Shown here piece by piece: positions 1-23,603 of a stretch of DNA of 23,603 nt (the first letter of the stretch is position 1; each line of letters begins with the position of its first letter). The stretch lies in IMG/VR virus record IMGVR_UViG_3300042691_023995, positions 64,001 to 87,603 of that record. One strand, written 5' to 3'. This stretch comes from a virus. Taxonomy: Duplodnaviria > Heunggongvirae > Uroviricota > Caudoviricetes > Crassvirales. The position numbers and the translations under genes are program-made. The notes beneath the pieces are model-generated. The model worked only from the letters and a program-made list of their open reading frames with translations, was not told the origin of the DNA and ran no database searches.

Positions 1-330
1 CCTGAGGAGCTTGGACTTAAATTCATCAAGAAACTTAGACCAGTTAAATACAACTGGGATCATAGAGACAACTATGTTAGAGAGTGTAACTATGAATATG
101 GTGTGAAGGATGGATCTTTGGCTAGTGAGAAAGAACACTACGGTATTATAGCTCAAGAACTTAAGGGTGTTCTGGATGAACTTAATGTGAGATATGATGC
201 TCTAGGACATGATGGTGAGAAAGATGCCTACAGAATGACATATGAGGAACTGATTGCTCCGTTGATTAAGGCCATCCAAGAGATAGATGCTAGACTGGAA
301 GTTGTGGAAGATAAAGTTTTGGCTAAATAA
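1..330 (+). CDS. 3' end (partial) of tail fibre/tailspike with C-terminal intramolecular chaperone (peptidase S74) domain
   Basis: Frame 1 is open from base 1: PEELGLKFIKKLRPVKYNW...HYGIIAQE...MTYEELIAPLIKAIQEIDARL. This matches the S74 pattern GLxFIxxLRPVxYxW / GxIAQE / YxxLIAPLIxAIQE followed by a coiled coil. The ORF-track start at 103 is internal. Confidence 0.85.
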   Translation, partial: PEELGLKFIKKLRPVKYNWDHRDNYVRECNYEYGVKDGSLASEKEHYGIIAQELKGVLDELNVRYDALGHDGEKDAYRMTYEELIAPLIKAIQEIDARLEVVEDKVLAK

Positions 331-349
331 AAAACAATAGGTATATTTG
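318..349 (+). promoter_or_regulatory. Bacteroidota primary-sigma promoter: TTTG(318-321)-N20-TATATTTG(342-349)
   Basis: Exact match to the -33 TTTG and -7 TAnnTTTG consensus with 20-nt spacing, directly before the GT cluster. Confidence 0.7.
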
Positions 350-352
350 CCT

Positions 353-1012
353 ATGCGTAAAGTTCTCATAGGTACACCCTCATATGATGGGAGAATAGAT
401 GTCTGGTATGCTAATAGCTTACTGGGCACTGTTAAAATGGCTTATGAGAAGGATATATATGTCCATGCTATTTACACAAGCTATGATAGCCTCATACAAA
501 GGGCTAGAAATAGCCTGTTTAAACTAGCTCTTACAGGTGGATATGATGATTTGTTCTTTATAGACTCAGATGCTGAATGGGAACCAGAATGGTTCTTCAG
601 GCTTTTGGAAAGACCAGAACCTATTGTAGGAGGGGCATTGGTTAAGAAGAGTGATGATAACGAGGGGTACACAGTGAAACTGATGGATAAAAACCTGAAG
701 TGGTCCAAGGATAAGAAGATAATAGAGGTGGATGGTGTAGGTACAGGCTTCCTAAAGGTGAACAGGTTTGCTCTGGAGAAACTATGGGAGATGTCTGATA
801 AGTATACATCTGAGGGTGAGGAGCACAGAATGATATGTGATATAAAGGTGGAGAACGGTGACCTAATATCTGAAGACTACATCCTCTGTAACAAGTGGAA
901 ATCATTAGGATATAAGGTGTGGCTAGATCCAACTATAACACTCAACCACATAGGAACTAGGAAATACAAGGGTGATTTCCAATCCTTTATAAAGAAACAC
1001 GGGTATGTTTGA
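353..1012 (+). CDS. GT-A fold glycosyltransferase-like protein (phage GT2-like family)
   Basis: KVLIGTPSY, SLIQRARN, LFFIDSD (DxD), VGTGF, SEDY..C, and a C-terminal LNHIG. ATG at 353 is preferred over the TTG at 347, which lies inside the -7 box. Confidence 0.75.
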   Translation: MRKVLIGTPSYDGRIDVWYANSLLGTVKMAYEKDIYVHAIYTSYDSLIQRARNSLFKLALTGGYDDLFFIDSDAEWEPEWFFRLLERPEPIVGGALVKKSDDNEGYTVKLMDKNLKWSKDKKIIEVDGVGTGFLKVNRFALEKLWEMSDKYTSEGEEHRMICDIKVENGDLISEDYILCNKWKSLGYKVWLDPTITLNHIGTRKYKGDFQSFIKKHGYV

Positions 1013-1916
1013 TAAACCAATGGGAGGTACAGAGCTTATGTATAATGAGCTCATGAAGAGATTACCAGAAGAATATAAGGACAAGTGGTCCATATTTAAC
1101 TACATAGGAGATGCTGATTTTAAAAAGCCAACCATCTATTGGAACCAGCTAAGCTATGATCAACAGGCTGTACAATGGCTAAGAGATCCTAAGAACATTG
1201 AAGCTATTGATCAGTTTGTATTTATAAGTCACTGGCAATCAGAATGTTATAGAAAACTATTCAATATTCCTGGATACAAAACTTCTGTTATAAAGAATGC
1301 TTGTATTGGTGTAGAACCACGTAAACCAGGAGAAAGAGAAATAGTGAGGCTTTGTTATACATCCACACCCTTCAGAGGACTTGATGTTCTTCTAAAGGCA
1401 TGGGACATACTTAAGCCTAAGGGATGTGAGCTACATGTTTTCTCTAGCTGTAAAATATATGGAGAAGACTATGCTTCCACAGAAGATCCTAAATATACAG
1501 ACTTGTACAACGCCTGTCTAAACACAGAGGGTATTGTGTACAGAGGATCTATTCCTAATGAGGAGCTGAGGAAAGAACTTCCCAGCTTTGACATCCTAGC
1601 CTATCCCTGTACATTTGAGGAAACCTCTTGTATAGCTGTGATAGAAGCTCTGTCAGCTGGACTAAAGGTAGTGACAAGTAATATAGGCGCTCTACCTGAA
1701 ACTACAGAAGGATGGGCTACCATATATCCCTACCTAATGGATAAGGATAGACATGCTGAAGCATTTGCCTCCATCCTCAAGAAGGAAATAGATGCTGTCA
1801 AAACTGGCATGCATCTAGAGGAACAAGTGAACATATATGCTCCTAGATGGAGCTGGGACAACAGAATAAACCAATGGACAAACTATTTAGACACATTAAC
1901 CCCAAGAGAGCCCTAG
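1005..1916 (+). CDS. GT4-family (GT-B) glycosyltransferase
   Basis: PMGGTEL N-terminal loop, YTSTPFRGL, ILAYPCTFEETSCIAVIEALSAG (E-x7-E), TSNIGALPE. Confidence 0.85.
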   Translation: MFDKPMGGTELMYNELMKRLPEEYKDKWSIFNYIGDADFKKPTIYWNQLSYDQQAVQWLRDPKNIEAIDQFVFISHWQSECYRKLFNIPGYKTSVIKNACIGVEPRKPGEREIVRLCYTSTPFRGLDVLLKAWDILKPKGCELHVFSSCKIYGEDYASTEDPKYTDLYNACLNTEGIVYRGSIPNEELRKELPSFDILAYPCTFEETSCIAVIEALSAGLKVVTSNIGALPETTEGWATIYPYLMDKDRHAEAFASILKKEIDAVKTGMHLEEQVNIYAPRWSWDNRINQWTNYLDTLTPREP

Positions 1917-2476
1917 ACATAGGAGCACATGTGGGCAACTTCACAAAGGAACTCTATTACAGATTTCCTGAGTGTAGAGTGGTTATGATAGAGGCTAACA
2001 AGAACTGTGAGCCCCATCTAAGACTATTGGGAAAGCCCTATGAGATTGTAGCTCTGTCTGATAAAAATGGAACAGCTGAGCTCTATATGGAGGATGGCAA
2101 TCCCATAGGTACAGGTAGTTCCTTGTATAGGGAGAACACGCAGTGGTATACACAGGGTAAAACCCAGACAGTGGTGACAAAGCGTCTAGATGATTGTAAC
2201 TATTTCAATGGAGAACACCCTGATTTCATCAAGATGGATGTGCAGGGTTCTGAATTAGACATAATAAAAGGTGGTGAGAATACAATAAAAAATGCTACCT
2301 TTGTGTTAATGGAAACCTCTCTGTTAGAATATAACCAGGGAGCTCCTTTGATAGATGCATTAGTGGAGAAAATGGTGGACCTCCAGTTCTGCATGATTGA
2401 CATTGTTGAATACCACCGCTTAGAAAACGGACTTATTTTTCAACTAGATATATTATTTAAAAACTTAAAACAATAA
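1874..2476 (+). CDS. FkbM-family SAM-dependent methyltransferase
   Basis: ALDIGAHVG (motif I), VVMIEAN, DFIKMDVQGSELDIIKGG. ATG at 1874 (MDKLFRH) is preferred over 1847 and overlaps the GT4 end by 43 nt. Confidence 0.88.
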   Translation: MDKLFRHINPKRALDIGAHVGNFTKELYYRFPECRVVMIEANKNCEPHLRLLGKPYEIVALSDKNGTAELYMEDGNPIGTGSSLYRENTQWYTQGKTQTVVTKRLDDCNYFNGEHPDFIKMDVQGSELDIIKGGENTIKNATFVLMETSLLEYNQGAPLIDALVEKMVDLQFCMIDIVEYHRLENGLIFQLDILFKNLKQ

Positions 2477-2482
2477 GAAGCC

Positions 2483-2833
2483 ATGAAAATGCTTTTTGCA
2501 AAGATTAATCCCGTTGCTGAAATTCCTGAAATGGAATCTCCTTTCCAGTATGATGTTAAACAAGCTGACTATCTTACAGCTGTAGCATCTCCTTATCGCT
2601 TGGGTGCTGAAGAAGTGAACTTTAGCCTCATCTATGGCACTGCTACATTTGATGCTGAAGGAAACATGGAAACATTTACACGCTTATTGGGTGGATCGCT
2701 TACATTAGGTGCTCCTTACATTCAGCAGTGGGGATTGGATGATTCTGTAATTCTTGGAACTATTTGTGAGCAAGTGGGAACAGAAGCTGTTGAATTCATT
2801 GAGGGTGACCCAAAGAACTTCAACCCATTCTAA
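2483..2833 (+). CDS. Hypothetical acidic protein, possibly virion/tail-associated
   Basis: 116-aa ORF with an A-rich leader (aaaaacttaaaacaataagaagccATG). No recognisable motif. Confidence 0.6.
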   Translation: MKMLFAKINPVAEIPEMESPFQYDVKQADYLTAVASPYRLGAEEVNFSLIYGTATFDAEGNMETFTRLLGGSLTLGAPYIQQWGLDDSVILGTICEQVGTEAVEFIEGDPKNFNPF

Positions 2834-2858
2834 TTGAACATTAAAACCAACAAACATA

Positions 2859-3680
2859 ATGGTCAAAAAGATATTCTACAACAGCTCTCTACCTAGAGCT
2901 GGAAGTACACTTATTCAGAATATTCTAGCACAGAATCCAGAGATACATTCCACTCCCACCTCTGGCATCTTTGAGATGTACATGCAAGCTCGTACCTATT
3001 TCTCTAATGGGTTAGAGTTTAAGGCACAAGATCAAAATCTCATGGAAGCAGGGTTTAAGGGAATGCTTAAAGATGGACTCTATGGATTCTATAATGCTGT
3101 AACAGACCGTCCATATGTGATGGAAAAGTCTAGGGGTTGGGCAATGGAGCGTGATTTTATTCATGCCTTTGATCCCAACCCCAAGATTATTTGTATGATA
3201 AGGGACATTCGTGCTATCTATTCTTCTCTAGAAAAGAAGTATAGAAACAATCCTTTAGTGGACACAAACATTGCTAACTGGGGTAATCTAACAGGCACCA
3301 CCACAGATAAGCGTATGGTGGTGTGGTCCAACAACCCTCCTATAGGTCCATCTCTGGACCGTTTGTATCAGACACTTGTAGCTGGTACACATCAACACAT
3401 CCTATTTATTAAATTTGAAGAGCTATGCCTAGATCCTGATACACAACTAAGACGTGTGTATGAGTATTTAGAGCTTCCCTATTTTCAGCATGATTTCAAA
3501 AACATACCACAGTATTCTATAGAGGATGACAAATGGTATGGTATATTTGGTGACCACATCATCCGTGGAGAGTTAAAGCCTGTAAAAGATGACTTCCGTG
3601 AGGTGCTCGGTCCTAATGCATGCAAGATAATAGAGGAAGGCTACCCATGGTTCTTCAATGATTTTGGATATAAAATATAA
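2859..3680 (+). CDS. PAPS-dependent sulfotransferase
   Basis: 5'-PSB loop SSLPRAGSTL, EKSRGW, 3'-PB motif IICMIRDIRAIYSSL, FIKFEELCLDP, VYEYLEL. Confidence 0.88.
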   Translation: MVKKIFYNSSLPRAGSTLIQNILAQNPEIHSTPTSGIFEMYMQARTYFSNGLEFKAQDQNLMEAGFKGMLKDGLYGFYNAVTDRPYVMEKSRGWAMERDFIHAFDPNPKIICMIRDIRAIYSSLEKKYRNNPLVDTNIANWGNLTGTTTDKRMVVWSNNPPIGPSLDRLYQTLVAGTHQHILFIKFEELCLDPDTQLRRVYEYLELPYFQHDFKNIPQYSIEDDKWYGIFGDHIIRGELKPVKDDFREVLGPNACKIIEEGYPWFFNDFGYKI

Positions 3681-3684
3681 ACCA

Positions 3685-4638
3685 ATGAACGTAGGATATA
3701 AGACAGAAGAGGAATTGCAAAAGGATGAGAAGCTGACAGTGTTAGAAGATCGTTCTTCAGACAGCAATAAGTATGTTGTATGGCATATAGAAGGTGGGCT
3801 GGGAAAGAACATAGCAGCTACATCCATTATAAAGGATGTGAAGGAAAGATATTCAGATAGGAAACTCATCATGGTGGTGTCCTATCCTGAGATATTCCTA
3901 AACAACCCTAACATACACAGGGTGTACAGGGTGGGCATGACCTCCTATTTCTATGATGACTACATCAAGGATAAGGACACTATTATATTCCGTCATGAAC
4001 CTTATTTCCAGAGTGATCACATCCTAAAGAAGAAACATCTGATACACAACTGGTGTGATTTGATGGATGTAGAATACAAAGATCAACTTCCTCAGTTTCA
4101 TCCTAACGCTGTGCAGAAAATGTTACAATACAACTGGCAGAGAGAAAAACCTGTCATGGTGATACAGACAAATGGAGGAGGTATGGGTAATGAGTTCTCT
4201 TATGCTTGGTCAAGAGATATGCCTTATGAAATAGCTGTTGCTGTTGCTGATAGATATAGAAACACCCATCATATTATACAGGTGACAAGACCTAACACCA
4301 ATCTTATTCCTAATGTGGAATATGTCACCCAACAGCTTAGCAACTTTGAAATGTTGTCTATTCTAGCTGTTTCTCAGAAGCGTGTGTTAATAGATTCCTT
4401 CTTACAGCATGCTGCTGCAGGTATGGGACTTCCTTCTACGGTGCTATGGATAGGCACATCTCCTATCAACTTTGGATACAAGATGCACAACAACATTGTT
4501 GCTAAAGATCCTCCAGGCAGCACTAAGCTTATAGACAGCTACATCTTTGACTATTCACTTGAAGGGTCAATTCATGAGTGTCCATATAACAGCGTAGAAG
4601 AAATGTTTGACATTAACACCATCTTTAAGAGTATATGA
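3685..4638 (+). CDS. GT9-like (heptosyltransferase-type, GT-B) glycosyltransferase
   Basis: HIEGGLGKNIAAT, YPEIFLNNPNI, LIDSFLQHAAAGMGLPSTVLW, FGYKMHNNI. ATG at 3685 follows the upstream stop at 3680; the track start at 3658 overlaps that gene. Confidence 0.72.
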   Translation: MNVGYKTEEELQKDEKLTVLEDRSSDSNKYVVWHIEGGLGKNIAATSIIKDVKERYSDRKLIMVVSYPEIFLNNPNIHRVYRVGMTSYFYDDYIKDKDTIIFRHEPYFQSDHILKKKHLIHNWCDLMDVEYKDQLPQFHPNAVQKMLQYNWQREKPVMVIQTNGGGMGNEFSYAWSRDMPYEIAVAVADRYRNTHHIIQVTRPNTNLIPNVEYVTQQLSNFEMLSILAVSQKRVLIDSFLQHAAAGMGLPSTVLWIGTSPINFGYKMHNNIVAKDPPGSTKLIDSYIFDYSLEGSIHECPYNSVEEMFDINTIFKSI

Positions 4639-5093
4639 TTATAGTTCTTTTTGGACAGCCACACAGTGGCAAGTCCACAATAGCTAATGAAATCCTAGCA
4701 CACACTACATCCTTTGTAAACATAGATGGGGATAAGCTCAGAGAGCTGTTTGTTAATAAAGACTACTCTAGAGAGGGTAGAATAAAGAACCTGAACAGGG
4801 CTAGTGATATTGCTCACTTCCTAAACTCTACAGGGACAAACGTCATCCTCTCTCTTGTCTATCCTTATAAGGAAGCCAGAGACTATCTCAATAACCTTAC
4901 AAAGGATGTCATATGGGTGTATTTAACATACACAGGAGAAAGAGGAAGAGAGGGTTTTCATGTACAAGATTTTGACTATCCTGTAGAAGAAGATGTTTTG
5001 AATATTAACACATCTTCTGTATCTTTGGAATATTGTATGCAAATTATAAACAACTACATAGATGCAAAACGTTCTAGCAAAAGCAGCAAGTAA
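4635..5093 (+). CDS. cysC: Adenylylsulfate (APS) kinase
   Basis: P-loop LFGQPHSGKST, IDGDKLR, DYSREGRIKN, VILSLVYPY. ATGA coupling to the upstream gene. Confidence 0.8.
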   Translation: MIIVLFGQPHSGKSTIANEILAHTTSFVNIDGDKLRELFVNKDYSREGRIKNLNRASDIAHFLNSTGTNVILSLVYPYKEARDYLNNLTKDVIWVYLTYTGERGREGFHVQDFDYPVEEDVLNINTSSVSLEYCMQIINNYIDAKRSSKSSK

Positions 5094-5448
5094 GTCAGGA
5101 CAATGGGCCATGTTTATTGGAAGATGGCAACCTTGGCATGCTGGTCACAGATGGTTAATTGATCAAGCCCTTAACGAGGGTAAGAAGGTGTTGCTCTGTA
5201 TAAGAGAAGTGGAACCAGATGAAAAGAATCCCTGGACACCACATCAGGTTATGATGACACTTGCTAATGAATTGAATGGCCTTATACAAGAGGGCAAGTT
5301 GAGGATAATGACCATCCCTGATATTGAATCTATTAACATTGGTAGAGGTGTGGGTTATGATGTTATAGAACATGTTCCTCCTGCAGAAATACATGATATA
5401 TCTGCTACAAAGATTAGAGAGAATATGAAAAGGGAGGGTAGATTATGA
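5062..5448 (+). CDS. Small HxGH nucleotidyltransferase (cytidylyltransferase-like fold)
   Basis: FIGRWQPWHAGH, KNPWT, ISATKIR (KMSKS-equivalent). Confidence 0.8.
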   Translation: MQNVLAKAASKSGQWAMFIGRWQPWHAGHRWLIDQALNEGKKVLLCIREVEPDEKNPWTPHQVMMTLANELNGLIQEGKLRIMTIPDIESINIGRGVGYDVIEHVPPAEIHDISATKIRENMKREGRL

Positions 5449-5669
5449 TAGTAGAAAGAAAACGACACATAGCTAAGACTATAAGCTACCGTCTTATTAG
5501 CACACTGATTGGTGTACTCACTATGTTTATTGTAACAGGATCTATGAAAGCAGGCGCTGCATTTGGTGTAGCTGAGCTGTTATGGAAACCCATACAATAC
5601 TACATCCACGAACGTATATGGTATAAGTGGATTAGATATGGCCTAAAAGGGCAAAAACAACCTGACTAG
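5445..5669 (+). CDS. DUF2061-like small membrane protein
   Basis: RHIAKTISYRL, two hydrophobic segments, YYIHERIW. ATGA-coupled to the nucleotidyltransferase. Confidence 0.75.
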   Translation: MIVERKRHIAKTISYRLISTLIGVLTMFIVTGSMKAGAAFGVAELLWKPIQYYIHERIWYKWIRYGLKGQKQPD

Positions 5670-8600
5670 CATCTATCTTCTGGTGGCATTCAAACTGCCT
5701 ATCTGTTCCCTTGTGTTCAGGACACCAGTTCCAATCTCCTGGGTCAAACCTATATTCAGCCTTGTTCCAGCATCCGTGGCATACATTCTTGTTGTCAATC
5801 CTGATGCATTCAAACTCATGATCTGCTTCTGTGAAGTTGCTTATCATCATCACCTTCTTGTTAAGAGCCCAGGCTAACCAGCTAAGTCCGCTGGACAGTC
5901 CTATGAATATCTTACTGTGATGGATGACATTCATAGTGTTCTCTATGGATGTATCCTCTATCTGTTCGCAGTGATCAAAAGGATTCTTCTCCTTAGATAC
6001 ATTTATCACCTTGTATCCTTTCTCATGCAGGAAGTCAATCACTAATTGCCAGCCTTCTTTGGTCCAGAACTTACAGCCTGATGTAGAGTTGGTGGCTATT
6101 GTAACATATTTACCATATAAATTGTTACCAATTTGGTAACTGATTCTTGGTTTAATCTCTTGGTAATCAAGACCTAATATGTTACTTGCTGCTTTCTGGA
6201 GGGGGATGGTGTTACAAAGCTCAGGCTCCTTGTCTGGATTGTAAAACCAACCTATGCTATACATACCAAGGATGCCCTCAGCCTTCTGACCAGGTTCAAT
6301 AAACTCAAGCTCTGGATAGACATCTTTGAAGAGGAAGTTCTTGAACGTGCTCACTATCACATGGCAGTTGTGCTTCTTCTTAAACTCTAATACATATGGC
6401 ATCCAGGCTATAGTATCTCCTAATGACTTGCTGTCAAACGCTATGTACACACGCTTACCTGTATAGTCTAGGGTGTATTCGTAATAAGGCTCTTCATCTT
6501 TCCATATCTTAATGGTCCACTTAGTATACCACCTCCTATTGAGCTTAACCCAGTTCTGGACACCTATTGTGTTTCTGTAATGACACACACCCTCCTCATC
6601 GAGATATTCCACTCTAAACTTGCTCTTGGACCTTCCCTTGATTTCAAGGAACGGTTCTAATATAAAATTGTGATCAATTGTCACATGTTCATCAGATTGT
6701 ACAACATCTTGTACAACTTTCTGATAGATGGCAAGATGTGTAAGAGCAAACTCAAGCTCCTGATTCTCAGGGATATCGTATTTCTTTGGATTGCTCAGCT
6801 GCTCATACACTTGTTCCTTCAGCTTAGCTGGGTCCAAATCGGTAATATATTTCGTAAACATGTCTCCATATTGAGGAAGATTCCTGGCAATGATGGGTAG
6901 ACCATGGCCTATTGCTTCTCTAATCACCAGAGGATTACACTCAAATGTGCTGTTGAACAGGAACAAATCAGCTCCTGCCATGAAATCAGCTACATCATTA
7001 CGCTCTCCCAATACATGTACATTAGGAGGAAGATCTTTCATCAGGGGCTCCCAGTAGTGCTGGAAGTTACCAGCTTGGTTACCTACAAAGTGAAACTGTA
7101 CATCTGGCATCTGTCTAGCTAGCTCTACAGCTTCTCCTTGGTTCTTGCCAGGAGTCCACAGTCCTACATTCAGAACATGTTTCCCTTGTCCAAAATGTAC
7201 AGGTGTAGCCTCCTTCTTCTCAATAGGATGTTCCACTACATACTTAGGAGAAGGCATGTTTGCAAATGTCTTCAGATGATGTGGTGTGCAGAACATGTAG
7301 CTATCTGGATGAAAGCGCTTCTCAATGTCTGGCTTGAATATAATGTTGTGACATGTCTCAATCATCCTCCAGGTTCTGTTTGGAGCATACAAAGCTTCTC
7401 TCAGGGATTCTGGCCAGTTGTTCCAGCCATCTTCTACCATCTCTTCCACATGTACAACATCAATCCTATTATTCCTGATGATGTCTATCAGCTCCATCTT
7501 GTTCTCTCCCAGTGTCCAGAAGTGACTCACCAGCTTTTTTATCTGGTCTTTCTGTACAACAAAGTGATCGCTGTGATTGGAGTATTCCACAACATAGATG
7601 TCTACATTGGTGTGCGCTTGCAAAGCCTGAATTCTTCTCAAGAGGAAGGCAGGCATTCCGCCTGTGGATAGATGTGGTGCCACAAACAACACTCGTAAAT
7701 GTTCCTTCTGACGCTCAACCATCTTACGCATTACATCCTTGTTCTTTTCCCCGTGGTAGAATAATAAATCATCTACTGAAGCTGGTGTAGCTAGAAAATG
7801 ACCTATATGTTTCTTGTACCCAGCAAACTCCACATTGTTCACCCTGTCCAAAGATCCATTCATGTATATGTAAGGAAGTCCTTTTAGGTAGCTATGCTTC
7901 CACAGAAGCACATTTGCTATTGTTTCCTCGTGGTATGGAGCATAATATTGTGGATTCTGCAGAATCTTTGGATGGTTGCACATCCAAATCCACTCATCTA
8001 GAAAGTCTATGCACCACTGTCCAGCTACAAAGTATCCTGTCTGTCTGTATTTATCTCGTACATATTGGTTTACACCAAACAACTCACAGGCTGGATGTTC
8101 AAGCGTGGTGGATAGGTCATCTCTACTCTCAGCCCCACCTCTGCCATTGTTAATCATCCACTCGTATATCCCTTCTGTGAAATATGGATAGGGGGATTTA
8201 GCTGGGAATAGGTCAAACATCCTGTCTACATATCTGGTGGCCACACTGTCAGCATCTACATATACCACTGTCTTAGCAAGACTGAGCGCATCTTTAACAA
8301 TAGCTGGACGCTGTATTAAGATTTTATATATGTCACTGCTAGCCCTGTCAATATACTCACCCTGAGCAGGGTTCTCAACATCACATTCCCAGTTGATAGT
8401 GATGGCTCCTGGTACATCTGCATTTGAGTTAAGAAGGTAGACAAATATGGCAACATTGCTATGTACTCTAATAGAAGCTACACATCCCTCGATGGTATCA
8501 CGGTAGCTCTCAGTTCCATATATGACATAAGCCCTATTCAACCTGGGGTCCTCGTTAACGTAATACCCATACCAATCATTGGTGTACAGAGGAACAAGTC

Positions 8601-9051
8601 CTGGGTAGCGCTCTTTCATTACATCTGGAGTGAGATCTGGCTGAAGATGGGTTTCGTAGGTGTTCCCATATTCCTCCCCATCCTGTTCCATAGTGTAGGG
8701 GATGGCCACAAGAAAGTGCTTACCGTGGAAATGCATAGCATTTATAAGACGCTTAGCATCTTCTTTTCCTAGGTGTTCTAGGACATCTCCCAGTATAATG
8801 AAGTCATAATCTGTCCAGTTAAACTCAACGATGTTCTCAATGTAAACATTGTCATATTTATTTCTCAGGCTAAATTGGTCTACATAGGGAGCCCACACCT
8901 CTACAGCATCCATCCTATATCCTAAATTCCTTAGCAAATCTGAATAAGTGCCCTGCCCAGGACCTACATCTAGGATACGTGTACTAAGGGGAACATTGTC
9001 TATAAACCACTGTTTTATCTCAGACTTGAAATAGGAATAGCTGTTGGGCAT
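5632..9051 (-). CDS. Four-domain enzyme: class I methyltransferase + GT-A + GT4 + autotransporter strand-loop-strand O-heptosyltransferase (TibC/Aah-like)
   Basis: ILDVGPGQG and GDVLEHL (methyltransferase); VVYVDADS (DxD, GT-A); FVAPHLSTGGMP, GKNQ, FECNPLVIREA (GT4); SKSLGDTIAW, FIGLSSGLSWLAWA, VCHGCWN..WCP..QFEC (four Cys typical of the TibC/Aah family). Confidence 0.85.
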   Translation of the reverse strand: MPNSYSYFKSEIKQWFIDNVPLSTRILDVGPGQGTYSDLLRNLGYRMDAVEVWAPYVDQFSLRNKYDNVYIENIVEFNWTDYDFIILGDVLEHLGKEDAKRLINAMHFHGKHFLVAIPYTMEQDGEEYGNTYETHLQPDLTPDVMKERYPGLVPLYTNDWYGYYVNEDPRLNRAYVIYGTESYRDTIEGCVASIRVHSNVAIFVYLLNSNADVPGAITINWECDVENPAQGEYIDRASSDIYKILIQRPAIVKDALSLAKTVVYVDADSVATRYVDRMFDLFPAKSPYPYFTEGIYEWMINNGRGGAESRDDLSTTLEHPACELFGVNQYVRDKYRQTGYFVAGQWCIDFLDEWIWMCNHPKILQNPQYYAPYHEETIANVLLWKHSYLKGLPYIYMNGSLDRVNNVEFAGYKKHIGHFLATPASVDDLLFYHGEKNKDVMRKMVERQKEHLRVLFVAPHLSTGGMPAFLLRRIQALQAHTNVDIYVVEYSNHSDHFVVQKDQIKKLVSHFWTLGENKMELIDIIRNNRIDVVHVEEMVEDGWNNWPESLREALYAPNRTWRMIETCHNIIFKPDIEKRFHPDSYMFCTPHHLKTFANMPSPKYVVEHPIEKKEATPVHFGQGKHVLNVGLWTPGKNQGEAVELARQMPDVQFHFVGNQAGNFQHYWEPLMKDLPPNVHVLGERNDVADFMAGADLFLFNSTFECNPLVIREAIGHGLPIIARNLPQYGDMFTKYITDLDPAKLKEQVYEQLSNPKKYDIPENQELEFALTHLAIYQKVVQDVVQSDEHVTIDHNFILEPFLEIKGRSKSKFRVEYLDEEGVCHYRNTIGVQNWVKLNRRWYTKWTIKIWKDEEPYYEYTLDYTGKRVYIAFDSKSLGDTIAWMPYVLEFKKKHNCHVIVSTFKNFLFKDVYPELEFIEPGQKAEGILGMYSIGWFYNPDKEPELCNTIPLQKAASNILGLDYQEIKPRISYQIGNNLYGKYVTIATNSTSGCKFWTKEGWQLVIDFLHEKGYKVINVSKEKNPFDHCEQIEDTSIENTMNVIHHSKIFIGLSSGLSWLAWALNKKVMMISNFTEADHEFECIRIDNKNVCHGCWNKAEYRFDPGDWNWCPEHKGTDRQFECHQKIDASQVVFALLGHI

Positions 9052-9071
9052 AACTGCTTGGTTTTCTGGAA

Positions 9072-9102
9072 CAAAGTTAAAAAAATATTTGGTAGTTTCA
9101 AA
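9072..9102 (-). promoter_or_regulatory. Bacteroidota promoter for the 1139-aa gene: TTTG(9102-9099)-N19-TAACTTTG(9079-9072)
   Basis: Exact consensus on the minus strand with a 19-nt spacer, 20 nt before the ATG at 9051. Confidence 0.72.
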
Positions 9103-9119
9103 TTTATTTCATAGATTCG
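9088..9119 (+). promoter_or_regulatory. Bacteroidota-type promoter for the lysis leader: TTTG(9088-9091)-N20-TAGATTCG(9112-9119)
   Basis: Exact -33 box; the -7 box has one mismatch; 20-nt spacer. Confidence 0.55.
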
Positions 9120-9155
9120 CACCAGACAACTACTCTGTCAAGTTATTGCTATATT

Positions 9156-9188
9156 ATGCCTCGTTCTGGGGTAAAAATTTACATCTAG
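9156..9188 (+). CDS. Candidate 10-aa upstream ORF MPRSGVKIYI
   Basis: ATG at 9156 with A at -3 and TAG at 9186-9188, ending 10 nt before the hairpin. It could be a chance ORF. Confidence 0.3.
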   Translation: MPRSGVKIYI

Positions 9189-9198
9189 CCAAAACTAC

Positions 9199-9247
9199 AT
9201 AGCGCTTCTGGTCTCTGTTCGGAGGAGACTGGTGGCGCTATATTTTT
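9199..9247 (+). terminator. Intrinsic terminator-like hairpin upstream of the lysis cassette
   Basis: ATAGCGCTTCTGGTCTCT-GTTCGGA-GGAGACTGGTGGCGCTAT gives 13 Watson-Crick pairs, 4 G-U pairs and 1 mismatch, followed by TTTTT (9243-9247). The G-U pairs favour folding of the plus-strand RNA. Confidence 0.6.
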
Positions 9248-9273
9248 AACCCTAATTCCCATGTAATCATCCC

Positions 9274-9591
9274 ATGGAAAACGTATTTGAAGAATCTGTA
9301 AAACAAGAGCTTAAAAGCATGGACCAACGTCTGTATGATCTGGAGGAGAAGATTAACTCCATAGATACAAAATTAACACAGGTGGTAGCGGCTATTATGG
9401 GAAACCCTCTTACTAAGCAGGGTGGATTCATTAATGATATCGAATACCTAGAAAAGAAGATAGAGAACCTTGAAAAGAAGGTGGAGTCTCACGAAGAGTT
9501 TAAGAAGAAGGTGTATTGGGGAGCAGCTATATTAGGCTTCCTGGTTATAGTGGGTGAGTATGCTCTTAAGCTTTATGCTTCACTTAAATAG
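9274..9591 (+). CDS. Coiled-coil protein with a C-terminal transmembrane helix (holin/antiholin-like)
   Basis: Heptad-rich body, then VYWGAAILGFLVIVGEYAL. First gene of the lysis block. Confidence 0.5.
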   Translation: MENVFEESVKQELKSMDQRLYDLEEKINSIDTKLTQVVAAIMGNPLTKQGGFINDIEYLEKKIENLEKKVESHEEFKKKVYWGAAILGFLVIVGEYALKLYASLK

Positions 9592-9596
9592 TTAAT

Positions 9597-10208
9597 ATGC
9601 AGTTTATTAAGAATAACTTTTTCAACCTACTTGTACTAGCTCTGTTGGGAATCATCTTCCTTCAGAAGTGTAATCAGCCTGTAGACCCAGGGGTTCCTAC
9701 AGTGATTAGAGATACAACTTGGGTTGTCAAGGATTCCTTGATAGTTAGCAAACCACAGCTTATCAAGTCTATTTCTGTAGAGTCACACGACACCATCATA
9801 AACAACTACATCCCAGACACTAACTACGCCCGCCTGGCTGATCAGTATCAAAAGGTAGTGGCTGAACTGCTAGCCAAGAACATCCATCAGGATAGTATCA
9901 GGATTGACAGTACAGGATATGTAAGTATAACAGACACAGTACAGAAAAACGTTATTGTTGGTAGATCCACCTATGTGAATCTCAAACACCCAATAATCAA
10001 GGAAACCATCACTCTACCTGCAAAAAAGGTTACCCAGCTCTATGTAGGGGGGGTCATCCAAGCAGCTCCTGCAATTAACCAAGCAGGGGTGGGTGCTCTT
10101 CTGAAAACCAGGAATGATTTTCTGTTTGGAGGGTCACTAAGTGTAAACACTTATGGCAACCTGCAATACGGTGTGGGGGCTTATTGGAAGTTAAAACTTA
10201 AAAAATAA
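9597..10208 (+). CDS. Membrane-anchored, possibly lipoprotein, lysis accessory (spanin-like)
   Basis: N-terminal hydrophobic segment LLVLALLGIIFLQKC ending in Cys; C-terminal beta-rich region ending YWKLKLKK. Confidence 0.45.
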   Translation: MQFIKNNFFNLLVLALLGIIFLQKCNQPVDPGVPTVIRDTTWVVKDSLIVSKPQLIKSISVESHDTIINNYIPDTNYARLADQYQKVVAELLAKNIHQDSIRIDSTGYVSITDTVQKNVIVGRSTYVNLKHPIIKETITLPAKKVTQLYVGGVIQAAPAINQAGVGALLKTRNDFLFGGSLSVNTYGNLQYGVGAYWKLKLKK

Positions 10209-10214
10209 TAGAAC

Positions 10215-10682
10215 ATGCAGATTTCAAAACACCTATCTCTAGCTGAGGTGAGCAGAAGTGAAACCGCTAAGCGTAAGGGTATCAACAACACTCCCTCTGG
10301 AGAACATCTGGAGAACTTCAAGAAGTTGGCTGAGAACATATTTGAGCCTATTCGTGAGCACTTTGCTGTGCCTATCCACATTAGTTCTGGCTACAGAAGT
10401 AAGGAGCTTAATGCTTCTATTGGTGGGGCTTCTAGCTCTCAACACTGCTCTGGTGAGGCAATTGATATCGATATGGATGGTTCATCATCTGGCGTATCTA
10501 ACGCAGATGTGTTTAAATACATTAAGGACAATCTGAACTTTGACCAGCTCATCTGGGAATTTGGTTCAGATAGCAACCCTGACTGGGTGCATGTATCTTA
10601 TGAGGCCACTGGTAAGCAGCGCAAGCAGATCTTGAAGGCTGTTAAGTCTGGTGGTAAGACGTCTTACGTACCCTTTAAATAA
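10215..10682 (+). CDS. Endolysin, peptidase M15A (Zn D-Ala-D-Ala peptidase fold)
   Basis: ISSGYRS, SQH..GEAIDI (H-x6-D), FDQLIWE, WVHVSY. Confidence 0.88.
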   Translation: MQISKHLSLAEVSRSETAKRKGINNTPSGEHLENFKKLAENIFEPIREHFAVPIHISSGYRSKELNASIGGASSSQHCSGEAIDIDMDGSSSGVSNADVFKYIKDNLNFDQLIWEFGSDSNPDWVHVSYEATGKQRKQILKAVKSGGKTSYVPFK

Positions 10683-10688
10683 TTGAAA

Positions 10689-10955
10689 ATGAAGAAGTTC
10701 TTAAAAGATTTATTCAATGATGACAACTCTATCAATGAGAAAGCTGTCGTTGGATTCATAGCCTTCCTCATGATGGTAATCACTCTGGCTACAGATATTG
10801 TCACTGGTGTATTGGGTAGAGAAATGCCCATCCAGGAGTTCATATTTGATGGCTTCATGGTGATCGTAATAGGATCATTTGGAATAGCTTCCGTAGATAA
10901 ATGGATTAACAAAACAAAAGGAAATAAAGATGAGCAAGAAGGAACTGAAGGTTAG
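10689..10955 (+). CDS. Two-TM membrane protein (holin candidate)
   Basis: AVVGFIAFLMMVITLA and FIFDGFMVIVIGSFGIA, with a charged C-terminus. ATG at 10689 preferred over TTG at 10683. Confidence 0.55.
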   Translation: MKKFLKDLFNDDNSINEKAVVGFIAFLMMVITLATDIVTGVLGREMPIQEFIFDGFMVIVIGSFGIASVDKWINKTKGNKDEQEGTEG

Positions 10956-11214
10956 TGCCCTCCCAATTAGCTTTGCAGAATTTGCAAAGGAGCCTGTAAA
11001 AGGGCTTATGTTTATCTGCTTGGTGGCTGTGGGCTACCTCTATGTAGATGGCAAAATCAATTACAACAATCAGATTGAAACTCAAGGAAAGAAGATTGAG
11101 GTGTTGGAGACAAAGGTGGATTTGCTAACCAATCAGCTTAGAAAGTCTGACAGTGCGCTTAGCTCTGCTATGTCTAAAATAGCAACCCTCCAAGAACTAG
11201 GTAAAATCAAATAG
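10930..11214 (+). CDS. TM + coiled-coil protein (inner-membrane spanin-like)
   Basis: LMFICLVAVGYLYV followed by about 50 aa of heptad repeats. Confidence 0.45.
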   Translation: MSKKELKVSALPISFAEFAKEPVKGLMFICLVAVGYLYVDGKINYNNQIETQGKKIEVLETKVDLLTNQLRKSDSALSSAMSKIATLQELGKIK

Positions 11215-11217
11215 GAT

Positions 11218-11568
11218 ATGAGAAAGCTTCTCCTTTTTTTATTGTTAACTGGTTGTGCATCAGCACCCACCCCTAAAATTGAGAGCCATGAAAGCGATTC
11301 AATTCTTGTTAAAAGCGAAAGCACATTTGTCACAAGCACTACAGTTTTTAAACAAGTTGATAAGTCCATCAACAAAAAAGTGAATAAGGTTGTGAAGGAA
11401 ATGGTCCAATTGAAGATTGAGAACAAACAATTGACTAAGGCAGCTTCTGTAAAGACAATCATCAGAGATACGATATACATCACTGAGAAGAAAAACTTCT
11501 GGGGTAAGACAAAGAAAACAACAGACTCTTCCCAAGGAGTGATAGTAGATACTCTTGAAAATCAATAA
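11218..11568 (+). CDS. Lipoprotein (outer-membrane spanin-like)
   Basis: Signal peptide II MRKLLLFLLLTGC with lipobox LTGC. Confidence 0.6.
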   Translation: MRKLLLFLLLTGCASAPTPKIESHESDSILVKSESTFVTSTTVFKQVDKSINKKVNKVVKEMVQLKIENKQLTKAASVKTIIRDTIYITEKKNFWGKTKKTTDSSQGVIVDTLENQ

Positions 11569-11571
11569 GTT

Positions 11572-11700
11572 ATGGCAAAATCAAAATCATCAGGCGAATC
11601 CCGTAAGATAAGCTTTGGGAAGCGCAAGGGTGGGAAAGCTAAGAAGACTAGCGGACCCAAGGACAAGAAGGTCTCTAAATACAGAGGTCAAGGCAGATAA
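11572..11700 (+). CDS. 42-aa basic microprotein ending KYRGQGR (not in ORF track)
   Basis: MAKSKSSGESRKISFGKRKGGKAKKTSGPKDKKVSKYRGQGR; starts 3 nt after the upstream stop. Confidence 0.65.
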   Translation: MAKSKSSGESRKISFGKRKGGKAKKTSGPKDKKVSKYRGQGR

Positions 11701-11727
11701 CGAAAACCCCCTATATGGAAGGTGACC

Positions 11728-11943
11728 ATGCTAAGAAAACAAAGAAACAGGCTAATAGCCCTAAGAGATGCATCCCTAATGCTAGCGATGTTTTTCCTAC
11801 CATTTGGGTACGATTTCCTTTTCAAGTTGATAATGGAGGTAACTGGATCATTCTGGGCAGCAGATCTTATCTTCTATGGAATCTCAGGATCGTTCTTTGT
11901 CTCCTATATTTTGCTGTCCAAATATTTAAACAAAGTTAGTTAG
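11728..11943 (+). CDS. Small two-TM membrane protein
   Basis: Basic N-terminus, then SLMLAMFFLPFGY and LIFYGISGSFFVSYILL. Start is ATG 11728 or GTG 11722. Confidence 0.5.
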   Translation: MLRKQRNRLIALRDASLMLAMFFLPFGYDFLFKLIMEVTGSFWAADLIFYGISGSFFVSYILLSKYLNKVS

Positions 11944-11986
11944 AGCTGTTTTAACGAACTTGGTTATTGTAATTTATTGAAGCTCA

Positions 11987-12016
11987 TTGTTTTTAGTTAT
12001 AAACACCTTACATTTG
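11987..12016 (+). promoter_or_regulatory. Bacteroidota promoter: TTG(11987-11989)-N19-TACATTTG(12009-12016)
   Basis: Exact -7 box and partial -33 box, 7 nt before the ATG at 12024. Confidence 0.6.
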
Positions 12017-12023
12017 TTACCTT

Positions 12024-12902
12024 ATGCCAATACCCTCAAGACAGATAGGCTGGAGCACGCAGGATAACCTGTTGTGGCAGATTGCTAAACAAATAGAGCA
12101 AGCTGAATGTCAGCTCTGTACGCTTAACGATAACATCCAAACTATCACTGGTACATCTGGTACCAGCGGGTCTAGTGGTATTTCTGGTGCTCCTGGTTCA
12201 TCAGGAACTTCTGGTACTAGTGGTGTAAGCTTATATTACGGATCTTTTATATTTGATCATGCCACTACACTAACCTCAGCCATGAACTCTAACACCACCA
12301 ACCCAATTCAGGTGGTGAGTACAACAGGATTCAGTGCTCCTGGGTATTTAAGAATTAATACAGAGATTATAGCCTATACAGGCATATCTGGAAACACATT
12401 TACAGGCATCACAAGGGGTGTGGCTAGTTCTGGTGGATCTAACCACAGTATTGGTGATGGGGTGGCTCAAGCTCAATATACATCTGCTGGTGTACCTAAA
12501 CAGGTGTTGTTAGATGAAACTGATCTATCAAACGGAGCAGTGTTGAATGTCCTTACAGGAGATGTTACAATTGCTAATTCTGGAGTTTACAACTTACAGT
12601 TTAGTGCTCAGCTTGAAAACTTCAGTAACGATGTTGAAGATGCCATCATCTGGTTTACAGTGAATGGGAACGATGTTCCTAAGTCAGCTAGTTACATAAC
12701 AACTCCCACTATCCATGGAGGTACACCTGGTGCCACCCTCATGACAGTGAACATTTTTTATACAATCACTGGTGGTGATGTAGTGGGTTTGAAATGGACT
12801 AGTAAGAACGGCAAGACAGCCATAACAAGCATACCTCCTGTAGGAAGCACCATACCGCAGTCCCCAGGAGTTATTTTTACAGTAAATAAAATAGGAATAT
12901 AA
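12024..12902 (+). CDS. Fibre-like structural protein: MPIPSR coiled-coil module + Gly-X-Ser repeat + beta-rich C-terminal domains
   Basis: LLWQIAKQIEQAECQLC heptads; Gly at every third residue from 43 to 67; C-terminal VTIANSGVYNLQFSAQL resembling C1q/BclA-type heads. Confidence 0.6.
   Translation: MPIPSRQIGWSTQDNLLWQIAKQIEQAECQLCTLNDNIQTITGTSGTSGSSGISGAPGSSGTSGTSGVSLYYGSFIFDHATTLTSAMNSNTTNPIQVVSTTGFSAPGYLRINTEIIAYTGISGNTFTGITRGVASSGGSNHSIGDGVAQAQYTSAGVPKQVLLDETDLSNGAVLNVLTGDVTIANSGVYNLQFSAQLENFSNDVEDAIIWFTVNGNDVPKSASYITTPTIHGGTPGATLMTVNIFYTITGGDVVGLKWTSKNGKTAITSIPPVGSTIPQSPGVIFTVNKIGI
12150..12224 (+). repeat. Gly-X-Y (mostly G-T/S-S) collagen-like triplet repeat
   Basis: GTS GTS GSS GIS GAP GSS GTS GTS G. 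Confidence 0.85.
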
Positions 12903-12903
12903 A

Positions 12904-13056
12904 ATGCCAATACCATCAAGAGGAATAGGTTGGGGTACAACAGAGAATTTGTTGTGGCAAATAGCCAAGCAGCTGGAGGGTATTTCCTGCCAGCTTTGTG
13001 ATTTGAATAACAACTTCACCACCACAACCACCACGACCACCGTATCCCCAGGATAA
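12904..13056 (+). CDS. 50-aa paralogue of the 12024 N-terminus with a Thr8 tail (not in ORF track)
   Basis: MPIPSRGIGWGTTENLLWQIAKQLEGISCQLCDLNNNFTTTTTTTTVSPG; starts 1 nt after the upstream stop; identical residues often use different synonymous codons from the 12024 gene. Confidence 0.85.
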   Translation: MPIPSRGIGWGTTENLLWQIAKQLEGISCQLCDLNNNFTTTTTTTTVSPG

Positions 13057-13084
13057 CATAAGTTATAAACCAACAAAACTACAT

Positions 13085-14101
13085 ATGAAGGATTTAAAGT
13101 ATGTCTGTGTTCAACCAGATGATACCTACTACACATGGCAGGTACACCTTTGGTTGGAGAGCCTTAGAAAGAGAAATGAATCTGACAAGGCTATTGTTCT
13201 GATATTCATCCCCAAAACTAGGGAACAGAACCCTAAGTGGCAGCAAGTGATTGACCTCTATCCTGAGGCAGAGTTTCACTTCTACAAGGATGAACATGAC
13301 GTAAGTCAATTATTAGGAATCTACATCCCTGTTCTGAGACCTTACACCCTCTGGAGACATTGGAAAGAACATCCAGAACTAAGTGATAAAGCTATATTCT
13401 ACTGTGATTCAGACGTCATCTTTACAGAGAAGTTTGATGTTCAACAGTTTATAGACGATGATATATGCTACCTATCTGAAACAACTAGCTACATAAGCGC
13501 TGCGTATTTTGATAGTAAGGTGAGAGATGTCAAGCCTGAGAAACTAGAAGAATACAAGACAAGAGATGTTCTTGCTGAAATAGGCAGTGTAGTTGGTATC
13601 AGCAGGGAGGAAGCAGAAGCTAAGAACAATGATTCTGGTGGAGCTCAATATCTCCTCAAGAACATAGATGCTAAGTTCTGGAGCAAGGTGATGAACGATT
13701 GCATCCTAATTAGGAGCTATCTGCAGAGAATAAACAAAGAGTTCTTTGAGAACGAAAACAAAGGATTCCAAAGCTGGTGCGCTGATATGTGGGCTGTGCT
13801 GTGGAATCTGTGGGTGAGAGAAAAAGAGGTGAAGGTGATTCCTGAAATGGGATTCAGCTGGGCACCAGACCCCATCACTAAACTAGAAACACACCCCATC
13901 CTTCATAATGCAGGAATTGTAGCTACACAAATGGATGGTTACAACTGTTTTTACAAGGGTAAATACCACCTAGGTGTTGATCCTTCAAAAGATGCGCATC
14001 TAGATGCAGTTCTCAATGATGAGAAAGCAAAACCAAGGTGCACATGGTATTACACAAACGAGTTGAAAAACTTATTTAATAAATATAACCTTAACTATTA
14101 A
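13085..14101 (+). CDS. GT-A glycosyltransferase resembling HPAT/SERGT1 peptide O-glycosyltransferases (CAZy GT95/GT96-like)
   Basis: DDTYYTWQ, YIPVLRPY, FYCDSD (DxD), GGAQY, SWCADMWA and ILHNAG appear in the same order as HPAT/SERGT motifs recalled from memory (YxxWQ, YxxxNRP, DxD/EPD, WxxEMY, IxHY). Confidence 0.65.
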   Translation: MKDLKYVCVQPDDTYYTWQVHLWLESLRKRNESDKAIVLIFIPKTREQNPKWQQVIDLYPEAEFHFYKDEHDVSQLLGIYIPVLRPYTLWRHWKEHPELSDKAIFYCDSDVIFTEKFDVQQFIDDDICYLSETTSYISAAYFDSKVRDVKPEKLEEYKTRDVLAEIGSVVGISREEAEAKNNDSGGAQYLLKNIDAKFWSKVMNDCILIRSYLQRINKEFFENENKGFQSWCADMWAVLWNLWVREKEVKVIPEMGFSWAPDPITKLETHPILHNAGIVATQMDGYNCFYKGKYHLGVDPSKDAHLDAVLNDEKAKPRCTWYYTNELKNLFNKYNLNY

Positions 14102-14112
14102 CCCTAATTATT

Positions 14113-14319
14113 ATGGGAAGCATTGACACAAGACCTTTAAAAGCTTATGTCCGTTTCGATGGAAGCGGAAGAATAGTTGCAGGTAGTCTTATACTGAGAA
14201 GAAAGAAGCCCAAGGTTGGTAAGTGGGTAGAAATTCCAGCGTATGAGTGCTGCAATCTTACAACCACGACCACTACAACAGTGGCTCCTACAACAACTAC
14301 TACCACTACACTCATCTAA
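14113..14319 (+). CDS. 68-aa protein: VRFDG..CC module + Thr7-VAP-Thr7 tail
   Basis: LKAYVRFDGSGRIVAGSLILRRKKPKVGKWVEIPAYECC followed by the poly-Thr tail. Confidence 0.85.
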   Translation: MGSIDTRPLKAYVRFDGSGRIVAGSLILRRKKPKVGKWVEIPAYECCNLTTTTTTTVAPTTTTTTTLI

Positions 14320-14330
14320 ACCCTTAACAC

Positions 14331-15125
14331 ATGTTTAATAACAATCAAAGAAAGGGACTGAAGGCTTGGGTTAGATATGACGGTAATAAAAATGCTGTAG
14401 CTGGAAGTCTTATATTCCAAAAAGATAAACCCAAGGTGGGCAATTGGAAGGAATACATGGATGTGAATCTGTGTTGCCCTGCCACACCAAGTGGTGGATA
14501 TGAATGCTGTATTGCCATACAGGGTGTTGCAGAAAGTGAAACTGGATTGTATGGTTTTACAATTGAAACTAGAAACAGTGGACCCAATTTAACAGGAACT
14601 ATCCATTGGACATCTACACAAAGTGAGAGCTTCTCCCTTGTTTCTAACGGGGATGATTATGATTTTGAATACAACTTTGGAGATTCAATCCCTCACACTA
14701 TCTACTTATGTATAGACAATCCTAGTCAAATCTTAGACTTTGAGATTGGGTTTGGTCCTGGTGTGGCTCAGTCAATCTCCAATCTTCAGCAATTAGAAGG
14801 TTTTGGCGAGTGGGATGGTGATGATATGGCATTCACATCTCTAGATTTTACAGGACTCACTTCATTTAATGAATTATATAACATAGATACGGGACTTCAG
14901 CATATAAATATTACAGGTTGTGTAAACTTGGATGCTGTTGAATTAACTGGAAATGCTTTAACACAAGCTTCTGTAGATCATGTTCTTATTACACTTGATA
15001 ATAATGGTTTAACAGGTGGATATCTTGATCTTAGTGGAGGCACTAATTCTGCACCATCTGTTGCAGGATCAGCAGCTGAGGCAAGTCTCTTATTAAAAGC
15101 TTGGAGCGTAAGTGTTAATCCCTAA
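14331..15125 (+). CDS. VRYDG..CC module + acidic beta/LRR-like C-terminal region (putative surface/decoration protein)
   Basis: N-terminus paralogous to 14113. C-terminal LDFTGLTSFNEL, INITGCVNLDAVELTGNALTQASVD has leucine-rich-repeat-like periodicity. Confidence 0.6.
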   Translation: MFNNNQRKGLKAWVRYDGNKNAVAGSLIFQKDKPKVGNWKEYMDVNLCCPATPSGGYECCIAIQGVAESETGLYGFTIETRNSGPNLTGTIHWTSTQSESFSLVSNGDDYDFEYNFGDSIPHTIYLCIDNPSQILDFEIGFGPGVAQSISNLQQLEGFGEWDGDDMAFTSLDFTGLTSFNELYNIDTGLQHINITGCVNLDAVELTGNALTQASVDHVLITLDNNGLTGGYLDLSGGTNSAPSVAGSAAEASLLLKAWSVSVNP

Positions 15126-15137
15126 AATTTAAACATC

Positions 15138-15290
15138 ATGCCAATAAAAAAAGTAACCCCAGAAGAAAAAGCCATCAGAGAAGCTCAAAATAAGAAGGTG
15201 TCTGACTATATAAAAGAAGGTAAAACTGTTGAAGAGGCTAGGGAGCTTGTAAAAGCTGCTAAACAAAAAATTATAAAAAATGGCAAATAG
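15138..15290 (+). CDS. 50-aa charged helical microprotein (not in ORF track)
   Basis: MPIKKVTPEEKAIREAQNKKVSDYIKEGKTVEEARELVKAAKQKIIKNGK; A-rich leader; overlaps the next start. Confidence 0.55.
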   Translation: MPIKKVTPEEKAIREAQNKKVSDYIKEGKTVEEARELVKAAKQKIIKNGK

Positions 15291-15720
15291 AAACGCATTA
15301 CAGGCATACGTTCGTTTTGATGGAACAGGACGTGTGATACCAGGAAGCTTGATTCTCAACAGATTCAAGCCACAGGTGGGAAACTGGAAACAAATTGGTT
15401 CCTATGAATGTTGTGATCCATTCTGTCTTCCTCCAGTGTATGGAGAAGACTACATCATTATAGACGCTGTTGAGGTGGAAGGTGGAATCACTTTCCAAAT
15501 TGCAACTAATCCTTTTATTAGTGGTCTTGTATTGGAAGTTTGTATGGTTGATTGTGATTCAACTCCTCCAGATAGAATTCTTCCTTTGCAGATTGAACTA
15601 ATCCAGGGTAATGAATACAACTACTTTGTTCCTAATGCCATTCTTGACCAGTCATGCGCTCTTGGATTCAGAAGAATCTGTGAAGCTACACAGTCTGGAT
15701 GGTCTCTTTCAGGTGGATAA
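15280..15720 (+). CDS. VRFDG..CC module + Cys-containing acidic C-terminal domain
   Basis: LQAYVRFDGTGRVIPGSLILNRFKPQVGNWKQIGSYECC, the third copy of the module. Confidence 0.7.
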   Translation: MANRNALQAYVRFDGTGRVIPGSLILNRFKPQVGNWKQIGSYECCDPFCLPPVYGEDYIIIDAVEVEGGITFQIATNPFISGLVLEVCMVDCDSTPPDRILPLQIELIQGNEYNYFVPNAILDQSCALGFRRICEATQSGWSLSGG

Positions 15721-15738
15721 TATTAAAAACTTAATACA

Positions 15739-15861
15739 ATGGCAGAACAAGTAAAAACATTGCAGGATTTCTTGAAAGAATATCCTAATGATAAGGCAGA
15801 AGCTGTTAAGCAATATTTAATTTACGTAGGCCGCTTTGGCGGAGAATTTAAAACTAACTAA
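15739..15861 (+). CDS. 40-aa microprotein (not in ORF track)
   Basis: MAEQVKTLQDFLKEYPNDKAEAVKQYLIYVGRFGGEFKTN; TAATG coupling to the next gene; aaaaacttaatacaATG leader. Confidence 0.55.
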   Translation: MAEQVKTLQDFLKEYPNDKAEAVKQYLIYVGRFGGEFKTN

Positions 15862-16280
15862 TGGCAAAGTCACTATTTCCTGAGAAAATGCTAAGCTCGT
15901 CTGGTGGAGAACTTTCTCCAGATGTTGTAGCTACAAAGCTGACACACTTTGAACTTCAGCTACACAATCTACATTGGGCTACAAGAAGCTATGCAGAACA
16001 CCAAGCTCTTGGTGGACTGTATGACAAGGTGTTTGACCTAAAGGATGAGATTGTAGAAAAGATTATGGGCTACACAGGAACTAGAGCTAAGATAGGAGCA
16101 CATGCTCCTTTGAAAGACTATGCTGTTGGTGTATCTGATCAAGTGGTTAGTGAGCTGATTACATTTGCTAAGCAGCTTGAGAGCTACGCAGAGGCTAACA
16201 ATATGCCTGACATTGAGAACATTGCTCAATCCTTGAGTGGAGAAGCAGCCAAAACTAAATACCTACTAACACTGTCCTAA
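15861..16280 (+). CDS. Ferritin/Dps-like four-helix-bundle protein (phage DUF5856-like)
   Basis: LHNLHW..SYAEH..L..LY......DEIVE resembles the Dps ferroxidase HW..H..D..E pattern; ends YLLTLS. Confidence 0.7.
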   Translation: MAKSLFPEKMLSSSGGELSPDVVATKLTHFELQLHNLHWATRSYAEHQALGGLYDKVFDLKDEIVEKIMGYTGTRAKIGAHAPLKDYAVGVSDQVVSELITFAKQLESYAEANNMPDIENIAQSLSGEAAKTKYLLTLS

Positions 16281-16570
16281 TGGTCATCAATAAGAGGTTC
16301 TTTCCTGAGGTGCTCCCTGATAATGAACTTGCTTATTTTGCACATCTAGAGGGAGTGTTGAGCTCCGTAGATGAACTAGCAAGTTTAGAGATTACCAAGA
16401 ACCCCCATTCTTATCATTTCAGACTAGTGCCTAGTCTTCCTAAATATAACAACATGCTCCTGGAGGAGATATTAAAACTACATAACATCTTCCAGATCAA
16501 GCTAAACCTTTCCAAGTCAATCAAAACTTCTGCAACGATAGCTTTTGAAATAAGTTTGGAAAATTCATAA
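16280..16570 (+). CDS. Hypothetical protein
   Basis: 96-aa ORF, TAATG-coupled to the ferritin-like gene. Confidence 0.6.
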   Translation: MVINKRFFPEVLPDNELAYFAHLEGVLSSVDELASLEITKNPHSYHFRLVPSLPKYNNMLLEEILKLHNIFQIKLNLSKSIKTSATIAFEISLENS

Positions 16571-16586
16571 ACGACACATATATTTG
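16555..16586 (+). promoter_or_regulatory. Bacteroidota promoter: TTTG(16555-16558)-N20-TATATTTG(16579-16586)
   Basis: Exact consensus with a 20-nt spacer, heading the basic-protein cluster. Confidence 0.72.
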
Positions 16587-16608
16587 TGCAAACCAAAAAT
16601 TAAATAAT

Positions 16609-16845
16609 ATGGCAAACTACGATCCTAGCAAACGTTACACATGGACTCCTGATGACAAATTTGAATTCACAGGAGCTGAATTTGGTCTTATTTTGAACGC
16701 ATTCCGTGCTGTTCTAAACACAGAAGAAGCTGGACGCATTCTTCTAGCTAACGAAGCTAACCAAGTGGTGGAGCGTGCTCTTGCAAAAGCTGTTGAAGCT
16801 GATGTTGTTAAAGAGGCTGACGCAACTCCTCAAGCAGGTTTATAA
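16609..16845 (+). CDS. Hypothetical acidic helical protein
   Basis: 78-aa ORF with an A-rich leader just after the promoter. Confidence 0.65.
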   Translation: MANYDPSKRYTWTPDDKFEFTGAEFGLILNAFRAVLNTEEAGRILLANEANQVVERALAKAVEADVVKEADATPQAGL

Positions 16846-16855
16846 AACTATTAAT

Positions 16856-17311
16856 ATGGCAAAGATTAAGAAAGCCCAAAGAGGCGCTGGTGTTCCTAAA
16901 GGTTATGTTCGTGGAGAAATGACTGGTCGTCTTATTCCTGAGAAGGAATATGAAAAGCATCAGAGCGATATGGCCAAGAGTCTTCAAGAGATGAAAGATC
17001 AATTGAAGAAAGACACCTCTAAACCTAAATCAGCTGTTAAGAAAACTGCTGTTGCTCCTAAGAAGAAAATGAAGAGCGGTGGCAAACTTGCTAAACAGGC
17101 TGCTATAGCAATCTCCATGAAGAAAAAAGGCATTAAGCCTAAAATGGATAAGGCTAAAGGTGGTAAAGAGATGATCAAACGTGCTGATGGAAGCTATTCT
17201 CAGCGTGGTTTGTGGGATAACATCCGTGCTAATAAAGGCTCAGGTAAGAAACCTACAGCTCAAATGTTGAAGCAAGAGAAGAAGATTAAAGCAGCTTCTA
17301 AGAAGAAATGA
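16856..17311 (+). CDS. Lys-rich basic protein A (putative virion internal/DNA-binding protein)
   Basis: Starts MAKIKKAQRG at ATG 16856 (the track start 16775 overlaps the previous gene); internal MKSGGK and AKGGK; contains GLWDNIRA. Confidence 0.7.
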   Translation: MAKIKKAQRGAGVPKGYVRGEMTGRLIPEKEYEKHQSDMAKSLQEMKDQLKKDTSKPKSAVKKTAVAPKKKMKSGGKLAKQAAIAISMKKKGIKPKMDKAKGGKEMIKRADGSYSQRGLWDNIRANKGSGKKPTAQMLKQEKKIKAASKKK

Positions 17312-17388
17312 AATTCTGTGGCATCCATATCATAGAACTAGATGAACATGGACTATGCCCAATTTGTCTTGAACAATCTAATAAATAA
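17308..17388 (+). CDS. 26-aa C-x2-H-x9-C-x2-C microprotein (putative mini zinc finger; not in ORF track)
   Basis: MKFCGIHIIELDEHGLCPICLEQSNK; ATGA overlap with the upstream stop; fills the gap to the next gene. Confidence 0.5.
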   Translation: MKFCGIHIIELDEHGLCPICLEQSNK

Positions 17389-17393
17389 TTGAA

Positions 17394-17741
17394 ATGGCTA
17401 AAATTAAAAAAGCTCAAGCTGGACTTAAAGCTCCTAACAAACGTGTAGGACCTGTTGATCCTTCAGGTGCTTGGACCAAGGTGCAAGAACAAACTCTTGC
17501 TGGAAAAAAGACACCTGTTAGTCTTAAAAAAGACAAGGAACTTGGTGCTACATCTATGGCTAAAGGTGGCAAGTGGATTCAGAAAGCTATCAAGAAGCCT
17601 GGGGCTCTTCGTAAGTCTTTGGGTGCTAAGCCTGGTAAGCCAATCCCTGCTGCTAAACTTGCCAAAGCTGCTAAAGCTCCTGGTAAGTTGGGTCAGCGTG
17701 CACGCCTTGCTCAGACTTTGAAAAAGATGAAGAAGAAGTAA
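17394..17741 (+). CDS. Lys-rich basic protein B
   Basis: MAKIKKAQAG leader; MAKGGK followed by WIQKAIKKPGALRKSLG..KLGQRARLAQTLKK. Confidence 0.75.
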   Translation: MAKIKKAQAGLKAPNKRVGPVDPSGAWTKVQEQTLAGKKTPVSLKKDKELGATSMAKGGKWIQKAIKKPGALRKSLGAKPGKPIPAAKLAKAAKAPGKLGQRARLAQTLKKMKKK

Positions 17742-17742
17742 A

Positions 17743-18225
17743 ATGGCTTCCATAAAGAAACTCCTTAAGAGCGCTCCTAGACTTAGAAACAGTCTTCCTC
17801 AGAATGTCACAAGAGGAAACGGAGTGAAGAACCCACAGAAGGCAGAAGCTTATGTGGGTAAAGGTGTTTTAAGAAGTGGTGATACAATTACAGCTGTCAA
17901 GGGATCCATTACACCTGTTCCTAACGGACCATTGATTAAGAAGAAAGGTCCTTTCAAAGGATCTACACTTAAGAAGGGTGGGAAGGTGACAGTGATAGCT
18001 GGTGGTGAGAAACATGTTGTGTACAAGAAAACTAGTCCAACAGGTGTTGGTAAGGGGAAGAAAGGACACATCATGGTGAACCATCCTACCAAAGACAAGG
18101 GTAAATGGGACACTATAGATCTCACAAAAATTGGTAGAGCCAAGACTGTTAAACAGGGTGTAGCTTCCACCAAGAAATGGCACAGAGACAATCCTGATTA
18201 TAAATATAAAGGTAAAAAGAAATAA
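17743..18225 (+). CDS. Lys/Gly-rich basic protein C
   Basis: MASIKK start; internal LKKGGK. Confidence 0.7.
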   Translation: MASIKKLLKSAPRLRNSLPQNVTRGNGVKNPQKAEAYVGKGVLRSGDTITAVKGSITPVPNGPLIKKKGPFKGSTLKKGGKVTVIAGGEKHVVYKKTSPTGVGKGKKGHIMVNHPTKDKGKWDTIDLTKIGRAKTVKQGVASTKKWHRDNPDYKYKGKKK

Positions 18226-18227
18226 CC

Positions 18228-18710
18228 ATGGCTAAGGTAAAAAAGGCCCAGATGGGTTATAGAGTGAGAGGTGAGGGTAGGAGTTGTGGTATTGAGCGTC
18301 AAGCTCGTAAGGATGAGCGTCAGTCTGAAAGAGAGTGGAGAAAGATGGACAGACAGAGTACACGTGAGGTGAAGCGTGATGAACGCATTGCTGCTCGTGA
18401 GGCTAAGAAAGTTCCTAAACAACGCTCTGGTGGTAAAACACCAGCTTGGCAAAGAAAGGAAGGAAAGAATCCTTCTGGTGGTCTAAATGCAAAAGGTGTA
18501 GCAAGCTATAGAGCTGCCAATCCTGGATCTAAGCTGAAGACTGCTGTAACAACAAAGCCTTCCAAGCTTAAACCTGGAAGCAAAGCTGCTAGTCGTCGTA
18601 AGAGTTTCTGTTCTAGAATGTCAGGTATGAAAAAGAAACTGACATCTGCCAAAACTGCCAACGATCCAAATAGCAGAATCAACAAAAGTTTGAGGAAGTG
18701 GAACTGCTGA
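18228..18710 (+). CDS. Basic protein D with a C-terminal DUF6321-like module
   Basis: MAKVKKAQMG leader; QRSGGK, then AWQRKEGKNPSGGLN..RRKSFCSRM..DPNSRINKSLRKWNC. Confidence 0.7.
   Translation: MAKVKKAQMGYRVRGEGRSCGIERQARKDERQSEREWRKMDRQSTREVKRDERIAAREAKKVPKQRSGGKTPAWQRKEGKNPSGGLNAKGVASYRAANPGSKLKTAVTTKPSKLKPGSKAASRRKSFCSRMSGMKKKLTSAKTANDPNSRINKSLRKWNC
18690..18710 (+). repeat. Copy 1 of an imperfect 21-nt direct repeat (copy 2 at 19124-19144), both encoding L-[R/K]-K-W-N-C-stop
   Basis: TTGAGGAAGTGGAACTGCTGA vs TTGAAAAAATGGAATTGCTAA, 16/21 identical. Confidence 0.75.
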
Positions 18711-19144
18711 TTAAGAAAAGATATTGGGGAAGGATTTCAAAGATTTCTGATGAACTAGGAAGGTTTAGATGTAGTAAGTGTGGAGAATGGAAAGATCCTT
18801 CTGAATTTAATAAAAATAGTCAACAGAAAACTGGATTAAGTTACGCTTGTAGAGAATGTATGAGAGTAGCTACTAGAAAATGGAACCTACCTGCAAAATA
18901 TAACATAACATCAGAGAGATTTGATGAGATGTTAAAAGAACAAGATTACAAATGTGCATGTTGTGGAGTGGAACTTGATACAACAGGTAGACAACATAAC
19001 AAACCACATGTAGATCATAATCATCTTACTGGAGAAGTTAGGGAAATTCTCTGCGGAAATTGTAACTTAGCTGCTGGTAAGGTAAAAGATAGTTCAGAGA
19101 TAGCCAAGAAACTGGCTGATTACTTGAAAAAATGGAATTGCTAA
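18698..19144 (+). mobile_element. Free-standing homing endonuclease, endonuclease VII (His-Me finger) family, with an N-terminal Zn-ribbon
   Basis: RCSKC..CREC; KYNIT..FDEML..Q..KCACC; VDHNH.TGEVR.ILC..CN. There is no ATG; the GTG at 18698 lies inside the last codons of gene D. Confidence 0.8.
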
Positions 19145-19165
19145 TACTTAAAAACTTAAATAACA

Positions 19166-19681
19166 ATGGCACGTATTAAGAAAATGCAGGATGGTGGTAA
19201 ATCCTCCCTCGGTATGAAATCAGTAAAGGCTGGATTTGATAAAAATCCTGGCGTTACAAGAGCAGACATCATTGTGGCTGCTAAGAAAGAAGCTAAGAAA
19301 GGAGCTAAGATTAAGAAAGCTCAAGATGGTGAGAAATTGAAAGTGGCTCTTCGCTCTGGTCAATTGAAAAGACTTGGTAAGTTGAGCGCTAAGAACCCTG
19401 AGAAAGCTGAGAAGGTAGGTAAAAGCATGGTTGAAAGAGCTACACGTAAGCAACGTGGTGTAGAATACTTGAAGAAGAATGCTCCAGCACTTAAGCCTTC
19501 AAGCGCTAAATCTTCTGTAGAAATGAAGAAAGGTGGTAAGTTGAAGAAAGCTCGTAGCGGTGCTACACTATCTCCTTCTAAGAAAAGCGTATCTAGTGTT
19601 CTTGGTGGTTACAAGCGTGTTATTGGAAAGAGCATGCGTGATGGTGGATCTATGAAAAAATGCAGGGGAGGTTGCTATTAA
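19166..19681 (+). CDS. Lys-rich basic protein E with repeated KKAQxG / xxxGG motifs
   Basis: MARIKKMQDGG, AKIKKAQDG, MKKGGKLKKARSG, MRDGG, CRGGCY. Confidence 0.75.
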   Translation: MARIKKMQDGGKSSLGMKSVKAGFDKNPGVTRADIIVAAKKEAKKGAKIKKAQDGEKLKVALRSGQLKRLGKLSAKNPEKAEKVGKSMVERATRKQRGVEYLKKNAPALKPSSAKSSVEMKKGGKLKKARSGATLSPSKKSVSSVLGGYKRVIGKSMRDGGSMKKCRGGCY

Positions 19682-19682
19682 T

Positions 19683-19823
19683 ATGAAAGCAGGTAAACCA
19701 AAAAAGGCCCCAAAGGTACCACCACCTAAGCCTATCAATGCTAATTATATGAAAGAGGCTGATACCAAACTTAGGAGGTCCAGTAAGATGTGGCCCATGA
19801 AGACAAAACGTCTATCTAAATAG
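19683..19823 (+). CDS. 46-aa Lys/Pro-rich basic microprotein (not in ORF track)
   Basis: MKAGKPKKAPKVPPPKPINANYMKEADTKLRRSSKMWPMKTKRLSK; starts 1 nt after the upstream stop. Confidence 0.55.
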   Translation: MKAGKPKKAPKVPPPKPINANYMKEADTKLRRSSKMWPMKTKRLSK

Positions 19824-19850
19824 TTGTTGTTTCATAGTTGTTTGTTTAGT

Positions 19851-19880
19851 AAAAAGCCTCTTTTTATAAGAGGCTTTTTT
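19851..19880. terminator. Bidirectional intrinsic terminator
   Basis: Perfect 12-bp inverted repeat AAAAAGCCTCTT-tttat-AAGAGGCTTTTT with A and T tracts, closing the basic-protein operon. Confidence 0.85.
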
Positions 19881-19891
19881 ATTTATATCAT

Positions 19892-20524
19892 ATGGTAAAA
19901 CTAACATGTATATGTCCTGTGTGGAAAAGACCACAGAGGACCATTAGAGCAATAGAATCTGTTGTAGCCCAGAAGTTTGATGGCTATGAGGCATTGTTCA
20001 TAGGTGACAGATGTCCAGAGTTTCAAAAACATCTGGACGCTGGTACATTTAAGAAATACGAAGAACAAGTGGCTGCTACAGGTAACAAGATATTATTCCA
20101 TAATATGGATGAACATTATGGGGGCTGGGGACATGGTGCACGTAAGTACGGCATTGATATAGCTCAGGGAGAATACATATGCTTCCTGGACAATGATGAT
20201 GTTCTCAAGCCCAACCATTTTGCTAACTATTATGGATTCATGCAAGAGAACCCAGACATTCATGTAGGTTATTTCAATGCACGTACAGAGCCCTGGAAAA
20301 AGAACAGAGTTTCTTGTCTATCCAGAGGAGGCATTGGAAACGCAGAATTAATGATAAAGACAGATGTTCTTAAGAAGAACTATAGACTAGATCCAGAATA
20401 TGAACATGACTGGAGACTAGTGGAGAGAATGTTAAACTACGGATATAAGTTCAAAAAGAGCACAGCAGCTCCTACATATATAATAATGAGTATTCCTAAC
20501 TATCGAGAAACCACAATTGACTGA
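19892..20524 (+). CDS. GT2-family glycosyltransferase
   Basis: LTCICPVWKR, AIESVVAQ, ARKYG...AQGEYICFLDNDD, HDWRL. Confidence 0.85.
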   Translation: MVKLTCICPVWKRPQRTIRAIESVVAQKFDGYEALFIGDRCPEFQKHLDAGTFKKYEEQVAATGNKILFHNMDEHYGGWGHGARKYGIDIAQGEYICFLDNDDVLKPNHFANYYGFMQENPDIHVGYFNARTEPWKKNRVSCLSRGGIGNAELMIKTDVLKKNYRLDPEYEHDWRLVERMLNYGYKFKKSTAAPTYIIMSIPNYRETTID

Positions 20525-21204
20525 TGATAACGGTTATTATTCCTGCTTACAAAGCAACTAAGTACATAGATGAATGCCTTGCTTCTCTGCCAGGGGCTGA
20601 GATATTGGTAGGAATAGACCGTTGTAAAGAGACATTTGACCACCTGGTGGGTAGAACAGACATAAAGACGTTCTATTTTACAGAGAATGTAGGACCTTAT
20701 GTTATTAAAAACACACTAGTTGATGAGGCTTCTCATGACAAAATCCTATTTTTTGACTCTGATGACATCCTTGTAGAGGGTGTTCTGGATAGGATAGAGA
20801 AGGCTTTAGATAATGTAGACTACGTAAAACTCAACTATATCAACTTCACAGGCAGGATTAATCATAAGGCACACAAGATGAATGATGCTGTAATAGCTAT
20901 CAACCGTCCTGTGTTTAACGAGCTGAATGGTTTTAAACCATGGAGATGTGGAGCTGATACAGAGTTTGCACACCGTTTAGCATTTAACAAACTGAAACAC
21001 ATAGTGCTAGATGATATAGCCTATTACAGAAGAATCCATGGTGAAAATCTCACTGTGAGAAAAGAAACAGGATATGATTCTCCTATAAGAAAAGGATATA
21101 TGGAGTATATTGCAAGGCGTCAAAGAGAAAACAACTGGGTAAATCCAACACATAAACAAACTCAAGGATATGTTACTTATACAACAACCCATCGAGGAGC
21201 TTAA
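20524..21204 (+). CDS. GT2-family glycosyltransferase
   Basis: ITVIIPAY, YIDECLASL, ILFFDSDD, GADTEF, YYRRIH. Confidence 0.85.
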   Translation: MITVIIPAYKATKYIDECLASLPGAEILVGIDRCKETFDHLVGRTDIKTFYFTENVGPYVIKNTLVDEASHDKILFFDSDDILVEGVLDRIEKALDNVDYVKLNYINFTGRINHKAHKMNDAVIAINRPVFNELNGFKPWRCGADTEFAHRLAFNKLKHIVLDDIAYYRRIHGENLTVRKETGYDSPIRKGYMEYIARRQRENNWVNPTHKQTQGYVTYTTTHRGA

Positions 21205-22048
21205 GCTTCCTCCTGAAGTGACAATAGGAACTAGGAAGAGATATTCAACAGCTACAGCTGTGGCGTGGATCAATGACCACAAACTTGTATCAGCTGCTTT
21301 TAACAGCAGAAAGGTATATTTAATAGAGCTCACCGAAGATGGTGGTTCTAGGATATTAGATGTTGTAAAGGCTCCTTACAATCCAGACTTGATGGATTAT
21401 AAAGATGGGGTGATAGTTACATCAGACTATCCTTTCTCCAACCCTGATGGACATGCGTCCATATTTGATGTGGTGGATGATAAGATAGTGTATAGGAAAA
21501 GCATTAAGCTTCCCAGTACAAAAGCTCACGGCTGTAAGATTGTAGACAGTAATACCATCATCATCACTAGTAACAGTGACTTCAACAAGGGGTGTTTGTT
21601 TATAGATGTGAACAAAGGTGTGGTGAAAAGCAATCTAAAAGACATGGACCACTACCCTAAAGATGTTCATATAAAGGATGATAGACTTCTAGTGGTGTGT
21701 GCAAAGAGTCTTCCCCAGATAGGACAAACCACCGTGATAGGTGAATCTGTGCTCTATCTATTCGATGTTGCAACATTAACAAGATTAGATGAGGTGAGAT
21801 TTCATGGGCAAACAGACTCTCTCACCATGGATGGTGAACATGTATTCATCACTATACAAGGAGATGATACTGTTGCAGGGTTTACATTAATTGATGATAA
21901 GCTCTCCTATATTGGTAGAGCTGGTGGGTTTAACTTCCCACATGGTATAGATGCGCTAAATGGTAAAATAGCTGTTACAAACTATGGTGATAACACCATC
22001 AGGATATTCACTAAGGATGAGCTTCTACAAAATCTGCAAGCATCTTAA
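21170..22048 (+). CDS. Beta-propeller protein (lactonase/YncE/NHL-like)
   Basis: Blade-like repeats: YNPDLMD, AHGCKI, HYPKDV, GFNFPHGIDA..KIAVTNYGDNTIRIF. Confidence 0.6.
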   Translation: MLLIQQPIEELKLPPEVTIGTRKRYSTATAVAWINDHKLVSAAFNSRKVYLIELTEDGGSRILDVVKAPYNPDLMDYKDGVIVTSDYPFSNPDGHASIFDVVDDKIVYRKSIKLPSTKAHGCKIVDSNTIIITSNSDFNKGCLFIDVNKGVVKSNLKDMDHYPKDVHIKDDRLLVVCAKSLPQIGQTTVIGESVLYLFDVATLTRLDEVRFHGQTDSLTMDGEHVFITIQGDDTVAGFTLIDDKLSYIGRAGGFNFPHGIDALNGKIAVTNYGDNTIRIFTKDELLQNLQAS

Positions 22049-22760
22049 CATAATCCTTGTTCCAGTGAGGGTTTAATTGCACCTCACCTGTAGGAATCTT
22101 ACCCTGTATTCTAAGGTTTTCTATGTGTAAACTATGCCTTTGGATGGCATTAGGTTTGCCAGGTTTATCATGTCCCTGACCAGACATGTGATAGCTACGT
22201 CCTCCCCACATGTAAAACCAGCTAGCCTCAGCTTTAGGAGGCTTAGCAAACAGTCTTCCACCGTGCTTATGTAGACGTTCTATAAACGTCATATCATATC
22301 CAGCGTTCTCAATGGGGTGGTGCCCTATAGCTTCCCAAGCAGACTTCCTGAACACAATACCTGAGTTACCTATCCAGGTAACATCTGTTATTTTGTCCCC
22401 GTTATAGAACACTCCAGGATTCCAATGGAGAATGTTCACATCATCTGTGAAATATTTAGCTACATTCTGCAAATGCCAAGGCATAGCTAAATCATCATCA
22501 TCCCACTGGCATATAATATCCCCATTACAGATATCTGTTGCGTAGTTTTCTTTCTCACCTATAGTGCTGAAGGTGAAGTTCATATTGTGTATTCTCACTC
22601 TGGGATGGTCAAATCTGAGCTTCTGCAGGGGATAGTCATTCACGATTATCAGTTCACGCCTATCTTCAGGGTAGTCTTGCCTGAGGAAAGACTCTAAGCT
22701 TTCCTCAAGCGTATCCACCCTGCCGTATGTGATCATCTTACATGATATTAGTGGCAGCAT
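22011..22760 (-). CDS. GT2-family glycosyltransferase
   Basis: ISCKMITYGR, SFLRQDY, ELIIVND, ICQWDDDD, GYDMTF. Confidence 0.82.
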   Translation of the reverse strand: MLPLISCKMITYGRVDTLEESLESFLRQDYPEDRRELIIVNDYPLQKLRFDHPRVRIHNMNFTFSTIGEKENYATDICNGDIICQWDDDDLAMPWHLQNVAKYFTDDVNILHWNPGVFYNGDKITDVTWIGNSGIVFRKSAWEAIGHHPIENAGYDMTFIERLHKHGGRLFAKPPKAEASWFYMWGGRSYHMSGQGHDKPGKPNAIQRHSLHIENLRIQGKIPTGEVQLNPHWNKDYVKMLADFVEAHP

Positions 22761-23040
22761 AAAAACGTTCTACATCTTCTGGTTCTAAATAGATTTCACT
22801 CTGGAATGTGTTGCGCTGACGCTTTACTCCCTTCACCTTGTTTGTGCGTGGGTCAACATCAGGCATTTCCTGAGCACGCTCGTGTAGGTCATCCAATAAT
22901 ACCAACAGTCTACCATCTTCCACACCTACAGTGCGGATCACCTTGTTCATGTTAAAGCTGTCTCTGAATGTGTTGTACACAGGGTTCTCTGGTGTACCTG
23001 ACTTCAACTCTTTACGAGTGTAGAAAAACTGATTCTTCAT
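22738..23040 (-). CDS. Hypothetical protein
   Basis: 100-aa ORF, ATGA-coupled to the upstream minus-strand gene. Confidence 0.65.
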   Translation of the reverse strand: MKNQFFYTRKELKSGTPENPVYNTFRDSFNMNKVIRTVGVEDGRLLVLLDDLHERAQEMPDVDPRTNKVKGVKRQRNTFQSEIYLEPEDVERFYAATNIM

Positions 23041-23480
23041 TTGATTTTGTTATAAAATTGGTTTGTTAAATATTGAAGCTCATACGTGTAGGACTCCTCT
23101 GTATTCTCATCAAGAGGAATCCCAGCCCACGACATAATAGAAATTGTAGCATGTAAAAGCTCATGGCTAATAACACCTCTGTCTTCTACACCATTTAACC
23201 ACATGGCTATTCTACCTTCTTCATCTGTGTAAGTCATACCGCTAGCATCAAAATCTTCAGAATTTACAGGAAAATCCACATGTTCTGCTATAAATTCTAG
23301 TGCTTTTTCGGTATCTTTTGTGATGATGATGTTCACCTCTGTGTCATATGTACCACCATCAAGTGTTATCACCTGGTCCACGTAAAGGTCAACCTTCTTA
23401 TCAACCTCTATCATCATAAGTGGTATAAATATGAGTGCTAAAACTAGCAGGGTTAGTAGAAGTTTCTCTCTAAATGTCAT
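23037..23480 (-). CDS. Membrane-anchored protein with an HExxH zincin-like motif
   Basis: N-terminal TM LLLTLLVLALIFIPLMMI; ISHELLHA; downstream EESYTY as a possible third ligand. Confidence 0.5.
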   Translation of the reverse strand: MTFREKLLLTLLVLALIFIPLMMIEVDKKVDLYVDQVITLDGGTYDTEVNIIITKDTEKALEFIAEHVDFPVNSEDFDASGMTYTDEEGRIAMWLNGVEDRGVISHELLHATISIMSWAGIPLDENTEESYTYELQYLTNQFYNKIK

Positions 23481-23603
23481 ATTTCTTTTTTAGTAATTCA
23501 CGTCTTCTATTCACTTCTTCATACTTGTACATATCTCTTTCAACATTGTCATGCTCTTCGAGTGTCAAAAGTATGATATTTTCTTCATCATACATCGCCT
23601 GAG
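23470..23603 (-). CDS. 3' end (partial) of a gene, possibly a degenerate HNH-like protein
   Basis: ...QAMYDEENIILLTLEEHDNVERDMYKYEEVNRRRELLKKKYDI-stop. NIILLTLEEH resembles the HNH NLxxLCxxCH segment without the cysteines. Confidence 0.45.
   Translation of the reverse strand, partial: QAMYDEENIILLTLEEHDNVERDMYKYEEVNRRRELLKKKYDI

Follow-up and report, generated by a model that had tools for sequence, protein, structure and literature searches.

We found that a phage gene run encodes, next to an APS-kinase-like protein, a 128-aa HxGH nucleotidyltransferase that is probably a non-orthologous, minimal ATP sulfurylase, which would feed the kinase and give a compact module for PAPS synthesis. Comparative genomics suggests that its family represents a third, unrecognised kind of ATP sulfurylase. 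To our knowledge only two kinds, Sat and CysDN, are known, and we found no paper in the literature describing such a minimal enzyme.

Gene run and glycan-building surroundings

At 2859-5669, the window (the 23,603-nt stretch of DNA analysed here) carries five overlapping plus-strand genes, encoding a sulfotransferase, a possibly GT9-like protein, an APS-kinase-like protein, the HxGH nucleotidyltransferase and a DUF2061 protein, with overlaps of 23, 4, 32 and 4 nt between successive genes (Table 1). Gene content, order and family membership were observed directly: open reading frames and Pfam matches agree with the coupled run described in the original prediction, which had left the second of the five genes unnamed. 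The same run is carried by many independent contigs and is therefore not a chance arrangement. The upstream genes (347-2833) keep their order on related contigs, and the convergent 1139-aa fusion gene, whose 3' end is overlapped for 38 nt by the DUF2061 gene, adjoins DUF2061 on related contigs too. This fusion belongs to the glycan cluster served by the candidate sulfation module. The phage carrying the run is a freshwater phage.

Table 1 Genes of the candidate sulfation run and adjoining genes in the window
Feature	Coordinates	Strand	Evidence and context
GT2-like (weak)	347-1012	+	Pfam; glycan-building, upstream in same run
GT1	1005-1916	+	Pfam; glycan-building, upstream in same run
FkbM methyltransferase	1847-2476	+	Pfam; upstream in same run
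116-aa protein of unknown family	2483-2833	+	Upstream in same run
PAPS-dependent sulfotransferase (P0005, 273 aa)	2859-3680	+	Pfam Sulfotransfer_3 and Sulfotransfer_1
326-aa protein (P0002), possibly GT9-like glycosyltransferase	3658-4638	+	Weak leads only
Compact APS-kinase-like P-loop kinase (P0003, 152 aa)	4635-5093	+	Pfam APS_kinase
HxGH nucleotidyltransferase (P0001, 128 aa)	5062-5448	+	Pfam CTP_transf_like, PF01467
DUF2061 small predicted membrane protein (P0004, 74 aa)	5445-5669	+	PF09834
1139-aa methyltransferase-GT1-GT9 fusion, convergent	5632-9051	-	Pfam

The sulfotransferase, the predicted consumer of the module's product, matches Sulfotransfer_3 (7e-19) and Sulfotransfer_1 (2e-11) in Pfam as well as phrog_27463 (8e-40). 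SLPRAGST near its N-terminus resembles, by eye, a 5'-phosphosulfate-binding loop, and homologues occur in 62/68 kinase-anchored viral loci. Pfam and NCBIfam searches with the 326-aa protein gave nothing; a weak match to phrog_8954 and the presence of PF01075 in 45% of the members of similar viral clusters (Atlas feature search) are leads to a possible GT9-like glycosyltransferase. JGI calls give 307-317 aa for this gene, the true start of which may lie downstream, and homologues were found in 44/80 enzyme-anchored and 55/68 kinase-anchored viral loci. The 74-aa protein matches DUF2061 at positions 1-51 of the 52 in the profile (4e-14, 53.1 bits, cut-off 23.1). DUF2061 is adjacent in 66/80 enzyme-anchored and 60/68 kinase-anchored viral loci, P0228 and P0305 join it to the nucleotidyltransferase, and it is fused to canonical APS kinase (CysC) in P0168 (197 bits to PF01583), P0169 and the gene adjoining P0216. 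Mesorhizobium nod loci also carry DUF2061, together with nodH and nodPQ. A role for this protein as a membrane tether or sulfate entry route is speculation.

Sequence and fold of the 128-aa nucleotidyltransferase

The 128-aa protein belongs to the nucleotidyltransferase superfamily by its matches to PF01467 (27.1 bits, cut-off 21) and TIGR00125 (31.2 bits, cut-off 27.7), and it contains the motifs GRWQPWHAGH and ISATKIRE. Across 50 relatives, H26-A-G-H29 and I113-S-A-T-K-I-R119 are nearly invariant, within a wider set of family-conserved residues (G20, R21, Q23, H26, G28, H29, R48, N56, P57, D87, G94, R95, V97, G98, Y99, S114, T116 and R119). Two near-invariant features are the family's own, namely R48 and a GRxVGY loop with R95 (GRGVGY in the 128-aa protein).

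The original prediction had drawn on kinship to Sat and had proposed a fold comparison with Sat, NMNAT and PPAT. All three match an AlphaFold model of the protein (pLDDT 91) in VIA-align, in the order NMNAT (Z 10.4), PPAT (Z 10.0, 4nah) and Sat (Z 7.8), with NMNAT and PPAT matches of Z 9.3-10.4 lying above all Sat structures. The best Sat structure, 1v47_B, aligns over 114 residues with an rmsd of 3.6, indicating a catalytic fold common to both, and the other Sat-type structures (2gks at Z 6.3, 1x6v at Z 6.0, 1j70, 1r6x, 4maf and 4dnx) gave Z 5.2-6.3. Kinship to Sat holds at the level of a shared superfamily and a Sat-like fold, but the nearest relatives are NadM/NMNAT and PPAT, so that the protein would be an analogue of Sat. 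Pfam gives PF01467 alone for the 128-aa protein and no match to PF01747. The Sat motifs QxRNPxHxxH and GRDHAG are absent from it, as is the PUA-like N-terminal domain, for which 128 aa leave no room. The small enzyme has ~115 core residues compared with roughly 380-400 in Sat, with GRWQPWHAGH in place of QxRNPxHxxH and the GRxVGY loop in place of GRDHAG.

The top NCBIfam, PDB and fold matches are all to NadM/NMNAT, which the N-terminal half of the protein resembles, and NadM-type structures (1f9a, 1ej2 and 2qjo) share with it GRxQPxHxGH, an NPW/F turn, PDIE and ISxTxxR. These matches, the automatic JGI label 'nicotinamide mononucleotide adenylyltransferase' on many homologues, and a NADAR gene beside a kinase-nucleotidyltransferase fusion in Casjensviridae phages (the only loci with such a neighbour) could be taken to indicate that the enzyme adenylylates NMN in phage NAD+ salvage or counter-defence. 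However, the scores are far under the cut-offs (NF002243, 35.8 versus 127 bits; TIGR01527, 29.2 versus 181.2 bits), the NadM/NMNAT family profiles match residues 16-93 only, and HMMER alignments to 1ej2 and 1f9a end at residue 90, beyond which the stretch in NMNAT structures presumably binds nicotinamide/NMN. Archaeal NMNAT is also longer by about 40 residues, and 110 residues of the small protein align structurally to positions 1-138 in a chain of 164. Only the small-enzyme family has R48 and GRxVGY, and its genomic partner is APS kinase rather than NAD genes: none of the latter was seen among the top neighbour families in the viral and cellular loci sampled, which are APS kinase (nearly always present), DUF2061, sulfotransferases and glycan genes. 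We consider NMN adenylyltransferase activity highly improbable.

Sequence and model together indicate that the small enzyme branched off from the NadM-type NMN adenylyltransferases and lost about 40 residues, and that it is not a shrunken Sat. With HxGH and ISxTxxR kept, a Sat-like fold, and R48 and GRxVGY of its own, ATP sulfurylase chemistry is plausible. A heptose adenylyltransferase was also considered and rejected, since related phages have a separate set of CTP_transf_like, PfkB and epimerase genes.

APS kinase partnership and known sulfurylases

The 152-aa partner kinase matches PF01583 (APS_kinase; 5e-13, 49.7 bits, cut-off 21.1), and its top NCBIfam match is adenylyl-sulfate kinase (5e-16) at a score under the curated cut-off (59 versus 127), which marks it as a divergent and shortened APS kinase. 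Its PDB sequence matches are APS kinases or PAPS synthases in 18/18 cases, while the DPCK profile TIGR00152 reaches an E-value of 0.023 only. It has counterparts of the motifs typical of APS kinases (P-loop, DGDxxR, FSxxxRxxN and (I/V)SP): GQPxxGK, DGDxxR, NxDYSxxGRxxN, SxVxP and RxR are invariant or nearly so in 48 relatives. Many bacterial partner kinases have 44-55% identity to canonical CysC.

Linkage between the two genes was observed directly and in both directions. An APS-kinase-like gene is found in 75/80 viral and 74/80 cellular loci holding the enzyme, mostly end to end, and the enzyme is found in 61/68 kinase-anchored viral loci, usually at -67 to +96 nt from the kinase; co-occurrence with cysC across phages, on which the original prediction had staked its claim, is borne out by the viral counts. 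The two proteins are also fused in both orders. Among 50%-identity representatives there are at least 15 kinase-nucleotidyltransferase fusions (e.g. P0179, P0212 and P0282) and 8 nucleotidyltransferase-kinase fusions (e.g. P0195 and P0265), and phrog_10255 is a kinase-nucleotidyltransferase fusion in cultured Casjensviridae phages of Xylella, Xanthomonas and Stenotrophomonas. Enzyme and APS kinase are inherited together or as a fusion, and a PAPS consumer lies close by, as expected of a two-step PAPS system. An adjoining or fused APS kinase is likewise a feature of Sat-CysC and PAPS synthase, the kinase-first order being that of animal PAPS synthase and the opposite order that of bacterial Sat-CysC; the HxGH-type nucleotidyltransferase fold is common to Sat, Sat-CysC, PAPS synthase and the small enzyme, and so would be the proposed reaction. 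CysDN would share the reaction and pathway position, but its PAPS-reductase-like ATP pyrophosphatase and EF-Tu-like GTPase folds are unrelated, and the small enzyme would work without GTP coupling.

The logic of a nucleotidyltransferase whose product is then phosphorylated by a 3'-kinase is common to PAPS synthase, CoA synthase (PPAT and dephospho-CoA kinase) and the Campylobacter pair Cj1416/Cj1415, which makes 3'-phospho-CDP-amidate. By this analogy the enzyme and the CysC-like kinase could make a PAPS-like donor other than PAPS, a 3'-phospho-nucleoside-5'-diphospho-X; the phage kinases are divergent and fall under NCBIfam equivalog cut-offs, and the contexts in SAR11 and CPR are not obviously sulfate-related. 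In SAR11, the enzyme-kinase pair has enoyl-CoA hydratase and CoA-binding genes as neighbours and lacks a nearby sulfotransferase, and in CPR it lies beside Nudix and histidine phosphatase genes. We regard such a donor as rather improbable. Here the kinase matches APS kinases, not DPCK, with many partner kinases close to canonical CysC; the neighbours are sulfur-metabolism genes, including canonical PAPS-dependent sulfotransferase families, a CysQ-like gene, APS reductase and cysDN; and Pfam finds no phosphoramidate-pathway glutamine kinase or amidohydrolase in the window.

The neighbourhoods in cellular genomes were likewise observed directly. Among 138 nearest neighbours, Sulfotransfer_3 has 7 matches and Sulfotransfer_1 has 5, and a Sulfotransfer_5 cluster lies near the enzyme in 7 lineages. 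In a Methanosarcinales MAG, a CysQ-like Inositol_P gene directly follows the fusion, and in another MAG (L109), cysD and cysN adjoin a nucleotidyltransferase-CysC fusion. In two Nitrospiraceae, which lack the kinase at this locus, a Rrf2 regulator, sulfite reductase and APS-type CysH (TIGR02055, 272 bits) are directly followed by the enzyme, which occupies the slot that an ATP sulfurylase would fill. APS kinase and APS reductase have no metabolite in common but APS, which is the factor that these neighbours share.

Known sulfurylases were not found in most carriers. The absence of Sat and CysD stated in the original prediction extends to the whole 87,603-bp virus record (76% complete by CheckV), in which a six-frame search for Sat (PF01747), with responding controls, and a search for PAPS_reduct/CysD (PF01507) found none. 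Of viral genomes with a completeness of 93% or more (118-317 kb), 4/4 have neither. Among cellular carriers tested for both, 17/18 have neither (Sat 0/18, CysD 1/18), absences that are provisional because many carrier genomes are incomplete MAGs or SAGs; one of the 18, from Pyrinomonadaceae, is a complete chromosome of 4.5 Mb on which canonical CysC (137 bits) adjoins the enzyme and a sulfotransferase-like gene follows at a distance of two genes. In an acidobacterial order sample (n = 61 genomes), the 25 genomes with APS kinase comprise 21 with Sat and 4 with the enzyme, and 0 have neither; were the two modules independent, Sat would be missing from all 4 carriers with P = 0.175, so this sample alone is not significant. 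Co-occurrence, fusions, neighbours and the provisional absence of Sat and CysD all argue for the 128-aa enzyme standing in for ATP sulfurylase, as originally predicted.

The enzyme is not always the sole sulfurylase candidate, as 4/23 cellular carriers also have a known one: Scalindua (G341) has CysD, a Sat-CysC fusion is encoded at another locus in the two Nitrospiraceae, and L109 has the adjacent cysDN. Such carriers would be compatible with an enzyme acting otherwise on APS, either in reverse (APS + PPi to ATP + sulfate) or as a non-catalytic APS/PAPS-binding regulator of the kinase. Fungal Sat, which carries a non-catalytic APS-kinase-like regulatory domain, is a precedent for such partners. 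SAR11 has been reported to carry aprBA, which could generate APS (PMC3448164). We judge these roles very unlikely, as the catalytic HxGH and ISxTxxR are nearly invariant and no other APS route was found in most carriers, which yet retain APS kinase and sulfotransferases.

Six related phages among the kinase-anchored viral loci keep the sulfotransferase and kinase without the small enzyme, which shows that a host can supply APS. If host Sat or CysDN did so generally, the phage would add only kinase and sulfotransferase, and the enzyme could activate another small phosphorylated acceptor, as a CDP-glycerol synthase like TagD or another NDP-X synthase. Its size and fold are near those of TagD (2b7l, Z 6.7), HldC (Z 5.9) and CCT (Z 7.6-7.8), and its gene is set among glycosyltransferases and methyltransferases. 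However, its constant partner in phages, bacteria and archaea is APS kinase and not a glycosyltransferase, with fusions in both orders; its neighbours also include APS reductase and sulfite reductase, and in SAR11 it lies in core regions without glycan genes; and a known APS source was not found in most carriers. This explanation therefore seems to us quite unlikely, and a minimal ATP sulfurylase is the reading we prefer.

Proposed PAPS synthesis and its implications

As a minimal ATP sulfurylase, the 128-aa enzyme would adenylylate sulfate (ATP + sulfate to APS + PPi), and the APS-kinase-like protein would phosphorylate the 3'-OH of APS (APS + ATP to PAPS + ADP), pulling the unfavourable APS-forming step forward. 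We infer sulfate as the acceptor and this reaction direction, as well as any channelling of APS between the two proteins. The sulfotransferase would then move sulfate onto a glycan assembled by the glycosyltransferases and methyltransferases encoded nearby, with DUF2061 as the putative membrane partner, making 2859-5669 a self-contained sulfation module within a phage glycan-building cluster. As the presumed target, a glycan on the host surface is as conceivable as the virion glycans of the original prediction. In a broader scheme, which we hold to be doubtful, kinase, nucleotidyltransferase and DUF2061 would form a complete portable system for sulfate uptake and activation, with the nucleotidyltransferase as the third sulfurylase class and DUF2061 providing sulfate entry or a tether at the glycan export site, making PAPS possible in phages and in streamlined cells thought incapable of sulfate activation (SAR11, small Marinimicrobia, CPR and Omnitrophota).

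Predictions of sulfate activation from genomes depend on Sat and CysDN alone. If our reading is true, the 'orphan' APS kinases and sulfotransferases of abundant streamlined lineages, among them SAR11, 1-Mb Marinimicrobia, Omnitrophota, CPR and some archaea, would be accounted for by a third kind of ~115 residues, as would those on environmental phage contigs, which number in the thousands. In metagenomes, genes of the sulfur cycle and of sulfated glycans would be annotated differently, and a very small PAPS-regeneration module would become available for biotechnology. Phages would bring their own sulfate-activation chemistry for glycan decoration.

Gene content of the run and the surrounding glycan cluster

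ORF calling placed five plus-strand ORFs within 2859-5669, with successive overlaps of 4 to 32 nt, and Pfam matches confirmed the predicted run of sulfotransferase, APS kinase, HxGH nucleotidyltransferase and DUF2061 genes, which also contains a 326-aa gene omitted from the original prediction. The claimed absence of known ATP sulfurylases was likewise borne out, as six-frame searches of the whole virus record found neither Sat (PF01747) nor PAPS_reduct/CysD; the window is the final 23.6 kb of this 87.6-kb IMG/VR record, which has a completeness of 76% (CheckV). No near-identical cultured phage emerged when the region was compared by megablast with 50,697 phage records.

Positions of the genes of the run and of two further genes in the window
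Feature	Window position	Strand	Evidence
Sulfotransferase	2859-3680	+	Sulfotransfer_3, 7e-19 (Pfam)
326-aa protein	3658-4638	+	Without Pfam family; GT9-like, as a lead only
APS-kinase-like protein	4635-5093	+	PF01583, 5e-13
128-aa CTP_transf_like protein (small enzyme)	5062-5448	+	Motifs GRWQPWHAGH and ISATKIRE
DUF2061 protein	5445-5669	+	4e-14
Endolysin	10215-10682		phrog_894; Peptidase_M15_3 on related contig
GtrB-like glycosyltransferase	19892-20524		phrog_22739, 3e-6

The run is surrounded by a glycan cluster, with GT1, FkbM methyltransferase and GT2-like genes upstream (Pfam) and a 1139-aa methyltransferase-GT1-GT9 gene convergent on it. Directly preceding the cluster is a giant gene whose 3' end occupies window positions 1-330 (seen also at L003:1-5269); a Pfam search with a 3951-aa version from a related contig gave no match, and its product may be a fibre or other virion protein. 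The presence of the GtrB-like gene is a hint that the cluster may act on host surface glycans rather than on virions.

Relationships of the small enzyme and its partner kinase

All 18 PDB sequence matches of the 152-aa kinase-like protein were APS kinases or kinase domains of PAPS synthases, and its P-loop, DGDxxR, NxDYSxxGRxxN, SxVxP and RxR motifs are invariant or nearly so in 48 kinase relatives. It scores below the NCBIfam equivalog cut-offs, and its sequence identifies it as a probable APS kinase, a shortened and divergent member of the family. In many bacteria the partner of the small enzyme is 44-55% identical to canonical CysC.

For the small enzyme itself, NCBIfam, PDB sequence search, Foldseek and VIA-align agree that the nearest relatives are NadM-type NMN adenylyltransferases (NMNAT) and PPAT. 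The predicted kinship with Sat was upheld in part by fold comparison: Sat has the same fold but is more distant (VIA-align Z of 7.8 for 1v47 and 5.2-6.3 for others), with NMNAT and PPAT closer (fold matches 1f9a, Z 10.4; 4nah, Z 10.0; 2qjo/2qjt, Z 9.3-9.5). When 50 diverse relatives are aligned, both catalytic motifs, HxGH and ISxTxxR, are present across the family, and R48, N56-P57, D87 and the loop G94-R95-x-V-G-Y are nearly invariant and family-specific. Because of its scores (35.8 bits against NF002243 in NCBIfam, where the cut-off is 127), a sequence similarity to NMNAT that ends at residue 90, a length ~40 residues shorter than NMNAT and these family-specific residues, the small enzyme falls outside the Sat family and does not pass as an NMNAT. 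A role in NMN adenylylation, as in its nearest relatives, is unlikely: the low scores, the segment that it lacks and its gene neighbours all count against it. The small enzyme is instead a distinct, unnamed branch of the nucleotidyltransferase superfamily, and a very abundant one, with 7,762 clusters at 90% identity and 1,046 representatives at 50% identity.

Genomic linkage in viruses and cells

The expected co-occurrence with APS kinase across viruses was found from both directions. Of 80 IMG/VR loci anchored on the small enzyme, 75 contain the kinase, 66 contain DUF2061 and 38 contain a sulfotransferase like that of the window; the loci without kinase are mostly cases at contig edges. With the kinase as anchor there are 68 loci, of which 61 include the small enzyme, 62 the sulfotransferase and 60 DUF2061, and the kinase-to-enzyme gap is usually -67 to +96 nt. 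Fusions among the 50%-identity representatives comprise at least 15 of kinase-enzyme order, 8 of enzyme-kinase order and 2 of enzyme with DUF2061. DUF2061, a constant partner in phages, is linked in bacteria to CysC and nodPQ/nodH, and its fusion with canonical CysC (protein P0168, 197 bits) also adjoins the small enzyme. A TagD-like activator of sugars or polyols would leave the universal kinase partner unexplained. A heptose-1-phosphate adenylyltransferase (RfaE/HldC-like) was ruled out because related freshwater myophages carry, in addition to the small enzyme, a full ADP-heptose set of a 133-138-aa CTP_transf_like gene, a PfkB kinase and an HldD-like epimerase; this set sits between APS kinase and small enzyme (L008:5114-8650; 178.7-kb JGI contig), and DUF2061 remains attached to the small enzyme.

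The kinase-enzyme fusion also constitutes phrog_10255, annotated 'adenylylsulfate kinase', in cultured Casjensviridae phages of Xylella, Xanthomonas and Stenotrophomonas. In one of these, Xylella phage Bacata (L001:3618-5381), a 192-aa protein with an SLPRSRS motif and a weak Sulfotransfer_4 match (E 9e-4, below cut-off) is followed by NADAR and then the fusion. Six related phage contigs (L179, L206, L211, L221, L239 and L241) keep sulfotransferase and APS kinase, with small enzyme and DUF2061 absent within 6 kb and no small nucleotidyltransferase recovered from the same contigs by a family HMM search, a pattern consistent with an APS-supply role that some hosts can fill. The cultured cyanophages S-SKS1, S-SRM01 and S-SCSM1 encode sulfotransferases 24-30% identical to that of the window (matches H22-H29) but lack any homologue of the small nucleotidyltransferase, and presumably rely on PAPS made by the host.

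A scan of cellular genomes (one per species, queried with a 14-sequence subset of the small-enzyme alignment) yielded at least 548 loci, of which the best 80 span Marinimicrobia, Pelagibacteraceae, Flavobacteriales, Omnitrophota, Planctomycetota, Acidobacteriota, Nitrospiraceae, CPR and archaea; 74 of the 80 have an APS-kinase-like gene adjacent or fused. Of the 138 nearest neighbours, 7 belong to Sulfotransfer_3 and 5 to Sulfotransfer_1, which places both families among the most frequent; a Sulfotransfer_5 cluster lies near the small enzyme in seven lineages. A Sulfotransfer_1 gene comes after one fusion from Planctomycetota and a CysQ-like Inositol_P gene after one from Methanosarcinales, and in an acidobacterial MAG the fusion adjoins cysD and cysN. 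These neighbours point to activated sulfate. The ~600-aa neighbours of fusions, considered as sulfate/DASS transporters, proved to be FliK-like, Nudix-containing and BatD-like proteins.

Most telling among the neighbourhoods are those of two Nitrospiraceae MAGs (L114:4218-9479 and L126:4185-9493), where the small enzyme occurs without kinase in the order Rrf2/CymR-like regulator, sulfite reductase with a YedF-like C-terminus, APS-type CysH (TIGR02055, 272 bits, above cut-off), small enzyme and TrpD-like protein. This slot is the place of ATP sulfurylase in an assimilatory operon, and the sole thing common to APS kinase and APS reductase is APS, as substrate. The ABC transporter near this operon, a candidate for sulfate, is of the metal (Znu/Mnt) type.

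Two further contexts are not accounted for by sulfation alone. In SAR11 (L141-L168, e.g. L149:7561-8342), the nucleotidyltransferase is kept together with a short APS-kinase-like gene at a syntenic site in the core genome, next to genes for enoyl-CoA hydratase, a CoA-binding protein and a glycine-cleavage-T-like protein; in HIMB1483 the nucleotidyltransferase occurs but the kinase does not, HIMB2226 has a weak sulfotransferase match, and neither Sat nor CysD was found in the three SAR11 genomes tested. According to a published SAR11 study, the clade has an APS kinase, and sat is confined to strain HTCC9565 (PMC3448164). In CPR (Saccharibacteria and Nomurabacteria; L124:5643-9111 and L134:3368-6229), the kinase-nucleotidyltransferase fusion comes after a ~600-aa Nudix-containing protein and, in L124, before a histidine phosphatase gene. 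Possibly, the small enzyme and kinase make a donor that is PAPS-like yet different.

Known sulfurylases in carriers and the proposed pathway

Since the small enzyme is too rare (2 of 151 Planctomycetota, 4 of 121 Marinimicrobia) for adequately powered phylum-level 2x2 tables, genomes carrying it were tested directly. Among 18 carriers tested for both known sulfurylases, Sat was present in none and CysD in one (Scalindua); with five additional carriers, tested for Sat only, a known sulfurylase was present in 4 of 23 overall. Two Nitrospiraceae carriers encode a 587-aa Sat-CysC fusion elsewhere in the genome, and a reverse or regulatory role of the small enzyme is possible. As the cellular genomes comprise many MAGs and SAGs, the absences recorded in them are provisional. 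One of the 18 is a complete 4.5-Mb Pyrinomonadaceae chromosome, on which canonical CysC (137 bits) adjoins the small enzyme; two genes off lies a sulfotransferase-like gene, which at 26.3 bits falls narrowly below the cut-off. Four viral genomes of at least 93% completeness (118-317 kb) had neither Sat nor CysD. Across 61 genomes of the Pyrinomonadaceae order, APS kinase occurs in 25, of which 21 have Sat, the other 4 the small enzyme and none neither; CysD occurs in none of the 61. These tallies include two genomes flagged as unpublished, a carrier (G037) and a Sat-positive (G060), without which they are 20 with Sat and 3 with the small enzyme. The chance of all four carriers being without Sat, were the modules independent, is 0.175, and this order sample is therefore weak on its own.

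In the proposed pathway, the small enzyme would adenylylate sulfate, the overlapping kinase, an APS kinase by family assignment, would turn APS into PAPS, and the sulfotransferase would spend PAPS on a glycan built by the surrounding enzymes. By analogy with PAPS synthase, the frequent kinase fusion would fit the need to pull an unfavourable sulfurylase equilibrium forward. Our search of the literature on ATP sulfurylases, DUF2061, and phage/viral and SAR11 APS/PAPS genes uncovered no work in which this family is presented as a sulfurylase. The Bacata locus offers a culturable system carrying the kinase-nucleotidyltransferase fusion. Overall, we regard the small enzyme as a good candidate for an ATP sulfurylase, and its family as probably a new one that catalyses an already known reaction.

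Follow-up and report, generated by a model that had tools for sequence, protein, structure and literature searches.

O-glycosylation of virions has been described for the mycobacteriophages Che8, Corndog and Myrna (Freeman et al. 2023, Cell Host Microbe 31:1216, cited in PMC12363180 and PMC13445384). In that system phage-encoded glycosyltransferases (GTs), several of which cooperate, act in the infected cell on structural proteins of the same phage, with the major capsid and tail tube subunits as acceptors, and the outcome is a glycan-covered particle. In plants and algae, SERGT1 (CAZy family GT96) and HPAT1-3, RDN and PLENTY (GT95) are GT-A enzymes that attach the first sugar to side-chain hydroxyls of extended, repetitive peptides; their substrates are the Ser-Hyp4 repeats of extensins and small signalling peptides. 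Gram-positive serine-rich repeat glycoproteins such as GspB and Fap1 are served by dedicated GtfA/GtfB enzymes, and the collagen-like BclA of Bacillus is glycosylated on Thr; in these cases a low-complexity Ser/Thr repeat protein is encoded beside dedicated cytoplasmic GTs and is modified before its display in a surface fibre. Chloroviruses and mimiviruses encode the glycosylation of their own capsids or fibrils with a multi-enzyme toolkit, and A064R of PBCV-1 combines two GTs and a methyltransferase in a single protein.

The locus analysed here lies in a 23.6-kb window (the whole stretch of DNA that was analysed, 23,603 nucleotides) from a crAss-like freshwater phage whose genome carries Crass_capsid and crAss_MUZ matches. 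On balance, we favour reading it as a phage-encoded poly-Thr O-glycosylation system with dedicated anchor-plus-Thr carrier proteins. Sugar transfer and docking of the carriers are inferred in this reading, and there is no biochemical evidence for the system: it has been shown neither which sugar is donated nor that Thr receives it. Six ORFs, all on the + strand, make up the locus. A-long (12024-12902; 292 aa) starts with module A (~38 aa), followed by collagen-like triplets and fibre-type C-terminal domains. A-short (12904-13056; 50 aa) consists of module A and a T8 tail (Thr codons at 13018-13041) and ends in VSPG. The GT gene (13085-14101; 338 aa) encodes a GT-A glycosyltransferase of the phrog_4417 family, the proposed initiating poly-Thr O-glycosyltransferase. 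Beyond it, B-short (14113-14319; 68 aa) has module B followed by T7-VAP-T7-LI, with its two T7 blocks at 14260-14280 and 14290-14310. B-long (14331-15125; 264 aa) joins module B to a leucine-rich-repeat (LRR)-like C-terminal domain and B' (15280-15720; 146 aa) joins it to an unassigned 100-aa C-terminal domain. A-short and B-short are the proposed glycan carriers. The stretch between A-long and B-long is compact, and neighbouring genes in it are separated by just 1 to 28 nt. When all six frames of the whole window were searched, runs of at least five Ser/Thr residues occurred only in the two short ORFs, which are the immediate neighbours of the GT gene, one on each side, and both tails run on as Thr(n)-V-x-P. 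A first-pass annotation made from the sequence alone had described this six-ORF layout and the two poly-Thr tails with their common continuation, and both descriptions held for every ORF.

The GT matched phrog_4417, a family of unknown function, over nearly its whole length (E 3.5e-53; residues 4-329 against profile positions 1-290 of 293), and no Pfam family at E <= 0.1. Its homologues form 753 clusters at 50% identity. In an alignment of 59 diverse homologues (29-47% identity), D108 and D110 of the DxD motif, H274 and K291 were invariant. The AlphaFold model (pLDDT 97.3) is a single Rossmann-like alpha/beta/alpha domain, and all 50 listed PDB fold matches (of 223 with E <= 0.001) were GT-A enzymes, led by GT8, GT6 and GT24 and including glycogenin, alpha-1,3-GalT, UGGT and WbbM. 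These results identify the protein as a soluble, metal-dependent (DxD...His) GT-A nucleotide-sugar transferase by sequence and fold; sugar transfer itself is inferred. The assignment of the DxD and the C-terminal His as metal ligands is likewise inferred from their invariance, their proximity in the model not having been measured.

The best fold matches were the plant peptide O-glycosyltransferases. Arabidopsis peptidyl-serine alpha-galactosyltransferase (SERGT1) was among the top Swiss-Prot matches (E 1e-10, TM 0.60), the hydroxyproline O-arabinosyltransferases HPAT1-3 gave TM 0.59-0.63, and SERGT1/HPAT enzymes took ranks 1-8 in AFDB Swiss-Prot, aligned over GT residues 1-337, scoring above the GT8 glycogenins (TM 0.46-0.48). 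Identity in the structural alignments is only 12-14%, and no sequence family is shared. The "HPAT/SERGT-like" label of the first-pass annotation held at the level of fold, but not as membership of GT95 or GT96 by sequence. An N-terminal anchor holds the plant enzymes in the Golgi membrane, whereas the phage GT is a bare catalytic domain: its fold begins at residue 4, without an N-terminal extension or hydrophobic segment, and the plant proteins align only from residue 41 or later (~60 in most HPATs, 392 in Arabidopsis SERGT1). SERGT1 also has an extra domain that the phage GT lacks, and the acceptor residue is Ser or Hyp in plants as opposed to the Thr proposed here. That the GT acts on side-chain hydroxyls of a repetitive peptide is inferred from gene neighbourhood and co-occurrence with Thr blocks alone.

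Genes encoding a module plus poly-Thr flanked the GT gene in 80 of 81 related genomes, with the same modules A and B preceding the Thr blocks. Over 80 related viral contigs, runs of at least six Thr were ~250-fold denser within 500 bp of the GT gene (2.18 per kb) than 3-6 kb away (0.009 per kb), which puts the runs beside the GT far beyond chance. Run lengths peaked sharply at 7 (194 runs), followed by 8 (69 runs), and the spacers between blocks were VAP (39), AAP (35), IAP (6) and ATP (6). The Thr blocks are thus nearly quantised at seven residues and x-Ala-Pro spaced. Such short, quantised T7 units on phage proteins differ from the GspB and Fap1 repeats, which span hundreds of residues and belong to proteins exported by accessory Sec; GtfA/B are also GT-B enzymes, unlike the GT-A enzyme here.

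Among cultured phage records, 77 of 50,697 gave a tblastn match to the GT (E <= 1e-5). All 10 cultured phages examined that have a distant homologue had poly-Thr or Thr/Ser runs in proteins encoded next to it. Nine of them are Firmicutes phages, where most runs formed C-terminal tails on proteins annotated as capsid or tail; in the tenth, Chryseobacterium phage MA9V-3, two unannotated proteins encoded immediately upstream of the GT had Thr/Ser runs in their interior. The T7-VAP-T7 unit itself recurred beside the distant homologues of Lactobacillus phage iLp84 and Staphylococcus phage PT1-4. Searching five of these 10 genomes in full, we found T7-coding tracts confined to a few places, with no match to a reversed-pattern control. 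In the four Firmicutes genomes most tracts were in capsid, tail or small ORFs a few kb from the GT (one in phage 1706 was 9 kb away), while in MA9V-3 the pure-T7 tracts were 20-30 kb from the GT, the runs beside it being mixed Thr/Ser. Enterococcus phages phiFL3A and phiFL4A, which lack the GT, had no Ser/Thr run anywhere in the genome. In the converse direction, 50 random viral loci with an in-frame run of T7 or longer included four with a GT family member, all abutting or overlapping the poly-Thr gene, compared with the base rate of 77 in 50,697 for cultured phage records; the other 46 had none in the available sequence stretch, which indicates that poly-Thr does not need the GT nearby. The first-pass annotation had proposed that the GT glycosylates its poly-Thr neighbours and would have been refuted by the GT occurring in phages without such neighbours. 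This condition was not triggered (80/81, 10/10 and 4/4 with such neighbours), and the proposal was supported in all computational tests, with transfer itself remaining inferred. One limit is that, of four short metagenomic contigs carrying a distant GT homologue, two had no Thr run, although one of these is cut right where the GT gene stops. We believe that the pairing of this enzyme with Thr blocks is probably real. The locus is no isolated new system; it is the form that a widespread pairing of enzyme and poly-Thr takes in a single lineage. What the window adds is the mini-carriers, the crAss-like setting and a variable sulfation and methylation toolkit.

Module A is 71% identical between A-long and A-short over 38 aa (E 2e-18). 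Module B of B-short, a small beta domain at about residues 9-48 (residues 10-41 modelled at pLDDT ~84, the tail without structure), is 51% identical to that of B-long (E 7e-14) and 65% identical to that of B' (E 1e-19). Neither module had a recognisable relative in the structure or family libraries searched, and the proposed docking role therefore rests on architecture alone. A-long carries nine Gly-X-Y collagen-like triplets (residues ~42-68), which matched Pfam Collagen only weakly (E 1e-3, 19.3 bits, under the 27.2 gathering cut-off). Its residues 73-155 matched PHROG families of baseplate wedge, tail fibre and virion structural proteins, and its tblastn matches were cyanophage baseplate wedge, structural and neck proteins. 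The ESM Atlas feature and structure neighbours of B-long were mostly LRR_4 proteins of phages and Bacteroidota; B' had no match in Pfam, PHROG or the Atlas. Across the 81 genomes there were 61 tail-only module-A proteins (mostly 44-62 aa) and 92 tail-only module-B proteins, all very small (44-94 aa) apart from two module-A proteins of 117 aa. Their C-termini recurrently finish in conserved motifs (AAP and PAP, for instance), and the short peptides have Cys-Cys or CxxC just ahead of the Thr block. The number of conserved copies and the low dN/dS of the modules (~0.28 for A, ~0.085 for B) indicate that the tail-only carriers are real genes.

Thr blocks also occurred elsewhere in this genome, in the muzzle (tail) protein and a 390-aa structural-block protein, and there were Thr runs in two small neighbours. 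The crAss-type major capsid protein had no Thr run, unlike in the Firmicutes phages. A link to the virion is supported by the crAss-like genome, the Thr-bearing muzzle and structural-block proteins, the fibre and baseplate matches of A-long and the LRR-like domain of B-long. We consider it likely that the phages with this pairing, the crAss-like one and the unrelated ones alike, coat parts of the virion with sugar in an unstudied way, sugar transfer and carrier attachment both being inferred. Whether the A and B proteins themselves are attached to the virion could go either way; the docking of the modules and the biological role, both suggested at the outset, are still inferred and not shown. 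In comparison with the mycobacteriophage system, the enzymes have no detectable relation (no Mycobacterium phage was among the 77 matching records). Capsid and tail proteins as presumed acceptors are a feature of the Firmicutes phages with a homologous GT, while the acceptors proposed here are homopolymeric T7 blocks on mini-proteins, fibre-like proteins and the muzzle, not the major capsid protein. The probable host here is a Bacteroidota bacterium rather than an actinobacterium, and nothing in the window has been shown experimentally.

In the mechanism that we propose, the GT would recognise blocks of ~7 Thr bounded by x-Ala-Pro in the infected cell and attach sugars to them. Its acceptors in the crAss-like lineage would be mainly proteins headed by module A or B. 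Those made of a module and Thr block(s) alone would be dedicated glycan carriers; other A/B-headed proteins would have a binding domain that the Thr block links to the module, and further ones lack Thr, as do the collagen-like and LRR forms in the window. The modules would anchor all of these at one shared site of the virion, and the particle would show both protein domains and glycosylated Thr brushes. Other glycosyltransferases, methyltransferases and a PAPS-dependent sulfotransferase, variable between relatives, may elaborate the glycan.

A reading that remains possible is that the GT glycosylates the Thr blocks, but that the small A and B proteins are free glycopeptides (decoys, sugar sinks, assembly or scaffold helpers, or released signals), with glycan reaching the particle only on larger structural proteins. 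The A and B genes do follow the lysis genes (endolysin and holin-like), outside the main structural block, neither module matches a virion protein family, and the tail-only forms are very small. Against this, the same modules also head fibre-type and LRR proteins, and the A and B sequences contain neither a signal peptide nor a membrane segment. Where several phage appendages use a single docking site, they usually have the N-terminal module in common and differ in their C-termini, and the fact that the A and B proteins follow this design weakens the free-glycopeptide reading. It is less probable that the Thr runs are unglycosylated spacers, that the GT acts on phage DNA, a host envelope polymer or a small molecule, and that their adjacency reflects only shared late expression. 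Ser/Thr homopolymer linkers are indeed widespread in carbohydrate-active and surface proteins (PMC6821194), the run sits between two domains in 27 A-type and 13 B-type proteins, and most poly-Thr loci have no GT nearby. However, 153 proteins stop right after the Thr block, where there is nothing to link. The GT and the Thr runs also co-vary in presence and absence across phyla, usually in abutting genes, different phyla share the block length of 7 and the x-A-P spacers, and the nearest fold relatives of the GT are peptide O-glycosyltransferases, not DNA or lipid GTs.

We consider it very unlikely that the short genes encode RiPP-like precursors, with the module as leader and the Cys pair and Thr block as a glycosylated (glycocin-like), released core. 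The peptides are small, with a conserved "leader" and the Cys motif before the Thr block, they adjoin a modifying enzyme, and one relative has the GT domain fused to radical SAM/SPASM, a domain characteristic of RiPP maturases. Yet the supposed leaders also head proteins of 130-1300 aa, the annotated surroundings included no gene for a protease or exporter, and the partners in Firmicutes phages are capsid and tail proteins without modules A or B, so that the module is not required for recognition. That the short ORFs are functionless, decaying remnants of duplicated long genes is all but ruled out. They share only the N-terminal part with their longer neighbours, as remnants might, but the many tail-only copies with AAP/PAP-type endings, and strong purifying selection on the short genes at saturated synonymous divergence, already contradict decay.

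Under the poly-Thr O-glycosylation reading, several further genes in the window, identified by Pfam matches, may act on the glycan, their link to the system being inferred. On the + strand these are a GT4 (1005-1916), an FkbM methyltransferase (1847-2476), a sulfotransferase (2859-3680), an APS kinase (4635-5093) and a small nucleotidyltransferase-like protein (5062-5448). A 1139-aa methyltransferase, GT4 and GT9-like fusion (5632-9051, - strand) is a possible accessory enzyme, and three GT2 proteins (19892-20524 and 20524-21204 on the + strand, 22011-22760 on the - strand) are possible chain extenders. The fusion protein resembles the methyltransferase-GT fusions of the giant viruses; those viruses infect eukaryotes, make atypical N-linked or fibril glycans and have no poly-Thr sequon. 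Among five complete relatives, the accessory enzymes were not conserved together with the core: the sulfotransferase and the 1139-aa fusion were each found in 3/5. The earlier suggestion that other GT and methyl enzymes extend the glycan is supported by natural fusions of the GT domain to GT2, DXD-GT and methyltransferase domains, and in one relative an APS kinase gene adjoins a GT fusion and poly-Thr genes.

Six ORFs form a single tightly packed run on the + strand: A-long (12024-12902), A-short (12904-13056), the 338-aa GT enzyme (13085-14101), B-short (14113-14319), B-long (14331-15125) and B' (15280-15720). The first-pass annotation had proposed this six-ORF layout, and both the arrangement and all of its coordinates held. 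After its module, A-short encodes T8-VSPG and nothing else, and B-short likewise ends with T7-VAP-T7-LI. The first 38 residues of A-short share 71% identity with A-long, and module B of B-short is 51% identical to that of B-long and 65% to that of B'. A six-frame scan of the whole 23.6-kb window found Ser/Thr runs of five or more in no ORFs other than A-short and B-short. Just upstream of the A/B genes is a lysis block (10215-11214), in which an M15 peptidase endolysin (10215-10682) is followed by small ORFs, of which at least the first (10683-10955) has a membrane-like segment. This position of the lysis block indicates that the carrier genes lie outside the main structural block.

The GT enzyme has no membrane anchor and is a bare catalytic domain. 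Pfam searches with GT, A-short, B-long and B' gave no usable match; among PHROGs, GT matched phrog_4417, a family of unknown function (E 3.5e-53). An exhaustive search put the family at 753 clusters at 50% identity, and an alignment of 59 members (29-47% identity) showed Y80, D108, D110 (the DxD motif), Y136, F257, H274 and K291 to be invariant. The AlphaFold model (pLDDT 97.3, pTM 0.93) matched only GT-A glycosyltransferases in the PDB, led by glycogenin, alpha-1,3-galactosyltransferase and UGGT at TM of about 0.45; when PDB sequences were searched using the GT profile, only chance-level matches came back. Against reviewed AlphaFold models, the top eight fold matches were the Arabidopsis peptidyl-serine alpha-galactosyltransferase (E 1e-10) and hydroxyproline O-arabinosyltransferases from Arabidopsis, Lotus, Medicago and pea, with TM 0.59-0.63 across GT residues 1-337, clearly better than GT8 enzymes. 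Sequence and fold show GT to be a soluble DxD GT-A enzyme. Its earlier label, "HPAT/SERGT-like", assigned from sequence alone, is valid at the level of fold, because the reviewed-model matches are led by SERGT/HPAT-type enzymes, and fails as a statement about sequence families, with identity at only 12-14%. From an evolutionary viewpoint, the connection with plant extensin glycosyltransferases is of interest.

The pairing of enzyme and Thr blocks was examined in 80 IMG/VR loci with the enzyme at 65-92% identity, making 81 genomes with the window, from which module-A and module-B proteins were collected by iterative profile searches. The module was N-terminal in all 134 module-A proteins and in 135 of the 140 module-B proteins. 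A Thr block was present in 88 module-A proteins, either as the sole addition (61 tail-only proteins, mostly 44-62 aa) or as a link to a C-terminal domain (27); the remaining 46 had none, and 12 of these were collagen-like. For module B, 105 proteins had a Thr block (92 tail-only, 13 linking to a C-terminal domain) and 35 did not. The block started no more than 15 residues from module A in 82 of 88 cases. At least one module-plus-Thr gene lay beside the GT gene in 80 of the 81 genomes, and the density of Thr runs in these close relatives was 2.18 per kb within 500 bp of GT compared to 0.009 per kb at 3-6 kb.

Block length was nearly quantised, with 194 runs of seven and 69 of eight threonines, and the spacers between blocks were VAP (39), AAP (35), IAP (6) and ATP (6). 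The runs are encoded by a mixture of ACA, ACT and ACC codons and are therefore not simple slippage tracts. For the modules of tail-only genes, dN/dS was about 0.28 (A) and, from a motif-anchored comparison, 0.085 (B), with synonymous divergence saturated. This purifying selection indicates that the tiny tail-only genes are real and maintained. Cysteines directly precede the Thr block, as CxxC in many A modules (alignment A2) and as a near-invariant E-C-C in B modules (alignment A3); they could form a disulfide or bind metal where the tail begins. Some relatives have, upstream of GT, a third N-terminal module starting MRRC.D.YEIVTVYYPT.C (locus L034, about 2902-3520; also L042, L045, L048 and L066), in which Thr and Ser alternate in very long runs, the longest of about 40 residues, and which does not occur in the window.

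More distant homologues are found in cultured phages. Among 50,697 records of cultured phages, 77 gave a tblastn match to the enzyme (26-36% identity), with Lactobacillus, Enterococcus, Staphylococcus, Lactococcus, Clostridium and Chryseobacterium as hosts. All ten cultured phages examined had Thr runs (Thr/Ser in MA9V-3) in proteins encoded beside the GT gene. The runs are on the capsid-like gp45 and major tail protein gp50 of phiFL1A; on the major capsid protein, the major tail protein and a 125-aa ORF of iLp84, the last lying directly upstream of GT and reading T12-VAP-T7-EAPP-T7; and on the capsid and major structural proteins of Lactococcus phage 1706, each ending T9-10-HHD. Chryseobacterium MA9V-3 has internal Thr/Ser runs in two unannotated proteins just upstream of GT. 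The other phages were Staphylococcus PT1-4 and RQ1, Clostridium FA88, Enterococcus 9183 and 4995_1, and Lacticaseibacillus R9.1. Separately, PT1-4 (locus L085, 3965-4210) and RQ1 (locus L218, 3623-3934) have an 81-103-aa ORF of five or six T7 blocks, which is read in a different frame from the major tail protein gene and overlaps its 3' end. It might be a frameshift extension that places a long Thr brush on some tail tube subunits.

T7-coding tracts, searched across the whole genomes of five of the ten phages, occurred in a few places, and the reversed-pattern control gave zero matches. Most tracts in the four Firmicutes genomes were in capsid, tail or small ORFs no more than a few kb from GT; phage 1706 had one tract 9 kb away, and the pure-T7 tracts of MA9V-3 were 20-30 kb away, the runs beside its GT escaping the T7 pattern because they are mixed Thr/Ser. 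As negative controls we used phiFL3A, of the genus of phiFL1A, and phiFL4A, both Enterococcus faecalis phages of the phiFL1A collection. Neither had a GT-profile match or a Ser/Thr run in any ORF, and their capsid and tail C-termini were plain. In the reverse test, 80 viral loci were chosen solely for an (ACN)8 tract, and 50 of them had an in-frame run of T7 or longer. Four of these 50 (about 8%) encoded a member of this GT family, each abutting or overlapping the Thr-run gene; in cultured phage genomes the base rate is about 0.15%. Among four short metagenomic contigs whose homologues are very distant or fused, two had Thr runs, one with an adjacent APS kinase; the other two had none, and one of these is truncated where the GT gene ends.

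The window is the final 23.6 kb of an 87.6-kb viral record with an estimated completeness of 76%; the genomes of complete relatives span 110-115 kb and have terminal repeats. Among public runs, no RNA data were listed for the six-gene locus. The genome is crAss-like: its major capsid protein is of the Crass_capsid type and its muzzle protein of the crAss_MUZ type. Outside the window, four proteins of the record have Thr blocks: the muzzle protein (two near the C-terminus), a 390-aa protein of the structural block whose C-terminus consists of two blocks with V-W-P between them, and two small neighbouring ORFs. The major capsid protein of this phage has none. The 390-aa protein had no PDB sequence match and no ESM Atlas match. 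In the whole record (G000), a tail-fibre-like gene (16389-17516) overlaps at its 3' end, by 28 nt, a 108-aa ORF ending in T7 (17489-17815; 13490-13813 in locus L091). The next gene encodes a 278-aa protein with internal T8-SS-T8 and T7 blocks, for which a PDB sequence search gave chance-level matches only (best E 0.04).

The long paralogues bear on how the carriers might be held. After module A, A-long has nine Gly-X-Y triplets, and its domains beyond these have matches among PHROG families for baseplate wedge, tail fibre and virion structural proteins and among the baseplate, structural and neck proteins of cyanophages. At its C-terminus B-long has an LRR-like domain, and it had no tblastn match in cultured phages; the C-terminal domain of B' remained unassigned, without an ESM Atlas match. 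A DNA near-identity search of 11500-16500 against cultured phages also found no match. Module B is predicted to be a small beta unit, with pLDDT of about 84 over residues 10-41, followed by a disordered Thr tail. Its only fold match in BFVD was a near-identical uncharacterised viral protein, and nothing in the PDB reached Z >= 2. A three-copy complex prediction for the module A region (residues 1-40) scored 0.22, under the cut-off and too low for a verdict. Phage appendages that use one docking site classically have a common N-terminal module and swappable C-termini; the docking role of modules A and B is inferred from this analogy alone.

Glycan enzymes in the window comprise a GT4, an FkbM methyltransferase, a sulfotransferase with an APS kinase, a methyltransferase-GT4-GT9 fusion and three GT2 genes. 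The sulfotransferase is present in three of five complete relatives, as is the fusion (57-73% identity). GT and the Thr blocks are the core, and decoration seems to depend on the lineage. Other family members have the GT domain fused to Methyltransf_24 or Methyltransf_23, GT2, DXD 'Gly_transf_sug' or radical SAM/SPASM domains, a functional link between the family and the types of chain-extending and methylating enzyme present in the window. One such radical SAM/SPASM fusion (protein P0226, locus L214, 2659-4635) is flanked by two upstream proteins with 3-7 Thr blocks each and by a downstream APS kinase. At 2859-5669 of the window, a single coupled run encodes the sulfotransferase, the APS kinase and a 128-aa cytidylyltransferase-like protein, possibly the minimum needed to supply PAPS for glycan sulfation. 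The fusion (5632-9051, - strand) is a 1139-aa protein with a SAM methyltransferase, a GT4 and a GT9-like domain, and is the sole long minus-strand gene in its part of the window.

In the mechanism we propose, which is inferred throughout, GT would add sugars to T7 blocks bounded by x-A-P. The carriers would be the module-A/B-headed proteins, the muzzle protein and other structural proteins; the modules would fix them to the particle, so that glycosylated Thr brushes are displayed beside protein binding domains, and the variable GTs, methyltransferases and sulfotransferases would complete the glycan, which could serve in shielding, adhesion or stability. A bolder reading joins two claims: that crAss-like freshwater phages make minimal virion proteins (44-94 aa), nothing but a docking module with one to four seven-Thr sequons, which serve only to display on the particle glycans that the phage makes and that vary by lineage (methylated or sulfated); and that the same plant-extensin-like transferase family defines a general 'T7-x-A-P' O-glycosylation sequon in Bacteroidota and Firmicutes phages. 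The evidence does not exclude this joint claim, which we consider slightly more likely to fail than to hold.

Mycobacteriophages are known to encode enzymes that glycosylate their own virions (Freeman et al. 2023, through PMC12363180, PMC13445384), and this blunts antibody recognition. To our knowledge, self-glycosylation of phage particles has not been shown outside mycobacteriophages. The GT family has no detectable relationship to the mycobacteriophage enzymes, and the present system differs in its homopolymeric Thr tag and, in the crAss-like lineage, its dedicated mini-carriers. We found no description of the enzyme/poly-Thr pairing in a limited literature search, which does not prove absence. 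The window contributes the crAss-like setting, two docking modules (a role inferred, as noted) with tail-only carriers, a cross-phylum quantised T7-x-A-P unit and a variable sulfation/methylation toolkit. If the proposal is correct, a different and far more widespread family, spread over Enterococcus, Staphylococcus, Lactococcus, Lactobacillus, Clostridium and Chryseobacterium phages and abundant crAss-like freshwater phages, performs mycobacteriophage-type self-glycosylation through a simple and portable tag of seven Thr and x-Ala-Pro. This would matter for dairy phage biology and for phage therapy, where it bears on how stable Enterococcus and Staphylococcus phages are and how visible to the immune system; it would help to interpret cryo-EM maps of crAss-like virions, offer a compact enzyme/tag pair for glyco-engineering, and make the tail-only carriers a new kind of virion component.

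Downstream of the six-gene locus, the window also encodes a series of very basic proteins, rich in Lys, that share a MAKIKKAQ-type start (16775-19681), then an Endonuclease VII gene (18698-19144).

Follow-up and report, generated by a model that had tools for sequence, protein, structure and literature searches.

Results

Gene content of the locus

The stretch of DNA analysed here (the window, 23,603 nucleotides) forms the final 23.6 kb of a phage record from IMG/VR; the record spans 87.6 kb, is approximately 76% complete and also encodes a terminase, a portal protein, a major head protein and very large virion proteins. The genes considered in this analysis are listed by position in the window and strand.

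1005..1916, + strand: GT4-type glycosyltransferase, candidate glycan-extending enzyme
1847..2476, + strand: FkbM-type methyltransferase, candidate glycan-decorating enzyme
2859..3680, + strand: sulfotransferase, candidate glycan-decorating enzyme
4635..5093, + strand: APS-kinase-like protein, putative source of the sulfate donor PAPS
5632..9051, - strand: 1139-aa multidomain protein (methyltransferase, GT4-type and GT9-type), target conjectural
12024..12902, + strand: 292-aa tail-fibre-like protein (tail fibre/baseplate PHROGs, E 1e-6 to 1e-8)
13085..14101, + strand: HPAT/SGT1-like GT-A glycosyltransferase of 338 aa (PHROG 4417, ATG start), referred to below as the enzyme
14113..14319, + strand: 68-aa candidate acceptor, a conserved 47-aa N-terminal module followed by two poly-Thr runs
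14331..15125, + strand: 264-aa paralogue of the 68-aa protein, sharing its N-terminal module and carrying a longer C-terminal domain
15280..15720, + strand: 146-aa paralogue of the 68-aa protein, in which the shared N-terminal module is joined to another C-terminal domain
19892-20524 and 20524-21204, + strand: two adjacent GT2 genes, putatively linked to the system of the enzyme
22011..22760, - strand: further GT2 glycosyltransferase

The 68-aa ORF starts 12 nt past the stop of the enzyme gene, and its poly-Thr runs directly abut the 47-aa module. The N-terminal modules of this protein and its two paralogues have 22 invariant columns in common. The 264-aa paralogue has a repetitive, leucine-rich-looking end without a strict poly-Thr run, and no Pfam family was found for either it or the 146-aa paralogue. 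The 292-aa protein encoded upstream of the enzyme contains a collagen-like Gly-Ser/Thr repeat at residues 43-67 (Pfam Collagen E 1e-3, below the cut-off) and might conceivably be a further acceptor. Two further proteins of the genome, a virion structural protein of 1691 aa and a protein of 278 aa, also contain poly-Thr/Ser runs. A cytidylyltransferase-like protein is also encoded in the window, whose glycan toolkit is unusually large for 23 kb. Around the enzyme gene, a promoter scan found promoter-like sites at chance level only, and all eight terminator-like sites from a terminator scan lie on the opposite strand.

The enzyme and its family

An earlier note on this DNA, made from its letters alone, had picked out five ordered motifs in the enzyme, and these are found at residues 12 (DDTYYTWQ), 80 (YIPVLRPY), 107 (CDSD), 231 (WCADMW) and 272 (ILHNAG) of the 338-aa ORF. 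As key residues are invariant across an alignment of 64 relatives (29-47% identity), the motifs are, on this alignment, conserved and chance is excluded. The invariant residues are Y80, D108, D110, Y136, F257, H274 and K291, while Q229, A276 and G277 are at least 90% conserved. The invariance of D108 and D110 marks CDSD as a conserved DxD motif, and the His of ILHNAG (H274) is conserved alongside it. The enzyme is predicted to be soluble and cytoplasmic because a hydrophobic segment is absent (maximum Kyte-Doolittle 19-residue window, 0.66); in the predicted model the GT-A fold begins at residue 4.

One database search returned 2,714 relatives of the enzyme at E<=1e-3, and a second database held 753 related cluster representatives. 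There is a full-length match to the profile phrog_4417 (E 3.5e-53; residues 4-329 against profile positions 1-290 of 293), which is annotated as 'unknown function'. The enzyme had tblastn matches in 77 records of a phage collection, all of them hypothetical or unannotated; in a few of these records the match is overlapped by a neighbouring major-tail-protein annotation. Fusion partners of the enzyme domain within the family are GT2, DXD-sugar-binding and methyltransferase domains. A Pfam search of the enzyme gave nothing, even at E<=10, and searches of solved structures by sequence, with the enzyme or the family profile, gave E values of 1.1 and 0.022 at best, to unrelated proteins. Judged by these searches, the enzyme belongs to a large, unnamed phage family.

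Fold and structural neighbours

An AlphaFold2 model built from the 64-sequence alignment has a pLDDT of 97.5 and a pTM of 0.94. The model has a Rossmann-like GT-A fold, a DxD motif and a distal His, as do members of the GT8-like clan. A structure search of PDB representatives returned retaining GT-A enzymes, namely LgtC (Z 14.1), Skp1 alpha-galactosyltransferase (14.1), glycogenin (13.9), the UGGT catalytic domain (13.6), WbbM (13.2), GlyE (12.7) and PBCV-1 A64R (11.1), and Foldseek against the PDB returned GT6, GT24 and GT8 enzymes at TM 0.38-0.47. By analogy with these neighbours, the mechanism of the enzyme is probably retaining.

No GT95 or GT96 entry was found among the solved chains searched, and comparison with these families therefore uses predicted models. 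Among Swiss-Prot models, all of structure ranks 1-9 are plant or algal GT96/GT95 enzymes, in the order Arabidopsis SGT1, HPAT2, PLENTY, HPAT1, Chlamydomonas SGT1, RDN1, HPAT3, NOD3 and RDN2. Arabidopsis SGT1 (GT96) matches at E 3.2e-10 and the nine extend to 3e-7, with TM scores by query of 0.49-0.63 (0.59-0.63 for eight of them) and identities to the enzyme of 10-14%. GT8, GT24 and related enzymes rank after them at TM 0.34-0.49, with glycogenin at 0.49 and UGGT at 0.42-0.43. The resemblance to hydroxyproline arabinosyltransferases (HPAT) and SGT1 that the earlier note had put forward is thus borne out at the level of the fold, by the very comparison of an AlphaFold model through Foldseek that it had proposed. 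Top matches to GT8/GT24 enzymes with no significant GT95/GT96 match, which the note had named as counting against its idea, were not what the Swiss-Prot comparison gave. The enzyme has the GT-A fold closest to the HPAT/SGT1 models.

Larger model collections gave a similar picture. Among AlphaFold clusters, ranks 1-3 are members of the enzyme's own family (TM 0.76-0.82), an unnamed nucleotide-diphospho-sugar transferase comes fourth (TM 0.60, 16% identity), and a run of algal and protist 'hydroxyproline O-arabinosyltransferase-like domain' proteins follows. In the ESM Atlas, a chlorophyte cluster, 98% of whose members carry the Pfam HPAT family PF23452, aligns over 301 of the 338 residues at TM 0.70, and a PqqD-fused Pseudomonadota cluster (55% PF23452) also reaches TM 0.70.

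Sequence tests of family membership

HPATs have been called plant-specific (PMC4738400); they are related to GT8 but form their own family, and the plant enzymes are localised to the ER/Golgi (PMC4908140). The suggestion that a phage member would extend these plant and algal families is upheld as regards kinship of fold but fails as regards membership by sequence, the enzyme having no match to PF23452 (cut-off, 23.9 bits) at E<=10. No match was found in its own genome or in 10 other phage records, a weak negative given that control genomes were silent too, and none in a scan of the ten most divergent relatives. At E<=1, PF23452 was matched by 2 of the 64 relatives (best E 1.3e-4), while Glyco_transf_8 was matched by neither the enzyme nor any of the 64. 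Although matched by just two, PF23452 is the Pfam family with the most matches among these relatives. In some Atlas clusters of relatives, it is carried by 10% of members. The enzyme also lacks the secretory-pathway membrane feature of GT95/GT96, having no hydrophobic segment, and no prolyl-hydroxylase-type domain (PF13640) was found in the 87.6-kb record, that is, in approximately 76% of the genome. From the fold-level likeness at 10-14% identity and the failure to match PF23452, we read the phage family, on the strength of predicted models, as a sister of GT95/GT96 within the GT8-like GT-A group rather than as a demonstrated member of either. PF23452 is itself already present in prokaryotic proteins in the databases, for example the PqqD-fused proteins of Pseudomonadota, so that at database level the HPAT family is not confined to plants.

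Poly-Thr/Ser tracts next to related genes

A strict Thr/Ser run was defined as at least 7 of 8 residues being S or T, with at least 4 T. In a close set of 80 loci, whose relatives are 65-92% identical to the enzyme and in which ORFs were called (position +1 was scored in 79 loci), a strict run was present in 54% of the -1 ORFs, 57% of the +1 ORFs and 43% of the +2 ORFs. Two to three genes upstream and three genes downstream the frequency was 12-19%, and from the fourth gene outward it was 0-4%. A strict poly-Thr neighbour is lacking in roughly half of these close relatives. A second, distant clade of 98 loci, fetched with relatives approximately 35% identical to the enzyme, had strict runs in 40% of ORFs at -1, 15% at -2 and 6% at -3; all downstream positions, and those at least four genes upstream, had 0-2%. 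In this clade the neighbouring genes encode large proteins of several domains, with long mucin-like Thr/Ser linkers between the domains. Many of the Thr tracts contain scattered prolines, for example in AAP, LPP and VAP spacers.

Loci within each clade are phylogenetically non-independent, and we therefore also examined 14 loci of cultured phages from approximately 12 lineages, with Enterococcus, Lactobacillus, Lactococcus, Staphylococcus, Clostridium, Arcanobacterium and Chryseobacterium as hosts. A protein with a Thr-rich tail, often the major tail or capsid protein, is encoded 1-2 genes upstream of the enzyme gene in 11 of the 14. In phiFL1A, the enzyme gene overlaps the stop of the gene for major tail protein gp50, which ends in approximately 25 Thr/Ser residues. 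It follows the 'major structural protein' gene orf13, whose product ends in ten Thr, in Lactococcus phage 1706; the poly-Thr-ended ORF18, in tail-tube position, in Clostridium phage FA88; an annotated poly-Thr-ended capsid protein in Enterococcus phage 4995_1; and a poly-Thr-ended protein, presumably capsid from its size and position, in Lacticaseibacillus phage R9.1. Annotated poly-Thr-ended major tail proteins precede the enzyme gene in Staphylococcus phage SA2 and Arcanobacterium phage TPWB06, and the poly-Thr-ended protein upstream in Staphylococcus phage PT1-4 is presumably a tail protein too, from its near-identical C-terminus. These three phages also have, upstream of the enzyme gene, an overlapping ORF that consists of little but Thr runs, with an extra ORF between this and the enzyme gene in PT1-4. 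In the Herelleviridae phage Semele, the enzyme gene follows small poly-Thr-tailed proteins; the gene order is the same in 521B and LP65, where the Thr-rich tails are looser and show TTVKP or TTTETQ repeats. In the -1 and -3 ORFs of Chryseobacterium phage MA9V-3 the runs are internal, and in bIL285 and Planchet the Thr-rich tail is on a protein in tail-tube position a few genes from the enzyme gene.

Two different structural proteins have an identical tail ending in R9.1, 1706 and FA88, and two structural proteins of phiFL1A are both poly-Thr-ended; such a common ending looks like a shared recognition tag. In the siphophages, the enzyme gene is a lone insertion among the head-tail morphogenesis genes and comes immediately after the gene for a structural protein with a poly-Thr tail, and no other annotated glycosyltransferase was found in the siphophage loci examined.

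Homologues in Bacteroidota

The earlier note had allowed for uncharacterised Bacteroidota homologues, and these exist: when prokaryotes were scanned with one genome for each species, the 15 loci recovered were all from Bacteroidota. Three of the 15 are phage-like contigs (62-66% identity), one of which is 112 kb long and is binned with Sediminibacterium, which hints at a host of the Chitinophagaceae type. The remainder are mostly chromosomal, at 26-44% identity, and mostly encode two-domain proteins of 479-829 aa. In Sphingobacterium detergens, genes for LanB-type dehydratases and an HlyD-family secretion protein lie upstream of the homologue and a C39-peptidase ABC exporter lies downstream. 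A LanC-like gene directly follows the homologue in Chitinophaga niastensis, Mucilaginibacter oryzae, Hanamia, Ferruginibacter and Longitalea, with C39-ABC exporters and thioredoxin-like genes near these LanC-flanked homologues. By their gene content, these loci are lanthipeptide-type peptide-maturation clusters. PqqD is a peptide-binding domain. The lanthipeptide clusters and the PqqD-fused relatives together provide an independent context for a peptide acceptor.

Discussion

Our results suggest that the enzyme is a cytoplasmic peptidyl Thr/Ser O-glycosyltransferase that would initiate glycosylation of the virion; we give this reading, in which acceptor and chemistry are deduced from fold and gene context, a probability of approximately 0.68. 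The conserved residues and the fold suggest that D108-x-D110 and H274 would hold a divalent metal ion together with the diphosphate of the donor nucleotide sugar, presumably a UDP-sugar, as in GT8 enzymes. The enzyme would then place the first sugar, in O-linkage, onto the hydroxyls of Thr (and Ser) within poly-Thr/Ser tracts. This reaction would take place in the host cytoplasm, before or during virion assembly, on the exposed, disordered poly-Thr/Ser tails and linkers of newly made virion proteins. For the phage studied here, the acceptors would be the 68-aa poly-Thr-tailed protein and the poly-Thr linkers in large virion proteins encoded elsewhere in the genome. The other glycosyltransferases, the methyltransferases and the sulfation enzymes of the window may subsequently extend, decorate and cap the glycan.

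A protein acceptor is favoured by the nearest fold relatives, SGT1 (GT96) and HPAT (GT95), which glycosylate peptides. It is also favoured by the siphophage loci, where the enzyme, with no other annotated glycosyltransferase in its locus, would have to act on protein directly, as fits an initiating enzyme. Several observations run against the model. The poly-Thr tracts could be mere flexible linkers, and the Thr tails of Planchet and bIL285 are several genes from the enzyme gene. LgtC and WbbM act on lipo-oligosaccharide or glycans, so that the fold leaves the acceptor unfixed. In the literature searched, we found no report of glycosylated tail or capsid proteins in the phages that carry the enzyme and no paper linking HPAT-like enzymes to phages.

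An unlikely alternative, though the strongest of those considered, is that the enzyme is a GT8-like transferase acting on glycan or lipid, which would modify a host surface polysaccharide (LPS, capsule or teichoic acid) or extend an existing glycan. The matches among solved structures to LgtC, a lipo-oligosaccharide enzyme, and WbbM, an O-antigen enzyme, are in keeping with such a role, as are the fusions to GT2 and other sugar-transferase domains within the family and a window full of other glycan enzymes. However, the enzyme is soluble by prediction, the loci examined have no annotated flippase or Gtr-type partner, and the siphophage gene stands by itself among head-tail morphogenesis genes, behind a poly-Thr-tailed structural protein. 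The models of peptide-acting GT95/GT96 enzymes are also closer (TM 0.59-0.63 for 8 of 9, against 0.41-0.49 for GT8), and the bacterial homologues are found in lanthipeptide clusters, not in polysaccharide loci.

Less likely still, the link to poly-Thr may be incidental, the Thr runs being common linkers and the target being DNA, a small molecule or a host protein. The evidence joining the enzyme to a tract is indirect, and many loci have no strict tract adjoining the gene, as this explanation would anticipate. It is hard to reconcile with an enrichment that is sharply positional, at -2 to +2 only, against 0-4% in other ORFs of the same loci, and that is seen again in twelve or more phage lineages that are unrelated and differ in genome architecture. 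DNA modification in particular was set aside, as nothing in the context points to it.

The least probable explanation is that the enzyme is a true GT95/GT96 orthologue, transferring arabinofuranose to hydroxyproline or galactose to serine beside hydroxyproline: GT95/GT96 are indeed the top fold matches, and many Thr tracts have interspersed prolines, but the identity is just 10-14%, the Pfam HPAT family is not matched in the enzyme or in 10 other phage records, no prolyl 4-hydroxylase-type domain was found in the 87.6 kb, there is no membrane anchor of the kind that might be expected from the ER/Golgi location of the plant enzymes (PMC4908140), and the conserved feature of the neighbours is Thr runs, not Ser-Pro4.

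The proposed peptidyl Thr/Ser O-glycosyltransferase resembles several known systems in part. Like HPAT1-3 (GT95) and SGT1 (GT96), it is a GT-A enzyme with a DxD motif and is related to GT8 (PMC4908140), and, as we propose for the phage enzyme, they attach the initial sugar to side-chain hydroxyls of repetitive, extended protein segments. HPAT and SGT1 act on Hyp or Ser-Hyp4, whereas the likely acceptor here is Thr, and the plant enzymes work in the secretory pathway, whereas the phage enzyme has neither a membrane anchor nor a secretory location. The solved GT8-class enzymes (LgtC, glycogenin, the Skp1 enzyme and GlyE) and UGGT (GT24) share with it the metal site of DxD and distal His and align over 216-247 residues at Z 12.7-14.1. 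Glycogenin, the Skp1 enzyme, UGGT and GlyE (which acts on serine-rich repeat adhesins) are protein-acting. Compared with the HPAT models, the GT8-class enzymes align over approximately 60 fewer residues (239 versus 301), with a lower TM of 0.38-0.47 in the PDB. PBCV-1 A64R of a Chlorovirus (Z 11.1) is likewise a virus-encoded cytoplasmic GT-A enzyme, and its target is the capsid protein of its own virus, on which it builds a glycan of the N-linked type. It differs from the phage enzyme in being much smaller (190 residues aligned) and from a eukaryotic virus, and it is not the nearest relative.

Glycosylation of phage virions is already established for mycobacteriophages. As summarised in PMC12363180, glycosyltransferases of mycobacteriophages (Che8 gp110, Corndog gp38 and Myrna; Freeman et al. 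2023) are described as modifying capsid and tail-tube subunits, and virion glycosylation, shown experimentally, as reducing antibody recognition. The present system would be similar in that a phage enzyme would modify capsid and tail proteins, which is the outcome that we propose here. It differs in its hosts, which are Bacillota, Bacteroidota and, for one phage, Arcanobacterium, with no Mycobacterium phages among the 77 tblastn matches in the phage collection. It differs also in that the putative acceptor tag is an explicit poly-Thr run and that the enzyme gene usually adjoins the acceptor gene. What is new here is the structural likeness to GT95/GT96, the negative test of sequence membership and the lanthipeptide-cluster context.

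In its widest form, the interpretation is that the enzyme represents an undescribed and widespread family of peptide O-glycosyltransferases, sister to GT95/GT96, which would act on poly-Thr tags of capsid, tail and decoration proteins in phages and on lanthipeptides in Bacteroidota; we consider the chances of this to be about even. The carrier phages in this interpretation are those of Bacteroidota, Bacillota and Actinomycetota.

If the proposed function is correct, sugar-coated virions would be common beyond the mycobacteriophages, among phages of Enterococcus, Staphylococcus, dairy and other lactic acid bacteria and environmental Bacteroidota, with a bearing on the pharmacology of phage therapy, on the biology of dairy phages and on the adhesion of phages to mucus and surfaces. 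The poly-Thr tail and the soluble enzyme would constitute a compact enzyme-plus-tag pair for glycosylation of proteins in the cytoplasm. The lanthipeptide context points to the possible existence of glycosylated lanthipeptides in Bacteroidota. The 'plant-specific' HPAT and SGT1 enzymes would gain readily expressed and crystallised relatives among prokaryotes and viruses and, in the widest form of the interpretation, these enzymes of the plant cell wall would be part of an ancient lineage of peptide-glycosylating enzymes that also branches into prokaryotes and viruses.

Glycan enzymes and upstream ORFs

The window has an unusually dense glycan toolkit, located at 347-9051 and 19892-22760 and comprising the following genes.

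GT2 glycosyltransferase, weak match
three further GT2 genes
GT4 glycosyltransferase
FkbM methyltransferase
sulfotransferase
APS-kinase-like gene
cytidylyltransferase-like gene
minus strand, methyltransferase-GT4-GT9 fusion of 1139 aa

The kinase and the sulfotransferase together constitute a phage-encoded sulfation pathway, which suggests that a glycan is sulfated.

Upstream of the window, the longer record of the same phage (G000) contains a set of large ORFs.

G000 35053-64330, a pair of giant ORFs encoding 3978 and 3951 aa
G000 35053-64330, further ORFs of 1674, 1691, 1057 and 887 aa

The 3951-aa protein ends inside the window, where the first ORF (1-330) represents its C-terminal part; this part has an endosialidase-chaperone (Peptidase_S74) domain, as self-cleaving tail fibres do.

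Genes downstream of the enzyme

Three adjacent paralogues (window 14113-15720) lie just 3' of the enzyme gene and have in common an N-terminal module of 47 aa, in which a YECC motif is invariant, while their C-terminal parts are unrelated. No Pfam family matched this module, which may be a virion anchor for exchangeable decoration proteins. One further gene follows shortly after the cassette.

15861-16280, DUF5856 protein of PHROG 858, for which PHROGs gives the annotation 'starvation-inducible transcriptional regulator' (Dps-like)

Thr runs in structural proteins of cultured phages

The cultured phages R9.1, 1706 and FA88 (loci L087, L088 and L089) each have two different structural proteins with the same short ending after a Thr run, namely SHV, HHD and TSQG/TSQV, respectively. 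These shared endings look like copied tags. Poly-Thr also terminates two structural proteins of phiFL1A (L001), but there the endings differ.

A separate arrangement is present in the Staphylococcus phages SA2 and PT1-4 and the Arcanobacterium phage TPWB06, where a short ORF consisting almost entirely of Thr runs overlaps a tail protein with a poly-Thr end; in SA2 and TPWB06 this protein bears the annotation 'major tail protein'.

L194 4117-4930, arrangement in SA2
L195 4164-4926, arrangement in PT1-4
L090 3508-4210, arrangement in TPWB06

The overlapping ORF would fit a putative frameshift extension of the tail protein.

Probable peptide-maturation contexts of the fold in bacteria

On Bacteroidota chromosomes (L202, L203, L205 and L207-L211), homologues of the enzyme with two domains, 534-587 aa long in the scanned loci, occur in lanthipeptide-type clusters, with a LanC-like gene directly 3' and with LanB halves, C39-peptidase ABC exporters, HlyD and thioredoxin-like genes as partners. 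This placement suggests that Chitinophaga, Sphingobacterium, Mucilaginibacter and relatives may make glycosylated lanthipeptides. In Pseudomonadota proteins from ESM Atlas clusters, a PqqD peptide-binding domain is joined to an HPAT-type glycosyltransferase domain (PF23452 in 55% of members); this pairing looks like a further case in which the glycosyltransferase fold serves peptide maturation.

Follow-up and report, generated by a model that had tools for sequence, protein, structure and literature searches.

A cassette of polycationic module chains with a portable Gly-Gly motif in a crAss-like phage: probable head cargo and a possible maturation code

Background

The Crassvirales rank with the most abundant of known phages. 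In tailed phages, cleavage of head-internal proteins at multiple sites is established, e.g., by gp21 in T4 and by gp175 in phiKZ, but not at Gly-Gly (PMC9026906); the view of an earlier note on the DNA analyzed here, that such a maturation scheme is not known to have been described for tailed phages, holds for the Gly-Gly site but not for multi-site cleavage of head proteins as such. In the T4 leader, residues 4 and 7 serve targeting and residues 8 and 10 cleavage (PMC9026906). The adenovirus protease adenain recognizes the consensus (M/I/L)-X-G-G↓X or (M/I/L)-X-G-X↓G, where the arrow marks the cut (PMC4246237). In cyanophages, the T4-GC119 family, which includes the DUF6321 protein PHM1_110, has been detected in purified virions of S-SM1, with 13 peptides (PMC3037559, Table S8).

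The window examined here is a 23,603-nucleotide stretch (IMGVR_UViG_3300042691_023995, 64001-87603) from an uncultured crAss-like phage whose contig encodes crassvirus capsid, tail ring and muzzle proteins (profile matches to Crass_capsid, 6.4e-26; CrAss_Ring_1, 2.7e-11; CrAss_Ring_2, 8.7e-19; and crAss_MUZ, 4.2e-38).

Organization of the cassette

Five neighboring ORFs (gA, gB, gC, gD and gF), 757 residues in total, encode polycationic proteins with a net charge of +28 to +36 each, and belong to the same cassette as gG (net charge +13). The features, all on the + strand, are as follows.

gA, 16856..17311, +: 151 aa, pI 10.4, net charge +32; in order, leader MAKIKKAQRG, linker, MKSGG, Q module (KLAKQAAIAISMKKKGIKPK), KAKGG, W module (KEMIKRADGSYSQRGLWDNIRANKGSGKKPT...)
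gA junction MKSGG, 17069..17083, +: precedes the Q module
gA junction KAKGG, 17150..17164, +: precedes the W module; non-canonical, without a hydrophobic residue at P5
gB, 17394..17741, +: 115 aa, pI 11.2, phrog_20603 and phrog_15706; in order, leader MAKIKKAQAG, V module (KRVGPVDPSGAWTKVQE...), MAKGG, K module (KWIQKAIKKPGALRKSLG...)
gB junction MAKGG, 17556..17570, +: the next residue is the start of the K module
gC, 17743..18225, +: 160 aa; P module (residues 1-75, predicted disordered, C-terminal end GSTLKKGG), then VT module (residues 81-160, predicted small beta-plus-helix domain)
gC junction LKKGG, 17968..17982, +: folded domain from residue 81-82
gD, 18228..18710, +: 160 aa; leader MAKVKKAQMG, linker (charged, helical, variable in length), QRSGG, DUF6321 module (70-160)
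gD junction QRSGG, 18420..18434, +: most relatives read PKMRSGG
Endonuclease VII / HNH-type gene, 18698..19144, +: an insertion into the cassette between gD and gF, outside the motif system
gF, 19166..19681, +: 171 aa; leader MARIKKMQDGG, module, internal leader, module, composite junction, module, MRDGG, decapeptide
gF internal leader KIKKAQDG, 19307-19330, +
gF composite junction MKKGG+KLKKARSG, 19523-19561, +
gF MRDGG, 19634-19648, +
gF C-terminal decapeptide SMKKCRGGCY, 19649-19678, +
gG, 19683..19823, +: 46 aa, basic (pI 11.0), kept in relatives, without a GG motif; closes the cassette

The neighbors of the cassette are glycosyltransferase and other accessory genes, away from the head operon. 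The product of the gene at 18698-19144 matches Pfam PF02945 (1.1e-20) and phrog_2633 (7e-33), and the relative G001 has gD-like and gF-like genes with no endonuclease VII gene between them. Database relatives number at least 8000 for gD, at least 1580 for gC and at least 650 for gF.

As judged from sequence, two portable elements mark the boundaries of the units: a 10-residue leader, M-A-K/R-I/V-K-K-A/M-Q-x-G, and a junction or tail of the form hydrophobic-x-x-G-G, usually followed by K. The leader (MA[KR][IV]KK[AM]QxG) begins four of the five proteins, and related leaders are found in L008-L013. Where KIKKAQxG comes after hydrophobic-x-x-GG, the composite junction resembles the tail of a unit that has been fused with the leader of the following unit. 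Both KKAQxG and hydrophobic-x-x-GG are present also in a 1057-aa protein whose gene belongs to the group following the muzzle gene, the place of cargo genes in crassviruses.

All nine GG strings listed in the earlier note were located in the five basic ORFs: MKSGGK (residues 72-77) and AKGGK (100-104) in gA; MAKGGK (55-60) in gB; LKKGGK (76-81) in gC; QRSGGK (65-70) in gD; and MQDGGK (7-12), MKKGGK (120-125), MRDGGS (157-162) and CRGGC (166-170) in gF. The enrichment of these motifs was assessed against 20,000 within-protein shuffles of the five proteins. The expectation that GG would exceed composition holds for the extended patterns but fails for plain GG, which is seen 12 times against 8.45 expected (p=0.12); among patterns picked post hoc, GGK occurs 7 times against 1.86 expected (p=0.0015), [KRSD]GGK 7 times against 0.70 (p=5e-5), and M..GG 5 times against 0.27, a count reached by 0 of the 20,000 shuffles. 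Across the contig proteome (28,108 residues), five of the eight M..GG occurrences fall within the 757 residues of the five proteins. Five of the 12 GG do not lie at joints: GGLN is located within DUF6321, IAGGE within the C-module of gC, VLGGY and CRGGC in gF, and the N-terminal MQDGG of gF is part of the leader.

Several other readings of the two elements were considered and rejected. The Met of MxxGG is not a fossil start codon, given that this position is M, F, L or Y in relatives (YYKKGG, KFAKGG, TLKDGG). A DNA-level recombination signal was dismissed as the main cause because the codons of the second Gly and of the Lys vary, so that the motif is conserved at the protein level. The interpretation of KKAQxG as a transglutaminase Q-tag was dropped because Gln is missing from many copies, and a 2A-like co-translational break because there is no NPGP.

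Modules and their borders

A phmmer search of the window proteins against the ORFs from 80 related loci reveals free-standing genes that, for four modules, begin at the GG of the window protein. Free-standing MAKQMIKRADG aligns with ..KAKGGKEMIKRADG of gA; MAEKNWIQKAIK (L046) and MAKNWIQGAIK (L024) align with ..MAKGGKWIQKAIK of gB (K module); MKKTKVTAGGEKH aligns with ..LKKGGKVTVIAGGEKH of gC; and MAKTPAWQRKEGK aligns with ..RSGGKTPAWQRKEGK of gD. In these four modules, Met-Ala of the free-standing form corresponds to Gly-Gly of the fused form, and the following residue (mostly Lys; K/N/T) corresponds to the Lys after GG. The W module is a free-standing gene of 48-52 aa in L008-L013 and L057; in L006 and L014, QMKKGGSTP links the Q module to DUF6321; KAKGGK and KAKDGK recur upstream of the K module, and 47 of the 113 K module representatives have GG at most 5 residues before Trp. 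The P module is followed in relatives by the VT, DUF6321, W or CWTGY module, each time after GSTLKxGG. The motif is seen at ten or more types of joint that connect different module pairs. In gC, G79 and G80 are invariant across 52 homologs, and in the AF2 model a disordered stretch terminates in the GG, with the folded domain directly after it; in the gD homologs, P63, K64, R66, G68 and G69 are invariant and the preceding linker contains indels.

These observations bear out the finding of the earlier note that GG usually stands just before a compact module, show that it coincides with the module junctions of homologs, and agree with the note in that the modules occur as stand-alone small genes in other aquatic phages (gp36 and gp37 of Pelagibacter phage HTVC033P; L010-L013, L024, L046 and L057). 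The five proteins are best described as chains of compact, conserved modules, which in aquatic phages are freely joined and separated. In the more divergent crAss-like phages G004, G013 and G014, the modules are separate genes, which implies that they can act as separate peptides. The motif is frequent also 5 to 12 residues from the C-terminus (..MKMGGKMKKK* and ..YKKGGIIKAKKK*, where the asterisk denotes the stop) and occurs in tandem copies.

The C-terminal part of gD (residues 79-158) belongs to DUF6321 (Pfam PF19846; 70.9 bits against a gathering cut-off of 28.5, E=1.4e-19). This module is at least 80% identical across crAss-like, T4-like and other phages; such identity across unrelated lineages points to a constrained target. 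A fold search with the DUF6321 model identified nothing in the PDB and only its own relatives among the AFDB clusters, and DUF6321 is mentioned in no paper of the literature searched. For the C-module of gC, the fold search gave no clear match (best Foldseek E 0.57, best VIA Z 4.6). The only Pfam hit of gB is a weak match to Fusello_VP2 (E=0.016, 16 bits against a cut-off of 27), and none of the five proteins, from which histone- or protamine-like DNA-condensing peptides may be released according to the earlier note, matches a known DNA-condensing protein in Pfam above the cut-off. A megablast search of the window against phages gave no match, and in a tblastn search against isolated phages gA, gB and gC had no match, so that there is no cultured relative with proteomics for their modules. 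A predicted complex of the major capsid protein, scaffold residues 150-428 and gB scored 0.00 in a run without controls, a result that speaks neither for nor against an interaction.

The same modules in T4-like phages

In contigs of T4-like aquatic phages, the DUF6321, CWxGY, AARQAAIAINMKRRG and K modules are joined by EEVE(L/I)DE, a joint that fits the site of the T4 head protease. The respective proteins start with MKKFNEYINE or MKTFQEYLNE, compared with MKTYQEFIAE in T4 IPII and IPIII. Peptidase_S77 is encoded in four of the five T4-like contigs with EEVE(L/I)DE joints (~1e-34) and in none of the 10 contigs whose modules are either untagged or joined by GG. The leaders of the window do not match the MKTYQEFIAE pattern (positions 4 and 7 aromatic, position 8 I/L, position 10 E), being basic and devoid of Glu; among the contigs that carry these modules, the T4-type leader pattern is limited to the T4-like ones. 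By analogy, the comparison with the T4-like phages favors processing.

Predicted role and alternative explanations

By this analogy, the cassette is probably head cargo in which the leader MAKIKKAQxG and the GG joints replace the targeting and cleavage code of T4, i.e., the leader plus GG element would be this lineage's counterpart to the capsid-targeting sequence plus (L/I)-x-E. In the scheme that we infer, including the packaging itself, the cleavage, the bond that is cut and any role with DNA, the basic proteins of this phage would enter the procapsid as uncut chains and would then be cut after Gly-Gly and probably also after the leader, by a host protease or by a phage protease of unrecognized fold. 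The products would be peptides of about 25 to 113 residues and end pieces of 10-11 residues, each released peptide starting one residue into the equivalent free-standing gene product; these peptides might stay with the packaged DNA or leave with it on ejection. That the GG joints of gA-gF are indeed cut is a serious possibility, if somewhat short of an even prospect. It is favored by the enrichment of the extended motif, its place at module borders and its conservation beside variable linkers, the alignment of Met-Ala with Gly-Gly, the parallel in T4-like phages and the virion detection of a DUF6321 protein in S-SM1. It is countered by the protease searches described below, negative for the contig and four near-complete relatives except for an M15 endolysin, by the crAss001 structural atlas, which does not mention proteolysis, by the composite junctions, by the untagged free-standing modules of crAss-like phages, and by the copies near the C-terminus or in tandem, where cleavage would yield tiny peptides only. 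The broader proposition, namely that head cargo is matured by a Gly-Gly-specific protease, from the host or of a novel fold, in crAss-like phages as well as in one or more further groups of protease-less aquatic podophages, with polycationic polyproteins being converted into DNA-accompanying peptides, is more tentative.

Among the alternatives, the one that survives best is that the elements are uncut docking or tether tags, such that the leader and the GG tail attach to the scaffold, the inside of the capsid or the DNA and so load the heads. Encapsulin cargo-loading peptides, which are short, terminal and Gly-containing, and dock cargo inside an HK97-fold shell, provide a model for such tags, without sequence similarity to those of the cassette. 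Under this explanation, the tail would be hydrophobic-K-K-G-G-x-hydrophobic-K-x-K-K-K in a lineage without a maturation protease, and the internal copies would be tails and leaders retained after gene fusion, resulting in multivalent chains. Compatible with it are the two unrelated GG-motif lineages, with no protease found in either; the frequency of the motif as a C-terminal tail of small free-standing proteins and in tandem copies; the composite tail-plus-leader junctions; and the occurrence of both elements in the 1057-aa protein at the crassvirus cargo-gene position. However, docking gives no reason for the motif to end, at every junction type, a single residue ahead of the module, the equivalent internal junctions of the T4-like phages resemble plain cleavage sites without the targeting features of the leader, and crAss-like relatives have untagged free-standing modules, suggesting that the tags are dispensable for the modules themselves. 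Docking without cleavage is somewhat less probable than cleavage but well worth weighing.

Less probable, and doubtful on the whole, is a function outside the virion, with the products being intracellular basic proteins, e.g., nucleoid, RNA or ribosome binders acting in takeover or replication, and GG a flexible hinge or a nucleic-acid-contacting motif between modules. The location of the cassette among glycosyltransferase and accessory genes, outside the head operon, is in line with this possibility, and no module is tied to a virion function by a fold match; against it stand the virion association of a DUF6321 protein in S-SM1, the capsid-targeting-type leader of the T4-like versions, and the small basic genes that adjoin head genes in G010, L024, L046 and L057.

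The involvement of a phage-encoded clan CE (adenain/Ulp1-type) cysteine protease cutting at (M/L/I)xGG, as envisaged in the earlier note, is very improbable. The GG-X sites in basic substrates recall adenovirus pVII, the mu precursor and pVI (PMC4246237), and the conserved Cys-bearing decapeptide after MRDGG is loosely similar to the adenovirus cofactor peptide pVIc. However, the hydrophobic residue is at P5 rather than P4, and only one of the 12 GG fits (M/I/L)XGG, namely, IAGG at residues 85-88 of gC, inside a folded module. Furthermore, no Ulp1/C48/C5-like or other phage protease is recognizable in the contig or in four near-complete relatives (CheckV completeness 99-100%): six-frame searches of these five genomes detected no Peptidase_C5, no Peptidase_C48 of the Ulp1 / ASFV pS273R type and no gp21-type Peptidase_S77 at E<=1, and no S78 or ClpP (S14) either. 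Nor did they reveal a phage-encoded C39 peptidase, the type that cuts double-glycine leader peptides, although the host might supply such an enzyme. A Pfam scan of the larger contig ORFs and of 45 G001-specific proteins identified no peptidase except an M15 endolysin; S77 and S78 are absent also from the second lineage with GG leaders (G010, G011), and the crAss001 structural atlas mentions neither proteolysis nor a head protease. Finally, the explanation of GG/GGK as a by-product of Lys/Gly-rich composition or chance, in line with the frequency of plain GG, is the least probable of all and can be considered refuted for the junction copies, given the enrichment of the extended motif, its invariance in homologs next to variable linkers, its match to homology-defined borders in four modules, and its recurrence at over ten types of junction.

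Implications

If cutting at GG does take place, the assembly of crAss-like phages involves a protease yet to be recognized, and the virion would carry small basic peptides that have been overlooked so far. The two elements would then constitute a second, independent 'load and clip' code beside the T4 leader and (L/I)xE, convergent with adenovirus core maturation. Even without cutting, the motif is a compact, portable pointer to candidate head cargo across thousands of genomes of uncultured phages. The proposal also yields a testable rule: T4-type leaders and Glu sites are expected where gp21 is encoded, and GG elements where it is not, on the same modules.

Comparison with known systems

The closest parallel is with the gp21-cut internal proteins IPI, IPII and IPIII of T4 (PMC9026906, PMC3012670): both systems consist of small basic proteins with a shared 10-residue leader and otherwise unrelated bodies, and in both the short terminal motif of the leader recurs at internal sites. 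The differences are the leader itself (MAKIKKAQxG here, MKTYQEFIAE in T4), the boundary pair (Gly-Gly here, x-Glu in T4) and the lack of a detected gp21 homolog here, where packaging and cutting are predicted.

The adenovirus precursors pVII, mu and pVI, processed by adenain (PMC4246237), are very basic, DNA-associated and cut at Gly-Gly, with the release of a short Cys-containing terminal peptide, and in these respects are similar to the cassette, in which cutting is putative. They belong to an unrelated lineage, and the adenain consensus has the hydrophobic residue at P4 as opposed to P5 here, where C5 was not found. The inner-body and ejection proteins of phiKZ, 201phi2-1 and SPN3US (PMC9026906, PMC10052503) contain many redundant short sites at propeptide and domain borders that are processed by gp175-type proteases; unlike the joints here, these sites end in Glu, the protease is a relative of gp21, and the proteins are large and are not polycationic module chains.

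The cyanomyovirus T4-GC119 'structural protein' (PMC3037559) differs from gD in its N-terminal parts and has no GG junction but shares with it the C-terminal DUF6321 module. Polyvalent proteins of phages and conjugative elements are long and multi-enzyme, whereas the modules here are tiny, basic and non-enzymatic, with no embedded peptidase domain found; as in the cassette, however, they are chains of independently occurring modules, and they are thought to travel with the DNA (PMC5512222).

Organization of the basic-protein cassette

The 87.6-kb contig, of which the window is the final 23.6 kb, is 76% complete according to CheckV. It belongs to a crAss-like phage because Pfam searches identify the crassvirus capsid protein, tail ring proteins 1 and 2, and the muzzle protein; close relatives have genomes of 111-125 kb, two of them with terminal repeats. 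The cassette consists of the following genes.

16856-17311, gA, basic ORF (C-terminal W module)
17394-17741, gB, basic ORF (C-terminal K module)
17743-18225, gC, basic ORF (C-terminal VT module)
18228-18710, gD, basic ORF (C-terminal DUF6321 module, PF19846)
18698-19144, endonuclease VII/HNH-type gene, between gD and gF
19166-19681, gF, basic ORF
19683-19823, gG, sixth basic ORF (46 aa), proline- and lysine-rich, MKAGKPKKAPKVPPPKP..

The gA, gB, gC, gD and gF proteins have pI values of 10.4-11.3 and net charges of +28 to +36. The last gene, gG, lacks the GG motif and is retained in at least seven related loci. The endonuclease gene resembles an inserted homing endonuclease of the free-standing kind, given that the complete genome of the relative G001 has no such gene in the 22-nt gap between its gD-like and gF-like genes. 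In cyanophages, T4-GC119 adjoins an endonuclease within a mobile cassette (Sullivan et al. 2010). Two genes upstream of the cassette, a DUF5856 protein (15861-16280; PF19174, 4e-14), also kept in relatives, matches phrog_858, annotated as "starvation-inducible transcriptional regulator".

The Gly-Gly element at module boundaries

All GG-containing strings listed in the earlier note are present in the five basic ORFs. Shuffling shows that composition accounts for the frequency of bare GG but not for that of the longer motif.

Motif counts in the five basic proteins (20,000 shuffles per protein; GGK, [KRSD]GGK and M..GG were chosen post hoc, with the data already seen, so that independent evidence was needed)
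Motif; observed; expected; p
GG; 12; 8.45; 0.12
GGK; 7; 1.86; 0.0015
[KRSD]GGK; 7; 0.70; 5e-5
M..GG; 5; 0.27; none of 20,000 shuffles

The window proteins were compared using phmmer with all ORFs of 80 loci retrieved by an IMG/VR search with the gD family. Every C-terminal module exists as a free-standing gene in some relative, and these genes begin where the fused window proteins carry GG.

Free-standing and fused forms of the modules
Module; free-standing; fused
W; MAKQMIKRADG.. (L010-L013); gA ..KAKGGKEMIKRADG
K; MAEKNWIQKAIK (L046), MAKNWIQGAIK (L024); gB ..MAKGGKWIQKAIK
VT; MKKTKVTAGGEKH (L046); gC ..LKKGGKVTVIAGGEKH
DUF6321; MAKTPAWQRKEGK (many loci; pelagiphages HTVC033P, Greip); gD ..RSGGKTPAWQRKEGK

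For W, VT, DUF6321 and the L024 copy of K, Gly-Gly aligns with the first two residues of the free genes, Met-Ala or Met-Lys, and the next residue, mostly Lys, pairs with the Lys that follows GG; in L046, the K module starts two residues further upstream. The earlier note's statement that such modules occur as stand-alone genes in other aquatic phages is borne out by HTVC033P gp37 (W-type) and gp36 (DUF6321), which are adjacent tiny genes.

The junction is also where modules are exchanged. GSTLKxGG invariably closes the N-terminal half of gC, which in relatives is followed by VT, DUF6321 (L007, L008, L009), W (L034) or a CWTGY..NCV module (L010). The joint reads PMMKNGGSSP between VT and DUF6321, MMKKGG or QYRSGG between VT and the CW module, and QMKKGGSTP between the gA KQQAAIAISMKKAGK module and DUF6321, which in other phages is preceded by short leaders, e.g., MRAYYKKGG or ..RGxGRAMLASGG. 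Among 113 database representatives of the K module, drawn from homologs of the window proteins and hence not independent samples, GG lies no more than five residues before Trp in 47, a KAKxGK variant is found in 24, and about 23 start at that point; tandem forms, e.g., MKKGGKITKAKGGK, are frequent. The hydrophobic position of the motif is not a fossil start codon because it is occupied by M, F, L or Y.

In 16 relatives of gD, P63, K64, R66, G68 and G69 are invariant and the preceding linker contains indels; 52 relatives of gC show no change at G79 and G80 and hardly any at L76, K77 and K81. The codons for the second Gly and the Lys vary between motif copies and therefore the constraint acts on the protein. 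In the AlphaFold2 model of gC, residues 1-79 are disordered and 81-155 form a small sheet-plus-helix domain (pLDDT 65-84), so that GG ends the flexible segment directly before the fold. The GG element is very probably a selected boundary signal.

Leader and tail elements

Four of the five proteins open with a leader, MA[KR][IV]KK[AM]QxG, of which gF carries internal copies (KIKKAQDG, KLKKARSG). In relatives, leader and GG element are often adjacent, e.g., MKLGG-KIKKAQAG (L008) and VEMKKGG-KLKKARSG (gF family), as if the tail of one unit had been fused to the leader of the next. The C-terminus hydrophobic-K-K-G-G-x-hydrophobic-K-x-K-K-K is shared by many free-standing small proteins of more divergent crAss-like phages. 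Three contigs of such phages (L024, L046, L057) each contain a single run of 8 to 12 tiny basic genes, which in L024 and L057 lies upstream of the capsid-like gene. Most of these genes encode single untagged modules, many of the products have the hydrophobic-KKGG-x-hydrophobic-K-x-KKK end, and some are almost wholly M/K/G repeats, e.g., MKAKKMMAKGGSLKKAKMGMG... In most relatives, an M-[KR]-x-G-G motif precedes the C-terminal decapeptide of gF, SMKKCRGGCY (19649-19678). Two Cys and one Gly within it (KC[RK]xGC) are invariant, suggesting a possible metal or disulfide knuckle.

KKAQxG and hydrophobic-x-x-GG are also found in a 1057-aa protein encoded after the muzzle gene, where crassvirus cargo genes are located. 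This protein and a 301-aa protein, likewise encoded after the muzzle gene (G000:C1:28236-32316, L086:8236-12316, outside the window), carry repeats of GGWLDKY as well as of KKAQxG and hydrophobic-x-x-GG. The 301-aa protein starts with what we take to be a DUF3008-like KQRRFFGAIAGG segment; its first 42 residues head a 1518-aa protein in G001.

With respect to module function, no link to histones or protamines was found, the only hint being that the K module has a sub-threshold Pfam match to fusellovirus VP2 (E=0.016). Fold searches gave no usable match for the gC C-terminal module or DUF6321. The DUF6321 module (91 residues, 18435-18707) shows 80-96% identity between crAss-like, T4-like and other phages (55 invariant columns in 22 sequences, alignment A7), which is unusually high for a protein common to unrelated phages; the literature searched does not mention the family.

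Search for a protease

The protease that the earlier note suggested, Ulp1/C48/C5-like or other, was not found: six-frame searches of this contig and four relatives that are 99-100% complete detect no Peptidase_C48, C5, S78, S77, C39 or ClpP at E<=1. In the contig's larger ORFs, the sole peptidase revealed by Pfam scans is the M15 endolysin. S77 and S78 are also absent from G010 and G011, complete 61.7-kb podophage-like genomes that lack a crassvirus capsid and represent a second lineage with GG leaders. The crAss001 structural atlas is silent on proteolysis.

Domain scans of the 45 G001 proteins without a homolog in this contig reveal no peptidase but replication, PAS, SET and chitinase domains. 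Of the G001-specific proteins in and around the late region (G001:C1 27112-31668 and 42300-47881; late-strand ORFs 63380-63697, 96848-99019 and 101951-110876), one has several PAS domains (1e-26), another a SET domain (1e-6) and a third a class I chitinase domain (4e-9). Such cargo-like domains are unusual in a crAss-like phage.

The same modules in T4-like phages

In about ten of the retrieved loci, DUF6321 is joined to its neighbors by acidic EEV(E/D)(L/I)(D/E)E in place of GG, and the proteins start with MKKFNEYINE, MKTFQEYLNE, MKKFNEFINE or MKKFNDYIIE; T4 IPII and IPIII start with MKTYQEFIAE (T4 record). In T4, the N-terminal decapeptide of IPIII is enough for targeting to the head; residues 4 and 7 are responsible for targeting and 8 and 10 for cleavage by gp21, which cleaves on the C-terminal side of Glu (PMC9026906). 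In the aquatic leaders, positions 4 and 7 are aromatic, position 8 is I or L, and position 10 is Glu. The T4-type pattern MK[KTS][FY]xx[FY][ILV]x[EK] occurs in 18 ORFs (L027, L033, L036, L037, L042, L072-L075, L077, L078 and L083 from IMG/VR; L002, cyanophage S-PRM1), suggesting that T4-like aquatic phages possess a large set of head-targeted cargo; among these ORFs are a 399-aa protein, a HicA-like module and, from the isolate S-PRM1, an ORF starting with MKTYNQFVLE. A gp21 homolog (Peptidase_S77, about 1e-34) is encoded in four of the five long contigs with acidic junctions and in none of the ten with GG joints or untagged modules. The modules shared with T4-like contigs include DUF6321, CWxGY, the AARQAAIAINMKRRG module and the K module, there flanked by KEQLDE and NEAVELDE.

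These observations bear on whether the GG boundary is cut, which is proposed tentatively, at somewhat below an even chance. In favor of cutting are the exact register with free-standing genes (apart from the L046 K start), the resemblance of the T4-like internal junctions to pure cleavage sites, and the fact that, where the end state can be deduced, the modules become separate peptides (separate genes in G004, G013 and G014; gp21 sites). Against it, no protease was found in two unrelated GG-using lineages, C-terminal tails and tandem copies of the motif abound, and tail-plus-leader composites are expected from plain fusion of tagged units. The cutting enzyme could be of host origin; in staphylococcal phage 80alpha, host Prp cleaves capsid and scaffold proteins. 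That the GG and leader elements are docking tags that stay uncut is possible and only somewhat less likely than cutting. Adenain/Ulp-type processing specifically is highly improbable: compared with the adenovirus consensus (M/I/L)XGG↓X (PMC4246237), the hydrophobic residue lies one position further out, and the only fitting site, IAGG, is within the folded gC module.

The protein cluster T4-GC119, to which the P-HM1 DUF6321 protein PHM1_110 belongs, was found in purified S-SM1 virions (13 peptides; PMC3037559 Table S8). Together with the T4-like leaders, this proteome makes it likely that gA-gF-type proteins are head cargo, and a non-virion role is unlikely. Given the shared modules, the T4-type leaders and the acidic sites, one lineage equips these probable cargo modules with a load-and-clip code that is already known, and another equips them with the leader and GG elements.
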